IMG/VR virus record: IMGVR_UViG_3300017700_000588
Coordinates: 1 to 49,865 of that record
From: a virus
Taxonomy: Duplodnaviria; Caudoviricetes
Strand: one strand, 5' to 3'
Length of the DNA: 49,865 nucleotides
The notes under the pieces: model-generated
Database searches by the model: none
Seen by the model: only the letters and a program-made list of their open reading frames with translations
Told to the model about the DNA's origin: nothing
Made by a program: the position numbers and the translations under genes
In this document: piece by piece, positions 1 through 49,865 of the stretch
Numbering within the stretch: the first letter of the stretch is position 1
Layout of the letters: each line of letters starts with the position of its first letter

Positions 1-1
1 G

Positions 2-145
2 AATGAGATAATGAGAGGACCCGCACTGTTGAAAGCGCTCAACATTCATCTTAAGGTAGGAATTGAAGGTGAAGCGAAAGTGGGTCCTTGGTCCAAGGGC
101 ATTTCGCTCGAGAAGTGGGAGAAGCAATATGCCGAGAAAGTCTAA
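2..145 (+). CDS. C-terminal end of probable family A DNA polymerase (partial, runs off left edge)
   Basis: Frame 2 reads NEIMRGPALLKALNIHLKVGIEGEAKVGPWSKG...* ; LKV-x-IE-x-EAKVG-x-W resembles the PolA C-terminal signature; lies directly upstream of nuclease/recombinase genes. Confidence 0.6.
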   Translation, partial: NEIMRGPALLKALNIHLKVGIEGEAKVGPWSKGISLEKWEKQYAEKV

Positions 146-1172
146 GGCTGTCGCCGCCGTCGAGGACGACATCTTCAAGGTCAGTCAGTCCAAGGTCAAG
201 ACCTGGCTGTCCTGCAAGAAGAAATACCACTTCCGCTACATCGAGAAGCTCAAGCGGATCAAGAAGGGTCGACCGCTGCAGTTCGGCAGTATCGTCCACG
301 ACATGCTCGAGGCGCACGCCAACGGCGACGATCCGTTCGAGAAGCTGGAGAAGATCGAGCTTGATAACGGGAAGTTGTTCCGCGCCGAGATCGATATGTA
401 TGGTGAGCTCGTCGTGGACATCGGCTTCATCATGGAGGATTACTTCTCCTACTGGGGCGGCAAGGACAAGAACTCGATCAAGGTCATCGAAGTCAACGGC
501 AAGGGCGCAGAGCATTCGTTCGCGATCCCGCTCGACCGCGATCCCAAGATCTTGATTACCGGCAAGGTCGATCTGTTCGGCAAGACACCCGACAGGCTCA
601 AGTGGCTCGTCGAGCACAAGTCATTCAATCGCAGGCCGTCCGAAGAGTTCCGCTGGGTGAACCTGCAGTCGTCGGTTTACATTCGGATCGCCGAGATGCT
701 CGGCTGGCCACAGGTCGATGGCACTCTGTGGGATTACATCCACTCGAAGCCTCCGGAACTGCCCAAGGCCCTGAAGGGCGGCAACGTCTCACAGGCCAAG
801 ATCTACACGCTGCCTACGGCGGTGAAGCAATTCCTCAGCGACAATAAGCTCAAGGCCAAGGATTACCCGTCGCTGATGAACCACGCCCTCGAGAACCGGA
901 GCCAGTATTTCTATCGCATCCGGAACCCGATGGCGGCGAAAGTCGTTGATGGCATCTACTCGGATTTCATTGACGCCGTGCTTGACATGCGCGATAATCA
1001 CGGAAAGAAGAGCATGCGGACTATTGAGCGTCACTGCCAATGGTGCGATTATGAGCCTCTGTGCAAAGCCGAATTGCTCGGGCACGATACCAAATTCATT
1101 CGCAAGCGGGAGTACGTCATCGATGAAAAGACCCATGAGGATAATACAGCGGAAGGACTCCAAGTCGAGTGA
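129..1172 (+). CDS. PD-(D/E)XK nuclease (Cas4/RecB-like exonuclease)
   Basis: SQSKVKTWLSC..KYHFRY, GSIVHDMLE, GKVD..VEHKS, Q..VY and C-terminal HCQWCDY..LC cysteine cluster; ATG at 129 overlaps polymerase stop. Confidence 0.85.
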   Translation: MPRKSKAVAAVEDDIFKVSQSKVKTWLSCKKKYHFRYIEKLKRIKKGRPLQFGSIVHDMLEAHANGDDPFEKLEKIELDNGKLFRAEIDMYGELVVDIGFIMEDYFSYWGGKDKNSIKVIEVNGKGAEHSFAIPLDRDPKILITGKVDLFGKTPDRLKWLVEHKSFNRRPSEEFRWVNLQSSVYIRIAEMLGWPQVDGTLWDYIHSKPPELPKALKGGNVSQAKIYTLPTAVKQFLSDNKLKAKDYPSLMNHALENRSQYFYRIRNPMAAKVVDGIYSDFIDAVLDMRDNHGKKSMRTIERHCQWCDYEPLCKAELLGHDTKFIRKREYVIDEKTHEDNTAEGLQVE

Positions 1173-1977
1173 AGAGGTCGGGGAGCTGAAAGTGCGAAAG
1201 CCTGGCAAGCAACGCAAGTACCGCTGCTACGTGTTCTATGGACCAGCGGGCACAGGCAAGACCACGCTGGCGAGCACGTTCCCCGGCCCCATCGCCATGG
1301 GCGACTTCCGCGATCAAGGCGACGACAGCATTTCCGACGTGGACGATCTGGAGGTTTATCAGATCGAGACGTGGGATGATGCCGAGACGTTTTACTGGCA
1401 GGCGAAGAAGGGCAAGCTGAAGGACTCGGCCGGCAAGCCCTTCAAGCCAGAGACGCTGGTGATCGACACTGCCACGAACTGGCAGCAGATGTGCATCGAG
1501 CACGTCCTCGAGATGAAGAAGAAGAAGTCGTCCAAGATGGCCGGCGACTGGGGCAGCATGACCAAGCAGGAGTGGGGTGAAGTCGCCTCGCTCATGAAGC
1601 AGTGGCTGGCCCTCTACAAATCACTCGAGATGAATATTGTCTTCCTCGCACAGCAGCGGGTCTTCAATGCTGACGAGGACGAGGGCTCCGACAGCGAGCT
1701 CACGCCCGAGGTTGGTGCGCGGCTTTCGCCGAGCGTCAAGGATGCGCTCAACGCGGCCGCCGATGTCATCGGCAGCACGTTCGTTAAGCGGAAGATTATC
1801 GTCAAGGAGGTGAAGGGCAAAAAAGTGAAGAGAGAGCGCAGCATTTATTGTTTGCGTGTAGGACCCAATCCGGTGTATATCACGAAGATCAGGAAACCTC
1901 GTAAAACTGACGCACCGTCGGTGATCGAGGATCCTGTATATGAGGACATCCTGTCCGTTATCAAAGGAGAAGCCTGA
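1135..1977 (+). CDS. Sak4-like / AAA_24 phage ATPase (recombinase)
   Basis: Walker A YGPAGTGKTT, Walker B LVIDT, followed by SSB-like gene as in Sak4-SSB pairs; ATG chosen at 1135. Confidence 0.8.
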   Translation: MRIIQRKDSKSSEEVGELKVRKPGKQRKYRCYVFYGPAGTGKTTLASTFPGPIAMGDFRDQGDDSISDVDDLEVYQIETWDDAETFYWQAKKGKLKDSAGKPFKPETLVIDTATNWQQMCIEHVLEMKKKKSSKMAGDWGSMTKQEWGEVASLMKQWLALYKSLEMNIVFLAQQRVFNADEDEGSDSELTPEVGARLSPSVKDALNAAADVIGSTFVKRKIIVKEVKGKKVKRERSIYCLRVGPNPVYITKIRKPRKTDAPSVIEDPVYEDILSVIKGEA

Positions 1978-2918
1978 TGGCTCGTAGTTCCAAGAAGACA
2001 ACCAAAAAGAAGTCCGGCAAGATCGGGCTCGATTTCACCGGCGTCGAAACGCGGGTACTGTTGCCCGAGAACGACTACCTGCTTTCGGTCGCGTCGCTCG
2101 AGGAAGAGGACGAGTCGGTCATCGTCGGCATCAAGGTCGAGAAGGGCAAGTTCGAGGGCAAGGTCGTCAAGGAATATTTCTCGACCAAGCCCCAGGCCCT
2201 GTGGCGCTTCGGCAATTTCATCGCGGCCTGCGGCCTGGAAGTTCCCAACGGCGAGATCGAGCTCGACGTGTCCGACTTCGAGGGCGTGACGGTCATGGGC
2301 TGCTGCGTCCATGAAGAATACGAAGGCAAGACCAAGATGCGCTGGGACTTCTACGGCGCCGACGAGGACGACGCGGCGTCGGATGACGACGACGAGGAAG
2401 ACGAGAAGGAGACGAAGTCGTCCAAGGGCAAGTCGGCCAAGAAGGATACCAAGTCCACCAAGGGCAAGTCGAAGAAGGACGAGCCCGCCGAGGACGAGGC
2501 CGGCGACAAGGTCTCGAAGGAAGACGTCGAGGCGATGGATCGCGACGAGCTCGGCGATCTGATCGATGAGCACGGTCTCGAAGTCGACGTGAACGACAAG
2601 AAGCTCAAGAAGGACGAGAAGCTCCTGGCGGCGGTGCTCGCCGCGCTCGAGGAGAACGACCTGCTCGAGGACGAGGAAGCCGACGAGCCGGAACCCGAGC
2701 CGAAGGGCAAGAAGGGCAAGGCTGCCAAGGGCGGCAAGAAGAAGGGCAAGGACAAGATCGCCGCGTCCGATGTCGAGGACATGGACGAGGACGAGCTCCA
2801 GGCCTGCATCGACGAGAACGAGCTCGAAGACGTCGATCTCGATGACCACAAGACCTTGCGCAAGAAGGTCCGCGCGGTGCTCGACGCACTCGAGGCGGCC
2901 GATCTGCTCGAGGAGTGA
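1977..2918 (+). CDS. DUF669-like single-stranded DNA-binding protein with acidic/basic tail and two helical repeats
   Basis: LDFTGVE..LLPE.DY N-terminus, ALWRF..F..ACG, HEEYEGK; very acidic tail; RBS AGGAG upstream. Confidence 0.65.
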   Translation: MARSSKKTTKKKSGKIGLDFTGVETRVLLPENDYLLSVASLEEEDESVIVGIKVEKGKFEGKVVKEYFSTKPQALWRFGNFIAACGLEVPNGEIELDVSDFEGVTVMGCCVHEEYEGKTKMRWDFYGADEDDAASDDDDEEDEKETKSSKGKSAKKDTKSTKGKSKKDEPAEDEAGDKVSKEDVEAMDRDELGDLIDEHGLEVDVNDKKLKKDEKLLAAVLAALEENDLLEDEEADEPEPEPKGKKGKAAKGGKKKGKDKIAASDVEDMDEDELQACIDENELEDVDLDDHKTLRKKVRAVLDALEAADLLEE

Positions 2919-2973
2919 TTGCTGAGGCGGGGTGCACGATTGCCCCCCAGCCCACCTCGCTGAAGCAATGAGA

Positions 2974-3002
2974 GCCCGGGGTGTAACAGCCCCGGGTTTT
3001 TC
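2974..3002 (+). terminator. Rho-independent terminator
   Basis: gcccgggg-tgtaaca-gccccgggt stem followed by T run, after SSB-like gene. Confidence 0.75.
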
Positions 3003-3014
3003 CACAGGATCGTC

Positions 3015-3467
3015 ATGACGCAGAAACCAGAAACCCGACTTCAGCGGCGCATCGTGCGCGCACTCAAGAAAGAAGTCGGCGGCTGGTGGGCTAAGATATA
3101 CGTGGGACCGTTCCAGCAAGCGGGCATCCCCGACCTCCTAGGCTGTGTGGAGGGATTGTTCTTTGCGCTCGAGGTGAAGATGCCCGGCGAAGAGCCCAGC
3201 GAAATTCAGATCAAGACCATGAAAGACATTCGCACAGTCGGTGGAGCAATCGCGCGCACCGTAACCTCACCGGAGCAAGCTGTCCGTGTTGTACTCAACG
3301 CTTTGGCCCGAGCAGAAAAAAGCCGCAAGGTTCGTCCTACGAAACAGCGGGACAAATCTGTTCTTCGATCAAGGGACCGGGAAGACGCACGTAACGCTAG
3401 CAGTGATGGACGAGGAAAGTCGGGACGTATCAAACTACCAAGCTATCGTGGTCTGTTTGAAGACTAA
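3015..3467 (+). CDS. VRR-NUC domain nuclease (Holliday-junction resolvase-like)
   Basis: PETRLQ..I, AGIPDLLGC..G.FFALEVK, SEIQ motifs. Confidence 0.85.
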   Translation: MTQKPETRLQRRIVRALKKEVGGWWAKIYVGPFQQAGIPDLLGCVEGLFFALEVKMPGEEPSEIQIKTMKDIRTVGGAIARTVTSPEQAVRVVLNALARAEKSRKVRPTKQRDKSVLRSRDREDARNASSDGRGKSGRIKLPSYRGLFED

Positions 3468-5022
3468 CCTGTTTAGCACGTGGGTGGCTAAAGCAACGAA
3501 GCTGGTCCCGCACATAAACATCGCCACTGATTTCATCACGTTCAAGACGTTGCCGTTTCCTCGCGCGTTATTCATCAACTACGAGCAGACGAATAACAAA
3601 CGCCTCCGAGGTCAATTGTCGCGCGTGCGCTGGACGTTCGCAGCGTTTGACGAAGCACAACGATTGAAGAAGCGATCATCGCTCTCCTCGCGCTTCGCAC
3701 GCATGCTGCGCGATGTCCCCCGGCGCGTTGCGATGAGCGGAACACCGTTCGATAAGAACCCGACCGATATGTGGGCCATCTGTCAGTTCGTGGACAAAAC
3801 CTTGTTCGGTGACAAGTGGAAGGATTTCTTCAAGCGGTACCTGAAGCCGGCCGGGTTCATGGGCTATGGTCATAAGTTTCGCACGAAGCAGCTGGAGCAC
3901 AAGTTCATTGACATCGTGGCCGGGATCACGCTGCGCGTCGGTCGTGAGATACTTGGGCTCAAGGGCGCTGGCATGAAGAAGCGGAAGTTCGACCTCGACC
4001 CTGTGCAGCGCAAGTTTTATGACCGGCTCGAGAAGGACCTCGTGGTCGAGTTCGAGGGCGACACGGACAAGCGCATCATCAGCACGCCGATGAAGGCAAC
4101 GCTCCAGATGAAGCTGCATCAGATCACCGGTGGGTTCATCAAGGACGACGAAGGCGAGATCAGCACAGTCGGTCGTGCGAAGTTGCGCGCGCTGCGCGAC
4201 CTGCTCGAAACGCAGGACAAGGTTCCTGTGGTCGTGTTCTACGTATATACCGAGGAGGGCGATCAGATCATGCGCCTGCTCGAGCGCATGTATCACAGGA
4301 CTGCGCGCATTCACGGTAAGGTCAAGGACACGAAGCGCATCAAGGCGAGGACGAATGTGATCGACGCATTCCAAGCCGGTCAGATCGATGCACTCGCGAT
4401 CCAGCAACGCACAGGAGGCGTTGGCGTTGATTTGTTCGCAGGATCGCTTGGCGTGTTCTACTCATCGACCCACAGCTGGATTGATTTCGAGCAAGCTAAG
4501 TCAAGGCTGGAAAGGTTCGGGCAAAAGAATTATGTAGACTTCTTTTACTTAATGGCGCGAAACACTGTTGACGAGGATAGATATGATGCTGTAACAAAGA
4601 AGAGCAACGTGAACGAAGTGACATTCCGTCGCTTGAAAAGGAGAAACGTCATGGCTCTCAAGCCCTCGAAGAAGACCGATACGAAGACCGACACCAAGGC
4701 GACCGCCAAGGGCGCCGACAAGGCCACGAAGTCGACGGCGAAGGCCGACAAGGCGCCGAAGGCCGAGACCAAGGAGTTCAAGTACGGCGTCGCCGATCTG
4801 CAGAAGCTGCTCGGCCACGGCGATCCGGCCTCGACCCGTGTTGCCCTCCGCAAGCACGAGATCGAGAAGGCCGGCAAGTCCTACGGCTGGGACTCCAAGG
4901 ACGAGCTCGAGGCGATCGTGAAGAAGATCAAGGCCGGCGCCGAGAAGGCCGAGCCGAAGACCAAGGCCGAGAAGGCGAAGCCCGCGGCTGACGCGAAGGC
5001 CAAGCCCGCCAAGAAGAAGTGA
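3286..5022 (+). CDS. SNF2-family DNA helicase with in-frame Lys/Ala-rich C-terminal extension
   Basis: LWPEQ, DQGTGKT, FDEAQ, MSGTP, GGVGVDL, QAKSRLERFGQ helicase motifs. Confidence 0.85.
   Translation: MLYSTLWPEQKKAARFVLRNSGTNLFFDQGTGKTHVTLAVMDEESRDVSNYQAIVVCLKTNLFSTWVAKATKLVPHINIATDFITFKTLPFPRALFINYEQTNNKRLRGQLSRVRWTFAAFDEAQRLKKRSSLSSRFARMLRDVPRRVAMSGTPFDKNPTDMWAICQFVDKTLFGDKWKDFFKRYLKPAGFMGYGHKFRTKQLEHKFIDIVAGITLRVGREILGLKGAGMKKRKFDLDPVQRKFYDRLEKDLVVEFEGDTDKRIISTPMKATLQMKLHQITGGFIKDDEGEISTVGRAKLRALRDLLETQDKVPVVVFYVYTEEGDQIMRLLERMYHRTARIHGKVKDTKRIKARTNVIDAFQAGQIDALAIQQRTGGVGVDLFAGSLGVFYSSTHSWIDFEQAKSRLERFGQKNYVDFFYLMARNTVDEDRYDAVTKKSNVNEVTFRRLKRRNVMALKPSKKTDTKTDTKATAKGADKATKSTAKADKAPKAETKEFKYGVADLQKLLGHGDPASTRVALRKHEIEKAGKSYGWDSKDELEAIVKKIKAGAEKAEPKTKAEKAKPAADAKAKPAKKK
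4651..5022 (+). CDS. Probable separately initiated histone-like/HTH DNA-binding protein nested in frame at the helicase 3' end
   Basis: AAGGAG at 4638-4643 precedes ATG 4651; abrupt switch to GC-ending codons and K/A/T-rich sequence. Confidence 0.6.
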   Translation: MALKPSKKTDTKTDTKATAKGADKATKSTAKADKAPKAETKEFKYGVADLQKLLGHGDPASTRVALRKHEIEKAGKSYGWDSKDELEAIVKKIKAGAEKAEPKTKAEKAKPAADAKAKPAKKK

Positions 5023-5052
5023 TCGGCGCCGGCACCCGCCGGCCTCGACACC

Positions 5053-5084
5053 AAAAAGCCCCGGCAGCAATGTCGGGGCTTCTT
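5053..5084. terminator. Bidirectional Rho-independent terminator between convergent operons
   Basis: aaaaagccccggca-gcaa-tgtcggggcttctt hairpin with A run on one side and T-rich run on the other. Confidence 0.8.
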
Positions 5085-5091
5085 AGTGGAC

Positions 5092-5409
5092 TCAGTGATC
5101 TTTCTTGCGCAGTCGTTCGAGCAGCTGCATCATCTTGTCCTCGAGGTCTTCCTCACGCGCCTGCTCACGACGCAGCTTGGCAAGTTCCTCGAGTGCAGTC
5201 GCGCATCGTGCGATGTCCTTACGGAACTCGCGGAATTCCGTGATGTCAACGATTGATCCACCGGCCACGATCAGGTCGGTGGTCTTAGCCTGACTGGGAG
5301 TCATCAGGTTTTTGCGGACGTAGACGATTGCGGAGCCAACCGCCAGGCCTACGGCTATCGCCAGGGTTGTGAACAAGTTCCCCGGGGTCAATAGTTCTGG
5401 CGGCAACAT
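5092..5409 (-). CDS. Small membrane protein of lysis cassette (holin/antiholin-like)
   Basis: One N-terminal TM segment (LFTTLAIAVGLAVGSAIVYV) plus coiled-coil tail; last gene of lysis block. Confidence 0.55.
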   Translation of the reverse strand: MLPPELLTPGNLFTTLAIAVGLAVGSAIVYVRKNLMTPSQAKTTDLIVAGGSIVDITEFREFRKDIARCATALEELAKLRREQAREEDLEDKMMQLLERLRKKDH

Positions 5410-5854
5410 CCTTGCGCCCCTTGTCAATCTCGCGAGCCTCGGCCGATCCGGAGAACGTGTTGAGCATATCGCTCACGAAGTACCCCGCATAGGCCGCGAC
5501 ACCTGTGGACCAGATCGGCGCCTTAATTCCCGCGAGAACTAGTTGCAGCCAAGCCAGTGTGCATATCAAAGACGTAGCCACCCGAACGTGTGGAGCCCAC
5601 TTACCGTACCAGGTCGTGGGGAAGCTACCATTAATCGTGAGGACAATCAACCGCACAAAGCCGAGACAGATCAGCAGAGCTGCCCACGCCTGTTCCGTTA
5701 GGTTAACACTCAGATAAACCCAGCTGCCATACAGCGGCAGCCCGTCGAGAGTGAGGATCGCACCCCAAGCGATCATCACGCAGGCACTGATCCATTCACT
5801 GCGCCGCACAGGGAAGTGATCGATGACGCCTCGTCCGATGCGTAGGATCAGCAT
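5285..5854 (-). CDS. Multi-pass membrane protein (holin-like)
   Basis: About four hydrophobic segments; ATG at 5854 directly after o-spanin stop. Confidence 0.55.
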   Translation of the reverse strand: MLILRIGRGVIDHFPVRRSEWISACVMIAWGAILTLDGLPLYGSWVYLSVNLTEQAWAALLICLGFVRLIVLTINGSFPTTWYGKWAPHVRVATSLICTLAWLQLVLAGIKAPIWSTGVAAYAGYFVSDMLNTFSGSAEAREIDKGRKDVAARTIDPGELVHNPGDSRRPGGWLRNRLRPQKPDDSQSG

Positions 5855-5855
5855 C

Positions 5856-6086
5856 TTATCGGCTCCAACATTTCGCGGCGATGCCCGTCTCGAAGTGTTT
5901 CGAGATACGGTCTTCACCGGTGGGCGTGGTAGCGTGAACGTCACGCAGCGAGTCGGTGAAGACGTCACATGCGCTATGTACCGCAAGTTCCTGTCTCCCT
6001 GTTCCACACGCCCCCGCGAGCCCGGCAACGGTCAACAGCATCGCGAGCGCCGCGGGACCCGCGAATGACTTCGCGGTCGACTTCAT
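5856..6086 (-). CDS. Outer-membrane spanin lipoprotein (Rz1-like)
   Basis: MKSTAK..hydrophobic..LAGAC lipobox; overlaps i-spanin in another frame. Confidence 0.7.
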   Translation of the reverse strand: MKSTAKSFAGPAALAMLLTVAGLAGACGTGRQELAVHSACDVFTDSLRDVHATTPTGEDRISKHFETGIAAKCWSR

Positions 6087-6231
6087 TCTGTCTTTCAATG
6101 ACGGCTGATGCCCCATTGTCCTTGCCCTCCTGATACACGTAGTAGGCGATGCCGGCGAAGACAAGAGCAGCGATCAACATCATGCCGACAGGTGACGTGA
6201 TCGCTTTCAGGATTGCGCCTAGTCCTATCAC
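5974..6231 (-). CDS. Inner-membrane spanin (Rz-like)
   Basis: N-terminal TM, short periplasmic helical domain with Cys, directly after endolysin. Confidence 0.7.
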   Translation of the reverse strand: MIGLGAILKAITSPVGMMLIAALVFAGIAYYVYQEGKDNGASAVIERQNEVDREVIRGSRGARDAVDRCRARGGVWNRETGTCGT

Positions 6232-7067
6232 GATTGCACCTGAAGATCAAGCGCATCGACAAGCGCAGCCTCCTTACGCTTCGCGTAGACGCGATACAAT
6301 AAACCTCCAGCGACGCTGAGAGCGCTAGCGATTGCGAGCGCGATCAACACATGCGAAACGAACGCGCTATCCCCAGCGACGTCTGAGATTTGATTGCGTG
6401 CGCTTTCAATTGCGCCAGTCAATCCTAATCCTGCGCCGCCTGCACCTGTCGTCGCATCTGCAGCGGCCTTGACGGGACGAGACTTCGCCTGATCGACAGT
6501 CGCCTTCTGGTTCATGTCGGCGAAGAACACAGGCTCGGGACCGACACTGCCGACAGCCCAGGCCTGCCCGATCTTGAGCACCTGCTTGACGCGGTTCATC
6601 CAGCCTTTGCCGAAGGTCTTGAATGTCTTGAGTGCGCGCAGAAAAGCTTCCCGACGCTCCAAGATCTTGCCGATAAGGAAGTCGACATCGTTGATCGCCT
6701 CGAGCGCACCGAGCGTTGCTTGCCCAAGCTGACCGTCAGCGGTGACCCCGAGCGCACGCTGCAGCCACTTGATCGACTGGATCGGCCCCGAGTTGACTGC
6801 ACCGTCCATGACCACGTAGTCGACACCCTGTGGAAGGGAGTCACCCTTGATGGCATCCCAGTATTGCTTCTTGTAGATGAGATCCCGCTCGTGGGGTTCC
6901 ATCTCGTAAACACTGCGGAGTGGCAGGTTCTGGCGCTGACGCCAGCCGTCGTAGACCCGCTGGATCACACCTTGATTGGTGCGGCCACCCGGGTCCTTCG
7001 GGTGATTGACCTTGCCACCCTCGTGGACAAGGATTTTCGGCATAACGTGGGCAAACGACTCGCGCAT
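6228..7067 (-). CDS. Endolysin, glycoside hydrolase family 108 with peptidoglycan-binding domain and C-terminal TM
   Basis: HEGG..NHP.DPGG.TN.GV, DGAVNSG, LQRALGV.ADG..G..T, FGKGW.NR. Confidence 0.9.
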   Translation of the reverse strand: MRESFAHVMPKILVHEGGKVNHPKDPGGRTNQGVIQRVYDGWRQRQNLPLRSVYEMEPHERDLIYKKQYWDAIKGDSLPQGVDYVVMDGAVNSGPIQSIKWLQRALGVTADGQLGQATLGALEAINDVDFLIGKILERREAFLRALKTFKTFGKGWMNRVKQVLKIGQAWAVGSVGPEPVFFADMNQKATVDQAKSRPVKAAADATTGAGGAGLGLTGAIESARNQISDVAGDSAFVSHVLIALAIASALSVAGGLLYRVYAKRKEAALVDALDLQVQS

Positions 7068-7076
7068 GTATATCTC

Positions 7077-7238
7077 CTATCCACAGGCTACGATGACGAT
7101 CCGACGACGCGTCGTGGGACCAGGGGGTGTTGGCGTTCCGTCCCCATCGAACCAGCCTTCGCCGGGTGTCAGGGTTTCTTCGTCAGCGGGGGCGTGATCG
7201 ACCCAGCCCTCGCCGGGAACCAGGAATTCTTCATCCAT
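7077..7238 (-). CDS. 53-aa protein with repeated PGEGW motif (not in ORF track)
   Basis: MDEEFLVPGEGWVDHAPADEETLTPGEGWFDGDGTPTPPGPTTRRRIVIVACG*; fills gap between fibre and endolysin exactly. Confidence 0.6.
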   Translation of the reverse strand: MDEEFLVPGEGWVDHAPADEETLTPGEGWFDGDGTPTPPGPTTRRRIVIVACG

Positions 7239-7239
7239 G

Positions 7240-8949
7240 TCAGACCACCGTCAGTTTGGGATCAATGTGAACGATCTCGGCGGAAGGAAGCTGCATCTGG
7301 AACCAGAAGAAGGCAGCGCCCTTTCGAGCGGGCGTGGCAGTAACCTCAAATTTGACACGCTTACAGCAAACGATGGTACAAGTACCATCGGCGAAGGTAT
7401 CGCCATCAACCGCGGTAGCGTAAGCTGCTGGTTCGCTGGCAGCGGTGTTGCCGCCCGACGACACGCGGAACACCCGGCCGGGGTTACTAGCAACCTTCTG
7501 CAAGTAGCCAATCGATCGACCTGTGCTGTTGGCACGTGCAGGCAGGCCAGCGTCCCACGACTCCGTGGATGTCTGCAACGCTGTGGAGTCAAGGAAGCTG
7601 GTACGCGTGGATTGAAACGCTTCGACTGGGCTGTTGGCATCGGTCAGGACGTTGAACTCGCCCCAGATCTTTGCTCGAGTGGCCGCGATAGCAGTGGCTG
7701 TCAGGAGGATGGCCTCGACGGTGAACGTCATGGGCGATCCGGTCGTATTGACTCGCTTGGCGATGCGGGGCGGCGTGATCTTGTTGCCTTCATACTGGCA
7801 GCTTGACTTGGCCGCAATTTTCCAGGAGCAGGGAGTGACGCCATCCGTAGCACCGTTGGTGCGATAGAGCGTTGTGTCCAAGTCAAGGTCACTGTAGGTA
7901 CCGCGTTCCTGCAGGGCGTTGTTGACCGACGTGCTGGACGTGCAGTTGTGCAGACGAACGTTATTCTTGAACCCGCTTGCCGAGTTGCCAGTGCTGAATA
8001 CGTAGCTGGCGTGCAGCTTGCAGTTCTCGAAAGAAGATGCCCCAAAGGTGGCGCCGCCGCCGATGTTCTGAATGTTAGAGAGATCGCAGTTCCTCACAGT
8101 CCAGAAACTGCGACTACCGTTCGTGGAGCCATAGGAAAACATGGAACTCGTGGGTGTGATAACGCTGGTATTGAATAGGTTCGGACAATCCCGGATCAGG
8201 ACATCGGAGAAGTTGGCTTGCAAATACTGTGAGATGTGGCCGAACTCGATGCGGCAATCGTTCATGAGTTCGACCATGCCGCGGGACAGCGTGCCGGTGC
8301 CGAACCCGAAGATTGCCGAGTTGCTGGATGATCCAAGCTTGAAGCGGCAGTCATCATACATGCCGTTGGATGTGATGTTGATGGTGCCCGCACTTGTGGT
8401 ACCACCTTGGCCGCCTTCGAAGTTGAAACCCTTGTAGAGGCAGTTGTTAAAGAGATCGAGGATCACGTTGCCAGTGGTAATCATAGTGGCGCCGCGCGAG
8501 AACTCGGCCTCCACAGGTGGGATGGTCGATCCGGCCTGGACGCAGATGCGCGGAATACCGGCAGTGCCCGAAACACTGTAGCCGACAGCGTAGCTCTCGC
8601 TGTGATCGTCGGCGACGTAGACGGTATCGCCAGCAACGATGGCGGCGAGACTGTGAGCGGATGCCATCGTACCGAGCGCCGCAACCCAGTTGCCCGACGT
8701 CTGCTCGGCCTGCTGACCGCCGACCTGAGTGAACGTCGCGGTGCCGCTCACGGTCGTCGCGTTGTTGGCGGTGTTCCACGACGGCTCGGTGCCGCCCGAC
8801 GTGCCGGCAGTCGTGCACTTGAAGACTCGGGCGTTCGCTGCTGTGGGTGCCGCGAGCTGTCGCACAAGCTGGCCCACAGTGTAGGCAGTGGATGCCGCCC
8901 ATTGGGCAAGAGCGGCATACTTGACAGAGGAGACGTACCAATTGGCCAT
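7240..8949 (-). CDS. Tail fibre / receptor-binding protein
   Basis: WAASTAYTVG carbohydrate-binding-like module, beta-helix-like Asn/Cys-rich centre, position at end of tail module. Confidence 0.7.
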   Translation of the reverse strand: MANWYVSSVKYAALAQWAASTAYTVGQLVRQLAAPTAANARVFKCTTAGTSGGTEPSWNTANNATTVSGTATFTQVGGQQAEQTSGNWVAALGTMASAHSLAAIVAGDTVYVADDHSESYAVGYSVSGTAGIPRICVQAGSTIPPVEAEFSRGATMITTGNVILDLFNNCLYKGFNFEGGQGGTTSAGTINITSNGMYDDCRFKLGSSSNSAIFGFGTGTLSRGMVELMNDCRIEFGHISQYLQANFSDVLIRDCPNLFNTSVITPTSSMFSYGSTNGSRSFWTVRNCDLSNIQNIGGGATFGASSFENCKLHASYVFSTGNSASGFKNNVRLHNCTSSTSVNNALQERGTYSDLDLDTTLYRTNGATDGVTPCSWKIAAKSSCQYEGNKITPPRIAKRVNTTGSPMTFTVEAILLTATAIAATRAKIWGEFNVLTDANSPVEAFQSTRTSFLDSTALQTSTESWDAGLPARANSTGRSIGYLQKVASNPGRVFRVSSGGNTAASEPAAYATAVDGDTFADGTCTIVCCKRVKFEVTATPARKGAAFFWFQMQLPSAEIVHIDPKLTVV

Positions 8950-8950
8950 G

Positions 8951-9679
8951 TTACACCTGTGTTCCAGCGATGGTGAAAGCGATGTCGGCTAGCGTCGCGT
9001 CCTGGGTGCCGGGCGCGGTAATCATCAGCACGTCGTTGGCCACAAGGCTCTGAGCACTGAAGCCCACGAACGTTGCGACGGTGCCGGCGGCAGCGAACCT
9101 GATTGTGCCGATGCCGGCGCCGTTGACTGTGACGGCGAAGTCGGTCTGCGCGGTCGCGGCTGTCTGAGCGGTGACGCGTGATCCCGTCAGGTTCGCCGGC
9201 AAGTCGATCGACCGAACGTAGTTGAAGCGAAGCAGCTTCTCAGACGTGTCGGGCAGTCCGGCGCAGAACGTGCCGATGTCGTAGGGCTTGACGACGCCCG
9301 CTCCTGACTCGCTGACCACAGACAGCCCGTTGGCGGTGCCATCGGTGTAGAGTAGAGCAACGGCGCCCGGTGACATGGTGTAGGTGGTTGACCCCTTCAC
9401 GATGTCGACTGACTGAGTGTTGGACGAGTCGGCTTGGTAGAGCGACAGTTTCTTGATCGTCGGCAGCGTGACGGTGCGACCGGCTGTCCCCGCGCCCGTG
9501 ACGTTGAAGCCGAGATTGCGACGATACTGGGAGTTGGTCAGACTGACGTTGCCCGCGGTCACGTCGACTACAAGAAGTTCGGTCAACGCCGCATCGAGTT
9601 CCCCCGACATGGTGTTGATCGAGACTTCCTTATTGGCTTGGTTCTCAGTGATCTGTTCGAGATCGAGATTAGTTGACAT
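8951..9679 (-). CDS. Minor tail protein (DUF2793-like N-terminus)
   Basis: MSTNLDLEQITENQANKEVSIN resembles the DUF2793 start; follows tail-tip protein. Confidence 0.65.
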   Translation of the reverse strand: MSTNLDLEQITENQANKEVSINTMSGELDAALTELLVVDVTAGNVSLTNSQYRRNLGFNVTGAGTAGRTVTLPTIKKLSLYQADSSNTQSVDIVKGSTTYTMSPGAVALLYTDGTANGLSVVSESGAGVVKPYDIGTFCAGLPDTSEKLLRFNYVRSIDLPANLTGSRVTAQTAATAQTDFAVTVNGAGIGTIRFAAAGTVATFVGFSAQSLVANDVLMITAPGTQDATLADIAFTIAGTQV

Positions 9680-12600
9680 CGTGTGTCCCCGCGTTTGCAA
9701 AGCCTCGCCCGACGAGGGCACTGATTTGGAAGATATCCAGCTGGATGCTGGTGATAGGCCCGGACCAGCCGTCGGTACTCTGATCGGCGGCGGTGTATGT
9801 ATACGCCGGACTGGTCAGATTTTCAACTGTGCGCACGACGTTGCCGGCGCGGTAGATATCCACAGAGTACAGTTCACTCTCCTCGTCCAACGGAACATCC
9901 GGGTTCCCGTTGTTGAGCGGGCCGTAGAGTCGGGTGCGACGCTGCCACTCAATTTCGACATCGCCGGCCACATCCTCGACGTAGACGTTGGCGACTGCCC
10001 ATGGCATGCGCGTCGTGCCTGAGATGGGAACAGCCTTGGCGTCTGCGGTATTCAGTCGACCCACGTTGTCGGCGACAGCATAGACAACTGCATCGCCGAG
10101 ACTGGCCACATCTTCGTAGTCCTCGAGGATCGTATCGTCCTCGATCAGCACGACCAGATCGCCGAGCGTGTGCAGTCCCGACATGACCTCGGTACCGCGC
10201 AAACCGCGGATCAATCCCGTGAGCGTGACGACTCGAGTATCGGCGTCGAAAGCCGCCTCGATGAACCCGATCTGTTCCCACCGACCTTCACGTCCGACGA
10301 GCAATCGGTTCGCCGTGCCGGCGAGCACGTCATACTTATCGGCGGTAGCGAAGTCCGTGCCGTCGCCCTGGAGCAGCCGGAGCTCGAGCACCGCGTCATA
10401 CTCAATCGACATGACCGGCCCAGCAGGCAGCAGCGTCATTGCTGACCCGTAAGTCAGCTCATCGTTGCTGTTGCCGATGGGACCGTAGGGTTGACCATCG
10501 GCGGACTTGTTGATCGTGGTGCCCCCGACCACAGGCAGGCGACCAGAGCCGATGGCGGCGATATACATCTCAAGGCCATCGATGCTGATCTGATCGGTCG
10601 GCTGAATAAGCGTGGTGTCGAAGACAATGGGCTCGCCTTCGCCGCTCAGTAGTGCCGGGTTCTCCTCAGGCAAGATCGGAGGCTCAAGATCATACGTCGG
10701 TCCGATGTCGGTGAGGATCGCCTCCGACTTGACCGACATCGACCAGTCGGCATTGTAGGCGATCTCGACGGCTCGCACCGTGTCGCTGTAGTCTTCGAAG
10801 TCAAGCTGGAACACGTCGCCGGGTTCGTAGGCAAGATACTTCTGCGGCAGGCGGAACTCGTGGGTCACTCCGTTCATTGCGCTGTCGAGCAACACGCGCG
10901 CCGCGAGCGCTGCGGCGTCGCTGCCCGGCATGATGATCGGCAAGTTGAGCTGCATCTCCGATGAGACATCCACGTTGTCGGCGTTGCGCTTGTGGATGAA
11001 CTCGTTGGCTGTGTAGTTGTAGTCGGGATCGATATACTTGAGCCGGATCGTTCCCGGCGTCTGACCAGGAGGTGCGATCTCACTCTCCACAGTCACGTAC
11101 TCGTCACCATCGTCGCTCGTGATCGCGCGATCCGCTTCGCCGATGGTAGCGTCTACTTCGAAGTCAGAACCATAGCCTCGCCGAGTGAACCGGATCACAG
11201 GGCCTCGCTTGATGACCTCGAAGTTGTAGGCCTTCTTCAGGTCGGTGATGACCGTGTCGAGATTGGTGACATCGCTGATGACCGCACCGATGATCTGATC
11301 GTCAATGCCGGTGATCTGGATGTTGCCCGTCTCGTAGCCCTGTCGCTCAGCGAGATTTCGCAAGAACGTCGAGAGCAGCATGTTGCTGGTTGTTTGCTCA
11401 AGAATGGGCCGCTGCTCGACGTAGCCGGGATTGCCGGTCGAACGAATGAAGCTGTGGGAATAGGCGTCATACACCATGTTGACTTCGGTCGGCCAGCCGC
11501 TGAGTGCCGGTGTAATCTCATAGGAACCAGACAGGAAATTCAACGTAACAAGACTACCGCCATTTCGCCAAGCAAGTCGCTGGCCCGCAGTGTTCGAAGC
11601 CATGATGCGATCATTATCATAGGTAGGCGGCATGATACCAGGAGCGTTCACCTCATTCAGGTTCCAAGCAATAGTGCCATCCGCAAAGATCTTGTAGATG
11701 TTGTAGCCGGGCCCCGACGCTGGTTCCTTCTCCGTCACGATGATCGAAGCGTCAAGCGGGCAGGTAAACATCATGGTGATTGGGAACTCGCCCGTGTGCA
11801 ACACAACGTTGTTCTTGAGCAAGTTGAGACCGCTACCATGGTAGGTGTTGATAGAGCCCGCCTGCTTGACGGTGATGCCCCACTGGCTGTCACTGGCCGC
11901 GATGTCGTAGCGGGTGATATAAGTCATCTCGCCGTTGGAGATCAGGAAGATGAAGATATAGTCCCCGAAGACGTCGTCCACAGTAACGTAGGCAGCCTCA
12001 CCACCAATCTCGTTCACAATGGTCAGGGTCGCGTTGTTCAGCCCCGGGTAGTTCGTGGCCGACGGGGTGAAGCCTGAGTTGTTGGTGCCGAGCTGTGTGA
12101 CGAGATCGCCGGTGTCGGCGTTGATGAGGTAGATTGCTCGACTGTTGCTGCCCGCGTTGATACCCACAAGGTAAGGAACGTTGGCCACTCGAACGAGTCC
12201 GAAAACCGAAGCATACATATTGGTAACTTCGCAAGGATAGACGTCGAGCAGCGAGCGATCAGACCCACGATACTTGTAGATGTTATCGTCGGACCCGATC
12301 ACATACAGAACGTTCTTCTTGGCATCATAGCCTTCGCCCTCGCCGTGGAACTGAACGCCCGCCACAGTTGACGAGCCGAAGCTGTCAAACTGATAAGCCG
12401 TCTGAACGTTGACAACCTGCTCGGCGAACTCGGCTTCAACCAACGGATTGCCCATGCCCGTCGCAGCGGCAATGCTGTACTCGTAGAAGACGATATACAT
12501 CAAACCTCGGTACGCCACTGGGTGCGTGTAGCGCTCCCGGTTGAGTTCCGCATCGGGAATTTGCACGTTGTCGCCCTGGTAGAACCTGAAGCGAATTTCG

Positions 12601-13079
12601 TTGCTCAGGTATCCCTGCCCGATGTCATACACGAGCTGGCCGTTGAACCAGAGCTTGCGCAGGATTTGGATCGCTGACGTGTTGCCCGGCTGACCGAAGC
12701 AGTAGGCGAACGTCGAGACGAACTTGGTCTTCGGCGTCCACGTCAGATTGTTCTGCACCACATTGATGCCGGGGTTACTGACGAGGATCGGCGAGTTGCT
12801 GTAGTCGGGAAACGTCGGCCGTTCCTCAACTGTGGTCTGCTGCGACTGAATACCAATCTGAAGTAACTGTCCAGTGATGCGACGCTTGCCCCAGGTGATC
12901 GGGATCGGCTTGCCCCACAGGGTCGCATCGCCAGTGTACTGGTAGGCGGATCGACCGGCGTCGTTCTGCGCACCATCGACATTGGCGTTGGCCCAGCGGG
13001 CTCGTTCGTTAGCTTGCCAGTCGGCAATCCACTGAATGCCCGAACCGAGTGACGCTACTTTAGCGCTCCAAGAAGCCAT
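9669..13079 (-). CDS. Large tail-tip/host-specificity protein (GTA baseplate 'megatron'-like)
   Basis: GKPIPITWG.RRI.G, AYRGLMYIVF, WEQIGF..A, RGLRGTE, WQRRTR motifs; 1136 aa after hub protein. Confidence 0.8.
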   Translation of the reverse strand: MASWSAKVASLGSGIQWIADWQANERARWANANVDGAQNDAGRSAYQYTGDATLWGKPIPITWGKRRITGQLLQIGIQSQQTTVEERPTFPDYSNSPILVSNPGINVVQNNLTWTPKTKFVSTFAYCFGQPGNTSAIQILRKLWFNGQLVYDIGQGYLSNEIRFRFYQGDNVQIPDAELNRERYTHPVAYRGLMYIVFYEYSIAAATGMGNPLVEAEFAEQVVNVQTAYQFDSFGSSTVAGVQFHGEGEGYDAKKNVLYVIGSDDNIYKYRGSDRSLLDVYPCEVTNMYASVFGLVRVANVPYLVGINAGSNSRAIYLINADTGDLVTQLGTNNSGFTPSATNYPGLNNATLTIVNEIGGEAAYVTVDDVFGDYIFIFLISNGEMTYITRYDIAASDSQWGITVKQAGSINTYHGSGLNLLKNNVVLHTGEFPITMMFTCPLDASIIVTEKEPASGPGYNIYKIFADGTIAWNLNEVNAPGIMPPTYDNDRIMASNTAGQRLAWRNGGSLVTLNFLSGSYEITPALSGWPTEVNMVYDAYSHSFIRSTGNPGYVEQRPILEQTTSNMLLSTFLRNLAERQGYETGNIQITGIDDQIIGAVISDVTNLDTVITDLKKAYNFEVIKRGPVIRFTRRGYGSDFEVDATIGEADRAITSDDGDEYVTVESEIAPPGQTPGTIRLKYIDPDYNYTANEFIHKRNADNVDVSSEMQLNLPIIMPGSDAAALAARVLLDSAMNGVTHEFRLPQKYLAYEPGDVFQLDFEDYSDTVRAVEIAYNADWSMSVKSEAILTDIGPTYDLEPPILPEENPALLSGEGEPIVFDTTLIQPTDQISIDGLEMYIAAIGSGRLPVVGGTTINKSADGQPYGPIGNSNDELTYGSAMTLLPAGPVMSIEYDAVLELRLLQGDGTDFATADKYDVLAGTANRLLVGREGRWEQIGFIEAAFDADTRVVTLTGLIRGLRGTEVMSGLHTLGDLVVLIEDDTILEDYEDVASLGDAVVYAVADNVGRLNTADAKAVPISGTTRMPWAVANVYVEDVAGDVEIEWQRRTRLYGPLNNGNPDVPLDEESELYSVDIYRAGNVVRTVENLTSPAYTYTAADQSTDGWSGPITSIQLDIFQISALVGRGFANAGTHDVN

Positions 13080-13091
13080 GATAATTCCCCA

Positions 13092-14003
13092 TTAACCATA
13101 TTCGGCGAAGCGGTACATATCGTCTCGAGGCAGTCCGGTGACGGCGGACAGACCGGAGAAGACCATGATGTTGGGAGGCGGCACGTAGGGTTCGCCTCGG
13201 AAGTTGAAGAGGTTGGCGAACTTGTCTCCACAGGTGCTGACCTGGAAATCGCAGCCTGGATACACGATGCCCGTATCGCCAATAACGAGCGGATTGCGAG
13301 GGTAGAGCGAGAGTCGAACCGATCCTGTGCCCGTAACATTCGCCTTGATCTCATCGGTTAGAGTGTCGTTGTTTCCTCCATCCCACACAACCTTACCGAA
13401 CTTGAGATAGTCTGATGCGAGCGCGGTGAGCTCGCTGGCGAGGAACGAGTAACCTCCGTCGGCGATGCTGTCGATGGTGAACGACACACCCAGCGCGGCT
13501 AGGTTGACGCCGCAGCGTGCATCGCCGAGCTGCGCGCGGCACTGACGCGAGTAGCGTTCGCCGATGAGCTGGTTCGTCCCCCCGTTGTCGCTGTTGACCC
13601 CGATGGCAACCTTGTTCTTGTTATTGAACTTGATCGTAGAGACCGTGCCGCCGAAGAGCTCGATCAATCCGTAGAAATCGGGATTGCGCCAATCGACTGC
13701 CCAGATGTTGAATGTCGCATTGGCCAAGCCACCTTGACGAATGCGGGCCATCGGCAGGAAGTTCGCCGCCGCGACGACTTCAACCTGCGCATTGTCCGGC
13801 TGACCTCCGGAGGAGATCACAATAGAAGAAACCCGGATGCCCGGGTCATAAAGATAGGTATCGCCCCCGTAGACAATGTCTCGAGTGAGATCGGTGAACC
13901 GAAACACCTCCCCATTATCGCAGGTCAATTCCCAGATGCGGCACAGGAACGTCGTGCTCTGCGCGAGCGCAACGTCCATGTCATTGTCGAGGTTCTGAAC
14001 CAT
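13092..14003 (-). CDS. Baseplate hub protein (DUF2163/BR0599 family)
   Basis: CRIW...FTD..RD, CRAQLGDARCGV, PGCD..C..KF.N..NFRGEPYVP. Confidence 0.85.
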   Translation of the reverse strand: MVQNLDNDMDVALAQSTTFLCRIWELTCDNGEVFRFTDLTRDIVYGGDTYLYDPGIRVSSIVISSGGQPDNAQVEVVAAANFLPMARIRQGGLANATFNIWAVDWRNPDFYGLIELFGGTVSTIKFNNKNKVAIGVNSDNGGTNQLIGERYSRQCRAQLGDARCGVNLAALGVSFTIDSIADGGYSFLASELTALASDYLKFGKVVWDGGNNDTLTDEIKANVTGTGSVRLSLYPRNPLVIGDTGIVYPGCDFQVSTCGDKFANLFNFRGEPYVPPPNIMVFSGLSAVTGLPRDDMYRFAEYG

Positions 14004-14599
14004 TATGTCCTCGTGGGCAGTTCGACAATCTCGATGCTGCCGATGGAGGCCGCATTGAAGATATGCATTTCGATGGGGAACTCGTCGGTGTTGAAGCGGA
14101 CGGGAACGTCGAACTCAAAGTCCGCTGCGATGACAACTGTGTTGGCGGGCGCCGGCGTGAAAGTGACAACGCCCGTCGAGTAATTCACAGATGCCGCCGT
14201 GGGTGTGCCATTGAGATACATTTGGACTGTGCCATTGATCGGCGCAAGGATCGTGCGCTCATATGTGACAGAGGACACGTATCTCTTGACCAGCTGGAAT
14301 GCGACCGTGACACCATCGCCGGTCGCAATCTGCTGGTTCTCAACGAAATAGTCAGACCAATCTTTAAACAGAAAGCCACGAGCGCGGCCGAGACGAGCCA
14401 TAAAGAAATCCCGTACTGCATGATAGTCTTCCTCTCCCTGGATGCCATAGGAAATGTCGAACTTCATTCGCTGCTGCGCCCAATCGGCGTTTCGCTGCTC
14501 AGCTCCTTTGCCAAGAGTGGTGATGGTCGTCTGAAAGCGCGGGATCGACTGCGACCCGCGCTCAATGTCAGTGGGTAGGCGGACGTTGTCGAAAGCCAT
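14003..14599 (-). CDS. Distal tail protein (DUF2460 family)
   Basis: EQRNADW, FFMARLGRARGFLFKDWSD, GDG....FQLVKRY, FEFDVPVRF. Confidence 0.9.
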   Translation of the reverse strand: MAFDNVRLPTDIERGSQSIPRFQTTITTLGKGAEQRNADWAQQRMKFDISYGIQGEEDYHAVRDFFMARLGRARGFLFKDWSDYFVENQQIATGDGVTVAFQLVKRYVSSVTYERTILAPINGTVQMYLNGTPTAASVNYSTGVVTFTPAPANTVVIAADFEFDVPVRFNTDEFPIEMHIFNAASIGSIEIVELPTRT

Positions 14600-14602
14600 C
14601 GG

Positions 14603-16963
14603 TTAGTTCCTCGTTGCGGCGGACGCCCTGCGCAAGAACTCGCGCATGACCTGAGTTTCGGACTGGCGGAAGCTGTTCGCGTCGGGCGTGCTCACCTGGA
14701 AGATGAACGTGTCACCGCCACGCTGGCCCCCAGTGTTCTCTTCGTCGCGGACCTGCTTGCGCGTGCGCACGTTCACTTCCTCGCCGGGCGTTGCGCGGAT
14801 CGGGATCACCTTGCTGTCAACGCCGGTGCCGCCCGGCACGACGAACTGACCACCTGTGCGGAAGTTGATCGTCGCGCTGTTGCCCGCACCGAATACCTGA
14901 CGCCGAGCACGGACAGTAACCTCATCAAGAATGTCTCCCGGGATTTGCGAGCGAACCCAGTTAACTCGAGACTGGTTACCGGCACGCAGCCCGGTCACCT
15001 CGTCGGTCAACGCTTTGGCGAGCTGGCCCACCCAGTACCCGACGCTCGAGCCACCTCCACTTGAGCCGCCCCCGCTAGAAGGCGGTGCATAGGCCGGGAT
15101 CGACGAGGGGGCTGTAACCTCGGTACCTGTCTGGACACCGCCGATCCCAAAGTTGTTGATCGCTGACGTTCCCGATGCGGTGCTCCCGTTGGCGTTCGCC
15201 GTCTCCACAGTACTGTTGAGCGAGGTGGTTGCGTTCGCCGTTTGCGTGCCGAGCTCGATCAGTTTGTCAAGCTTGACATTCGTCTCGTTGCCGATTGCGC
15301 GCAGCGACTCGAAGTGCACACCTAGAGCAGCCTGCAGACTGTCCTCGAGCATGCGCTGGGAGCGTGTCGCGTCATAGTTGCTGTTCGCTGCCTGAAGTTG
15401 CTGCGCTGACCCAGTGCTGCTTCCTCCGTTCGGGATAATCATCCCGCTGCTGTTCGGCGAGAAGAGTTCGGGGCCGTTCTCACCGACGAGGTATGTCTTG
15501 CCGCCAGTCACAGGGCCACCGGATGCGCGGGCGCCAGCAACTTCCTTACCGCTTCCGCCCCCACCGAGGCTGGCGATTGCGTTCGCAGCCGACTTCGCCG
15601 CGGAGATCACTCGGTCGATGAAGCTCATGGCCGACTTGACGAAGTCCTCGAGCATCTTCTTCAAGTTGGTGAAGATACCGACAATGAAATCCTTGATGGC
15701 GGTGAACCCATCAACGAAGAATTTGCGGATCGCTTCGACGCCGGAGAAGAAGTAGCCCGGGACCGTCACGGTGATGAGGTTCATGAGCCACGACGCCCAC
15801 GAGGTGAAGAACCCGACCACAGCTTCGATGGCGGAACCGAACCCGGCGGAGAACGCAGTCGCAACCTCATTGGTCGCCTTGCCGAATTCCATCATCCACT
15901 TGATCGCGCTCGTGACACCATCAGCGATCCACTTGAAGACTTCGAGTGCAGTCTTGCCCGCGGCCGTCATGACATCGACAACGGTCTTCCACTCGGTGGT
16001 GAACGCGATGAGTAGCGCGATACCGCCGCCGATGATCGTGACGAGACGAACGATGGGGTTCGCCGAGATCGCGGCGTTCGCCAGCCACTGCGCTGCGGCG
16101 ACGGCCATGACAGCGATGCGGTAGCCCACCCAGGCGGCAGTCGCTGCGATGATCGCGAAAGCCACCTTGTCGATATTCATCGCGAGGAACACGATGCCCT
16201 CGGACAAGATCTTCGACGCGCCGGACGCGGAGCCGGACTGGCCGATGAAGCGAGTGAAGGCGTTGTCGAGGATGGTGAACGCCTGGCTGATGGTAACGCC
16301 GGTCTTGGCGAAATCCTTGTCAACCTGCTTCTGCATGCTGAGCAGCGCATCGACCACAACCTTGCTGGTCAGCTTACCCTGTGCGCCCAGTTCACGCAGT
16401 GCACCCACAGGAACTCGAAGGCCGTCGGCGAGTGTCTTGGCGAGATACGGCGTGTTCTCCAAGACCGACCGAAGTTCTTCGCCCTGCACCTTGCCGGACA
16501 CGAGGCCCTGAATGAACTGACGCAAACCGTTGGCACCCGCTTGACCGGCGCGACCCGAAACGGTGATCGCCTTCGAGACGGTATCGACCACGCGCCACAG
16601 CTGTTCTCCGGAGACACCGACTTCCTTCTGCGACATCGCGAGCTTGGTGTAAAGCTCCGTGAGTTCACTGACGCCGACGCGGTTCTGGTTCGCCATTTGG
16701 AACAGGCGTTCCTGCGTCTTGTTGAAGTCTTCGGTGTTCTTGGTTACGAGCTTCAGCTGGTTGCCCATCGCCTGAAACTTGTCGGTGTAGTCGACCAGTG
16801 TCTTGACCGAGAATGCCCCGAGCAAGCTATACATGACTCGGTTGAGTGAAGCGACCGCGCCGGTCGTTGCTTCGGCTGCTTTACCGATGCCGCCAATCGA
16901 GTTGGCGGTTTCCTTGGCACCGCGTTCAGTTACGCGGATGACGACGTCTTCGAAGGTGGCCAT
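14603..16963 (-). CDS. Tape measure protein
   Basis: Q.L.SGKVQGEELRSV.E tape-measure N domain, Ala/aromatic helical repeats, ARA.GGPV..G.TYLVGENGPELF. Confidence 0.9.
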   Translation of the reverse strand: MATFEDVVIRVTERGAKETANSIGGIGKAAEATTGAVASLNRVMYSLLGAFSVKTLVDYTDKFQAMGNQLKLVTKNTEDFNKTQERLFQMANQNRVGVSELTELYTKLAMSQKEVGVSGEQLWRVVDTVSKAITVSGRAGQAGANGLRQFIQGLVSGKVQGEELRSVLENTPYLAKTLADGLRVPVGALRELGAQGKLTSKVVVDALLSMQKQVDKDFAKTGVTISQAFTILDNAFTRFIGQSGSASGASKILSEGIVFLAMNIDKVAFAIIAATAAWVGYRIAVMAVAAAQWLANAAISANPIVRLVTIIGGGIALLIAFTTEWKTVVDVMTAAGKTALEVFKWIADGVTSAIKWMMEFGKATNEVATAFSAGFGSAIEAVVGFFTSWASWLMNLITVTVPGYFFSGVEAIRKFFVDGFTAIKDFIVGIFTNLKKMLEDFVKSAMSFIDRVISAAKSAANAIASLGGGGSGKEVAGARASGGPVTGGKTYLVGENGPELFSPNSSGMIIPNGGSSTGSAQQLQAANSNYDATRSQRMLEDSLQAALGVHFESLRAIGNETNVKLDKLIELGTQTANATTSLNSTVETANANGSTASGTSAINNFGIGGVQTGTEVTAPSSIPAYAPPSSGGGSSGGGSSVGYWVGQLAKALTDEVTGLRAGNQSRVNWVRSQIPGDILDEVTVRARRQVFGAGNSATINFRTGGQFVVPGGTGVDSKVIPIRATPGEEVNVRTRKQVRDEENTGGQRGGDTFIFQVSTPDANSFRQSETQVMREFLRRASAATRN

Positions 16964-17388
16964 CAGTCAATCAGCCTTTTCGTCCTGGACGCTGCGCCGG
17001 ATGCAAGACGAGCGCGATCAATAAATCCAGCCGGTGCCTGCTTCGATCTACCGGCGTTGAGGAGGTCAATATACGATACGGTGTTAACAATGTATACCGT
17101 TTGGCCGGTCTGGCGCCTGTCGAGGCGCGGCAGCTCTAAGGAGAGCACAGCTGAGATGGCCATGCCGCGGGTTGAACCCTTCGATCCCGGTGCGAGATTG
17201 CGCTCGCCCCGCGGCTGATAGTTCAAGCCTGTCTTCCAACTGGAAATCGCCTGCCCAGTGTCGGCAGGCGTTCCAGTCACGACTTCGGTGAGGTATGCTC
17301 GAGAGGCGCGGATCACCTTCTCGTTAGCGTTGTCTACGATGCCTCTTTGAATTTTTAGAATGCGTTGGCTGAGGAGGCTGATGTCCAT
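16963..17388 (-). CDS. Tail completion protein (HK97 gp10-like)
   Basis: TPADTG.A..SW, IVN.V.YI..LN.G.S.QAPAGF. Confidence 0.75.
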   Translation of the reverse strand: MDISLLSQRILKIQRGIVDNANEKVIRASRAYLTEVVTGTPADTGQAISSWKTGLNYQPRGERNLAPGSKGSTRGMAISAVLSLELPRLDRRQTGQTVYIVNTVSYIDLLNAGRSKQAPAGFIDRARLASGAASRTKRLID

Positions 17389-17746
17389 CGGGTTGTTCTC
17401 CTTTGCCCAACGTTCTCTTTCGTTTCTTCATCCAATCCCTGTGGAATTCATCGAGGCCAGACACAAGGTGTTGGACGTCTTCTTCGTCGTCTTCATCGAG
17501 ATCATGTGCGGCACACCAGGTATGGATCAGAAACCAGGAGATAGGCACAGGGCCTGCTTGGTTGTATTCGCGGCCCGAGGAAATCTCGTTGTAGGCAATA
17601 AAGTAGAATTGAAGGCCCTGCTCAAGATCGGGAGCATTTTGAATGGACTTCGGAACGGGCATCTTCTGCGAGTAACATTGCTGAAGGATTGCCCGTTCCG
17701 TTGGCCCCTGCTCGAGAGTGTAGCGCAGGACCTCGATCAGTTTCCC
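17324..17746 (-). CDS. Tail assembly chaperone, -1 frameshifted extension (gpT-like)
   Basis: -1 frame from GGGAAAC reads KLIEVLRYTLEQGPTERAILQQCYSQKMPVPKSIQ... continuous with ORF 17324..17662. Confidence 0.8.
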   Translation of the reverse strand, partial: GKLIEVLRYTLEQGPTERAILQQCYSQKMPVPKSIQNAPDLEQGLQFYFIAYNEISSGREYNQAGPVPISWFLIHTWCAAHDLDEDDEEDVQHLVSGLDEFHRDWMKKRKRTLGKGEQPDGHQPPQPTHSKNSKRHRRQR

Positions 17747-18138
17747 TTTTCTTTGTCCAACTCTTCACGACGGAAGTTGGCGCGGTTCTCGGCCTCCGCC
17801 TTGATGGTGGAGAAGAACTCAGGCAGGTCGGCGAAGACCTTGAGGGCATTCTCGACGCTGAACGGGATTTCCTTCCCATCCTCGCCGGTGATGTGCCATT
17901 CCATGACGACGGCCTTCGCGAAGACCTCATGCATGATCTCGTTGGCCTTCTTGTCGTCCATCGTGCCGAGCGACATGGCACGACGATGCGGCTTGATCAG
18001 ATGCTCCAGAAGCTTCTGGAACTTCTTGTTGCCGTTGCCCGCACGCGAGACGCGGACCCATTCCCCGTCGCCGAAGTCGAGAACCACACCGCGGTTCTCG
18101 AGTTCCTCGTCAACGGTAAACGCCTTGTAGATACCCAT
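17737..18138 (-). CDS. Tail assembly chaperone (gpG-like)
   Basis: Between tail tube and tape measure; ends ...AAG GGA AAC TGA on slippery site. Confidence 0.85.
   Translation of the reverse strand: MGIYKAFTVDEELENRGVVLDFGDGEWVRVSRAGNGNKKFQKLLEHLIKPHRRAMSLGTMDDKKANEIMHEVFAKAVVMEWHITGEDGKEIPFSVENALKVFADLPEFFSTIKAEAENRANFRREELDKEKGN
17740..17746 (-). other. Programmed -1 ribosomal frameshift slippery heptamer GGGAAAC
   Basis: X XXY YYZ in correct phase just before chaperone stop; -1 frame open. Confidence 0.8.
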
Positions 18139-18171
18139 GGTAGTTCTCCCTCCTGAGGAGTGTTGCGCCGA

Positions 18172-19695
18172 TCAGTCGTCGGCAAGGTCCGGCAGATAGT
18201 CGAAGAAGACCATCAGCAGGGTGTGGTCCATGTTGGCGTCATACTTCGCGCCGGTGCCGGCTTCGGCAGTCAGCGGAAGCGTGATCGCCTGATCCTGCTC
18301 CACAGCAGCTCGTGCATCGCCGAGACCGATCATCGGAATGTCGATGGAGATGCCCGCATTGCCCTGGACCATGTGGAAATCGAGCGTCACGTCGGAGTTG
18401 TTCCGCACAGCCTGCACCGCAGCGATGTCCGAGAAGTAGGCCGTCATGGACGCGTCGATCTGGAACGTTCCCTCGGTGACATCGAACGAGCCGAGCACGC
18501 CGATGGCCTTGTTGGGTTCCAGATTGTTATTGATGGTTAGCGACAGCTCGGTGATGTAGCCGAACAGCGGCGTTGGCGCCTCATCGGTCGAGGACACGAC
18601 AGCGAGCTTCGTGCGCTTGATGTCCGACGAGGTGTTAAACATATCCGACTCGACGATGGCCGGACGCGTGCCCGACTTCACGCCGGTGACACCCGAACGC
18701 TGCTCATGATCGGTGCCCATGAAGGACAGCGAGCAAGTCGCCTTGTCTGCGGTGTTGAGCGTGAACTCGAATTCCGACGGCACGGCACCGACGATGTATT
18801 CCGACTGGATTTGCGTCGGCTGCGCCGTGTCGCTGGCGCCGAGCGTGCGCTCGAGCTGATACGTGCGCCGAACGATGTCAGTGCCCGTCTCGTTCTTCAG
18901 CACCCGCCCAACGAAGATGCGGATGGTCTTGCCGGTGCCGGCGTCGGTGACCATCGTGTTCGATGCCTTGTCGAACTCGATGTAGCCAGCGGCGACGGAC
19001 TTGACGCGAGCCCAGCCGTTGTTCGCTGCGGTAGCGAACTGCGTGCCGGCAGCGTCACCTCCGATCCACAGGAACTCGCCCGGGATCACGCCGATCTCGG
19101 TCAGGTTCTTGGTCGTCGCCGTCAGTCGCGGCAGCGTACCGGACGCGTCGATTGTCGCGTCGGCAGCGCCGAACTGATAGCCCACGCGGCTGATGATGCC
19201 GGTCTGGCTGGTCGCGGCGCTCAGTCCTGCGACGGTGACCGAGCCGGATGCCGCTGCGGTGACCGACTTGAGACCGTTGTTCGCCGTAGCCGCAAAGCTC
19301 TTGGCGAACAGCAGATCGCCGACCTTGAAGTCGGTGCCTGCGGTCACCTGATACGCGAGCGGCGAGCCGGAGATGACAGCGACGTTCTTCTCAGCCTTCG
19401 TGCGAAGGTTGGCGAAGAAGAAGCCCTGCAGGATCGACTGCATGTTGGTCTGAGTCAGATCGGACTCGAAACCGCCCGAGCTGTCGAGGTCGGTGATGTT
19501 GCCCTTCTTGCGCTGACGCGAAGGATTGATCGGGTTGCGCGCGACCCGAGTGAGTTCGCCGCCGAAGTCATCGTAGGAGTTCGGCTCGAGCGGATACCAC
19601 ACAGGAGCGGGCGAGGTCGGCAGAACACCGATGCTTGCCTCTTCGGCGAACCGAAGGCCTGTGATATTCGAAGAAATCTTCAGTGCGGTTGCCAT
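18172..19695 (-). CDS. Major tail tube protein
   Basis: [36 protein letters not shown]; position; ATG 19695 after AGAAGG. Confidence 0.8.
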
Positions 19696-19699
19696 GGGT

Positions 19700-20173
19700 T
19701 CACCTTCTCTCGTCCCATTCAAAGTCTGCGGAAACGTTGATCTGATACCAACGTCCCTCGCGGCCCACTTCCTGGTACCTCGCGCGTTTAAACCAGACAT
19801 CCGAGGTGCGCTTGCCTTCGAATGCCTTCTTGGCGACCATCGCCAATTGAACCGCCAACGTCGAGCCCTTGTTGGACTTGTAGTCGGCAAACACTTGCAC
19901 GATGACGGTACCTTCCTGAGTGAAGAGTGACCCACCGTTACCGTCAGCGAGCGTGGCCTGGTTGCCTGTCGCATGACGGATATTGATACGCGCCCACGCG
20001 CGCCCGTTGTCGTCGTCACCGACGGGGCGACCTGTCCAGTTCGTGCTATCCTCGTACTGGATCGAGGCGGGGGCGAGTGGCGATCCGCCGAGAAGCGCCG
20101 GGGTGTCAGCCACCCAGACGCTGCGGAACCGCTCGTAGATTTGGTCTTGTGCTACTTCGAGCGTCGTGGCCAT
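19700..20173 (-). CDS. Tail terminator protein
   Basis: [19 protein letters not shown]...F; immediately upstream of tail tube. Confidence 0.7.
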
Positions 20174-20544
20174 TTGCGCACATAATTCTGAAAGAGGATG
20201 TCCTCGTTGGACGGGTAGACGCGAGCGGGCTGGATGATAGCCCATTCGTCGCCGGCGATGAAGATGATGTCCGTGTCAAGGATCGGACCCCATGCCTCAA
20301 GCCCCTTCGCGGGGATATACGCGATCTTGTCGCCACGCTGGTAGGCGTAGCCTTCGACCTGATCGGGACGGAAGTCCAACAGCACCCCGACGGTCGTTGT
20401 CGAGGTCATGGTCGCATCGCCGGGACGCCAGGGCTTGTCGGCATCCGGTGGCGTGCCGTCGGTGTAACGCCGAACTTCACAGGCCTGGCCAAACTTGGTG
20501 ATGAGCCTGTGAGCGGTTGCGATCTTGCTGGTGTACTGTGTCAT
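20152..20544 (-). CDS. Head-tail joining (closure) protein
   Basis: A.RLI.KFGQ, D.PW, ..GD..YI; between adaptor and terminator. Confidence 0.7.
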   Translation of the reverse strand: MTQYTSKIATAHRLITKFGQACEVRRYTDGTPPDADKPWRPGDATMTSTTTVGVLLDFRPDQVEGYAYQRGDKIAYIPAKGLEAWGPILDTDIIFIAGDEWAIIQPARVYPSNEDILFQNYVRKWPRRSK

Positions 20545-21059
20545 CCGCGCACCACAGAACCAATGACCGTGCCGGAGTCGCAGAGCGGACCCATCAGACG
20601 ATCGATTGCGGGATAGGTGGTACCCACAGGGGCAGAACCTGCCCACTTGGTGCGTTCGGTGATCGGGCCGACGATCTCGAGCTTCTCGGTGACCTGACCG
20701 CCGCGATCAAGCGGCTCGAACAGATCAGTGCCGGCGGAAGCGAGCGCGGCGGCCTCACAGCATGCCCTGACCAGCGGCACTGGGAGCGGAGCCGGGTCCC
20801 ACGTCACATTGTCATATGAAACGCACTCCCGGGGCCAGTAGAGCGCCTGCGTGACGAGCAGTCGATAGCCTTGAAGCCTCGGCCCGTACTTCGCGTCGAG
20901 GTAGTCAGCTGCGTTACGCAGCGCGGCCTCCTGGACACCTTCTGCCAGGAGACCGAATGCGGTCTTGCCGCGAGCATTCAAATAGGCCTTGCAGTCGTCC
21001 ACGGAGACGTAGGTTTCTGCGTCGGCGAGCCCGGTTCCGTCCTCGACTACAATGGCCAT
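20541..21059 (-). CDS. Head-tail adaptor (DnaT-like annotated family)
   Basis: VEDGTG..DA.TYVSV, L..A.DYLD, QAL.WPR, VGPI...W motifs. Confidence 0.75.
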   Translation of the reverse strand: MAIVVEDGTGLADAETYVSVDDCKAYLNARGKTAFGLLAEGVQEAALRNAADYLDAKYGPRLQGYRLLVTQALYWPRECVSYDNVTWDPAPLPVPLVRACCEAAALASAGTDLFEPLDRGGQVTEKLEIVGPITERTKWAGSAPVGTTYPAIDRLMGPLCDSGTVIGSVVRG

Positions 21060-21065
21060 ATCGGA

Positions 21066-21644
21066 TCACTCCTTGTCGTTCGCGCGGATCGCAGCGAGAA
21101 TGTCACCCTTCTTGCGGGCGTCGCCGAGATCGATTTCCTTGTCCGCGGCGTAGTCGATCAACTCGGCCTTGGTCATGCCGTCGAGCCCATCGTCTTCCTT
21201 GGCGCCGTCGCCGAGGTCGGTCTTGAGCTTGTCTTCGCGGCGCTCGAGTTCGGCCAGGATGATCTCCATCGCGGCTTCCTTCGTGCGGACGGCTTCGTCG
21301 CTGAGTGCCGCGGCGAGCTTCTGCATCTCGGGGAAGGACATCTGTTCCCACTGCTCGGGAATGTCGATGGCCGGCGTGCCGTCCTCGTTGTGCATCGACG
21401 CCTCACGCGCGAAGACGCGCTTGTCGAAGCCTTCATAGGCGGACTGGATCATCGCCTTGACGCCCGACGGGAAGTCGCCGATGTATTCGATCTTGTCGGC
21501 TTCCTCGGTGTCGGCGAAGTTGGCAGCATCGAGCGTGCGAGCGTTGCCGCCTGCAGCGCGAAGCTCCATCGCCCGTTCCTTGGCTTCCGCCGCGGAGTCG
21601 GGCCCGTAGTGGTAGAGAACGTGACGCGTCTTGACGTTAACCAT
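21066..21644 (-). CDS. Hypothetical head-associated protein with HeH/Rho-N-like repeats
   Basis: WEQMSFPEMQKLAA and LDGMTKAELIDYAA..EIDL..A.KK.DILAAI; after capsid gene. Confidence 0.55.
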   Translation of the reverse strand: MVNVKTRHVLYHYGPDSAAEAKERAMELRAAGGNARTLDAANFADTEEADKIEYIGDFPSGVKAMIQSAYEGFDKRVFAREASMHNEDGTPAIDIPEQWEQMSFPEMQKLAAALSDEAVRTKEAAMEIILAELERREDKLKTDLGDGAKEDDGLDGMTKAELIDYAADKEIDLGDARKKGDILAAIRANDKE

Positions 21645-21666
21645 AGTCGATGTCCCTTATAAGAGT

Positions 21667-21692
21667 GGGCGAGTGCATGATTGCACCCGCCC
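21667..21692 (-). terminator. Hairpin downstream of capsid gene (probable partial terminator)
   Basis: gggcgagtgca-tgat-tgcacccgccc stem; weak U tract. Confidence 0.45.
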
Positions 21693-21718
21693 TATCAAGT
21701 CCCACCCAGGAGGGAGGC

Positions 21719-22717
21719 TTAGCGGGACTTGATGACGACGCCGGGGAAGTCCTTGAAGGACTGCATGACGGCATCCCAGTTCGACGCGGTGCCGACGGCC
21801 GAGGCCGACGGATTGGCGCCGCCGTTCGTGGCGTCCCAGGTGAAGCCCTTCATCTTCAGGTTGTAGGCGTATTCGCCCTGCATCCGGACGATGAGGTTCT
21901 CGAGGCCGGTGATGATGTCGCGAGCGATGGTGGTCTCCTCGGAGTCCTCCACTTCCAGCGCCGCCGCCGTCAGGCCGAACGAGTAGTAATCCGTGACAGC
22001 CGGCGAGCCGGAGGTCACAGCCAGGGACGCGGAGTCCGTCACCAGAACCGGACGGTTCAGCGTGATCGGGGTTGCCGAGCCGACGTTGAAGTTGGACACG
22101 CCATCGATGTTGGCCGTGATCTGGTTCTGCACCAGGTCATAGTACGGCTTCGAGTGCATGACCCACACGACGATGCGGTCGGCGGCGTCACCGTACTTCG
22201 CCAGGCCCGACACGAGACCCGAGGTCCCGAGCGTGCCGTTCGAGGGAACGGTGTAGAGGTTGGTGGCCTGGTTGTTCAGGGCGACACGGAGGGCGAGCAG
22301 CGCGGTGTTGAGCTGTTCGATCTGCATGGCCTTGGCAGCCTGGACGCCGATGGCGAAGTCGAGCGCGTTCTCGTTGAAGGGACCGTGCTGGATCTTCTTG
22401 AACGAGTCGATCGTGTTGGCCACAGGGCCGATCTTGCGGTTCAGCTTGACGCCGATCTGTTCGGCCTGCGCGAGCGCCAGGTCGGTCACGGCGGCCAGCG
22501 CGGCGGAGCCGGTGTTGACGCGACGGGTGACGAGGTTGGCCGTGGAGGCGAAGAACGACTCGTAGTCGAAGTCACCGCGGCGCGAAACCGAGGTCAGCTT
22601 GATGGCGCCGCGGGATGCGGCATTGAACGCCGCCGACATCTGGACGAGGGTCTCGACCATGCCGGAGTGCGTATACTCATTGTAAATCTTGAAGTTCGAG
22701 GCGGTACCGGTGGCCAT
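21719..22717 (-). CDS. Major capsid protein
   Basis: 332 aa, strongly biased codons, FNAASRGAI, WVMHSK.Y.DL, LNRPVLVTDS, KGFTWD; downstream of scaffold. Confidence 0.85.
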   Translation of the reverse strand: MATGTASNFKIYNEYTHSGMVETLVQMSAAFNAASRGAIKLTSVSRRGDFDYESFFASTANLVTRRVNTGSAALAAVTDLALAQAEQIGVKLNRKIGPVANTIDSFKKIQHGPFNENALDFAIGVQAAKAMQIEQLNTALLALRVALNNQATNLYTVPSNGTLGTSGLVSGLAKYGDAADRIVVWVMHSKPYYDLVQNQITANIDGVSNFNVGSATPITLNRPVLVTDSASLAVTSGSPAVTDYYSFGLTAAALEVEDSEETTIARDIITGLENLIVRMQGEYAYNLKMKGFTWDATNGGANPSASAVGTASNWDAVMQSFKDFPGVVIKSR

Positions 22718-22753
22718 TGTGAGGCTCCCATTCAGATGATGATTGGAACCCGC

Positions 22754-23518
22754 TTAGGACATGGGCAGCTTGAGATAGGCCGCTTCACCGTGCTTGGTGA
22801 TGAACTCGGTTTTCTCGACCATGGACATTTGCGAGCGCTTGAGGTTCCCGTGACCGGCACCGCCTTTGTCATCGGTATCGGAAGCACCGCTTCCACCTTG
22901 TCCGGAGCCCTTGAAGAGGGACGGATACTTCACCTTGGCCTCTTTCACGAGGTCGGCGAAGGTTGCCTGGCCGTCAGCACCGCTGCCTGCCATGGCGGTC
23001 GACTTGTCGGGGCTGACGATCTTGGTCTTGACCGTTTCGCCTTCGACCTCGAACTTGACCCGATCCCGAAGGATGTTGGGCAGCAGTTCGATACCTTCCG
23101 CAGTCGCCTCGTTCTTCACAAGTTCAGAAGTGAGGTTATACGAAAGCTCCGTATTCTGGTACTTATTGCGCCAAATGTCAACCTGGCTGGTGAGCGTGCC
23201 CTTTTCCTTGTCCCAGTTGGCACGATGCTGGTTCAGGATGGTCTCGTGATCGCCGGCCTCGCGCGCCTTCTTCTCGGCATCGGCAGCCTGCGCCGCCAAG
23301 AGCTCGCTGATCTCTTCGGCCGTCTTGCCGAGCTTCTCCCAAGCAGTCACCTTGGCGGCAATCGCCTTGGTCGACTTGAGTTCGTTCTTGACGTGGGCGA
23401 CCGTGTTCTTCAGCGCGGTCACGTCCTCGAGATGGAACTTGCCATCCTTCTCGATGTAGAAGCCACGGAGATCTTCGTCAACCGTGTCGAGGGAGTCTAC
23501 GATTTTTTCGATGGGCAT
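22754..23518 (-). CDS. Capsid scaffolding protein
   Basis: Coiled coil, YPSLFK.S..GGSG, C-terminal SQMS..EK.EFI.KHG..AYLKLP. Confidence 0.8.
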   Translation of the reverse strand: MPIEKIVDSLDTVDEDLRGFYIEKDGKFHLEDVTALKNTVAHVKNELKSTKAIAAKVTAWEKLGKTAEEISELLAAQAADAEKKAREAGDHETILNQHRANWDKEKGTLTSQVDIWRNKYQNTELSYNLTSELVKNEATAEGIELLPNILRDRVKFEVEGETVKTKIVSPDKSTAMAGSGADGQATFADLVKEAKVKYPSLFKGSGQGGSGASDTDDKGGAGHGNLKRSQMSMVEKTEFITKHGEAAYLKLPMS

Positions 23519-23533
23519 TGTCAGCACCGCTGT

Positions 23534-24133
23534 TTATTGGTCGCTACCAGCGAACCAGGTTGGGGTTGGTGAACCGAGGAGACTCCTCGTCCATCCAGAG
23601 AGTGACCGCACAGAATGCTTGAGGCAGGGATATGCAATCTTCCATGACTCGACAAACTGATCCCGCTCATGCCAAAGGTCGGCACTGAAGAAGTGCTTTT
23701 CCTGAGTTTCGAGCGGGATGCCTGCGAGAACAATTCGATCACAACCTTCTGCCTGAGCAGCCTTTACAGCCAATAACCCGGAAGAACCGCTTCCGGTCAT
23801 TCCAGGATAACGATAGTCCAGCCATTTGTCGATACGCGGGTCTCCGCCGGGCACGAGCCCGGGCTGGCACGGCTCATGCGCGTATGTGAGATAGTCGTCG
23901 TTCAAGCCGTTTTGGCGCCTAAGTGTTTGCCAATTCAGCATTTTTTCCGGGTGCAAGGATACCCAGAAGTCGATACGGTCGCTGTAGACCGTGCCGATGT
24001 CGTTCACCACGAAAACGAGAGCTGGTCGGAATTCGCGGAGTGCGATTGTGAGATCGTCCCAGACGCAGGCTGCTCCTCCGACGACGAGGGCGGTGCCGGG
24101 ACGGGGCTTGTCTGAGGCGGTTCGAGGGGCCAT
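23534..24133 (-). CDS. Glycosyltransferase-like protein (MAF/DUF115/GT29-like Rossmann fold)
   Basis: ALVVGGA..VWDDL, VVND, WVSLHPE, GSSG..AV..A...G..RIVLAG.P motif series. Confidence 0.5.
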   Translation of the reverse strand: MAPRTASDKPRPGTALVVGGAACVWDDLTIALREFRPALVFVVNDIGTVYSDRIDFWVSLHPEKMLNWQTLRRQNGLNDDYLTYAHEPCQPGLVPGGDPRIDKWLDYRYPGMTGSGSSGLLAVKAAQAEGCDRIVLAGIPLETQEKHFFSADLWHERDQFVESWKIAYPCLKHSVRSLSGWTRSLLGSPTPTWFAGSDQ

Positions 24134-24148
24134 AGGTCTAACATCTCC

Positions 24149-24685
24149 TCAGGTGTGGCACTGGACATGGGCGGTCATCCATTCGTCAACCTGGCCAATC
24201 TTCACCGGACCGATGACTGCAAGCTTGTTGCGCCACCAGCCGATGGGTTTGATCGTTTGCTGAACCTTCCGGCCTAGCAGGTCGTTGAACCCCAAGTCTC
24301 GGATGGGGATCGTAAAGTAGATTTGCTTGCGCGCGAGATGGTTGATGCACAGGAGCGTCTGTGCGACGTACTCCTCAGGCACGTGGTCCATCATCCCAAG
24401 GCAGACGCCGTAGTCTCGGGGTGATTTCTCATAGCAGTCCGACATCTGGGTGAGATTGCACAGGAGCGTGTCCTCATGCGCCTTCACCATATCGATGCCC
24501 ATTGTGATGATGCCGCGCTGGTTCAGCCAGTCAACCATGTGCCCATCACCGCAACCGAAGTCATAGACCATATCACCCCGGCCAAGGCCGAGGAGTCGCT
24601 GTATCTCTGCGGGTTTGTGGATGCCAGGAGCTTCAGCGTATTCCCGATGACGCCAAGCCTTGGTGAGCAGCGCGACTGAACTCAT
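24149..24685 (-). CDS. Class I SAM-dependent methyltransferase
   Basis: VYDFGCGDG motif I, GIDM, C..MMDHVP, T.KP..WW. Confidence 0.75.
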   Translation of the reverse strand: MSSVALLTKAWRHREYAEAPGIHKPAEIQRLLGLGRGDMVYDFGCGDGHMVDWLNQRGIITMGIDMVKAHEDTLLCNLTQMSDCYEKSPRDYGVCLGMMDHVPEEYVAQTLLCINHLARKQIYFTIPIRDLGFNDLLGRKVQQTIKPIGWWRNKLAVIGPVKIGQVDEWMTAHVQCHT

Positions 24686-25341
24686 GCCGGCACCGGATAG
24701 CTGCGGTCACCGATAAACATCGGAGCCTGTGGTTCCTCGCTCGTGCTGTACTCGAGGGTATAGGCCTTGGGGACTCGAACGTCACCCTGCGTCTCGAGCT
24801 TGTACCGACGGATGCCCGCAAGCTCGAAGATCTCCAACGCCACGCGGTTCATGACCGACGTGGCAGCCGTGACGGTGATCGCCCCGACCGCAGAGTTGCT
24901 GATCGAGTAGGGCGCGTGTTGCTTGAACGTGTCCAGCGGCTTGAGGTTGAGCCCGTAGCCCGCGCGCATGGCCTTGAGCACTCGTTGTCCCTCGAGAACC
25001 TCTGCGGAACCAAGCCACGCCCAGAGCTGTCGTCCGAGAATGGGCATGTCGATGTTGGCGCGGAGATCGCCCGTCACAACACCGTGCTGTGTGCCGAGAA
25101 ACGACGCGGTATCCTTCACCAGCGACTTCAGCTGGTTGTTGAGGTTCGTTGAGATGCTCGCCCAGGCCGGTTGACGTGCGAGCGACAGCGATGACGCAAT
25201 GCTGGTAGCGTCTAGCCTCCCTACGAGCGTCTTCGTGCTCAGGATCGTCATCGTCGCATCGCTCGTAGACGCAAATGCGGCAATGTTTGTCTTCAGGTGA
25301 CTGCGGAACAGTTCCCGTTGACGTTCCTCGAATTCCTTCAT
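24682..25341 (-). CDS. Hypothetical protein, possibly degenerate minor head (gpF-like) protein
   Basis: Position after portal; PILGR.L..W, A.AITVTA.TSV.N resemble gpF N-terminal half; lacks C-terminal HxxCR. Confidence 0.4.
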   Translation of the reverse strand: MKEFEERQRELFRSHLKTNIAAFASTSDATMTILSTKTLVGRLDATSIASSLSLARQPAWASISTNLNNQLKSLVKDTASFLGTQHGVVTGDLRANIDMPILGRQLWAWLGSAEVLEGQRVLKAMRAGYGLNLKPLDTFKQHAPYSISNSAVGAITVTAATSVMNRVALEIFELAGIRRYKLETQGDVRVPKAYTLEYSTSEEPQAPMFIGDRSYPVPA

Positions 25342-25598
25342 GGCCGGAACCTCATGTAGACACCGCGTTGGAAGAGCGCGATGGTCTTGTCCTCATCGGG
25401 AGTGGCTATGACATCGAGATAGTACTCGTTTGTCTCGATCACCATGACCATGTGGATAGGCGCGAGCTCTCCGGCGTCAATGCGCCGAAGAGTATTGATG
25501 AGCGCATCCCGCACAGACCAGATGCTGGCCTTCTCCTCTTTGCGGGCGCGGTGTTCTGTGAGGCTCACAGGCTCTTTCGTGTAGTCATCGTCGGCCAT
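25338..25598 (-). CDS. Hypothetical protein
   Basis: Translationally coupled to portal stop; SL.E.RA......WS.RDAL motif. Confidence 0.55.
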   Translation of the reverse strand: MADDDYTKEPVSLTEHRARKEEKASIWSVRDALINTLRRIDAGELAPIHMVMVIETNEYYLDVIATPDEDKTIALFQRGVYMRFRP

Positions 25599-27121
25599 TA
25601 CTTCACGTCGCTCCCGATGCCAGGGGTTCCACCGTTTGGCGCACCCGGAACGCGGGCTGCAGCCTGTTGCTTGAAGGTCTCGGCAGCCTGCTTGAGCGCC
25701 TCCTCTTCCTCGGCCTTGACCAGGATGTTCTCAGCCTTCTCATCGAAGTCGTCTGCAAGGATGTTGCGGCGCTTGAGTTCACGCCAGAACGTCTCGCGGG
25801 AGATTTCCCCAGCGATGCGTGCTTGGATGAGCCCCTGGACGTCCGCTGCGTCCCTCAGCGTGATGCCGAAGTCGGTGTTCACCTTGACCTTGGCTTCGCC
25901 CGACGACTTCATCCACTGGGCAGATGCCCACAGGGCCAGGTCGATGGTATCCTGCAGGCCCAAGGCCATGAACTGCAGCGGCGAGTTGATGTCCGCGTAG
26001 TCCAGTGCCTTGGCGGTGGCAGTCTGTCCACCTCCGTTCATCGGCATGAGCAGCTCGAGGCCCATCAGCCGCATGTTGTCCTCCAGGTCCAACAGGTCCT
26101 GACGGCCTGAGCCGATTGCCGCGCCGGAGTGCTCGACGTAGCCCATCGTGGCGTTCTCCGGACCTTGAATGTGCCGGTTCGGCCCGATGATGAGCTTGCT
26201 AGCATCTTCGCCAAGTCCGGAGGAGAACAGGATCGGCACGCGGGCGACGTGCAAGATCTGACGCTGGTCTGAGCTGCTTTGCCAGTGCGCGACGTTCATC
26301 CACGCGAGGTCCTCCAGAGGCGGGTTCGCTAGCTGGAAGCCGACGCGGCCGGTGTAGACCGTGAAGAACGGAATGAACCCGAGAGTCATGGGGCCTTCGT
26401 CTTCGATCACCCACACAGTCTGGCCGTTCACAGTGTCCTGTCGCCAGATCTTGTAGTACGTCAGCCCGATCTCGCGGATGCGGAGAACCTCCTTCTCGCC
26501 GTAGTCTCCGTCATCCTCCATCGTGGTCTCGCGGAGACGGATCTGCGTCAGCATCTGCTGGCTACCGACACGCTGCGAGCGATAGCCGATAAGCTGGCGG
26601 GGCTTGTAGTGCACCCAGTACGGGCGGCGACGTTCTGCGAGGTCGTCTGCAAGCGTCGGGTTCGTCTTGGTCGACTTGGGCATGTCCACGAGGATGTGGC
26701 TCAGCCCGTATTGCATCGCTGTGCGGAAGACTTCCTCCGCGAACAGGTTCAGCTTGCGGCCCTCCTTGTCGATGTCCTCGACCATCTCCGCAAGTCTGGG
26801 GTCTGCACCTTCTCGCAGCACGATGGGCTTGGAGAACGGCTTGCCCGTCATAGAGCGGACGGTTCTGGCGAACGCGTTGAGCAGGAAGGATCGCTCGAGG
26901 CGGGCAGTGTAATTGCCAGAGGACTCCTTGTCGTCCTGCGGCAGGTATGTGGTGGCCGCTGCGCGCATGGCGGTGGTGCCGCCCATGAGTGCTTCGACCA
27001 GAGGCCAACGCCGGGACATCTCCGCGTAGTTGCGGGACTCCAGGCCCGGGTTCAGTGTGGTGTTGATCGCCGTCGTGATATTGTTGGGTCCGAGGGACAC
27101 AATCTCGTGAGCTGATGGCAT
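25598..27121 (-). CDS. Portal protein (DUF4055 family)
   Basis: MGGT.AMR.A..YLP...E...Y.ARL, PPL.DLA..N..HWQSSSDQ..ILH.ARVP. Confidence 0.9.
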   Translation of the reverse strand: MPSAHEIVSLGPNNITTAINTTLNPGLESRNYAEMSRRWPLVEALMGGTTAMRAAATTYLPQDDKESSGNYTARLERSFLLNAFARTVRSMTGKPFSKPIVLREGADPRLAEMVEDIDKEGRKLNLFAEEVFRTAMQYGLSHILVDMPKSTKTNPTLADDLAERRRPYWVHYKPRQLIGYRSQRVGSQQMLTQIRLRETTMEDDGDYGEKEVLRIREIGLTYYKIWRQDTVNGQTVWVIEDEGPMTLGFIPFFTVYTGRVGFQLANPPLEDLAWMNVAHWQSSSDQRQILHVARVPILFSSGLGEDASKLIIGPNRHIQGPENATMGYVEHSGAAIGSGRQDLLDLEDNMRLMGLELLMPMNGGGQTATAKALDYADINSPLQFMALGLQDTIDLALWASAQWMKSSGEAKVKVNTDFGITLRDAADVQGLIQARIAGEISRETFWRELKRRNILADDFDEKAENILVKAEEEEALKQAAETFKQQAAARVPGAPNGGTPGIGSDVK

Positions 27122-27123
27122 TG

Positions 27124-28482
27124 CTAAATCTCCGCGCTGGTTGCTTTCCTGAGGGGCGAGATGAGTAGTTCGGTAAACGCCCAAATCGCAGCATCTGCGC
27201 GGTTGGGGGAGCCAACACCCATGTAGCCGTCATGAGTGAAGAAGCAGAGCTCGTCCTCCAGTACGGAGAACTGCCCGAGATGGTGAACCTTGTGCTGCTC
27301 GTAGAGCGAGGCCACAGGCTGTGCGCGGATGTGCTTGCCGCGGGAGGCGTGGATCAGTTTGATCGGGACGTCTCGTCCGCCAGGCACAGAGCGGATCGTG
27401 TTCTCCACCATAGCACCGCCGAAGTTGGACTCCGCAATGATGCAGTCGGCTTCGTACTCGTGGTAGGCTGCGACGGCTCGTGCGGCCCAGACACTCGGGG
27501 GCGCATTGCACGTGCGGTCGTCGATGATGACGCCGTGGCGGTCGTGGGTGCGCCCGGCGACCACAATGCCAACGTCGTCCTGGTTCTCGTTACCAGCCGT
27601 ACCGGACGGGTCCACAGAGACGATGATCCTCTGAAGCTCCGGGAGAGTTTTGGTGCGGGATCGCTCGATGTCGTCACGAGAGAACATGGCGCCCGGCACA
27701 TCGTCCAAGATCTCCGCGTCGATTTCCTGCCTGCCGAGTCGTGTGCCCTCGTACTTGTTGACCACCTGGTTGAAGAACGAGCGCGCGAGGTTGGCCTCGT
27801 TGTCGTAGGTGGAGCCGCGGGTGACATGGGTGTAGGAGTACTTGAGAATTTCCCTGATTAAGGGGAGAGGACGCGGGGTCGTGGTGATGAGCTGCTTGGG
27901 GTCATCCCCGAGTCGCATACCGAACTGCAGCTGATCCCACGTCTCCTGCATGTATCGCCACTTGGCCAACTCGTCGAGCCAGGCAAACTCGAACTGCGGT
28001 CCACGGAGCTGGTCAGGCTCGGTAGCGTTGTAGAGACCCGCGGATGCGCCGTTGGGCCAAGTCAGTCGTCGCTTGGATGGCTCATACAGGGGCCTAAACG
28101 CCTTCGGGCTATTTGCGAGGATACCGGATGGACCTTCCACCATGACGTCTCGCACGTCGGCCGCAGTTTCTCCGATGATGGCGAATAGTCGGGCACGTCC
28201 GCGACTGAGAGGGGTAGGGCCCTCAGCAAATGCACGGACAGTCTCAGCTCCGGTGCGTGTTTTACCGAAGCCGCGGCCGGCGAGAATACACCAGATAGAC
28301 CAAGGATCAGCAGGAACCTGCTGGTCAGGGCGACCCCAGAACTTCCAGTCATTTGCGAGGGCCTTTAATTGGTTTGGCGTCAATGACTCGAGGATCGACT
28401 GACGTTCTTGCTCGCTCAGCAAGGCGATTGAGCTGGCGAGAGATAGCTTCGGCTGGGCTCTCCTCGAGATGATTGAGCTCAT
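27124..28482 (-). CDS. terL: Terminase large subunit
   Basis: AGRGFGKTR Walker A, LRGPQF..AW.DELA, TTTP, VSVDP, RADA nuclease motifs. Confidence 0.95.
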   Translation of the reverse strand: MSSIISRRAQPKLSLASSIALLSEQERQSILESLTPNQLKALANDWKFWGRPDQQVPADPWSIWCILAGRGFGKTRTGAETVRAFAEGPTPLSRGRARLFAIIGETAADVRDVMVEGPSGILANSPKAFRPLYEPSKRRLTWPNGASAGLYNATEPDQLRGPQFEFAWLDELAKWRYMQETWDQLQFGMRLGDDPKQLITTTPRPLPLIREILKYSYTHVTRGSTYDNEANLARSFFNQVVNKYEGTRLGRQEIDAEILDDVPGAMFSRDDIERSRTKTLPELQRIIVSVDPSGTAGNENQDDVGIVVAGRTHDRHGVIIDDRTCNAPPSVWAARAVAAYHEYEADCIIAESNFGGAMVENTIRSVPGGRDVPIKLIHASRGKHIRAQPVASLYEQHKVHHLGQFSVLEDELCFFTHDGYMGVGSPNRADAAIWAFTELLISPLRKATSAEI

Positions 28483-28897
28483 CGGCGTTGGGGTCCTCTG
28501 GGATCGGTGCGTTATCGCGATAGATGTGTGGACGGCGGGACTTGAGGAGGAACATCAGCAGTACGTCGGACTTCTTTCGCACAGTGTTGACCCGGCGACC
28601 CTTGTAAAACACAGGCTCCATGATACCGGCCACAGCGCGACGGTGGAGTTCCGCTTCAATTGCGTCGGTACCCATGTCGAGGGCCTCTTGGAACGCGGCT
28701 TCTGCTCTGGGATTGCCTCTGCGAAACTTCCTGATCTGCTTGGTGGTGAGATCGGCCTGTCGCGCGGCGTCGTGAACGTTGCCGCACTCAATGAGATAGT
28801 CCAGAAACAGGCCGAACTTCTTGTCCGTGGGTAGGGTCACTGGTACCCAGTCCTCGAGTTCCTCTTCGACTTTCGCTAGTAGAAGTTTTGAAACCAT
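28349..28897 (-). CDS. terS: Terminase small subunit
   Basis: FL..L...GNV..AA, E.E..RRAV.G..EPVFYKG, SD.LL.FLLK..RP. Confidence 0.85.
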   Translation of the reverse strand: MVSKLLLAKVEEELEDWVPVTLPTDKKFGLFLDYLIECGNVHDAARQADLTTKQIRKFRRGNPRAEAAFQEALDMGTDAIEAELHRRAVAGIMEPVFYKGRRVNTVRKKSDVLLMFLLKSRRPHIYRDNAPIPEDPNADELNHLEESPAEAISRQLNRLAERARTSVDPRVIDAKPIKGPRK

Positions 28898-29011
28898 CTT
28901 CTTTTCCAAAATCGAGAAAGGGTTCTCCGAACCTTAGTCCTGTGCGTGGTGCGGGTCGGCGGCAAAATACGTGCCATCGGTCGTGGGTGGGACACGGTGG
29001 CATGGGTGTGG

Positions 29012-29027
29012 TTAATAACGCGTTAAC
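29012..29027. promoter_or_regulatory. CtrA-type box upstream of terS
   Basis: TTAA-taacgcg-TTAAC. Confidence 0.6.
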
Positions 29028-29072
29028 GCCCGCATTGTCAATGACAGCGCGGACGTCGCATGTATAGATTGG

Positions 29073-29387
29073 TTAACGGATTGTTATATCGATGCGGGTA
29101 TCATGCATATGCACAGGTGCGTGCATGATGTTGCATGTATATTGCATGTCTGTTCCGTATAACATCACGCATATACGATCATCATCATACATCATCACAC
29201 GATCAATACGTTGTGTATCAGGTTCGATTACATGCGTGTGTGTGCGTGCGAAGGTAATTGCACGCATCATATCAGGCGCGTTACATGCGATTACTTTGTC
29301 GTGTTCAACGAAATGCACGAGAAACACATGCAACGGGGCGTTGTTAACAAACGCGGGGCGGGAATTGCGTCGTCCGAATATGGTCAT
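29073..29387 (-). CDS. Hypothetical protein (cassette D gene 2; start uncertain 29387-29438)
   Basis: ORF co-oriented with cassette; composition-biased so both strands are open. Confidence 0.45.
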   Translation of the reverse strand: MTIFGRRNSRPAFVNNAPLHVFLVHFVEHDKVIACNAPDMMRAITFARTHTHVIEPDTQRIDRVMMYDDDRICVMLYGTDMQYTCNIMHAPVHMHDTRIDITIR

Positions 29388-29460
29388 GATTAACATCCCG
29401 TTAAAAGAATACGCACACACGATGCAGGTGCATCGCATGTGCGCAGCGTGTGTGTGACGT

Positions 29461-29793
29461 TCAGCGCGTCACGTGAGGCAGGATCGCAGCAACATCGGTC
29501 GCGCGATAATTCCAGGCGTGAACGGGCGTGGGCAGCGTCGCACGCACAGCGTCGTCAGCATACATCGCGCGAAAACGGGCGCGAATGGATTTCGCGTTTT
29601 TGTTGTGTGCGACGCACAACGAAACGAGGGAGACGGTTTCGGTCGACGCGTCGATGCGCGATTGCATGTCGTCGATGCGTTCGTTGATCGTCGCGCGATT
29701 GAGCGAGGTTTTTTCGCGCAGGGGTTTCACGTCGAGGATCGAGGCGAGTTCATTGTGACGCGCGACGAGGGAGGCAATCGTGATACGTGTCAT
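29461..29793 (-). CDS. Small HTH-like protein (cassette D gene 1)
   Basis: Follows promoter and GGAAA RBS; SLVSLC......KSIRARFR...W.Y motif. Confidence 0.65.
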   Translation of the reverse strand: MTRITIASLVARHNELASILDVKPLREKTSLNRATINERIDDMQSRIDASTETVSLVSLCVAHNKNAKSIRARFRAMYADDAVRATLPTPVHAWNYRATDVAAILPHVTR

Positions 29794-29839
29794 GATGTGA
29801 TTTCCGTTTGTTTGTGCATCGCGTTGTTGCGATACACAC

Positions 29840-29872
29840 AGTATACGATCAAGTTATTAAGAAACAGTTAAC
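29840..29872 (-). promoter_or_regulatory. CtrA-box promoter D
   Basis: TTAA-gaaacag-TTAAC at 29857-29872, 11 bp gap, -10 TATACT on minus strand. Confidence 0.75.
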
Positions 29873-30004
29873 ACGATCCCACAAACCTGCGACACGTTGG
29901 ATATAGTTAAAGAAATAATTTGACGGAAATCGGTGCATCAAATTGATGGGAATAATTTGAAGTAAAGAAATGGATCAAATTTTACCCAACCGCTCACTGA
30001 AACT

Positions 30005-30029
30005 GTTAACGTCAATTAATAACGTTAAC
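30005..30029. repeat. 25-bp palindromic element copy 1, overlapping CtrA box 30025-30039
   Basis: GTTAACGTCAATTAATAACGTTAAC. Confidence 0.8.
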
Positions 30030-30045
30030 GGGTCGTTAAGATGCG

Positions 30046-30085
30046 AAAAAAGTTCGGGTGCGGTTTTGGCACACCCGAACAATTT
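30046..30085 (-). terminator. Terminator of cassette C
   Basis: gttcgggtgt...acacccgaac stem with A5 on + strand (U tract on -). Confidence 0.7.
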
Positions 30086-30091
30086 GATCGA

Positions 30092-30421
30092 TTAAATCTC
30101 GAACACGTTGACGCGAATAATTCCATAAAAGTTATCGCGTAAATGGACGTTGTATGTGAACGGTTTCGTGGGATCGGCGTCGGCGATTTCGAGCGTGATG
30201 TCGGTTGGCATTTCGATGGGCGTCGTTTGGTCATCATCGAGGTCGGACATATCGATGTAATCGGTGCGGAGCGCGTCGAGCGCGGTCACGAGCACGGCGT
30301 CGCGGGTGGACGCGGCGCACGTTGGGTATGAGCAGATAAATTCGAGGTCGGCGTCGCGCACAGAGTCGCGCAAGTCGTCGAGGTCGGCAATCGTTGCGTA
30401 TGTCGCCACGTGAACGTGCAT
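30092..30421 (-). CDS. Hypothetical acidic protein (cassette C gene 3)
   Basis: ATG 30421 immediately after upstream stop; ends just before terminator. Confidence 0.6.
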   Translation of the reverse strand: MHVHVATYATIADLDDLRDSVRDADLEFICSYPTCAASTRDAVLVTALDALRTDYIDMSDLDDDQTTPIEMPTDITLEIADADPTKPFTYNVHLRDNFYGIIRVNVFEI

Positions 30422-30422
30422 G

Positions 30423-30695
30423 TCACCACATCCCGACGCACGTTCCGCGATCACGACCCGACGCGATTTCAAATTGCGATTGCGACGGACACGCGTTGCG
30501 TGGAGCGGGAGCGGAGTCGTTCGGGGCGCGACGAGCGTGGATCGTCATCACGGACGGGCGATAGGGCAACGTCGTGGTGCGGATCGTCACGTCGGATTTG
30601 GCGACGGTTTTCGTTTCGGCGCGCGCGTGGTGCACAATCGACACGGTCGGGACGATGATGCACAGGGCGAGGAGCAGGCGTTCGATGCGGCACAT
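30423..30695 (-). CDS. Small secreted protein (cassette C gene 2)
   Basis: MCRIERLLLALCIIVPTVSIVHHARA|E signal peptide; GGAAAGGA RBS. Confidence 0.55.
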   Translation of the reverse strand: MCRIERLLLALCIIVPTVSIVHHARAETKTVAKSDVTIRTTTLPYRPSVMTIHARRAPNDSAPAPRNACPSQSQFEIASGRDRGTCVGMW

Positions 30696-30699
30696 TTGA

Positions 30700-30822
30700 T
30701 TAAAATCCTTTCCATTCGCGACGGGCGAGTTTGTCAACGTTCATCGAGTTGAGGACATCGTTGATCGCGACGCGGGACACGCGAGGTTGACGCGAGAAAA
30801 ACCAATCAAGGAAGCGTTTCAT
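30700..30822 (-). CDS. 40-aa peptide (cassette C gene 1; not in ORF track)
   Basis: MKRFLDWFFSRQPRVSRVAINDVLNSMNVDKLARREWKGF*; preceded by GGGAATGATGAC like the other cassette leaders. Confidence 0.6.
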   Translation of the reverse strand: MKRFLDWFFSRQPRVSRVAINDVLNSMNVDKLARREWKGF

Positions 30823-30847
30823 GTCATCATTCCCGTTTCGATATGTC

Positions 30848-30920
30848 ATCATACGATGCAAGTATTAAGAAATCGTTAACGTGGCGACGACATGCAAGAA
30901 ATGGTTAAGAGACCATTAAC
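30848..30920 (-). promoter_or_regulatory. CtrA-box promoter C plus second upstream box
   Basis: TTAA-gaaatcg-TTAAC 30865-30880, 11 bp gap, -10 TATGAT; second box TTAA-gagacca-TTAAC 30905-30920. Confidence 0.75.
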
Positions 30921-30931
30921 GTAGACGATCC

Positions 30932-30956
30932 GTTAACGTTAATTATTGACGTTAAC
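30932..30956. repeat. 25-bp palindromic element copy 2
   Basis: GTTAACGTTAATTATTGACGTTAAC. Confidence 0.8.
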
Positions 30957-30970
30957 AAGTTGTGAAGATT

Positions 30971-31010
30971 AAAATGGACCCATTCCCGATTTGGGAATGG
31001 ATCGCATTTG
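30971..31010 (-). terminator. Terminator of cassette B
   Basis: ccattccc-gattt-gggaatgg stem with flanking aaaatg/cattt. Confidence 0.65.
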
Positions 31011-31011
31011 A

Positions 31012-31251
31012 TTAAACGATGACGCGGTAGCGCGCGGAGAGGTCGGCGATGGCGAGATCGATTTGGTTCAATTTGTAAGGACGTTCGGTGTAGCGCGTCG
31101 CGGCGCGGAGCATGTCGGTTTTCGAGTAGCGGGAATTTTTCATTCCAACTTTAATCAATTTCAACTGACCGCGAATTGACAGGGCGGCGAAGGCGTTGAC
31201 GAGTTCGGGTGTGTCAGCGACGATCATGACAATTTTCCTTAAATCGAACAC
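31012..31251 (-). CDS. Hypothetical basic protein (cassette B gene 2)
   Basis: Overlaps gene 1 stop; LKLIKVGMK.SR motif; ends at terminator. Confidence 0.6.
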   Translation of the reverse strand: MFDLRKIVMIVADTPELVNAFAALSIRGQLKLIKVGMKNSRYSKTDMLRAATRYTERPYKLNQIDLAIADLSARYRVIV

Positions 31252-31430
31252 ATGGGTTTGATCGACACGCGATAGGATCGCGCGCGCAAGGCGGTAGCGC
31301 GTTTCATCGCGTCGTTGAATGTGAGGTGGGAAATTTCACGACGTTCGTTGAAGCGATTGATGAAGACGAGCGTGTGACGGGTGGTGTCGTCATATCGCGC
31401 GAAGGTCAATGCGTCATTCAGGTTGGTCAT
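31239..31430 (-). CDS. Hypothetical protein (cassette B gene 1)
   Basis: AAAGGAAATGAC-ATG leader after promoter. Confidence 0.6.
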   Translation of the reverse strand: MTNLNDALTFARYDDTTRHTLVFINRFNERREISHLTFNDAMKRATALRARSYRVSIKPMCSI

Positions 31431-31456
31431 GTCATTTCCTTTCGTTCAACACATAC

Positions 31457-31539
31457 ATAATACGAGACAGGTGTTAAGAAAGTGTTAACGTGGCAAGAAA
31501 TCATTTGCGGCCATGCGGCATGGTTAATGGGTGGTTAAC
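31457..31539 (-). promoter_or_regulatory. CtrA-box promoter B plus second upstream box
   Basis: TTAA-gaaagtg-TTAAC 31474-31489, 11 bp gap, -10 TATTAT; second box TTAA-tgggtgg-TTAAC 31524-31539. Confidence 0.75.
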
Positions 31540-31550
31540 GTTCACGAAGC

Positions 31551-31575
31551 GGTAACGTTATTAATTAACGTTAAC
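31551..31575. repeat. 25-bp palindromic element copy 3, overlapping CtrA box 31571-31585
   Basis: GGTAACGTTATTAATTAACGTTAAC. Confidence 0.75.
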
Positions 31576-31589
31576 GGGTTGTTAAGGTC

Positions 31590-31630
31590 AAAAATTCGAC
31601 GGGTGCCGATTTGAGACACCCATCAAATTT
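31590..31630 (-). terminator. Terminator of cassette A
   Basis: aattcgacgggtg...cacccatcaaatt stem with A run on + strand. Confidence 0.65.
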
Positions 31631-31632
31631 GA

Positions 31633-31830
31633 TTATTCTTTAACTTGAATTGTCACAACCGTTTCATCGTCGCAGTACAGGTTGACGCGATCACGAGAGA
31701 CGATTTCGATCTCGAAACCGTCAACGTCGAAGTCGTGAGCGTAGTCGAGCGCAGCGTCGCGTGCATCGCGTGCAACGTAAAACGCGACGACATCGACATG
31801 CGTGATTTTGTAGGTGCGATACGTATTCAT
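31633..31830 (-). CDS. Hypothetical acidic protein (cassette A gene 2)
   Basis: ATGA overlap with gene 1. Confidence 0.6.
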   Translation of the reverse strand: MNTYRTYKITHVDVVAFYVARDARDAALDYAHDFDVDGFEIEIVSRDRVNLYCDDETVVTIQVKE

Positions 31831-32081
31831 GACATCAACGCGATGCGAACAATAAAACGATCATCAAACGATGCGTGATGAAATTCGTATTCGTAATCAT
31901 CACACGTGATCGCGCATGCGTATGTCGTCGCGTCATCATCGTTGATGCGCACGCGAATGATTTCGCACGCGTCATCGTATTCGATTTCAAATGACGTCAC
32001 GTCGCGTTGCGTCGTCGTGCGCATCATTTTCGTGAACGTGTCGCGAAGGTATTTCGTTTCGATGTCGCGTGCGTTGTGCAT
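31827..32081 (-). CDS. Hypothetical acidic protein (cassette A gene 1), paralogue of 36169..36417
   Basis: AAAGGAATGACGAC-ATG leader; FEIEYD...EII.V....Y...I..DD.EY.F. Confidence 0.65.
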   Translation of the reverse strand: MHNARDIETKYLRDTFTKMMRTTTQRDVTSFEIEYDDACEIIRVRINDDDATTYACAITCDDYEYEFHHASFDDRFIVRIALMS

Positions 32082-32106
32082 GTCGTCATTCCTTTTTCGA
32101 TGTCAC

Positions 32107-32139
32107 ATCATCGCACGAAGTTATTAAGAAATCGTAAAC
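32107..32139 (-). promoter_or_regulatory. CtrA-box promoter A (one mismatch)
   Basis: TTAA-gaaatcg-TAAAC 32124-32139, 11 bp gap, -10 GATGAT. Confidence 0.65.
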
Positions 32140-32174
32140 AGGAATGGTTAAGAAATCGAAAACCCGCGACAGCG

Positions 32175-32242
32175 CCCGTTAACGTTAATTGTTAAGGTTA
32201 ACAGAGGGGGGGAACCCGTTAACGTTAATTTTTAAGGTTAAT
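32175..32242. repeat. Tandem pair of the 25-bp palindromic element (copies 4 and 5), 40-bp period
   Basis: cccGTTAACGTTAATTGTTAAGGTTAAC and cccGTTAACGTTAATTTTTAAGGTTAAT. Confidence 0.85.
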
Positions 32243-32426
32243 AGATTGAATTTGAAGAAAAGTCGACGCGTTAACCATCCACCCATCGTTCGATAATTCG
32301 GTCTACCGCGCTACCGCTGCCACCGCTCTGCCGGCAAGGCTGCCCCTGCCGACATTGCGTATTTCGCAGAATTGCCTGGACGCTAGCTAGGCGTGCGTTG
32401 TCGCTCGCGCTGTCATCGTGATGCGT

Positions 32427-32855
32427 TCAACGTCGCGAACGCACCTCAGCGACGTCCTGTGCGCGCCTCAGGATCGCCGCATCGTTGTCATCGAGCGACA
32501 TCGCATCGCTGAATGCATCTGCGGTCTGAACTAACCCCGCACACTGCGCCAACCACAGGAGCATTGTGCGTGTCTGCTGAGCCTGCGCCAGGATCACCTG
32601 GTCCACAGGTCGGTGGCCGGGTTGAGTGCAGATGTAGAAGCTGTCCTGGAACAGCATGTCCGCTGTGGACATCTGATCCATCAGCCACTGCTCGGTCTGC
32701 TGCCGCAGTTCCGGCGTCGAGACGACCAGCCCCGGGGAACCAGCTTTCAAAACGCCAGCTTCCGAAACGCCAGCTTCCGCCCCCTGGTCAGCCAGCTGCT
32801 GTTGGTGCAGCTCCTCGATCTGTGCCTGCGTCTTCGCCCAATGGTCCGTGCTCAC
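32427..32855 (-). CDS. Hypothetical Gln-rich protein
   Basis: GTG start overlapping upstream stop (GTGA), AGGGAG RBS. Confidence 0.55.
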   Translation of the reverse strand: MSTDHWAKTQAQIEELHQQQLADQGAEAGVSEAGVLKAGSPGLVVSTPELRQQTEQWLMDQMSTADMLFQDSFYICTQPGHRPVDQVILAQAQQTRTMLLWLAQCAGLVQTADAFSDAMSLDDNDAAILRRAQDVAEVRSRR

Positions 32856-33511
32856 TTCAATGCTCCCTTGATTGCCTTGCTAACCCGATCCTTGTCCGAC
32901 GGTGCGAACCACCAGCCGTACTCGGGCTTCGTCCACTTGAGCGTGCGCAGTGCAGCCCGAGCGTGTGGCGGCTTGACGTCCGGCACCAGCTCTGCGATGT
33001 GGACAAAGCCAGCGGGACGGTTGGCTGACTTGCTCGGTGCCTTGTCCTTCTTCTCCCGGCGCGGCTTGGGATTGTCCGGATCGCCGCCTCGTTCCTTGGG
33101 ACGACGCTCGTGGTCGGCACCCACCACAGGGCCATCGCCGAGGAACTGTGCGATCATGCCCACATACGGCTCGGGCAGCTCCCAGTCCGTGTCGGCTTCC
33201 GCCAGCTTCTCGAGTGTGTCGTCGTCTCGAGTGGTGACCGTCAGACCTTCCGGCCAGACGAGCTGCGTCCAGCGACCCGACTTGTGCTTGAGCCACTTGG
33301 GCTCGCCTTCTTGGTTTTCGATGAGGGTTTCGAGGAAGGCGGCGGCGCCGGCCCAAGTTGACCAGCTGACGACGAGGAGCTTTTCGGGGTTGTCTTCTCG
33401 GCCGCAGTAGATTGTGACGATGGGCGGCCTCGACGGCGATGAGGGAGTATGCGCGTCAGAAGCTCGTGTATCTGTCGCAGCTGCGGATCGGTTTCGTCTA
33501 GCCATTCCCAT
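32852..33511 (-). CDS. Hypothetical protein with C-terminal HTH-like domain (start uncertain)
   Basis: HIAELV....P.HARAALR...W.K..YGWWF. Confidence 0.6.
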   Translation of the reverse strand: MGMARRNRSAAATDTRASDAHTPSSPSRPPIVTIYCGREDNPEKLLVVSWSTWAGAAAFLETLIENQEGEPKWLKHKSGRWTQLVWPEGLTVTTRDDDTLEKLAEADTDWELPEPYVGMIAQFLGDGPVVGADHERRPKERGGDPDNPKPRREKKDKAPSKSANRPAGFVHIAELVPDVKPPHARAALRTLKWTKPEYGWWFAPSDKDRVSKAIKGALK

Positions 33512-33603
33512 CTCCCAGTGTTTGTGAAGTGAAGTCGGAGGATGCTCCGCAGGTTGCGGGGCTCGAGATCATATTGGCGGCAGAGATGCTTGAGAACAAT
33601 CAA
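33241..33603 (-). CDS. Small HTH-like protein (N-terminal ~50 aa), TTG start
   Basis: AAAGGAAA RBS after promoter; LKHLCRQY.LEPRNLRSILR....GRWEW; Ser-rich tail overlaps next ORF. Confidence 0.55.
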   Translation of the reverse strand: MIVLKHLCRQYDLEPRNLRSILRLHFTNTGRWEWLDETDPQLRQIHELLTRILPHRRRGRPSSQSTAAEKTTPKSSSSSAGQLGPAPPPSSKPSSKTKKASPSGSSTSRVAGRSSSGRKV

Positions 33604-33632
33604 GGCCGTGTTTCCTTTGTTTCGATATGTCT

Positions 33633-33685
33633 ACTCTAGAGACTATGGGTCATTGCGTCAACTGCAGTCTAGAGACAAGGTTAAC
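33633..33685 (-). promoter_or_regulatory. Sigma70-type promoter with upstream GTTAAC
   Basis: GTTAAC-18-TTGACG-17-TAGAGT on minus strand. Confidence 0.65.
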
Positions 33686-33891
33686 AAGGTATAAAGAGAG
33701 CAAGATATCGGCTGATTGGCCTTTTGGATCCACCGTGCGGTCTGGCCGCCCCGTAACCGATTTCTTGCTAGCGGATAAGGTTCACGCGTAACGCCGGACG
33801 AGCATACGCACATACGACTCAATCACGTTGCTTTATCGATCAAATCAATATGCCAGCTCCAAAAGATCAATGATTTCAATGTCAAGCACTG

Positions 33892-34061
33892 TCTTACAAT
33901 CCAATAATCACTGGTGCCGCATGCTTAAATCCGGAATTCAAATCGACAATTCAACTCCCACCCCTAATGATTTCAATGACTTACGAATACCGCTTACAAG
34001 GCATTATTGTTTTGCGTTCCAGATTACATACTGAGCCACCATCAATTATTGGATTGTAAGA
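33892..34061. repeat. 17-bp perfect inverted repeat in AT-rich divergent intergenic region
   Basis: TCTTACAATCCAATAAT (33892-33908) and ATTATTGGATTGTAAGA (34045-34061). Confidence 0.8.
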
Positions 34062-34224
34062 TATTATATATTATTGATATTATTACATTATTTATATATC
34101 CATTCATCATTCATCGATAAAGACCGTTTTGAGTGTTCGCGCGCGCATGCGATGAGAGTATGAAAGTTGACACACAGACCCGTCCTCAAGTACAATACCT
34201 CCGAAGTCATGGGGAGGACCCACA

Positions 34225-34590
34225 GTGATCGACAAAGCGCGCATACGCACCCACATGCGGAGGTTCAAGTTAGCGGCGAGCCAGCACACGAACTCACACA
34301 TAGTCTTCTTGCATCTCCACTGCCAGATGTCACTCGACACCATAAGCGAAGTCACGGGCATCTCACGCAAAACGATCACGCGCATGCTCCTCGGCCAACT
34401 ACCAACAAAAACACAAATCCGTCTTCTCCAACGCGCCGTCAACGCCGCCACCTACGAGCTGGAGTCCATGCTCACATACGAACGCCAGTCTCGCGAAGGC
34501 ATGTATGCTGGGGCGGTCATCACACAGCTCAGCCACCTAGGCCGATCACTAGGCCGCCACGAGATCATCAAGGGAAAGACACGCGCATGA
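34225..34590 (+). CDS. HTH-domain protein
   Basis: MSLDTISEVTGISRKTITRML helix-turn-helix; GGGGAGG RBS. Confidence 0.6.
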   Translation: MIDKARIRTHMRRFKLAASQHTNSHIVFLHLHCQMSLDTISEVTGISRKTITRMLLGQLPTKTQIRLLQRAVNAATYELESMLTYERQSREGMYAGAVITQLSHLGRSLGRHEIIKGKTRA

Positions 34591-35696
34591 CCATCGTATA
34601 TCCCAAGCTTACCAAGACCGATGCCTCAGGACACCAGCGGTTCTACTGGGGTGAAGTAGATGGAGAAGTCTACCGCACCTACTCACAACGCGACAAGCGG
34701 ACTGGCGCAGTGGCGTCCAGTGACACCAGCCCTCGTACCAACCGCTCACGTACTCCGCACGCGCAGTGCCGGTTCGAGATGGATGCGATATACACCCGCA
34801 GAGAACGACTGGGCTGGCGACTTGCCCACGCCAAGAAGCAACGTCGCAAGACTGCCGAGCTCACTTGGTACGGTCCCATGCTGGCGCACAAGTATCCGCA
34901 CCTGCACTACAACACTCGGCCCCACTGGGCGCAAGCCAAGCTAGATGGTGTGCGGTGCATTGGTACGAGGGAGGGGCTCGTGTCCCGTAAGAACGTCATA
35001 ATCACCAGCGTTCCGCACATAGAGCGGCAGGTCAAGAGTTTCTTGGAGCTGCACCCGGAGATCCACACGCTGGACGGTGAACTATACCTGCACGGGCTGT
35101 CGCTGCACGACATCTCCGGCCGCGCACGTAGGCGCACACCCGATACGGAGAGTCAACAGCTACAGTACCACATCTTCGACTGCGAGACTCAGTGGGCTAC
35201 GGACACGTTCACCATGCGCTGGCAGAAGCTGCTGGCCAAGAAAGCCACGGATCACTTGGCCTCGCTGGAGCACCTGTGCATAGTGAAGACCGAGTGGGTG
35301 GAGGATCAGGATGACCGCGACTACCTGCACAAGCGATGGCTGAGAGCCGGCTACGAAGGCAGCATCTACCGCGACCCGGACGGTATGTATCAGCACAAGC
35401 GCAGTAAATTCCTGCTCAAGCGGAAGGACTTCATCGAGAAAGAGTTCAAGATCACTGGTGTCCGAGAGGGCAACGGTGCGTGGCGAGGCTGTGCCAAGGC
35501 GATCGACTACGTGGACGCACGCGGTGAGCCGTTCGAGTCTGGTGTCCGCGGCACACAAGCCTACCTGCGCACGGTGCTGCGAGACAAGAAGAAGATCATC
35601 GGCCGGCTCGGCACTGTGCGGTACTTCAACCTCACGCCGGACCGCAAGGTGCCATACCTACCAGTCACGGTAAACCTCGGGAGATGGGACATATGA
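34587..35696 (+). CDS. ATP-dependent DNA ligase
   Basis: PMLA, KLDGVRC, LDGELY, YHIFD, GYEG...R, RS..LLKRK, G..GTVRYF.LT; ATG 34587 coupled to upstream stop. Confidence 0.9.
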   Translation: MTIVYPKLTKTDASGHQRFYWGEVDGEVYRTYSQRDKRTGAVASSDTSPRTNRSRTPHAQCRFEMDAIYTRRERLGWRLAHAKKQRRKTAELTWYGPMLAHKYPHLHYNTRPHWAQAKLDGVRCIGTREGLVSRKNVIITSVPHIERQVKSFLELHPEIHTLDGELYLHGLSLHDISGRARRRTPDTESQQLQYHIFDCETQWATDTFTMRWQKLLAKKATDHLASLEHLCIVKTEWVEDQDDRDYLHKRWLRAGYEGSIYRDPDGMYQHKRSKFLLKRKDFIEKEFKITGVREGNGAWRGCAKAIDYVDARGEPFESGVRGTQAYLRTVLRDKKKIIGRLGTVRYFNLTPDRKVPYLPVTVNLGRWDI

Positions 35697-36097
35697 TTAA
35701 CCGACGAGTATTCGCCACGCTGCTGGGTGCACTGCCCACACTGGGCAAGACGGCGATGCCGCAGGCCGGGCTGGTGTCCACAGGTGCGATGGCCGCTGTG
35801 ATAGACAGGGAGGTGGGTCGAGAACGCGGCACCGTGGACCCTGCTGCCTCGAACTGGTACCAAGACCGCATCAGCGAGCTGCTCAATCCGGAGCATGTGG
35901 AGCAGAGGTATTCGGACTATCTCTTCAAGCGACATCTCGGCTACAACGTCGGCGAGGCGCTGGACCCGGACCTCCGCGAGATGAAGTCGTTCAGCGCCAC
36001 CGCCAAGGCCCGTATTCAGCGAGACCGCGATTTCATCAAGGAGCTCAATGGCGAGCGGTTCGACATCATGAAGGACATCAAGCGCCAGCAGCGTTAA
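35693..36097 (+). CDS. Hypothetical protein with twin-arginine-like N-terminus
   Basis: MINRRVFATLLGAL..; LDPDL..MKSFS..AK.R. Confidence 0.6.
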   Translation: MINRRVFATLLGALPTLGKTAMPQAGLVSTGAMAAVIDREVGRERGTVDPAASNWYQDRISELLNPEHVEQRYSDYLFKRHLGYNVGEALDPDLREMKSFSATAKARIQRDRDFIKELNGERFDIMKDIKRQQR

Positions 36098-36145
36098 CCT
36101 TGTCTCTCAGACGGCGTTGACGCACGCGCCCACGAGCGATACAGT
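36093..36145 (+). promoter_or_regulatory. Sigma70-type promoter, near copy of the 33633-33685 promoter
   Basis: GTTAACCTTGTCTCTCAGACGGCG-TTGACG-17-TACAGT. Confidence 0.65.
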
Positions 36146-36168
36146 TATGTATCAACAAAGAGGACGAC

Positions 36169-36417
36169 ATGCGCCAGGATCAAATGAAGCAATCGCAGGT
36201 GGAGCACATCCTCCGCCACTTCAAGGCTTGGTTCATCGAGCCGAGCCGAAACTTCCAGATCCACTTCGATGAGGATACCGAGGTCATCACCGTCGCCGTC
36301 TCCCACGGCGTAGGCGCCTACGAGATGGAGGTTGGGTCGGACGATGACGAATACCGCTTCGTCAACCTCGACAACCCGGCCGACATCATCACCTTCCCGC
36401 TGGAGGACCAGGAATGA
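36169..36417 (+). CDS. Hypothetical acidic protein, paralogue of 31827..32081
   Basis: AGAGGACGAC-ATG; FQIHFD...EVI.V....Y...V..DD.EY.F. Confidence 0.7.
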   Translation: MRQDQMKQSQVEHILRHFKAWFIEPSRNFQIHFDEDTEVITVAVSHGVGAYEMEVGSDDDEYRFVNLDNPADIITFPLEDQE

Positions 36418-36806
36418 AAGTTCGGCTCAGAACCACAGACGGCAAGTCGTTCATCACCGACCTGTCCCACGACCAGCTATCCAGCCACGGTGTGATCGAG
36501 GTGGAGCACAAGTGCTTCGCCTATCGCGGCTTCATCAACAGGGGCGCTGCCGAGTACCAAGAAACTGGCCGGCTCGCCATCGCGTGGTCACGCTTCACGC
36601 AGGAACAGCCACCGCCAGTGTTCGGCGTCGGCGTAGCGGTCAAGCTCATCGCCGTGCACCGCGCCGAAGACAAGAAGTATATCGGCCAGTTCGCGACGAT
36701 CATCGACGGCTCTGGCATTATCACAGACTGGCGCATCAAGTTCGGCGACGGTCAATCCATCGGCGTCCTCACATCGGAGATTGTGTTATGCCCGCCGACT
36801 ACCTGA
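36414..36806 (+). CDS. Hypothetical protein
   Basis: ATGA-coupled; SH3-like C-terminal pattern. Confidence 0.55.
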   Translation: MKVRLRTTDGKSFITDLSHDQLSSHGVIEVEHKCFAYRGFINRGAAEYQETGRLAIAWSRFTQEQPPPVFGVGVAVKLIAVHRAEDKKYIGQFATIIDGSGIITDWRIKFGDGQSIGVLTSEIVLCPPTT

Positions 36807-37000
36807 TGCAGATGACTACCGCCACACCAGCGGAGACCCGCCACTACGTTGTTCGGCCCGGTGCCTGCCGCAAGGACCAGCGCCACAAGCTCGGCGAGTA
36901 CGAGCCCTGCTGGATCGAGGTCGGTACCGGCGCGATCATGTCGCCGAACCACGACTGGGTGATCTCCATCGCCGAGCTGGAGGAAAGGATCAGTGAGTAG
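36788..37000 (+). CDS. Hypothetical protein
   Basis: C-terminal part of ORF 36332..37000 with GGAG RBS. Confidence 0.45.
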   Translation: MPADYLMQMTTATPAETRHYVVRPGACRKDQRHKLGEYEPCWIEVGTGAIMSPNHDWVISIAELEERISE

Positions 37001-37193
37001 CTGGCTCATCGCCTACGCTGTCGGCGTGGTGTCAATGACTTTCGGTTTCTGCCGTTGGGCCAAGGACAACCCGTCGCCAGCTCAACGGAGATGGGGTTAT
37101 GTCGTAGGCTGCACCTGTGCAATCATGGTGTGGCCATTCACAGTGGCGCTCGGCCTATCCAGTGCAGTCTATCAATCGTGGAGGAACAAGTGA
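36993..37193 (+). CDS. Small membrane protein
   Basis: Two hydrophobic segments, WP motif. Confidence 0.55.
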   Translation: MSSWLIAYAVGVVSMTFGFCRWAKDNPSPAQRRWGYVVGCTCAIMVWPFTVALGLSSAVYQSWRNK

Positions 37194-37408
37194 TTAACAC
37201 CATGATCTGCAAGATCGGCGTCAAGGCTCCTGTGGGCATTAGCCAGCAGAAGATCGAGGCGCTGGTGATCCAAGCGCTGCGGGAATACCGCGACTCGATG
37301 GACAGCGACGACGCCCCGCTGAAGCTTCTGACGTTCGGCACAGTGCGCCGCGGTCGCGAGCATCAAGGCGAAAGCCCCGCCGCACACATCTTCGGAGAAT
37401 GCAAATGA
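37190..37408 (+). CDS. Hypothetical protein
   Basis: GGAGG RBS, GTGA coupling. Confidence 0.5.
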   Translation: MINTMICKIGVKAPVGISQQKIEALVIQALREYRDSMDSDDAPLKLLTFGTVRRGREHQGESPAAHIFGECK

Positions 37409-37617
37409 AAGGCACCATACGGGAAGCTCTCGAGTCCACCTGCGTGCGCACACCCGCCAAGCGTGGTCACTTCACCCACGACGAAGGTGTGCTACCGCGC
37501 GCCAACGATCTGCTGCTCTACCGCGAGCAGCTGCTTCGGTTCCTGAAGGAAGCCAGCAATATGGGCGAGTCAGACATGACCATCGACGAGCTCATCGAGG
37601 AACTGGAAGATGCCTAA
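37405..37617 (+). CDS. Hypothetical protein
   Basis: ATGA coupling. Confidence 0.55.
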   Translation: MKGTIREALESTCVRTPAKRGHFTHDEGVLPRANDLLLYREQLLRFLKEASNMGESDMTIDELIEELEDA

Positions 37618-37816
37618 CGGTCAGGATGGCCGAGAGCCCCATTACTGCAAATGGTGTGAGACCACCTTCATGATCCGCGTGCCTCTATTCTACACCGGCG
37701 ACGCGATAGTCAAGTGCGGATGCGGCACTCGCCATCCCCGCCAGTTCGAAGCCGGCGTAGCAATCTCGTGTGACCCGCCCCGCGGCAAACACATAACCAT
37801 AGAGGAGTGCAAGTGA
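37610..37816 (+). CDS. Small zinc-ribbon protein
   Basis: CKWC...C.CG..H. Confidence 0.55.
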   Translation: MPNGQDGREPHYCKWCETTFMIRVPLFYTGDAIVKCGCGTRHPRQFEAGVAISCDPPRGKHITIEECK

Positions 37817-38238
37817 GTCACCTAATCCAGAAGAAAGACACGGGCCTCGATCTCACGATCAGTCGAGCCTTCGCCGAAGCCCACATCCGCTTCCTCGACA
37901 CGGAGGACCGCCAGCACATGGTGACCTTCGACATCGAGTCGGCTCACAGGCTGGGCCAAATGTTCGATGATCGGTCGATGGAGAACGCCACCAAGAAGCG
38001 TTCACCGATCACGCCACAGTCCAAGCTGTGGTCATTCATGGAGGCGACGGTCAACACCGCCATCTCCTACGCGCTCGGCCTGCTCATTGGGTACTTCGTC
38101 TATGGGTATTACCAGCTGCCCATCGACTTCGCGCTCAACATGAAGATCACCGCCACCTTCCTGGTGATCGGCATGGCACGCCACTACTTCATCCGCCGCT
38201 GGTTCAACTGGATGGGAACCAAACATGGTGAGCGGTGA
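37813..38238 (+). CDS. Membrane protein
   Basis: QSK..S..EA..N...Y, two TM segments, R.Y.IRR.FN. Confidence 0.6.
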   Translation: MSHLIQKKDTGLDLTISRAFAEAHIRFLDTEDRQHMVTFDIESAHRLGQMFDDRSMENATKKRSPITPQSKLWSFMEATVNTAISYALGLLIGYFVYGYYQLPIDFALNMKITATFLVIGMARHYFIRRWFNWMGTKHGER

Positions 38239-38995
38239 TTTCTGCCAGCACGACTGGCCCGGTTCGGGATGTCCCGATTGTCGCAAGGAGAGACAAGTCA
38301 TGAAGATCACAGCAAGAGCCGGCGGTTATTCATCGGTCGTAGGCCAGTCCGTTCTGCTGCATGACGAGACTGGTCGAGTAGTATGCCAGCTCGCCCTGCT
38401 CAACGTCGGCAACACCATCGACCGAACGCACAAGGAGCTGTGCAATGAGTACGCCATGCTCGTGGTCGACGCGGTCAACGCCAACCCCGCTACCGTCTCC
38501 ACTCAGCTCAACGCTCGACACTCCATCGAGGTACTGTCGATCATGCGGGGCTTCTGCGAACGAGCGGTCAAGGGTTTGTTTCTTGAGGCCGACGCAGCTC
38601 GCATTCTCGGTCGAGCAATCGCTGAGCAGACGGGTCGAGTTGATCCGAGCATGGTCGCTTACAAGGTGAAGGACAGCCGAGGCGATTACTGGCAGACGAC
38701 GTTCGAGGGCAAGCCCTACAACTTCAAGACGGGCACACCCTTCACGCCAGCTCAGTGGGTGCTGTGTGCTGAACGTGAACCGACCGTCGGCGGTAGTTAC
38801 ACTGTTGGTCACTGGATCGGACCGAAGAACGGTCTACGTCAGTTCCGCCGGCTACACAACTGCTACTTCATTATTCATGAGAATAACCAACCCACATGGT
38901 ATCAGCAGAAAAAGGATCGCTACGGCAATCAGTTGCGAGCATTCCCACAGTACTGGCTCGAAGGCATGCCAGGCGCACCGGAGGACAAGTCATGA
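38225..38995 (+). CDS. Multi-domain hypothetical protein (DUF551-like C-terminus)
   Basis: QWV.C.ER.P ... YW...P..P. Confidence 0.55.
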   Translation: MVSGDFCQHDWPGSGCPDCRKERQVMKITARAGGYSSVVGQSVLLHDETGRVVCQLALLNVGNTIDRTHKELCNEYAMLVVDAVNANPATVSTQLNARHSIEVLSIMRGFCERAVKGLFLEADAARILGRAIAEQTGRVDPSMVAYKVKDSRGDYWQTTFEGKPYNFKTGTPFTPAQWVLCAEREPTVGGSYTVGHWIGPKNGLRQFRRLHNCYFIIHENNQPTWYQQKKDRYGNQLRAFPQYWLEGMPGAPEDKS

Positions 38996-39249
38996 GCGTT
39001 GAGACACCAGTCGACCCAGACTCCCACATGTGGAAATCCTGGCTGCACTACAAGAAGTCTGAAGACTACGCAGCCACCATGCACTGGGCACAGTACGACC
39101 AGCATCGAGTCGGTTCTGCCTGGGCCGTCTACATGCGAGGCTACGATGACGCTCAAGGCGAGCCCGGTCACTGGGGTGCTTGCGGCGTGGTCTTCATCGC
39201 GTTCACAGGCGCCATCGTCGGGTTCTGCGCGGGCGCGATCCTATGGTGA
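38992..39249 (+). CDS. Hypothetical membrane-anchored protein
   Basis: GGAGG RBS, C-terminal TM. Confidence 0.55.
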   Translation: MSVETPVDPDSHMWKSWLHYKKSEDYAATMHWAQYDQHRVGSAWAVYMRGYDDAQGEPGHWGACGVVFIAFTGAIVGFCAGAILW

Positions 39250-39773
39250 GCATCGAGCAGCTTGCGAAGGAGGTTCGCGACGAGGCAGCGGATGTCGTCA
39301 AGCGACATCAGAAGCTAGCGTCGCTCAACCTTTATCGCGTCCTCGCGCGTTGCCTGGAGGTCGCAGAGCGTTGCGCGCTGTCGCACGATGCGTCGAATGC
39401 AATGCGACGCCTAGTAGCGTCCGAGGTTCCTCCCGGTCGCAGTCGCGCGTATGTCGAGCACAGCAGCGACGAGTTCGTGCTCGTGTGTCGCTACGTCTTG
39501 AACGGCGAAAGTCACGCCAACCTCTCGCGGTACAGCAATGCACTGCGCGAGGCCAAAAAGATGCAGCTCCACAGCAGTGACCTGTTCGCGTGGCTCAAGG
39601 ACAAGGGCGGAGTCAACGCGCTGTTCTTGCGCAGGCCCACGGCGCACAATGCTGTGAACGTGCGGCACATCCGACTCGACAAGCCAGTGACGCTGCCCAA
39701 GTCGGGGCAGTTCACGCTCGTGCTCGAGCGGCTGCCAGATGGCTACTTCACAGTGGTGGAGGAAATCCATTGA
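39243..39773 (+). CDS. Hypothetical protein
   Basis: SRYS.ALR.A, ..W.K..GG.NA motif; coupled. Confidence 0.6.
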   Translation: MVSIEQLAKEVRDEAADVVKRHQKLASLNLYRVLARCLEVAERCALSHDASNAMRRLVASEVPPGRSRAYVEHSSDEFVLVCRYVLNGESHANLSRYSNALREAKKMQLHSSDLFAWLKDKGGVNALFLRRPTAHNAVNVRHIRLDKPVTLPKSGQFTLVLERLPDGYFTVVEEIH

Positions 39774-40045
39774 GGCAGATCGAGAGGATCGCACTCAACC
39801 GAATGCTGCGCCGTCGCGGCCTGCCCGTGCAGCGGCACAAGTTCTGGATGGTGGTTGACAAGCGGCACTTGCCGGCTATCCGAGTGGAAGAGTGGTGGCG
39901 TGAGCATCCGGGCGCTACCGTCAAGGAAATCGCCCGCGCGCTCGACATGACGCCCAACGCCGTGCAGCTCCACGCTGCGCGCTTGCGCCAGAAATGGCGT
40001 AGAGAATTGCAGCTTTATCGCAACGCCATTCGTCGTAAGATGTGA
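39770..40045 (+). CDS. HTH DNA-binding protein
   Basis: HPGATVKEIARALDMT.NAV..H..RL; GGAGG RBS, TTG start. Confidence 0.6.
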   Translation: MRQIERIALNRMLRRRGLPVQRHKFWMVVDKRHLPAIRVEEWWREHPGATVKEIARALDMTPNAVQLHAARLRQKWRRELQLYRNAIRRKM

Positions 40046-40063
40046 CATCACAGGAGGACACAC

Positions 40064-40342
40064 GTGGCGATTAGCAAGCAGCTCTACGATCTTCGCAAGA
40101 AGTTCGACCCTGGTCTCCGGTTCTCATTCGGCAATCTGCTGATCGGCACCAGCTGGCAACACTACAAGGGTGGCCGCTATTGCATCACGGGCATCCTGTG
40201 GGACTCGACTGCTGAAGAATGGGCGATCAAATACATTCGCCCCAATGCCGACGCGATGGAGTATTCCCGCACCATCACGAACTGGTACTCGAAGCCGTTT
40301 GTCGGCGACACCGAGACCCCCCGCTTCAAGGAGATCAAATGA
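40064..40342 (+). CDS. DUF1653-like protein
   Basis: WQHYKGG.Y, ..Y.R...W......PRF. Confidence 0.7.
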   Translation: MAISKQLYDLRKKFDPGLRFSFGNLLIGTSWQHYKGGRYCITGILWDSTAEEWAIKYIRPNADAMEYSRTITNWYSKPFVGDTETPRFKEIK

Positions 40343-40632
40343 GCCAGGTGGATGTAGTCACCTTGGACAAGCTGCTGAGGCAGCGAGCCAAGGATAAGTT
40401 CAACGATCTTATCCACAATGCGGTGGAGGACTGCTACAAGCGGGTCTGCACCGATCTCCGCTCTGGTTTCTACGATCCGGATGTGGATAAGGCCAAGCAG
40501 GACTTCAAGGCGGTGATGCGCGAGAAGCTCACGCAGCGCTACCAGCAGTTCGCCATCGAGAACTTCCTCAAGGACCACCAGCGGCTTGCTGAGCAGGTCC
40601 AGAATTTGGAGTCCATCGCTCATGAGCATTAA
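40339..40632 (+). CDS. Hypothetical protein
   Basis: AAGGAG RBS, ATGA coupling. Confidence 0.6.
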   Translation: MSQVDVVTLDKLLRQRAKDKFNDLIHNAVEDCYKRVCTDLRSGFYDPDVDKAKQDFKAVMREKLTQRYQQFAIENFLKDHQRLAEQVQNLESIAHEH

Positions 40633-41059
40633 GGCATGGGTGGTCATGGGCAATGACTATCCCGCTGGCGTCTTCGCATCGGAGGCGGCAGCGGACGAGT
40701 TTATTCTGTTCCAGAAGTGGTGGTATCAGGTTCAGTCGGACTACCAGCGGGCGCACATTCACTGGCGCCACTACGAGTTCACCCTCGAGACCGAGTACGT
40801 GCCACCCACTCTCCAGCCCGGTCAGGGTAAGAAGTTCGAGGACATGATGTCCGATGATCTCAGACGAGAATGGTTCTACTGGTACCGACGCGAAGCCGAC
40901 AATCCGCGCGCGGCCGCGAGTGCTGCGGGTGAGTTCCGACGCAAAGTGGAGACCGAGCTTCGGGCTCGTCGGATTGACACTGCGGCTATGCTGGACGCTT
41001 ACCGCTCTGTTGCTGTTGATCCTGCTCAGCGTCGAGGCCCACCGGTCTCGATACGGTAA
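40622..41059 (+). CDS. Hypothetical protein
   Basis: WVVMGNDYP.GVF.SE..A motif. Confidence 0.55.
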   Translation: MSIKAWVVMGNDYPAGVFASEAAADEFILFQKWWYQVQSDYQRAHIHWRHYEFTLETEYVPPTLQPGQGKKFEDMMSDDLRREWFYWYRREADNPRAAASAAGEFRRKVETELRARRIDTAAMLDAYRSVAVDPAQRRGPPVSIR

Positions 41060-41122
41060 CTGCCTGTTCTACCCACTACCCTTCACCCGCGTCAACGATG
41101 ACGCCAACTGCGGAGAAAGACC

Positions 41123-41242
41123 ATGAAGTTCCTGTGCATCTGTCTGTTGCTGGGAGGCTGCGCTGCAAGCCAGCCCAGCGGCGACATGGGCAACGTTTAC
41201 GGCAAGGCCCTCGCTGGCCACATCAAGGAGACGCATCGGTGA
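41123..41242 (+). CDS. 39-aa lipoprotein (not in ORF track)
   Basis: MKFLCICLLLGGC|AASQ lipobox; GGAG RBS; stop overlaps thyX GTG. Confidence 0.55.
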   Translation: MKFLCICLLLGGCAASQPSGDMGNVYGKALAGHIKETHR

Positions 41243-42117
41243 CCATCATTCGCGCAACCACTATCCTCCACAGCTGCAACATCGACCAGGACCACGAGGT
41301 GCCGTCACTGTGGCAGGGTCTGCTGACCTACCCGCGGTGCATCCACGCCGAACTGCTCACGCATCGGGTCTTCAGCAAGAACTCGGCGTCGTCGCGTGCG
41401 ATCCCTGTGAAGCGGCTGATCCAGGATGTGATAGACCATCCCTACGTGCCGATCAAGTGGAGCAAGAACGCTCCGGGCATGAAGGAGTCAGCCTACTTTG
41501 AAGGTGCCGAGAAGCAGGCGCTCATCGATCAGTGGCTGAGCGACCGCGACGAGGCGGTGCAGAAAGCCTGGTGGTACGAAGCGAAGGGCGTCCACAAGCA
41601 GGTGGTCAATCGCATCCTCGAGCCCTACGCGCATATCACCGTCTTCCTCAGCGGCACGGCGTTCTCGAACTTCTTCGGTCTGCGGCTCGAGGGCGCCGAA
41701 CCTCACTTCGAAATGCTGGCGGCAGAAATCCACAGGGAGTACACCGGCTCGCCGCGGCAGTTACTGCGTCCTGGCGAGTGGGCTCTGCCTTGGGTCAAAC
41801 CCGAAGACTACCGTCGGTTCAGCCTCAAGTCCGGCCAGATGCATCCCGACCTCATCAAGCTCAGTATCGCTCGGTCGGCGCACACCAGCTACCAGACTGT
41901 GGACGGCAAGGAGATGACTTACGATCTTGCCATCAACCTGGCCGACCGCATCATCGACAGCCGACCACTGCATGCATCGCCGACCGAACACCAGGCGCGG
42001 GCGGATCGCTTCTGGCGCACAGCGAACAACTCGGGCTGGGAAGGCGCCGGTCTCGAAGGCAACTTCGATCCGGGTTGGGTGCAATTCAGGAAGACGCTTC
42101 CTAACGAACGTCTTTGA
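41239..42117 (+). CDS. thyX: FAD-dependent thymidylate synthase
   Basis: PR.IHAE.LTHR.FS.NSASSRAIP, HKQ..NR.LEP, HASP.EHQA; AAGGAG RBS before GTG 41239. Confidence 0.85.
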   Translation: MTIIRATTILHSCNIDQDHEVPSLWQGLLTYPRCIHAELLTHRVFSKNSASSRAIPVKRLIQDVIDHPYVPIKWSKNAPGMKESAYFEGAEKQALIDQWLSDRDEAVQKAWWYEAKGVHKQVVNRILEPYAHITVFLSGTAFSNFFGLRLEGAEPHFEMLAAEIHREYTGSPRQLLRPGEWALPWVKPEDYRRFSLKSGQMHPDLIKLSIARSAHTSYQTVDGKEMTYDLAINLADRIIDSRPLHASPTEHQARADRFWRTANNSGWEGAGLEGNFDPGWVQFRKTLPNERL

Positions 42118-42170
42118 CAGACGACGCCATAGTCGTCAGAATGAAGCATCGATAACAAGAGGAGACATCG

Positions 42171-42425
42171 ATGAGAGTCAATCGATCCAGCCTACTCGCT
42201 GCAGCCGCCATGTCGAGCATCACGTCATTGGGCGCGAACGTGCTCAGCCGAGACGAGGCACCGAAGATGCCACCGCCGACCAAGAAGAAGACCAAGCGTA
42301 GGAGGGCCAAGGCGGCACCATCCTACTTCATCACTCGCGGCAAGTATATCCCCGGCGGCGAGTATCGCAACTGTGGCTGGAACGGCATCTCGCCGAAGAA
42401 GGTCCCACTCGAGAAGAGGGTCTGA
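42171..42425 (+). CDS. Hypothetical basic protein
   Basis: GAGGAG RBS. Confidence 0.55.
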   Translation: MRVNRSSLLAAAAMSSITSLGANVLSRDEAPKMPPPTKKKTKRRRAKAAPSYFITRGKYIPGGEYRNCGWNGISPKKVPLEKRV

Positions 42426-42748
42426 TGGCCGAAGTATTGAACGCAGGGGCAGGCGTCGCAACTGCCCGACTGTCCGACGCGCTGGGTAACGCCAGTGCCA
42501 AGGCCGAGGCTGACGACCGGACGCTCGCCGCCGTCAAGCGGGCCAATCGTCCGAAACCCGCTGAGCTGCAGGCCGAGCTGTCGGCGGAGGCTCGCAACGA
42601 GATCGCCACCGAGCGCTACTTGCTCGACGGGTTCTTCAAGGCGAAGCTGCAGAACGGGGAGCAGGAGGTCGAGATCACCGACGTTCTGGTCATCCGCAAC
42701 CTGCAGGCCATCGCCAAGAGCCTGGTGGATCGGAGCAGCAGCCGATGA
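42425..42748 (+). CDS. Hypothetical protein
   Basis: Coupled ORF, typical codon usage. Confidence 0.6.
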   Translation: MAEVLNAGAGVATARLSDALGNASAKAEADDRTLAAVKRANRPKPAELQAELSAEARNEIATERYLLDGFFKAKLQNGEQEVEITDVLVIRNLQAIAKSLVDRSSSR

Positions 42749-42990
42749 GCGATCAGGTGGACAACGTCACCGAAGGTCTTCGGCTGCTCGCTGACATCGA
42801 GCGCGAGGCCCACGTCAACATGGTCCAGATGAAGTCGAAGATGATCGCCATCGACGTGGCGCTTCTCTCCAACGATCCGGCGCAACTCGAGGTTGCCCGC
42901 ACCGAACTCATGAGCGTGTTCGAGGCGGGCATCGACATGAAGATCCGCAACCATCGCAAGATGCAAGCTCTCGAGGCCAAGCTGCGGTAA
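42745..42990 (+). CDS. Hypothetical protein
   Basis: Coupled ORF. Confidence 0.6.
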   Translation: MSDQVDNVTEGLRLLADIEREAHVNMVQMKSKMIAIDVALLSNDPAQLEVARTELMSVFEAGIDMKIRNHRKMQALEAKLR

Positions 42991-43610
42991 TGCCCGTCAA
43001 GGCTATCATCGTTGTCGGCCACGGTAAGGATTGCCCTTACTGTGGCCGAGTCATGTCCATCGATGGCAAGTCGGATACTGACGCTTATCCGACGCGCGAT
43101 CACATCAACCCGCGCATGGCGGGCGGCGGACCTCGCATCATCGTATGCCGGAAGTGTAACCTCGACAAGCAGGCGCAGTCATTATCTGGCTGGCACCAGG
43201 TGCTCGTGAGGACCGGCGATGAGCGTGCGCCGAGCGTCGCTGCGTTTATTGAGCTGGTGCGAACTGGCGCTCACCTGAGGATCATTGCACGTTATGAGAG
43301 AGAAGCCGACAAACTCAACAAGTACAAGCGCTCTGACGAAACCGATGAGTCGCGTCATGCGAAGCACATCTTGGAGCAACGAAGAAGAACAGCTCGTGCG
43401 AAAGCTCGCAGAGGACGGCTTAACCGCCGACGCAATCGCGAAAGAGATGAAGCGAACGCGCAGCTCGGTCTTGGGATTCATTCACAGGAACAAGATCGTG
43501 CTGCACCGCCGGGACCACAGGGTGCCCATGAAGGATGTCAAGCCCACCACCTTCGTCAGGGGCACCAAGAAGGCGGAAGTGCAGAGGACTCCCGGTTCCG
43601 CTGTGATTGA
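42990..43610 (+). CDS. HNH endonuclease
   Basis: CPYCG, TRDHINPR..GG, VCRKCN..K. Confidence 0.8.
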   Translation: MPVKAIIVVGHGKDCPYCGRVMSIDGKSDTDAYPTRDHINPRMAGGGPRIIVCRKCNLDKQAQSLSGWHQVLVRTGDERAPSVAAFIELVRTGAHLRIIARYEREADKLNKYKRSDETDESRHAKHILEQRRRTARAKARRGRLNRRRNRERDEANAQLGLGIHSQEQDRAAPPGPQGAHEGCQAHHLRQGHQEGGSAEDSRFRCD

Positions 43611-43884
43611 CACGACGAAGCGGGAAGGCAACAACCGCTTCAACTATCGCCGCGCGGAAGACATGCTCAAGGCACCACAGACGGTGGGTGATTGGCCGAA
43701 GCCCGAGAATGAGCATTCGGTGCTCATCGCCGATCTGAAGTCGACCCACTGTCAGATGCCTCTGTGGGACTTTATCGCGCCTGACAGCAAGTACTGTGGT
43801 CGTCCTCGTCTTCGGTTCCGTGAAGTCACCGTTTCGCCCTACTGCGCGGGTTGTCACAAACTCGCGTATCAACCGCCTCGTTAA
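43345..43884 (+). CDS. gcrA: GcrA-family cell-cycle transcriptional regulator
   Basis: WS.E....L...GLTA..IA....TR.SVLG.IHR; L..L....C..PL, YCG, PYC..C...AY. Confidence 0.85.
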   Translation: MSRVMRSTSWSNEEEQLVRKLAEDGLTADAIAKEMKRTRSSVLGFIHRNKIVLHRRDHRVPMKDVKPTTFVRGTKKAEVQRTPGSAVIDTTKREGNNRFNYRRAEDMLKAPQTVGDWPKPENEHSVLIADLKSTHCQMPLWDFIAPDSKYCGRPRLRFREVTVSPYCAGCHKLAYQPPR

Positions 43885-43931
43885 CTATATCCTCGTTCTT
43901 TCTTGACAGGTTTCTCCATCTCGTCTAAGAT
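43880..43931 (+). promoter_or_regulatory. Near-consensus sigma70 promoter
   Basis: GTTAAC-17-TTGACA-17-TAAGAT, then AAGGAGG RBS. Confidence 0.75.
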
Positions 43932-43959
43932 ATTCTTAGATGAAAAGGAGGAACCTGTC

Positions 43960-44247
43960 ATGAAGCTTCGTGAGATCATCAAGAACCAGACCGTCCTTGA
44001 AGATGTGTCCGTCTTCGCCATGACCACCAAGGACTATGATGGGTCCGCTCCCAACATCCTGATCGGCATCTACAAGGCAGGTGAGGCGGCACGTTCGCTT
44101 TACCACCTCGAGCTGACGCGTGAGGCCACTCTCAAACTCATCCAGCAGCTATCCGCCGCCTACGCCGAGCAGCCCTACACCCCCGAAGAAATCGCGCACC
44201 ACGAAGCAGTCGTGGCTGATCGCAAGGCAGAAGGAGCTTACCTCTGA
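43960..44247 (+). CDS. Hypothetical protein
   Basis: First gene after promoter, strong RBS. Confidence 0.65.
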   Translation: MKLREIIKNQTVLEDVSVFAMTTKDYDGSAPNILIGIYKAGEAARSLYHLELTREATLKLIQQLSAAYAEQPYTPEEIAHHEAVVADRKAEGAYL

Positions 44248-44954
44248 TGGATGACTCAATCCGCGATAACATGAAGGTCAAGGTCGCCAAGATGTTGGCG
44301 ATTGCCCGCGACCGAGGCGCCAGCGAGGCCGAGGCTGCCACCGCCATGTCGATGGCGACCAAGATGATGCTGCTCCACGGCATCAAGGAAGCCGAGCTGC
44401 AGACGTCCCAGGAAATCGCCGGCCGCAGCGAGAACGTCGAGCTCGACCGCGACTGGCAGGAGATCATCGCACAGGCAGCTGGCAATCTCTTCGGCTGCAT
44501 GACGCTGCTGACGCGGGATCGCATCAAGGGCACGCCGTGCTTCTACTATGTCGGCCGGCCCGAGAACCACGACGCGGCCAAGCAGACGTTCAACTATCTG
44601 CTCGACCAGGTCGAACGCCTCTACAAGGCGGGACTGCCTCGTGGCATGGTGCAGAGCGCTCGTGCTCAGTTCCGCCGCACGTTCAAGTATGCCTGTGCAT
44701 GCCGCATCGCTCACCGTGCCCGCGAGCTGGTCGAGGAGATGAAGCGCGGCGAACACACGACCGAAGTCTCGGGCGGCACCGCACTCGTGGTGCAAGGCTA
44801 CTTCGACAAGCTCGCCGATGAGGTCGATGCGTTCCTCGCATCCACCGGCATGAAGATCCGTACCAAGCAGGCTCGTCCGCGTGCATCTGGTAACGGTACC
44901 GCAGCAGGCCTTGCCGCCGGCAACGCCGTCAACCTCAGGAGTGCACTCCGTTGA
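44247..44954 (+). CDS. DUF2786-domain protein
   Basis: KV.KMLA.A....A.E.EA..A...A.K.M..HGI; F..G...RI; C-terminal G...G..V.L. Confidence 0.8.
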   Translation: MDDSIRDNMKVKVAKMLAIARDRGASEAEAATAMSMATKMMLLHGIKEAELQTSQEIAGRSENVELDRDWQEIIAQAAGNLFGCMTLLTRDRIKGTPCFYYVGRPENHDAAKQTFNYLLDQVERLYKAGLPRGMVQSARAQFRRTFKYACACRIAHRARELVEEMKRGEHTTEVSGGTALVVQGYFDKLADEVDAFLASTGMKIRTKQARPRASGNGTAAGLAAGNAVNLRSALR

Positions 44955-45214
44955 TCCCACCTTTCGAAGAAACGATCCGTAGGATCGAGGAGGAGTTTCC
45001 CGGCCATGGCTGGCTCCTGCGAAACAACCTGCCGAACGATCCGCTTCTCAATCGGCACGATCCCTCCGAGCGGGGCAAGTACTTCTTCCACTTGCACAGC
45101 ATGGAGTTCGACCGGGCGTCGTTCTCCTACAAGCACAGCATCCGTCGCTACGGCGACTCTAAGGATGTGGTCGCGTTCGAGGCTCTGTGCGCTGCACAGG
45201 CGGGAATGTACTGA
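44951..45214 (+). CDS. Hypothetical protein
   Basis: AGGAG RBS, TTGA coupling. Confidence 0.5.
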   Translation: MIPPFEETIRRIEEEFPGHGWLLRNNLPNDPLLNRHDPSERGKYFFHLHSMEFDRASFSYKHSIRRYGDSKDVVAFEALCAAQAGMY

Positions 45215-45287
45215 GACTCTGGCAGTTGCATTCTGGGACGTCCTGCGCTAGGATGTCCCGGTTGCAACACGCTTAAGGAGCGTTCCT

Positions 45288-45563
45288 ATGAAATACCGCG
45301 CACTCGCCAAGGCCTACCAGTTCGTGAAGGGCTCGATGACCGACCCGACCCGGGAGGACGCGATCTGGCTCACCGAAGGCGAGAAGAAGAAGTTCACCGA
45401 CAAGCAGCTGGACAAGCTCAACATCTGCTTCGCCGACCTGGTCGAGAAGGCGCAGGCCAAGCTCGAGAGCCAGGGTCTCGACTTCGGCGCCATGCTGAAG
45501 AACATGCCGAAGCCGGCCGATCACGTGAACCCGCCGCTGGCCGGCGCCAACGACGAAGACTGA
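45288..45563 (+). CDS. Hypothetical protein (highly biased codons)
   Basis: TAAGGAG RBS, flanked by stem-loop and terminator. Confidence 0.7.
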   Translation: MKYRALAKAYQFVKGSMTDPTREDAIWLTEGEKKKFTDKQLDKLNICFADLVEKAQAKLESQGLDFGAMLKNMPKPADHVNPPLAGANDED

Positions 45564-45586
45564 TCGCATCCGCGGTCGGGTTCAAT

Positions 45587-45616
45587 GGCCGGGCAGGAAA
45601 CTGTCCGGTCTTTTTC
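45587..45616 (+). terminator. Rho-independent terminator
   Basis: ggccgggcag-gaaa-ctgtccggtc-ttttt. Confidence 0.75.
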
Positions 45617-45632
45617 TTACAGGAGGTTCCGC

Positions 45633-46232
45633 ATGATTATGATTGACATCGAGACGCTGGGTCTTCGGCCTGGTGCGCCTATCCCGTCCATCGGTTACTG
45701 CTACTTCGACTGGGACGGCATCAGGGATCATGGCACCATCGCCATCAACCTGGAAGTCGGCAACATCGGCAAGGCCGCCGACATCGGCACGATCAAGTTC
45801 TGGCTGCGTCAGGATCACGCCGCGATCCAGAAGACGTTCTTCCGCCCGGAGGATCAGCAGCACGACTGGGTCCGCGCGCTATACATGCTCGGCGAGAAGG
45901 TCCAGTTCTCGCGGACCATCGGTGAAGAAGGTGTCTGGGCGAACGGGCCGTTGTTCGATCTCGCTCACCTCGAGTATTGGTATGACCAGATGAGCGAGAA
46001 GGCTCCGTGGTCGTATCGCGAGCCGCGCGATTGTCGCACGCTGTTTGAGATCGCTCGGTTGCTCACAGGCTGGGATCGATCAGTCGTGACACAAGCGCTC
46101 AAGGATCAGCATCCTGCGCTCCTCGTCGAGCACGACGCTGAGCACGACGCGATCCTGCAGGCGCTGCTCGTCATCGACGCGTATCATGCGTGCAAGCGTC
46201 GCGCTGACACGTCTGTGAGCCTCACAGGCTGA
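45633..46232 (+). CDS. DEDDh 3'-5' exonuclease (phage exonuclease VIII/RNase T-like)
   Basis: MIDIETLG, TI.FW..Q, WANG..FD, PW.Y...RD.RT, H.A..DA..QA. Confidence 0.85.
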   Translation: MIMIDIETLGLRPGAPIPSIGYCYFDWDGIRDHGTIAINLEVGNIGKAADIGTIKFWLRQDHAAIQKTFFRPEDQQHDWVRALYMLGEKVQFSRTIGEEGVWANGPLFDLAHLEYWYDQMSEKAPWSYREPRDCRTLFEIARLLTGWDRSVVTQALKDQHPALLVEHDAEHDAILQALLVIDAYHACKRRADTSVSLTG

Positions 46233-46235
46233 CGT

Positions 46236-46865
46236 ATGACGATCATCGCGACAGTTCTCAAGTCAGGAGGCATCTACACGCCTGAGCACGTGCGCATGCT
46301 CGAGGATCAGCTCGGTCACGATTGTCCCTTGACAGTCTACACCGACAGTCTCGAGCTGTGCATTCAACGTGGATCGCTGGCGCGTCGGCTGACTTACCAC
46401 CTGCCGGGTTGGTGGAGCAAGATGGAGCTCTTCAACCCGGCCCTGCCAGACGACATCATCTTCTTCGATCTGGACACTGTGATCCGCCGTCGACCGCGTG
46501 TTTTCACGCATGCGGTTCGCGAGCCGATGATGCTTCGGGACTTCTACCGCCCCGGAGGTTTGCAATCTTCCGTCATGTGCATTCCGCACCACTTCAAGGC
46601 CTTCATCTGGAAACAGTGGATGGAGGGCCCAGAAGAGTGGATGTCACTGCTGGGAGAACAGGGCCTGGGCGATCAGGCATTCCTCGAGAAGGTGAGCCAG
46701 AAATTCTGGGGCATTCTTCAAGACAAGTACCCGAGCGAGTACGTCAGCTGGAAGGCCGATGATCTCGCCGGCAAGTCACTACCATCTCTCGCACGGGTGA
46801 TCGTATTCCACGGTCAGCCCAAACCATGGGACATACCACATGCTCGTCAAACCTGGCGCAACTAA
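46236..46865 (+). CDS. GT-A fold glycosyltransferase (GT8-like)
   Basis: SGG.Y...HV..L, GWWSK.ELF, FFDLDTV (DxD), SSVM, GDQ.FL, FHG.PKPW. Confidence 0.75.
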   Translation: MTIIATVLKSGGIYTPEHVRMLEDQLGHDCPLTVYTDSLELCIQRGSLARRLTYHLPGWWSKMELFNPALPDDIIFFDLDTVIRRRPRVFTHAVREPMMLRDFYRPGGLQSSVMCIPHHFKAFIWKQWMEGPEEWMSLLGEQGLGDQAFLEKVSQKFWGILQDKYPSEYVSWKADDLAGKSLPSLARVIVFHGQPKPWDIPHARQTWRN

Positions 46866-47538
46866 AGAAGTCCGCGGGTTCCGCTGGCCAGCTTACGATA
46901 CTGCCTGTGCGGAAGTCGTCTTCGACAGCATCCCAGACCTCGAGCGGGCTGTCGGCTACTGTCAGCAGAAGCGGACGGTCATTCAGGCCGGCGGCAACTG
47001 CGGCGTCTGGGCACGTCACCTCGCCGACATCTTCTCACAGGTGTGGACGTGGGAACCCGACACGCTGAACTACCACTGCCTCGCGTTCAACACGGTCCAC
47101 AGGAAGAACGTGTTCGCAGTCAACGCTGCGCTGGGTGATCGAGTGGGCGCTATCCTTATGGACGCACCAGAGGCTAACAACTGCGGGGCACTTCAAGTGG
47201 ACCAGTCCGCGGTCGTTGGCGCTCCACATACGATCCCGGTGGAGATGATCGACAATAACCTGACGCTCGGCCACGTCGATCTGATGTATCTCGACCTGGA
47301 AGGTTATGAGCTGCACGCAATCGCTGGCGCCGTGCAGACTATCACTCGTTGCCAGCCTATTATCGCCGTCGAGGACAAGGGCCTGAGCGAGCGTTACGGC
47401 GTTGCAAAGGGCGATGTTCTTCGATACATTCAAGACACTTTCAACTATGAGGTATGCGATCAATATGCAAGAGATTATGTCCTCCGACCCAAGTCTCGAC
47501 CCGCGACTCTTAGCGGTGCTCGACAAGCACCACGCTAG
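46840..47538 (+). CDS. FkbM-family methyltransferase
   Basis: IQAGGNCG.W, WEPD..N..CL..N, NAALG, D.MYLDLEGYE..A..GA..TI....P.I..E. Confidence 0.85.
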   Translation: MLVKPGATKEVRGFRWPAYDTACAEVVFDSIPDLERAVGYCQQKRTVIQAGGNCGVWARHLADIFSQVWTWEPDTLNYHCLAFNTVHRKNVFAVNAALGDRVGAILMDAPEANNCGALQVDQSAVVGAPHTIPVEMIDNNLTLGHVDLMYLDLEGYELHAIAGAVQTITRCQPIIAVEDKGLSERYGVAKGDVLRYIQDTFNYEVCDQYARDYVLRPKSRPATLSGARQAPR

Positions 47539-47773
47539 GAGCGATGCGCTCGAGGCCGACCTGCACAACGTTCTTGTCGGTCTCGAGATGGAACACTACT
47601 ACGGCGAGTCCTGTGCCGGCGAGTCCTGGTTGCGGGATCAGTGCAAGTCGTGCATCGCCCGAGGTGAAACGACCAGCGCCAAGTTCTACGGGACTATCGC
47701 TGACGTCTGGAAACAAGTGAGGGAGAAACGTTTCCCGCTCCTCACGCAAAAGCTGAAGACCAAACTCAGCTGA
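47465..47773 (+). CDS. Hypothetical protein
   Basis: Fills gap, coupled to next gene. Confidence 0.5.
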   Translation: MQEIMSSDPSLDPRLLAVLDKHHARSDALEADLHNVLVGLEMEHYYGESCAGESWLRDQCKSCIARGETTSAKFYGTIADVWKQVREKRFPLLTQKLKTKLS

Positions 47774-48267
47774 TGAATATCTTCGCATCAGACGCCTGCC
47801 CGATACGCAGCGCCGTTGTGCTTGACGACAAGCGTCTGGTCAAGATGATCCTCGAGTCTGCCCAAATGCTCGGCACCATCTTCAATGAAGCGGGTGTCGA
47901 GCATCCTTATAGGCTGAGCGCAGGTCACGCGAACCATCCCTGCACTGTTTGGGTTCGCACCTCATTTGGAAACGTCGAGTGGTTGATGTCGCACGTATGC
48001 GCGCTCGAACTCGAGTATCAGCGACGTTTCAATCGATCACACAAATCATTCAGGACGCTGCCTGAGGCGTTCGATCGATATTGCGTCATCACGACACATC
48101 GCACAGCGCTGACGCGCCCTGTGAACGCTGCTAGGCGTCGCGATTTAAACCTTGATTTCACGCATATGCCGGTGCACGAGGCCTATCGCGCATACCTGAA
48201 GACGCGCTGGGAGCTGTCATCGCCGACGTGGCGATTGCCCCCGCTCATCGCTATGCCTTGGGCGTGA
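47773..48267 (+). CDS. Pyrimidine-dimer DNA glycosylase/endonuclease V-like protein
   Basis: MNIF..D..P...A..L.DKR..KMILE.AQML, H.NHPC..W, EY..RF...HKS. Confidence 0.75.
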   Translation: MNIFASDACPIRSAVVLDDKRLVKMILESAQMLGTIFNEAGVEHPYRLSAGHANHPCTVWVRTSFGNVEWLMSHVCALELEYQRRFNRSHKSFRTLPEAFDRYCVITTHRTALTRPVNAARRRDLNLDFTHMPVHEAYRAYLKTRWELSSPTWRLPPLIAMPWA

Positions 48268-49865
48268 ACTTGCGCAGGAACTTCTCGCCGTCGCGCATCG
48301 TCGTCTTGATGCCCATCTGGCTGATCATCTGCTGAAGCATGACCTTGCTGATCGAGCGCTTCTGACTCTCGAGCTCAACCTGGTCATACATGCGATCCAT
48401 CTTCATGTATTCCTTGAGGAACGCCTTGCACTTCTCGGGGTCCTCACGGCTGTCGTCCTTCTTGCGGTTCTTCTCGGCGCTCGCCGTCAGGTCGCTGTCG
48501 CGTAGGTCAGTGTCAAACCCGTCGATGGTAACCTTCGCGCGATTGAAGCGACCGGCACGCGCGGGCAATGCTTCGATGAAGAACTTGAGCGCCGGCTCTG
48601 GTTTGCAGAAGTTGGCCTTGATCGTTTTGATGATCGCCATGTCTTCGTCGTTCGGGTGCATGCGCACGAGGTGCACCATGCGCGCCATGCCTGTGAATGC
48701 GATTGATCCCAGGCCTGCGTGCTTCACGTTGTCGCGTGACGTCTTGCCGAGATGTCGGATGAGCACGACAGAGCAGTCGTAGTCCTGAGCGATGATCGAT
48801 AGCCGGCTGAGCGTTTGCTGCACGTCGCTCGCCTTGTGCGTATCGCTTCCTCCCATGTAGCTCATGATCGTATCGAAGACGATGATGTCCGGCTCGTATT
48901 CCTCGACGACCTTCTCGAACGCCTCGAAGTCTTCAAAGTCAGTGAGGCTGAACGGTCGGTAGTATTGCATATACTGGTCGAGCTTCTCCTCCTCGAGACC
49001 CATGTCGATGAGGCGTGACTTCGTGTCAGTCTCGGGATCGTTCTCCAAGTCGATATACATGACCTTGGCATTGCGCACGCCTCGTTGACCGTACTGGCCC
49101 ATGCTCGGGAAGCGTTCACCGTTGATCGCGCTGACGCACATCTGCTGCACGAGGAACGACTTGCCGATACCCGGATCGCCTTCAACGATGGTGATCTTGC
49201 CTTTGACGAGCCAGCCAGGTGTCACCCACTGCACAGGCTTCATGACCACGTCGTTCATGGTAATGTAGCCCTTGTCAGCTTCCTCGCTCTCGGTCGCTGG
49301 GTTCTTGTCGCGCAATCGCCCGGACGTCAGTCGCTCGCCGATGACCTTTTCGATTTCTCTACGCAGCTGCTTCGGTCTGTCGGCGAACTTGTTCCACACT
49401 GATCCGGACACAAGTGTGGCAACCTCGTCACCATCCATACCGGCGTCAAGGAGACCATGATACAGTTTCCACAAAATTTCGGAACGGTCCCCAGTGACGC
49501 GTTGGGACAGGAGAAGTTGTCGGATCGGCTGGCTGATGCGCTTCTGGTACCGCCCATAGACGGACGCCCTGTCCTCTTTCGAGTATTCACCCTTAGCTTC
49601 CTTTTCTGCCTCGGGCGACTTGAGGTGCTGCTTGAGCCGAGCGACGGATATCGTCTTCGTCGTGTCGGACCACAGGAGCTTGCCGGGCTTGCCCTTGCCG
49701 TACTTGTAATTCATCGTGCCGGGTATGCGCAGGACCTGTGTGATGTCCCACCCGCCCTTGTCAGCACCAATGCTGTAGGACAGCCGCTTATTCAGCTCCT
49801 TGTCCATCGTGCGATCAATATGCCACACGCCCGCGAAGCGCCCGGGTGATGACTCCCACGCGAGC
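48251..49865 (-). CDS. Primase-helicase (RepB-type primase + AAA_25/RepA helicase), partial at right edge
   Basis: Frame open to window end (WESSPGRFAGVW), LRIPGT.NYKY, DRS..LW, GDPGIGKS, IVFDT, IRHL.K. Confidence 0.85.
   Translation of the reverse strand, partial: LAWESSPGRFAGVWHIDRTMDKELNKRLSYSIGADKGGWDITQVLRIPGTMNYKYGKGKPGKLLWSDTTKTISVARLKQHLKSPEAEKEAKGEYSKEDRASVYGRYQKRISQPIRQLLLSQRVTGDRSEILWKLYHGLLDAGMDGDEVATLVSGSVWNKFADRPKQLRREIEKVIGERLTSGRLRDKNPATESEEADKGYITMNDVVMKPVQWVTPGWLVKGKITIVEGDPGIGKSFLVQQMCVSAINGERFPSMGQYGQRGVRNAKVMYIDLENDPETDTKSRLIDMGLEEEKLDQYMQYYRPFSLTDFEDFEAFEKVVEEYEPDIIVFDTIMSYMGGSDTHKASDVQQTLSRLSIIAQDYDCSVVLIRHLGKTSRDNVKHAGLGSIAFTGMARMVHLVRMHPNDEDMAIIKTIKANFCKPEPALKFFIEALPARAGRFNRAKVTIDGFDTDLRDSDLTASAEKNRKKDDSREDPEKCKAFLKEYMKMDRMYDQVELESQKRSISKVMLQQMISQMGIKTTMRDGEKFLRKFTPKA

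Follow-up and report, generated by a model that had tools for sequence, protein, structure and literature searches.

Thymidine hypermodification in the hmU phages M6, ViI, and phiW-14 is limited to TG and TC contexts, according to the available part of one study (PMC7653180). The phage family described here resembles these phages, as far as that part covers them, in having a gene block with a thymidylate synthase (TS) homologue and its own polymerase and in being apparently protected from restriction only where a site holds the dinucleotide. In contrast, this family shows a CY/RG context and has a dCMP-type TS homologue. The family also resembles the T4 dCMP hydroxymethylase/glucosyl-hmC and RB69/DLP3 5-hydroxy-dCMP pathways, as presented in the accessible part of PMC13326640, both in its TS fold, catalytic Cys, and Asp at ThyA position 177 and in its kinase, pyrophosphatase, deaminase, and separate dTMP synthase. 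Unlike those systems, it has Arg at ThyA position 143, keeps Asp at 169, and carries a second TS-fold gene in tandem, and its signature is limited by context rather than extending to all C. Dinucleotide-limited hypermodification of phage cytosine is also found in the GpC-directed C5 methyltransferase/TET/glycosyltransferase and CmoX pathways, but the context there is GpC and here it is CpY (10.1101/2023.12.21.572611; PMC12783734). We found no hit to a C5 methyltransferase, TET, dioxygenase, or DpdA/Que protein in the ORFs scanned (74 from the window, which is a fragment, and 29 selected from the relative G005). The first-step-transfer DNA of T5, the early region of T7, and the host-takeover module of SPO1 each combine a cluster of strong host-type promoters with small genes. 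The locus described here is like these early regions in both respects and may also be terminal. We know of no two-letter, strand-specific ban in the T5, T7, or SPO1 regions.

We analyzed a 49,865-nucleotide stretch of DNA from a Caudoviricetes virus (the window). We found an RG-poor block of small phage genes at positions 29020..32292 (3.3 kb), with the minus strand as the sense strand. On the sense strand of 29020-32292, AG occurred 16 times against a shuffle mean of 176 and GG 56 times against 150; the minima in 1,000 mononucleotide shuffles of this strand were 144 and 113. The template strand is short of CT and CC, and depletion of AG and GG on this nonsense strand is far weaker. A sequence-only reading of this DNA had described avoidance of all four dinucleotides over 29040-32170. 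The depletion that it noticed is real but mostly one-sided, which it missed: counts on the plus strand of this region were 16/168 for CT and 46/143 for CC but 120/223 for AG and 176/258 for GG. Because the plus strand is hit at CT and CC and far less at AG and GG, the rule is that the gene-sense minus strand lacks AG and GG.

The longest run without AG, GG, CT, or CC on either strand is the 234 nt at 31814..32047, and the runner-up in the window is 65 nt. As the sequence-only reading had stated, all four dinucleotides are absent from 31815-32046, where 13 to 15.5 of each were expected, and few occur on either strand of 29101-29330 (4, 1, 5, and 2). The same was said of 31633-31815, and this applies to GG (2), CC (2), and CT (3) but not to AG, at 10 against 11.8 expected.

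To account for protein content, we used a codon null that kept the proteins and drew codons from the late genes (500 draws; nine block genes, 2,211 nt). AG occurred 9 times against 81.4 ± 6.0 and GG 18 times against 69.2 ± 7.0, with milder deficits of CT (84 against 109.8 ± 6.3) and CC (139 against 163.4 ± 9.7). AG is thus depleted more strongly than GG. All 22 Lys codons in the block are AAA, compared with 20 of 252 in the late genes, and Gly makes up 1.4% of residues in the block versus 8.4% in late genes. The constraint overrides protein sequence, as proposed earlier: Gly, Pro, and Trp are all absent from the ORF at 31827-32081, and Gly is absent from that at 31239-31430. The GC content of the block is about 50%, versus 58% overall, which might suggest a by-product of low GC or amino acid content. 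This explanation is refuted, since both the shuffle and the codon nulls fail widely and a gene at 36169..36417 (plus strand), which lies elsewhere in the window and whose acidic product resembles that of the first block gene, has ordinary composition and sits at its null (AG 15 against 17.5). The earlier statement that low GC is not the whole cause is therefore borne out. The small terminase gene (28349..28897, minus strand), which served as a control, is also of ordinary composition. We concluded that the depletion is not due to protein or GC content and that Gly and Trp are nearly dropped.

All block genes listed here lie on the minus strand. The first (31827..32081) encodes an acidic 84-residue protein with 65% identity to a gene of the relative L002. 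It is followed by a small acidic ORF with no family match (31633..31830, 65 residues), the Gly-free ORF (31239..31430, 63 residues), which is conserved in L002 and G005, a small ORF of about 71 residues whose start is inferred (31012..31227), and a 40-residue ORF conserved in L003 (30700..30822). Further along are a 90-residue ORF with a hydrophobic N terminus and, by eye, lookalikes in L002, L003, L167, and L170 (30423..30695) and an acidic ORF of about 109 residues (30092..30421). A conserved basic protein of 110 residues (29461..29793) appears helix-turn-helix-like by eye, had no family hit, and is a candidate activator of later genes. The last ORF (29073..29387, 104 residues) is conserved in L001 to L003, and 29101-29330 is therefore coding. 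A conserved 13-nt motif (28985..28997, minus strand) marks the downstream edge, directly before the small terminase gene. Imperfect short tandem repeats at 32300..32350 mark the upstream edge and a possible genome end; depth was flat (contigs only). By eye, repeat clusters also precede the block in L002, L003, L167, L170, Polewnik, Strzyga, MD02, and G009.

Eight TTAA-N7-TTAA boxes (29390, 29857, 30025, 30865, 30905, 31474, 31524, and 31571; overall 29390..31585) form repeated promoter modules in the block, and none occurs elsewhere in the window. We take these boxes to be putative sites of a CtrA-like motif. CtrA-controlled promoters are described for alphaproteobacterial phages in the part of PMC9437464 available to us. 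Thirteen promoter-like spacers are poor in AG (0/11) and CT (4/15) and normal in GG and CC, and AG is also low upstream of the first promoter.

The block is shared by close relatives and by the cultured Brevundimonas phages Polewnik and Strzyga. It was absent from 76 of 79 terminase loci, a blastn search of the block against annotated phages gave no match, and a literature search on the phenomenon, which covered subscription journals thinly, found nothing relevant. In L001, AG is absent from 2,060 nt, and in L002, it occurs once in 2,826 nt. In G005, the clean stretch is a single gene starting at its promoter and the effect is purely on the sense strand (CT 41/45). These sense-strand counts, together with the strong bias toward that strand overall and the many residual GG dinucleotides that sit at ribosome-binding sites, could be explained if AG and GG in transcripts were attacked by a host or phage factor, either an endoribonuclease or a toxin that modifies RNA, to which early mRNAs were immune. 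We consider this quite unlikely. It predicts neither the palindrome signature described below nor promoter spacers poor in AG and CT, and it fails on the reduced sense-strand CT of the window (128/197) and on the islands in G008, G009, and G015, which are clean on both strands. Moreover, an oppositely oriented gene in Polewnik and Strzyga obeys the physical strand rather than its own mRNA: its sense strand avoids CY (CT 5 against 32 ± 4), and its mRNA has normal AG and GG.

The opposite gene could instead mean that a mark is real but that the one-strand rule serves another polar process, such as DNA entry from an end, the copying of a terminal repeat during packaging, or suppression of priming on a single strand. 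Primers made by bacterial primases begin with pppAG at template CT-purine, and the block begins directly after the short repeats. Both fit such a process, which is nevertheless rather unlikely given the single promoter-bounded gene in G005 and the islands clean on both strands. For a block on template-strand reading by a CY mark, the opposite gene fits only with antisense transcription, and the candidate antisense promoters score only 8.5 to 8.8.

We also compared 6-bp palindromes with and without RG/CY in six family genomes from which the block had been removed, using observed/expected (O/E) ratios. We found that RG/CY palindromes were tolerated (median O/E, 0.98; 24 sites) and that the others were avoided (0.63; 27 sites). 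The reverse was seen in 27 control loci, with medians of 0.68 and 0.81, respectively. The family exceeded the control at 22 of 24 RG/CY sites versus 8 of 27 others (P = 5e-7, which is optimistic because the genomes are related and the palindromes overlap). When the window and Polewnik were each analyzed separately, AG/CT plus CC/GG came out top among 54 splits; among 55 splits in nine further genomes, it again ranked first. O/E was higher with RG/CY than without in 51 of 58 loci. As a method control, the same test returned CA/TG on YuA, in agreement with the hmU-phage contexts given in the part of PMC7653180 that we draw on, and no clear context on fully methylated Xp12. No TG/CA-free stretch comparable to the block was found in the 50,000 of 58,663 bases of YuA that were read.

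A pyrimidine followed 661 of 1,095 surviving G....C sites, against 516 expected (window, 117 of 222 against 96; control ratio, 0.93), and the alternative base hypothesis gave only 1.10. These data, with GAATC at 12/270 versus GACTC at 481/626, favor the C:G pair within CY/RG, rather than the neighboring base, as the putative marked position. In G001 plus G002, the flank test was nonsignificant (P = 0.09), which counts against a CY mark. RGATCY sites hold RG and CY yet are strongly avoided (GGATCC, 15/77; AGATCC, 35/142), and a CY mark leaves this unaccounted for. Ten further family genomes include six without the block, and five of those six keep the signature; these five of the 10 are likewise unaccounted for.

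The sequence-only reading had also offered a purge of defense words, that is, Cas9-type NGG/NAG PAMs and restriction sites, from the first-entering DNA. NRG is a Cas9 PAM, and AGCT, CCGG, and AGCC/GGCT are missing from the block. The fit is otherwise poor: AG is hit harder than GG and chiefly on a single strand, the block is rich in palindromes of the GATC, CGCG, and GTTAAC types, and RG/CY sites are tolerated in the rest of the genome. We regard a purge as highly improbable. The palindrome signature fits equally well with an inverted logic, in which one strand of the block goes unmarked and RG/CY is avoided there because a nuclease or terminator, from either the phage or its host, attacks these dinucleotides when they lack the mark. 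T4 Alc and DenB, which attack unmodified cytosine DNA, provide a model, and the genome encodes exonuclease, HNH, and DenV-like proteins. This logic needs a reason for the block to escape marking, and we found no candidate enzyme tracking with the block; it is unlikely.

The window is a fragment. Position 1 falls in the end of a family A DNA polymerase gene (2..145, plus strand; C-terminal 47 residues), where the contig is cut, and the other end lies mid-primase. The sequence-only reading had suggested looking beyond the window for base modification genes, and such genes are absent from the window itself. We found them in the corresponding gap, which spans about 6 kb in G005 and G001 and holds Pol A, a dCMP deaminase, two TS-like genes, a MazG-like pyrophosphatase, and a kinase; the phage of the window probably carries the same gene block in its missing part. 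The relatives' dCMP-type TS homologue (TS1) aligned best, and weakly, with T4 dCMP hydroxymethylase (E = 0.007). Alignment to 1b49 placed the catalytic Cys and the dCMP-specifying Asp (ThyA N177 position) in TS1. This Asp was present in every TS1 motif examined, and one of the 58 loci lacked such a motif. Residue rules for such homologues at ThyA 143, 169, and 177 are given in the consulted part of PMC13326640. TS1 has Arg (R-x-P-C) throughout rather than Asp or Glu at the L143 position, and it keeps R-S-C-D rather than the D169N of the RB69/DLP3 5-hydroxy-dCMP synthase. The canonical ThyA Asn177 is replaced by Asp in TS1 and, by eye, at the equivalent place in TS2. The predicted TS2 model has a TS fold (pLDDT, 87.8; Foldseek E = 1.4e-5; structural match with Z = 12.9, rmsd 3.5, and 179 aligned), and its top seven structural representatives all have TS folds (Z, 9.1 to 12.9). 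A separate ThyX-like gene is present in the window, Polewnik, and MW202777; the window copy (41098) had no match in a PDB comparison.

The signature tracks the TS1-TS2 gene pair, not the glycosyltransferase gene at 46236. The latter and FkbM 46840 were rejected as the writer: they are absent from Polewnik, MW202777, and MD02, just 1 of 10 further genomes carries them, only 2 of 79 glycosyltransferase-bearing loci have a block within 10 kb, and homologues of the glycosyltransferase lie among head genes elsewhere. Gene 23534 (Atlas lead, MptE-like) is conserved in the close clade but absent from Polewnik, and its poor model (pLDDT, 50.8) had no fold match at E ≤ 0.001. DenV-like 47773 suited a pyrimidine-pair footprint but is patchy and also occurs in PMBT14 and STP12. 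UV dimers were rejected as a cause, as TT and TC are plentiful on the template strand. A similar TS1 is also encoded by Serbin, PMBT14, and STP12, which lack both the signature and the block; this counts against a CY mark. A nucleotide-level TS pathway should alter all cytosines, and 82% of type II enzymes are blocked by complete hmC substitution in the part of PMC7653180 cited here, yet C-bearing CGATCG (15/214), CACGTG, and GACGTC are still avoided.

On balance, judging from composition and gene content, we lean toward the reading that C before a pyrimidine bears a protective, transcription-hindering mark that an immediate-early block avoids. The context-specific modification proposed in the sequence-only reading gains independent support from the relatives' gene block and from the genome-wide sparing of RG/CY palindromes. 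We infer that the family puts a bulky mark on the cytosine of 5'-CT and 5'-CC, which would shield the genome from restriction enzymes. The mark would impede host RNA polymerase chiefly when it lies on the template strand, and at CT/AG on either strand it would impede promoter binding; first-expressed genes would therefore avoid AG and GG on the sense strand. Bulky C5 groups inhibit bacterial RNA polymerase, and T7 RNA polymerase is more sensitive on the template strand, in the portion of PMC11550810 available. The block would comprise immediate-early genes that host enzymes can read first, and a block product, perhaps the 110-residue protein, or replication would then unlock the remaining genome. 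A bolder version, which we hold only tentatively and think doubtful, is that TS2 is a TS-fold enzyme whose substrate is polymeric DNA and which, by itself or together with the Arg143 TS1, writes a new cytosine base at CpY only. By default the marked genome would be silent; the host could read only a boot sector free of the mark, located at the end that enters, and this sector would make the protein that unlocks the rest.

If a CY mark exists, the block would reveal what DNA hypermodification costs a phage: the first genes would have to be written around the protective mark, to the point of nearly losing Gly and Trp from their proteins. The palindrome test offers inference of modification context from sequence only, and YuA and Xp12 gave the results expected of it. 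If the boot-sector version is true, islands and palindrome statistics would reveal modification contexts across uncultured phages. The CY-mark reading predicts uncharacterized cytosine chemistry with a CpY context in a large family (940 TS2 relatives), and this prediction bears directly on two cultured phages, Polewnik and Strzyga.

The sequence-only reading had described a core stretch free of AG, GG, CT and CC, and we found that 31814-32047 has zero of all four. It had also proposed that purine-G pairs (RG) and C-pyrimidine pairs (CY, the same pairs on the other strand) are avoided across the whole cargo. That depletion is real, but the implied two-strand symmetry is not: the effect is lopsided over the block (29020-32292), whose genes are all on the minus strand. 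On the sense strand, AG occurs 16 times versus a shuffle mean of 176 (1000 shuffles, minimum 144) and GG 56 times versus 150 (1000 shuffles, minimum 113). Once AG and GG were fixed, sense CT was still low (128 versus 197) and CC was not reduced (184 versus 157). When the nine block proteins were kept and late-gene codons drawn, AG was observed 9 times versus 81±6 and GG 18 times versus 69±7. The depletion is thus far outside the mononucleotide-shuffle and codon-draw expectations, which disposes of amino acid and GC composition, the null that the sequence-only reading had set. The composition of the block proteins is also bent by the constraint, with 1.4% Gly versus 8.4% in late genes and AAA as the only Lys codon. 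The 36169 gene, a look-alike of the first block gene that lies outside the block, has dinucleotides at the null level.

The window is a contig of a tailed phage. Short tandem repeats (about 32300-32350) form one border of the block, and a conserved motif directly before the small terminase forms the other. Within it are nine small ORFs, repeated promoter modules, and all 8 of the window's TTAA-N7-TTAA boxes, which we take to be a CtrA-like motif. We found no family match above the cut-off for the seven block ORFs scanned, nor in PHROGs for the 29073 ORF. Next to the block on its upstream side, in ordinary DNA, two conserved ORFs overlap each other (32852-33603) and have ends that resemble helix-turn-helix motifs; nine of the ten further family genomes have a member of the 32852 family. 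A phage-encoded GcrA homologue (43285-43884; Pfam PF07750) suggests an alphaproteobacterial host. The window also encodes an MptE-like protein and a methyltransferase in the head operon (23534-24685), and a GT-A glycosyltransferase and an FkbM methyltransferase among middle genes (46236-47538). Homologues of these genes cluster with head genes elsewhere, which suggests a role in virion glycosylation.

Among 79 terminase loci, the block is present in the three closest (L001 to L003, 71-93%) and absent from the other 76. AG occurs 0 times in the 2060-nt L001 block and once in the 2826-nt L002 block. A metagenome search returned nine loci, namely the window contig itself, repeats of L002 and L003, and six additional loci, all six with the block. 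It spans one gene in the relative G005, about 3 kb in Polewnik and Strzyga, both cultured phages of Brevundimonas, and less in MW202777 and MD02, which have small versions. Of ten additional family genomes, six have no island; in the other four, the island is clean on both strands (three genomes) or on a single strand (one genome). The isolation of Polewnik and Strzyga is reported in PMC10070969, whose available text makes no mention of their termini or DNA modification.

In Polewnik and Strzyga, one block gene is oriented against the others and lies behind a terminator-like hairpin; it is a real gene, since 59 of 113 substitutions are at third positions. On its own sense strand AG and GG are normal, CT occurs 5 times versus 32±4, and CC 13 and 8 times in the two phages versus 40±5. 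We concluded that the depletion rule tracks the physical strand, not the orientation of the gene. In Polewnik (L176), CT is also scarce at 6950-7180 and 3755-3960, flanking the block, on the strand that in the block lacks AG. Strand dependence of this kind speaks for a polar process linked to a genome end or replication, a rival reading that we consider unlikely overall. The AT-rich divergent region at 33600-34200, seen also at the starts of L167 and L170, is a candidate origin or terminus; it coincides with the beginnings of two related contigs and with the ends of two others from wastewater. An RNA-level factor is very unlikely. Weak promoter-like sites facing into the opposite gene are kept in both phages (scores 8.5-8.8, the bottom of the seed range), so antisense transcription through it is possible. 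Untranscribed DNA is also affected: in 13 promoter-like spacers, of which some may be chance matches, AG was observed 0 times versus 11 expected and CT 4 versus 15, with GG and CC normal.

A protective mark on CY/RG pairs would remove the need to avoid restriction-type sites that hold them. We removed the block and scored palindromes in six family sets (the window, G005, G001 and G002 pooled, Polewnik, MW202777 and MD02), dropping 13 of 64 for low expectation. Palindromes with RG/CY (24 sites) had a median observed/expected ratio of 0.98 and those lacking it (27 sites) one of 0.63, versus 0.68 and 0.81 in 27 control loci. The AG/CT plus CC/GG split ranked first of 54 one- and two-pair splits in the window alone and in Polewnik alone, and first of 55 in nine further genomes (p 2e-8); the tenth, G011, where it ranked only 14th, was set apart after showing no signature. 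The ratio was higher with RG/CY than without in 51 of 58 loci, which include repeats of G005 and G001; genomes and palindromic sites are non-independent in all these statistics. Surviving G....C palindromes were followed by a pyrimidine in 661 of 1095 cases versus 516 expected (six sets pooled), significantly so in 5 of 6 sets (control ratio 0.93); the flank test for the neighbouring base was weak (ratio 1.10). The same split test returned CA/TG for YuA, presumably kin of M6, and no clear split for the all-5mC phage Xp12 (50,000 bases each). The YuA result agrees with PMC7653180, whose available part describes a TG context in M6, ViI and phiW-14. With RG/CY sites tolerated outside the block, a purge of PAMs or restriction sites is hardly credible; that an unmarked block avoids an attacker of unmarked CY is distinctly unlikely. 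Outside the block, GAATC/GATTC is nearly absent from the window (1 versus 55 expected) and GACTC/GAGTC is kept, as in family loci L181-L236; RGATCY, CGATCG and TGATCA are avoided in both. The genome of Serbin (L179) has only 3 GATC sites, and in an unrelated glycosyltransferase-bearing locus both GA and CC are scarce over L148:10001-10900 (GA 14/55).

The window opens with a polymerase's final 47 residues (1-145) and ends inside a primase gene (49828-49865), so it is a fragment missing the genes that lie between these two in relatives. In G005 and G001 the corresponding stretch encodes Pol A fused to a UDG-like domain, a dCMP deaminase, a MazG-like enzyme, a kinase and two thymidylate synthase-like genes, TS1 and TS2. 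The best, weak alignment of TS1 is to T4 dCMP hydroxymethylase. By the residue rules in the available text of PMC13326640, TS1 classifies as dCMP-type (Asp177) and not as a hydroxylase (Asp169 kept); in contrast to methylases (Leu at 143) and hydroxymethylases (Asp/Glu), it has Arg at 143. TS2, with 940 relatives and many invariant Lys/Arg residues, is modelled confidently as a TS fold. The TS1 gene was not found in the window itself, and we infer its presence in this phage from the relatives. G001 TS1 (L165:6083-7276) is interrupted in frame by a LAGLIDADG-like insertion that is probably an intein.

Several observations count against marked CY. RGATCY is avoided despite containing RG and CY, and five family genomes have the signature, with RG/CY palindromes tolerated and others avoided, and no block. 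Hydroxymethylcytosine in DNA blocks 82% of enzymes (PMC7653180, available part), and a pathway like that of T4 would be expected to change all cytosines and block most enzymes, so a context limit needs an additional step. Serbin and PMBT14 (similar TS1, distant TS2) and STP12 (similar TS1, no TS2 match by homologue search) have neither signature nor block. This points to the TS2 subfamily being tied to both, though kinship alone may be the cause.

Context-limited hypermodification is already known (PMC7653180; 10.1101/2023.12.21.572611; PMC12783734, from the parts available). Our literature searches, whose coverage left out most subscription journals, returned no CpY context, no Arg143 TS pair and no mark-free, strand-biased early block. 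What this analysis adds is the strand rule, the cultured models, the candidate genes and the palindrome test. Bulky C5 groups hinder RNA polymerase in vitro, according to the available text of PMC11550810. We somewhat favor a model, built from sequence, in which virion DNA would carry a bulky group on C preceding C or T. This mark would shield restriction sites and would hinder host RNA polymerase on the template strand and at promoters. The immediate-early block would avoid the mark, and its products, or replication, may then open the rest of the genome.
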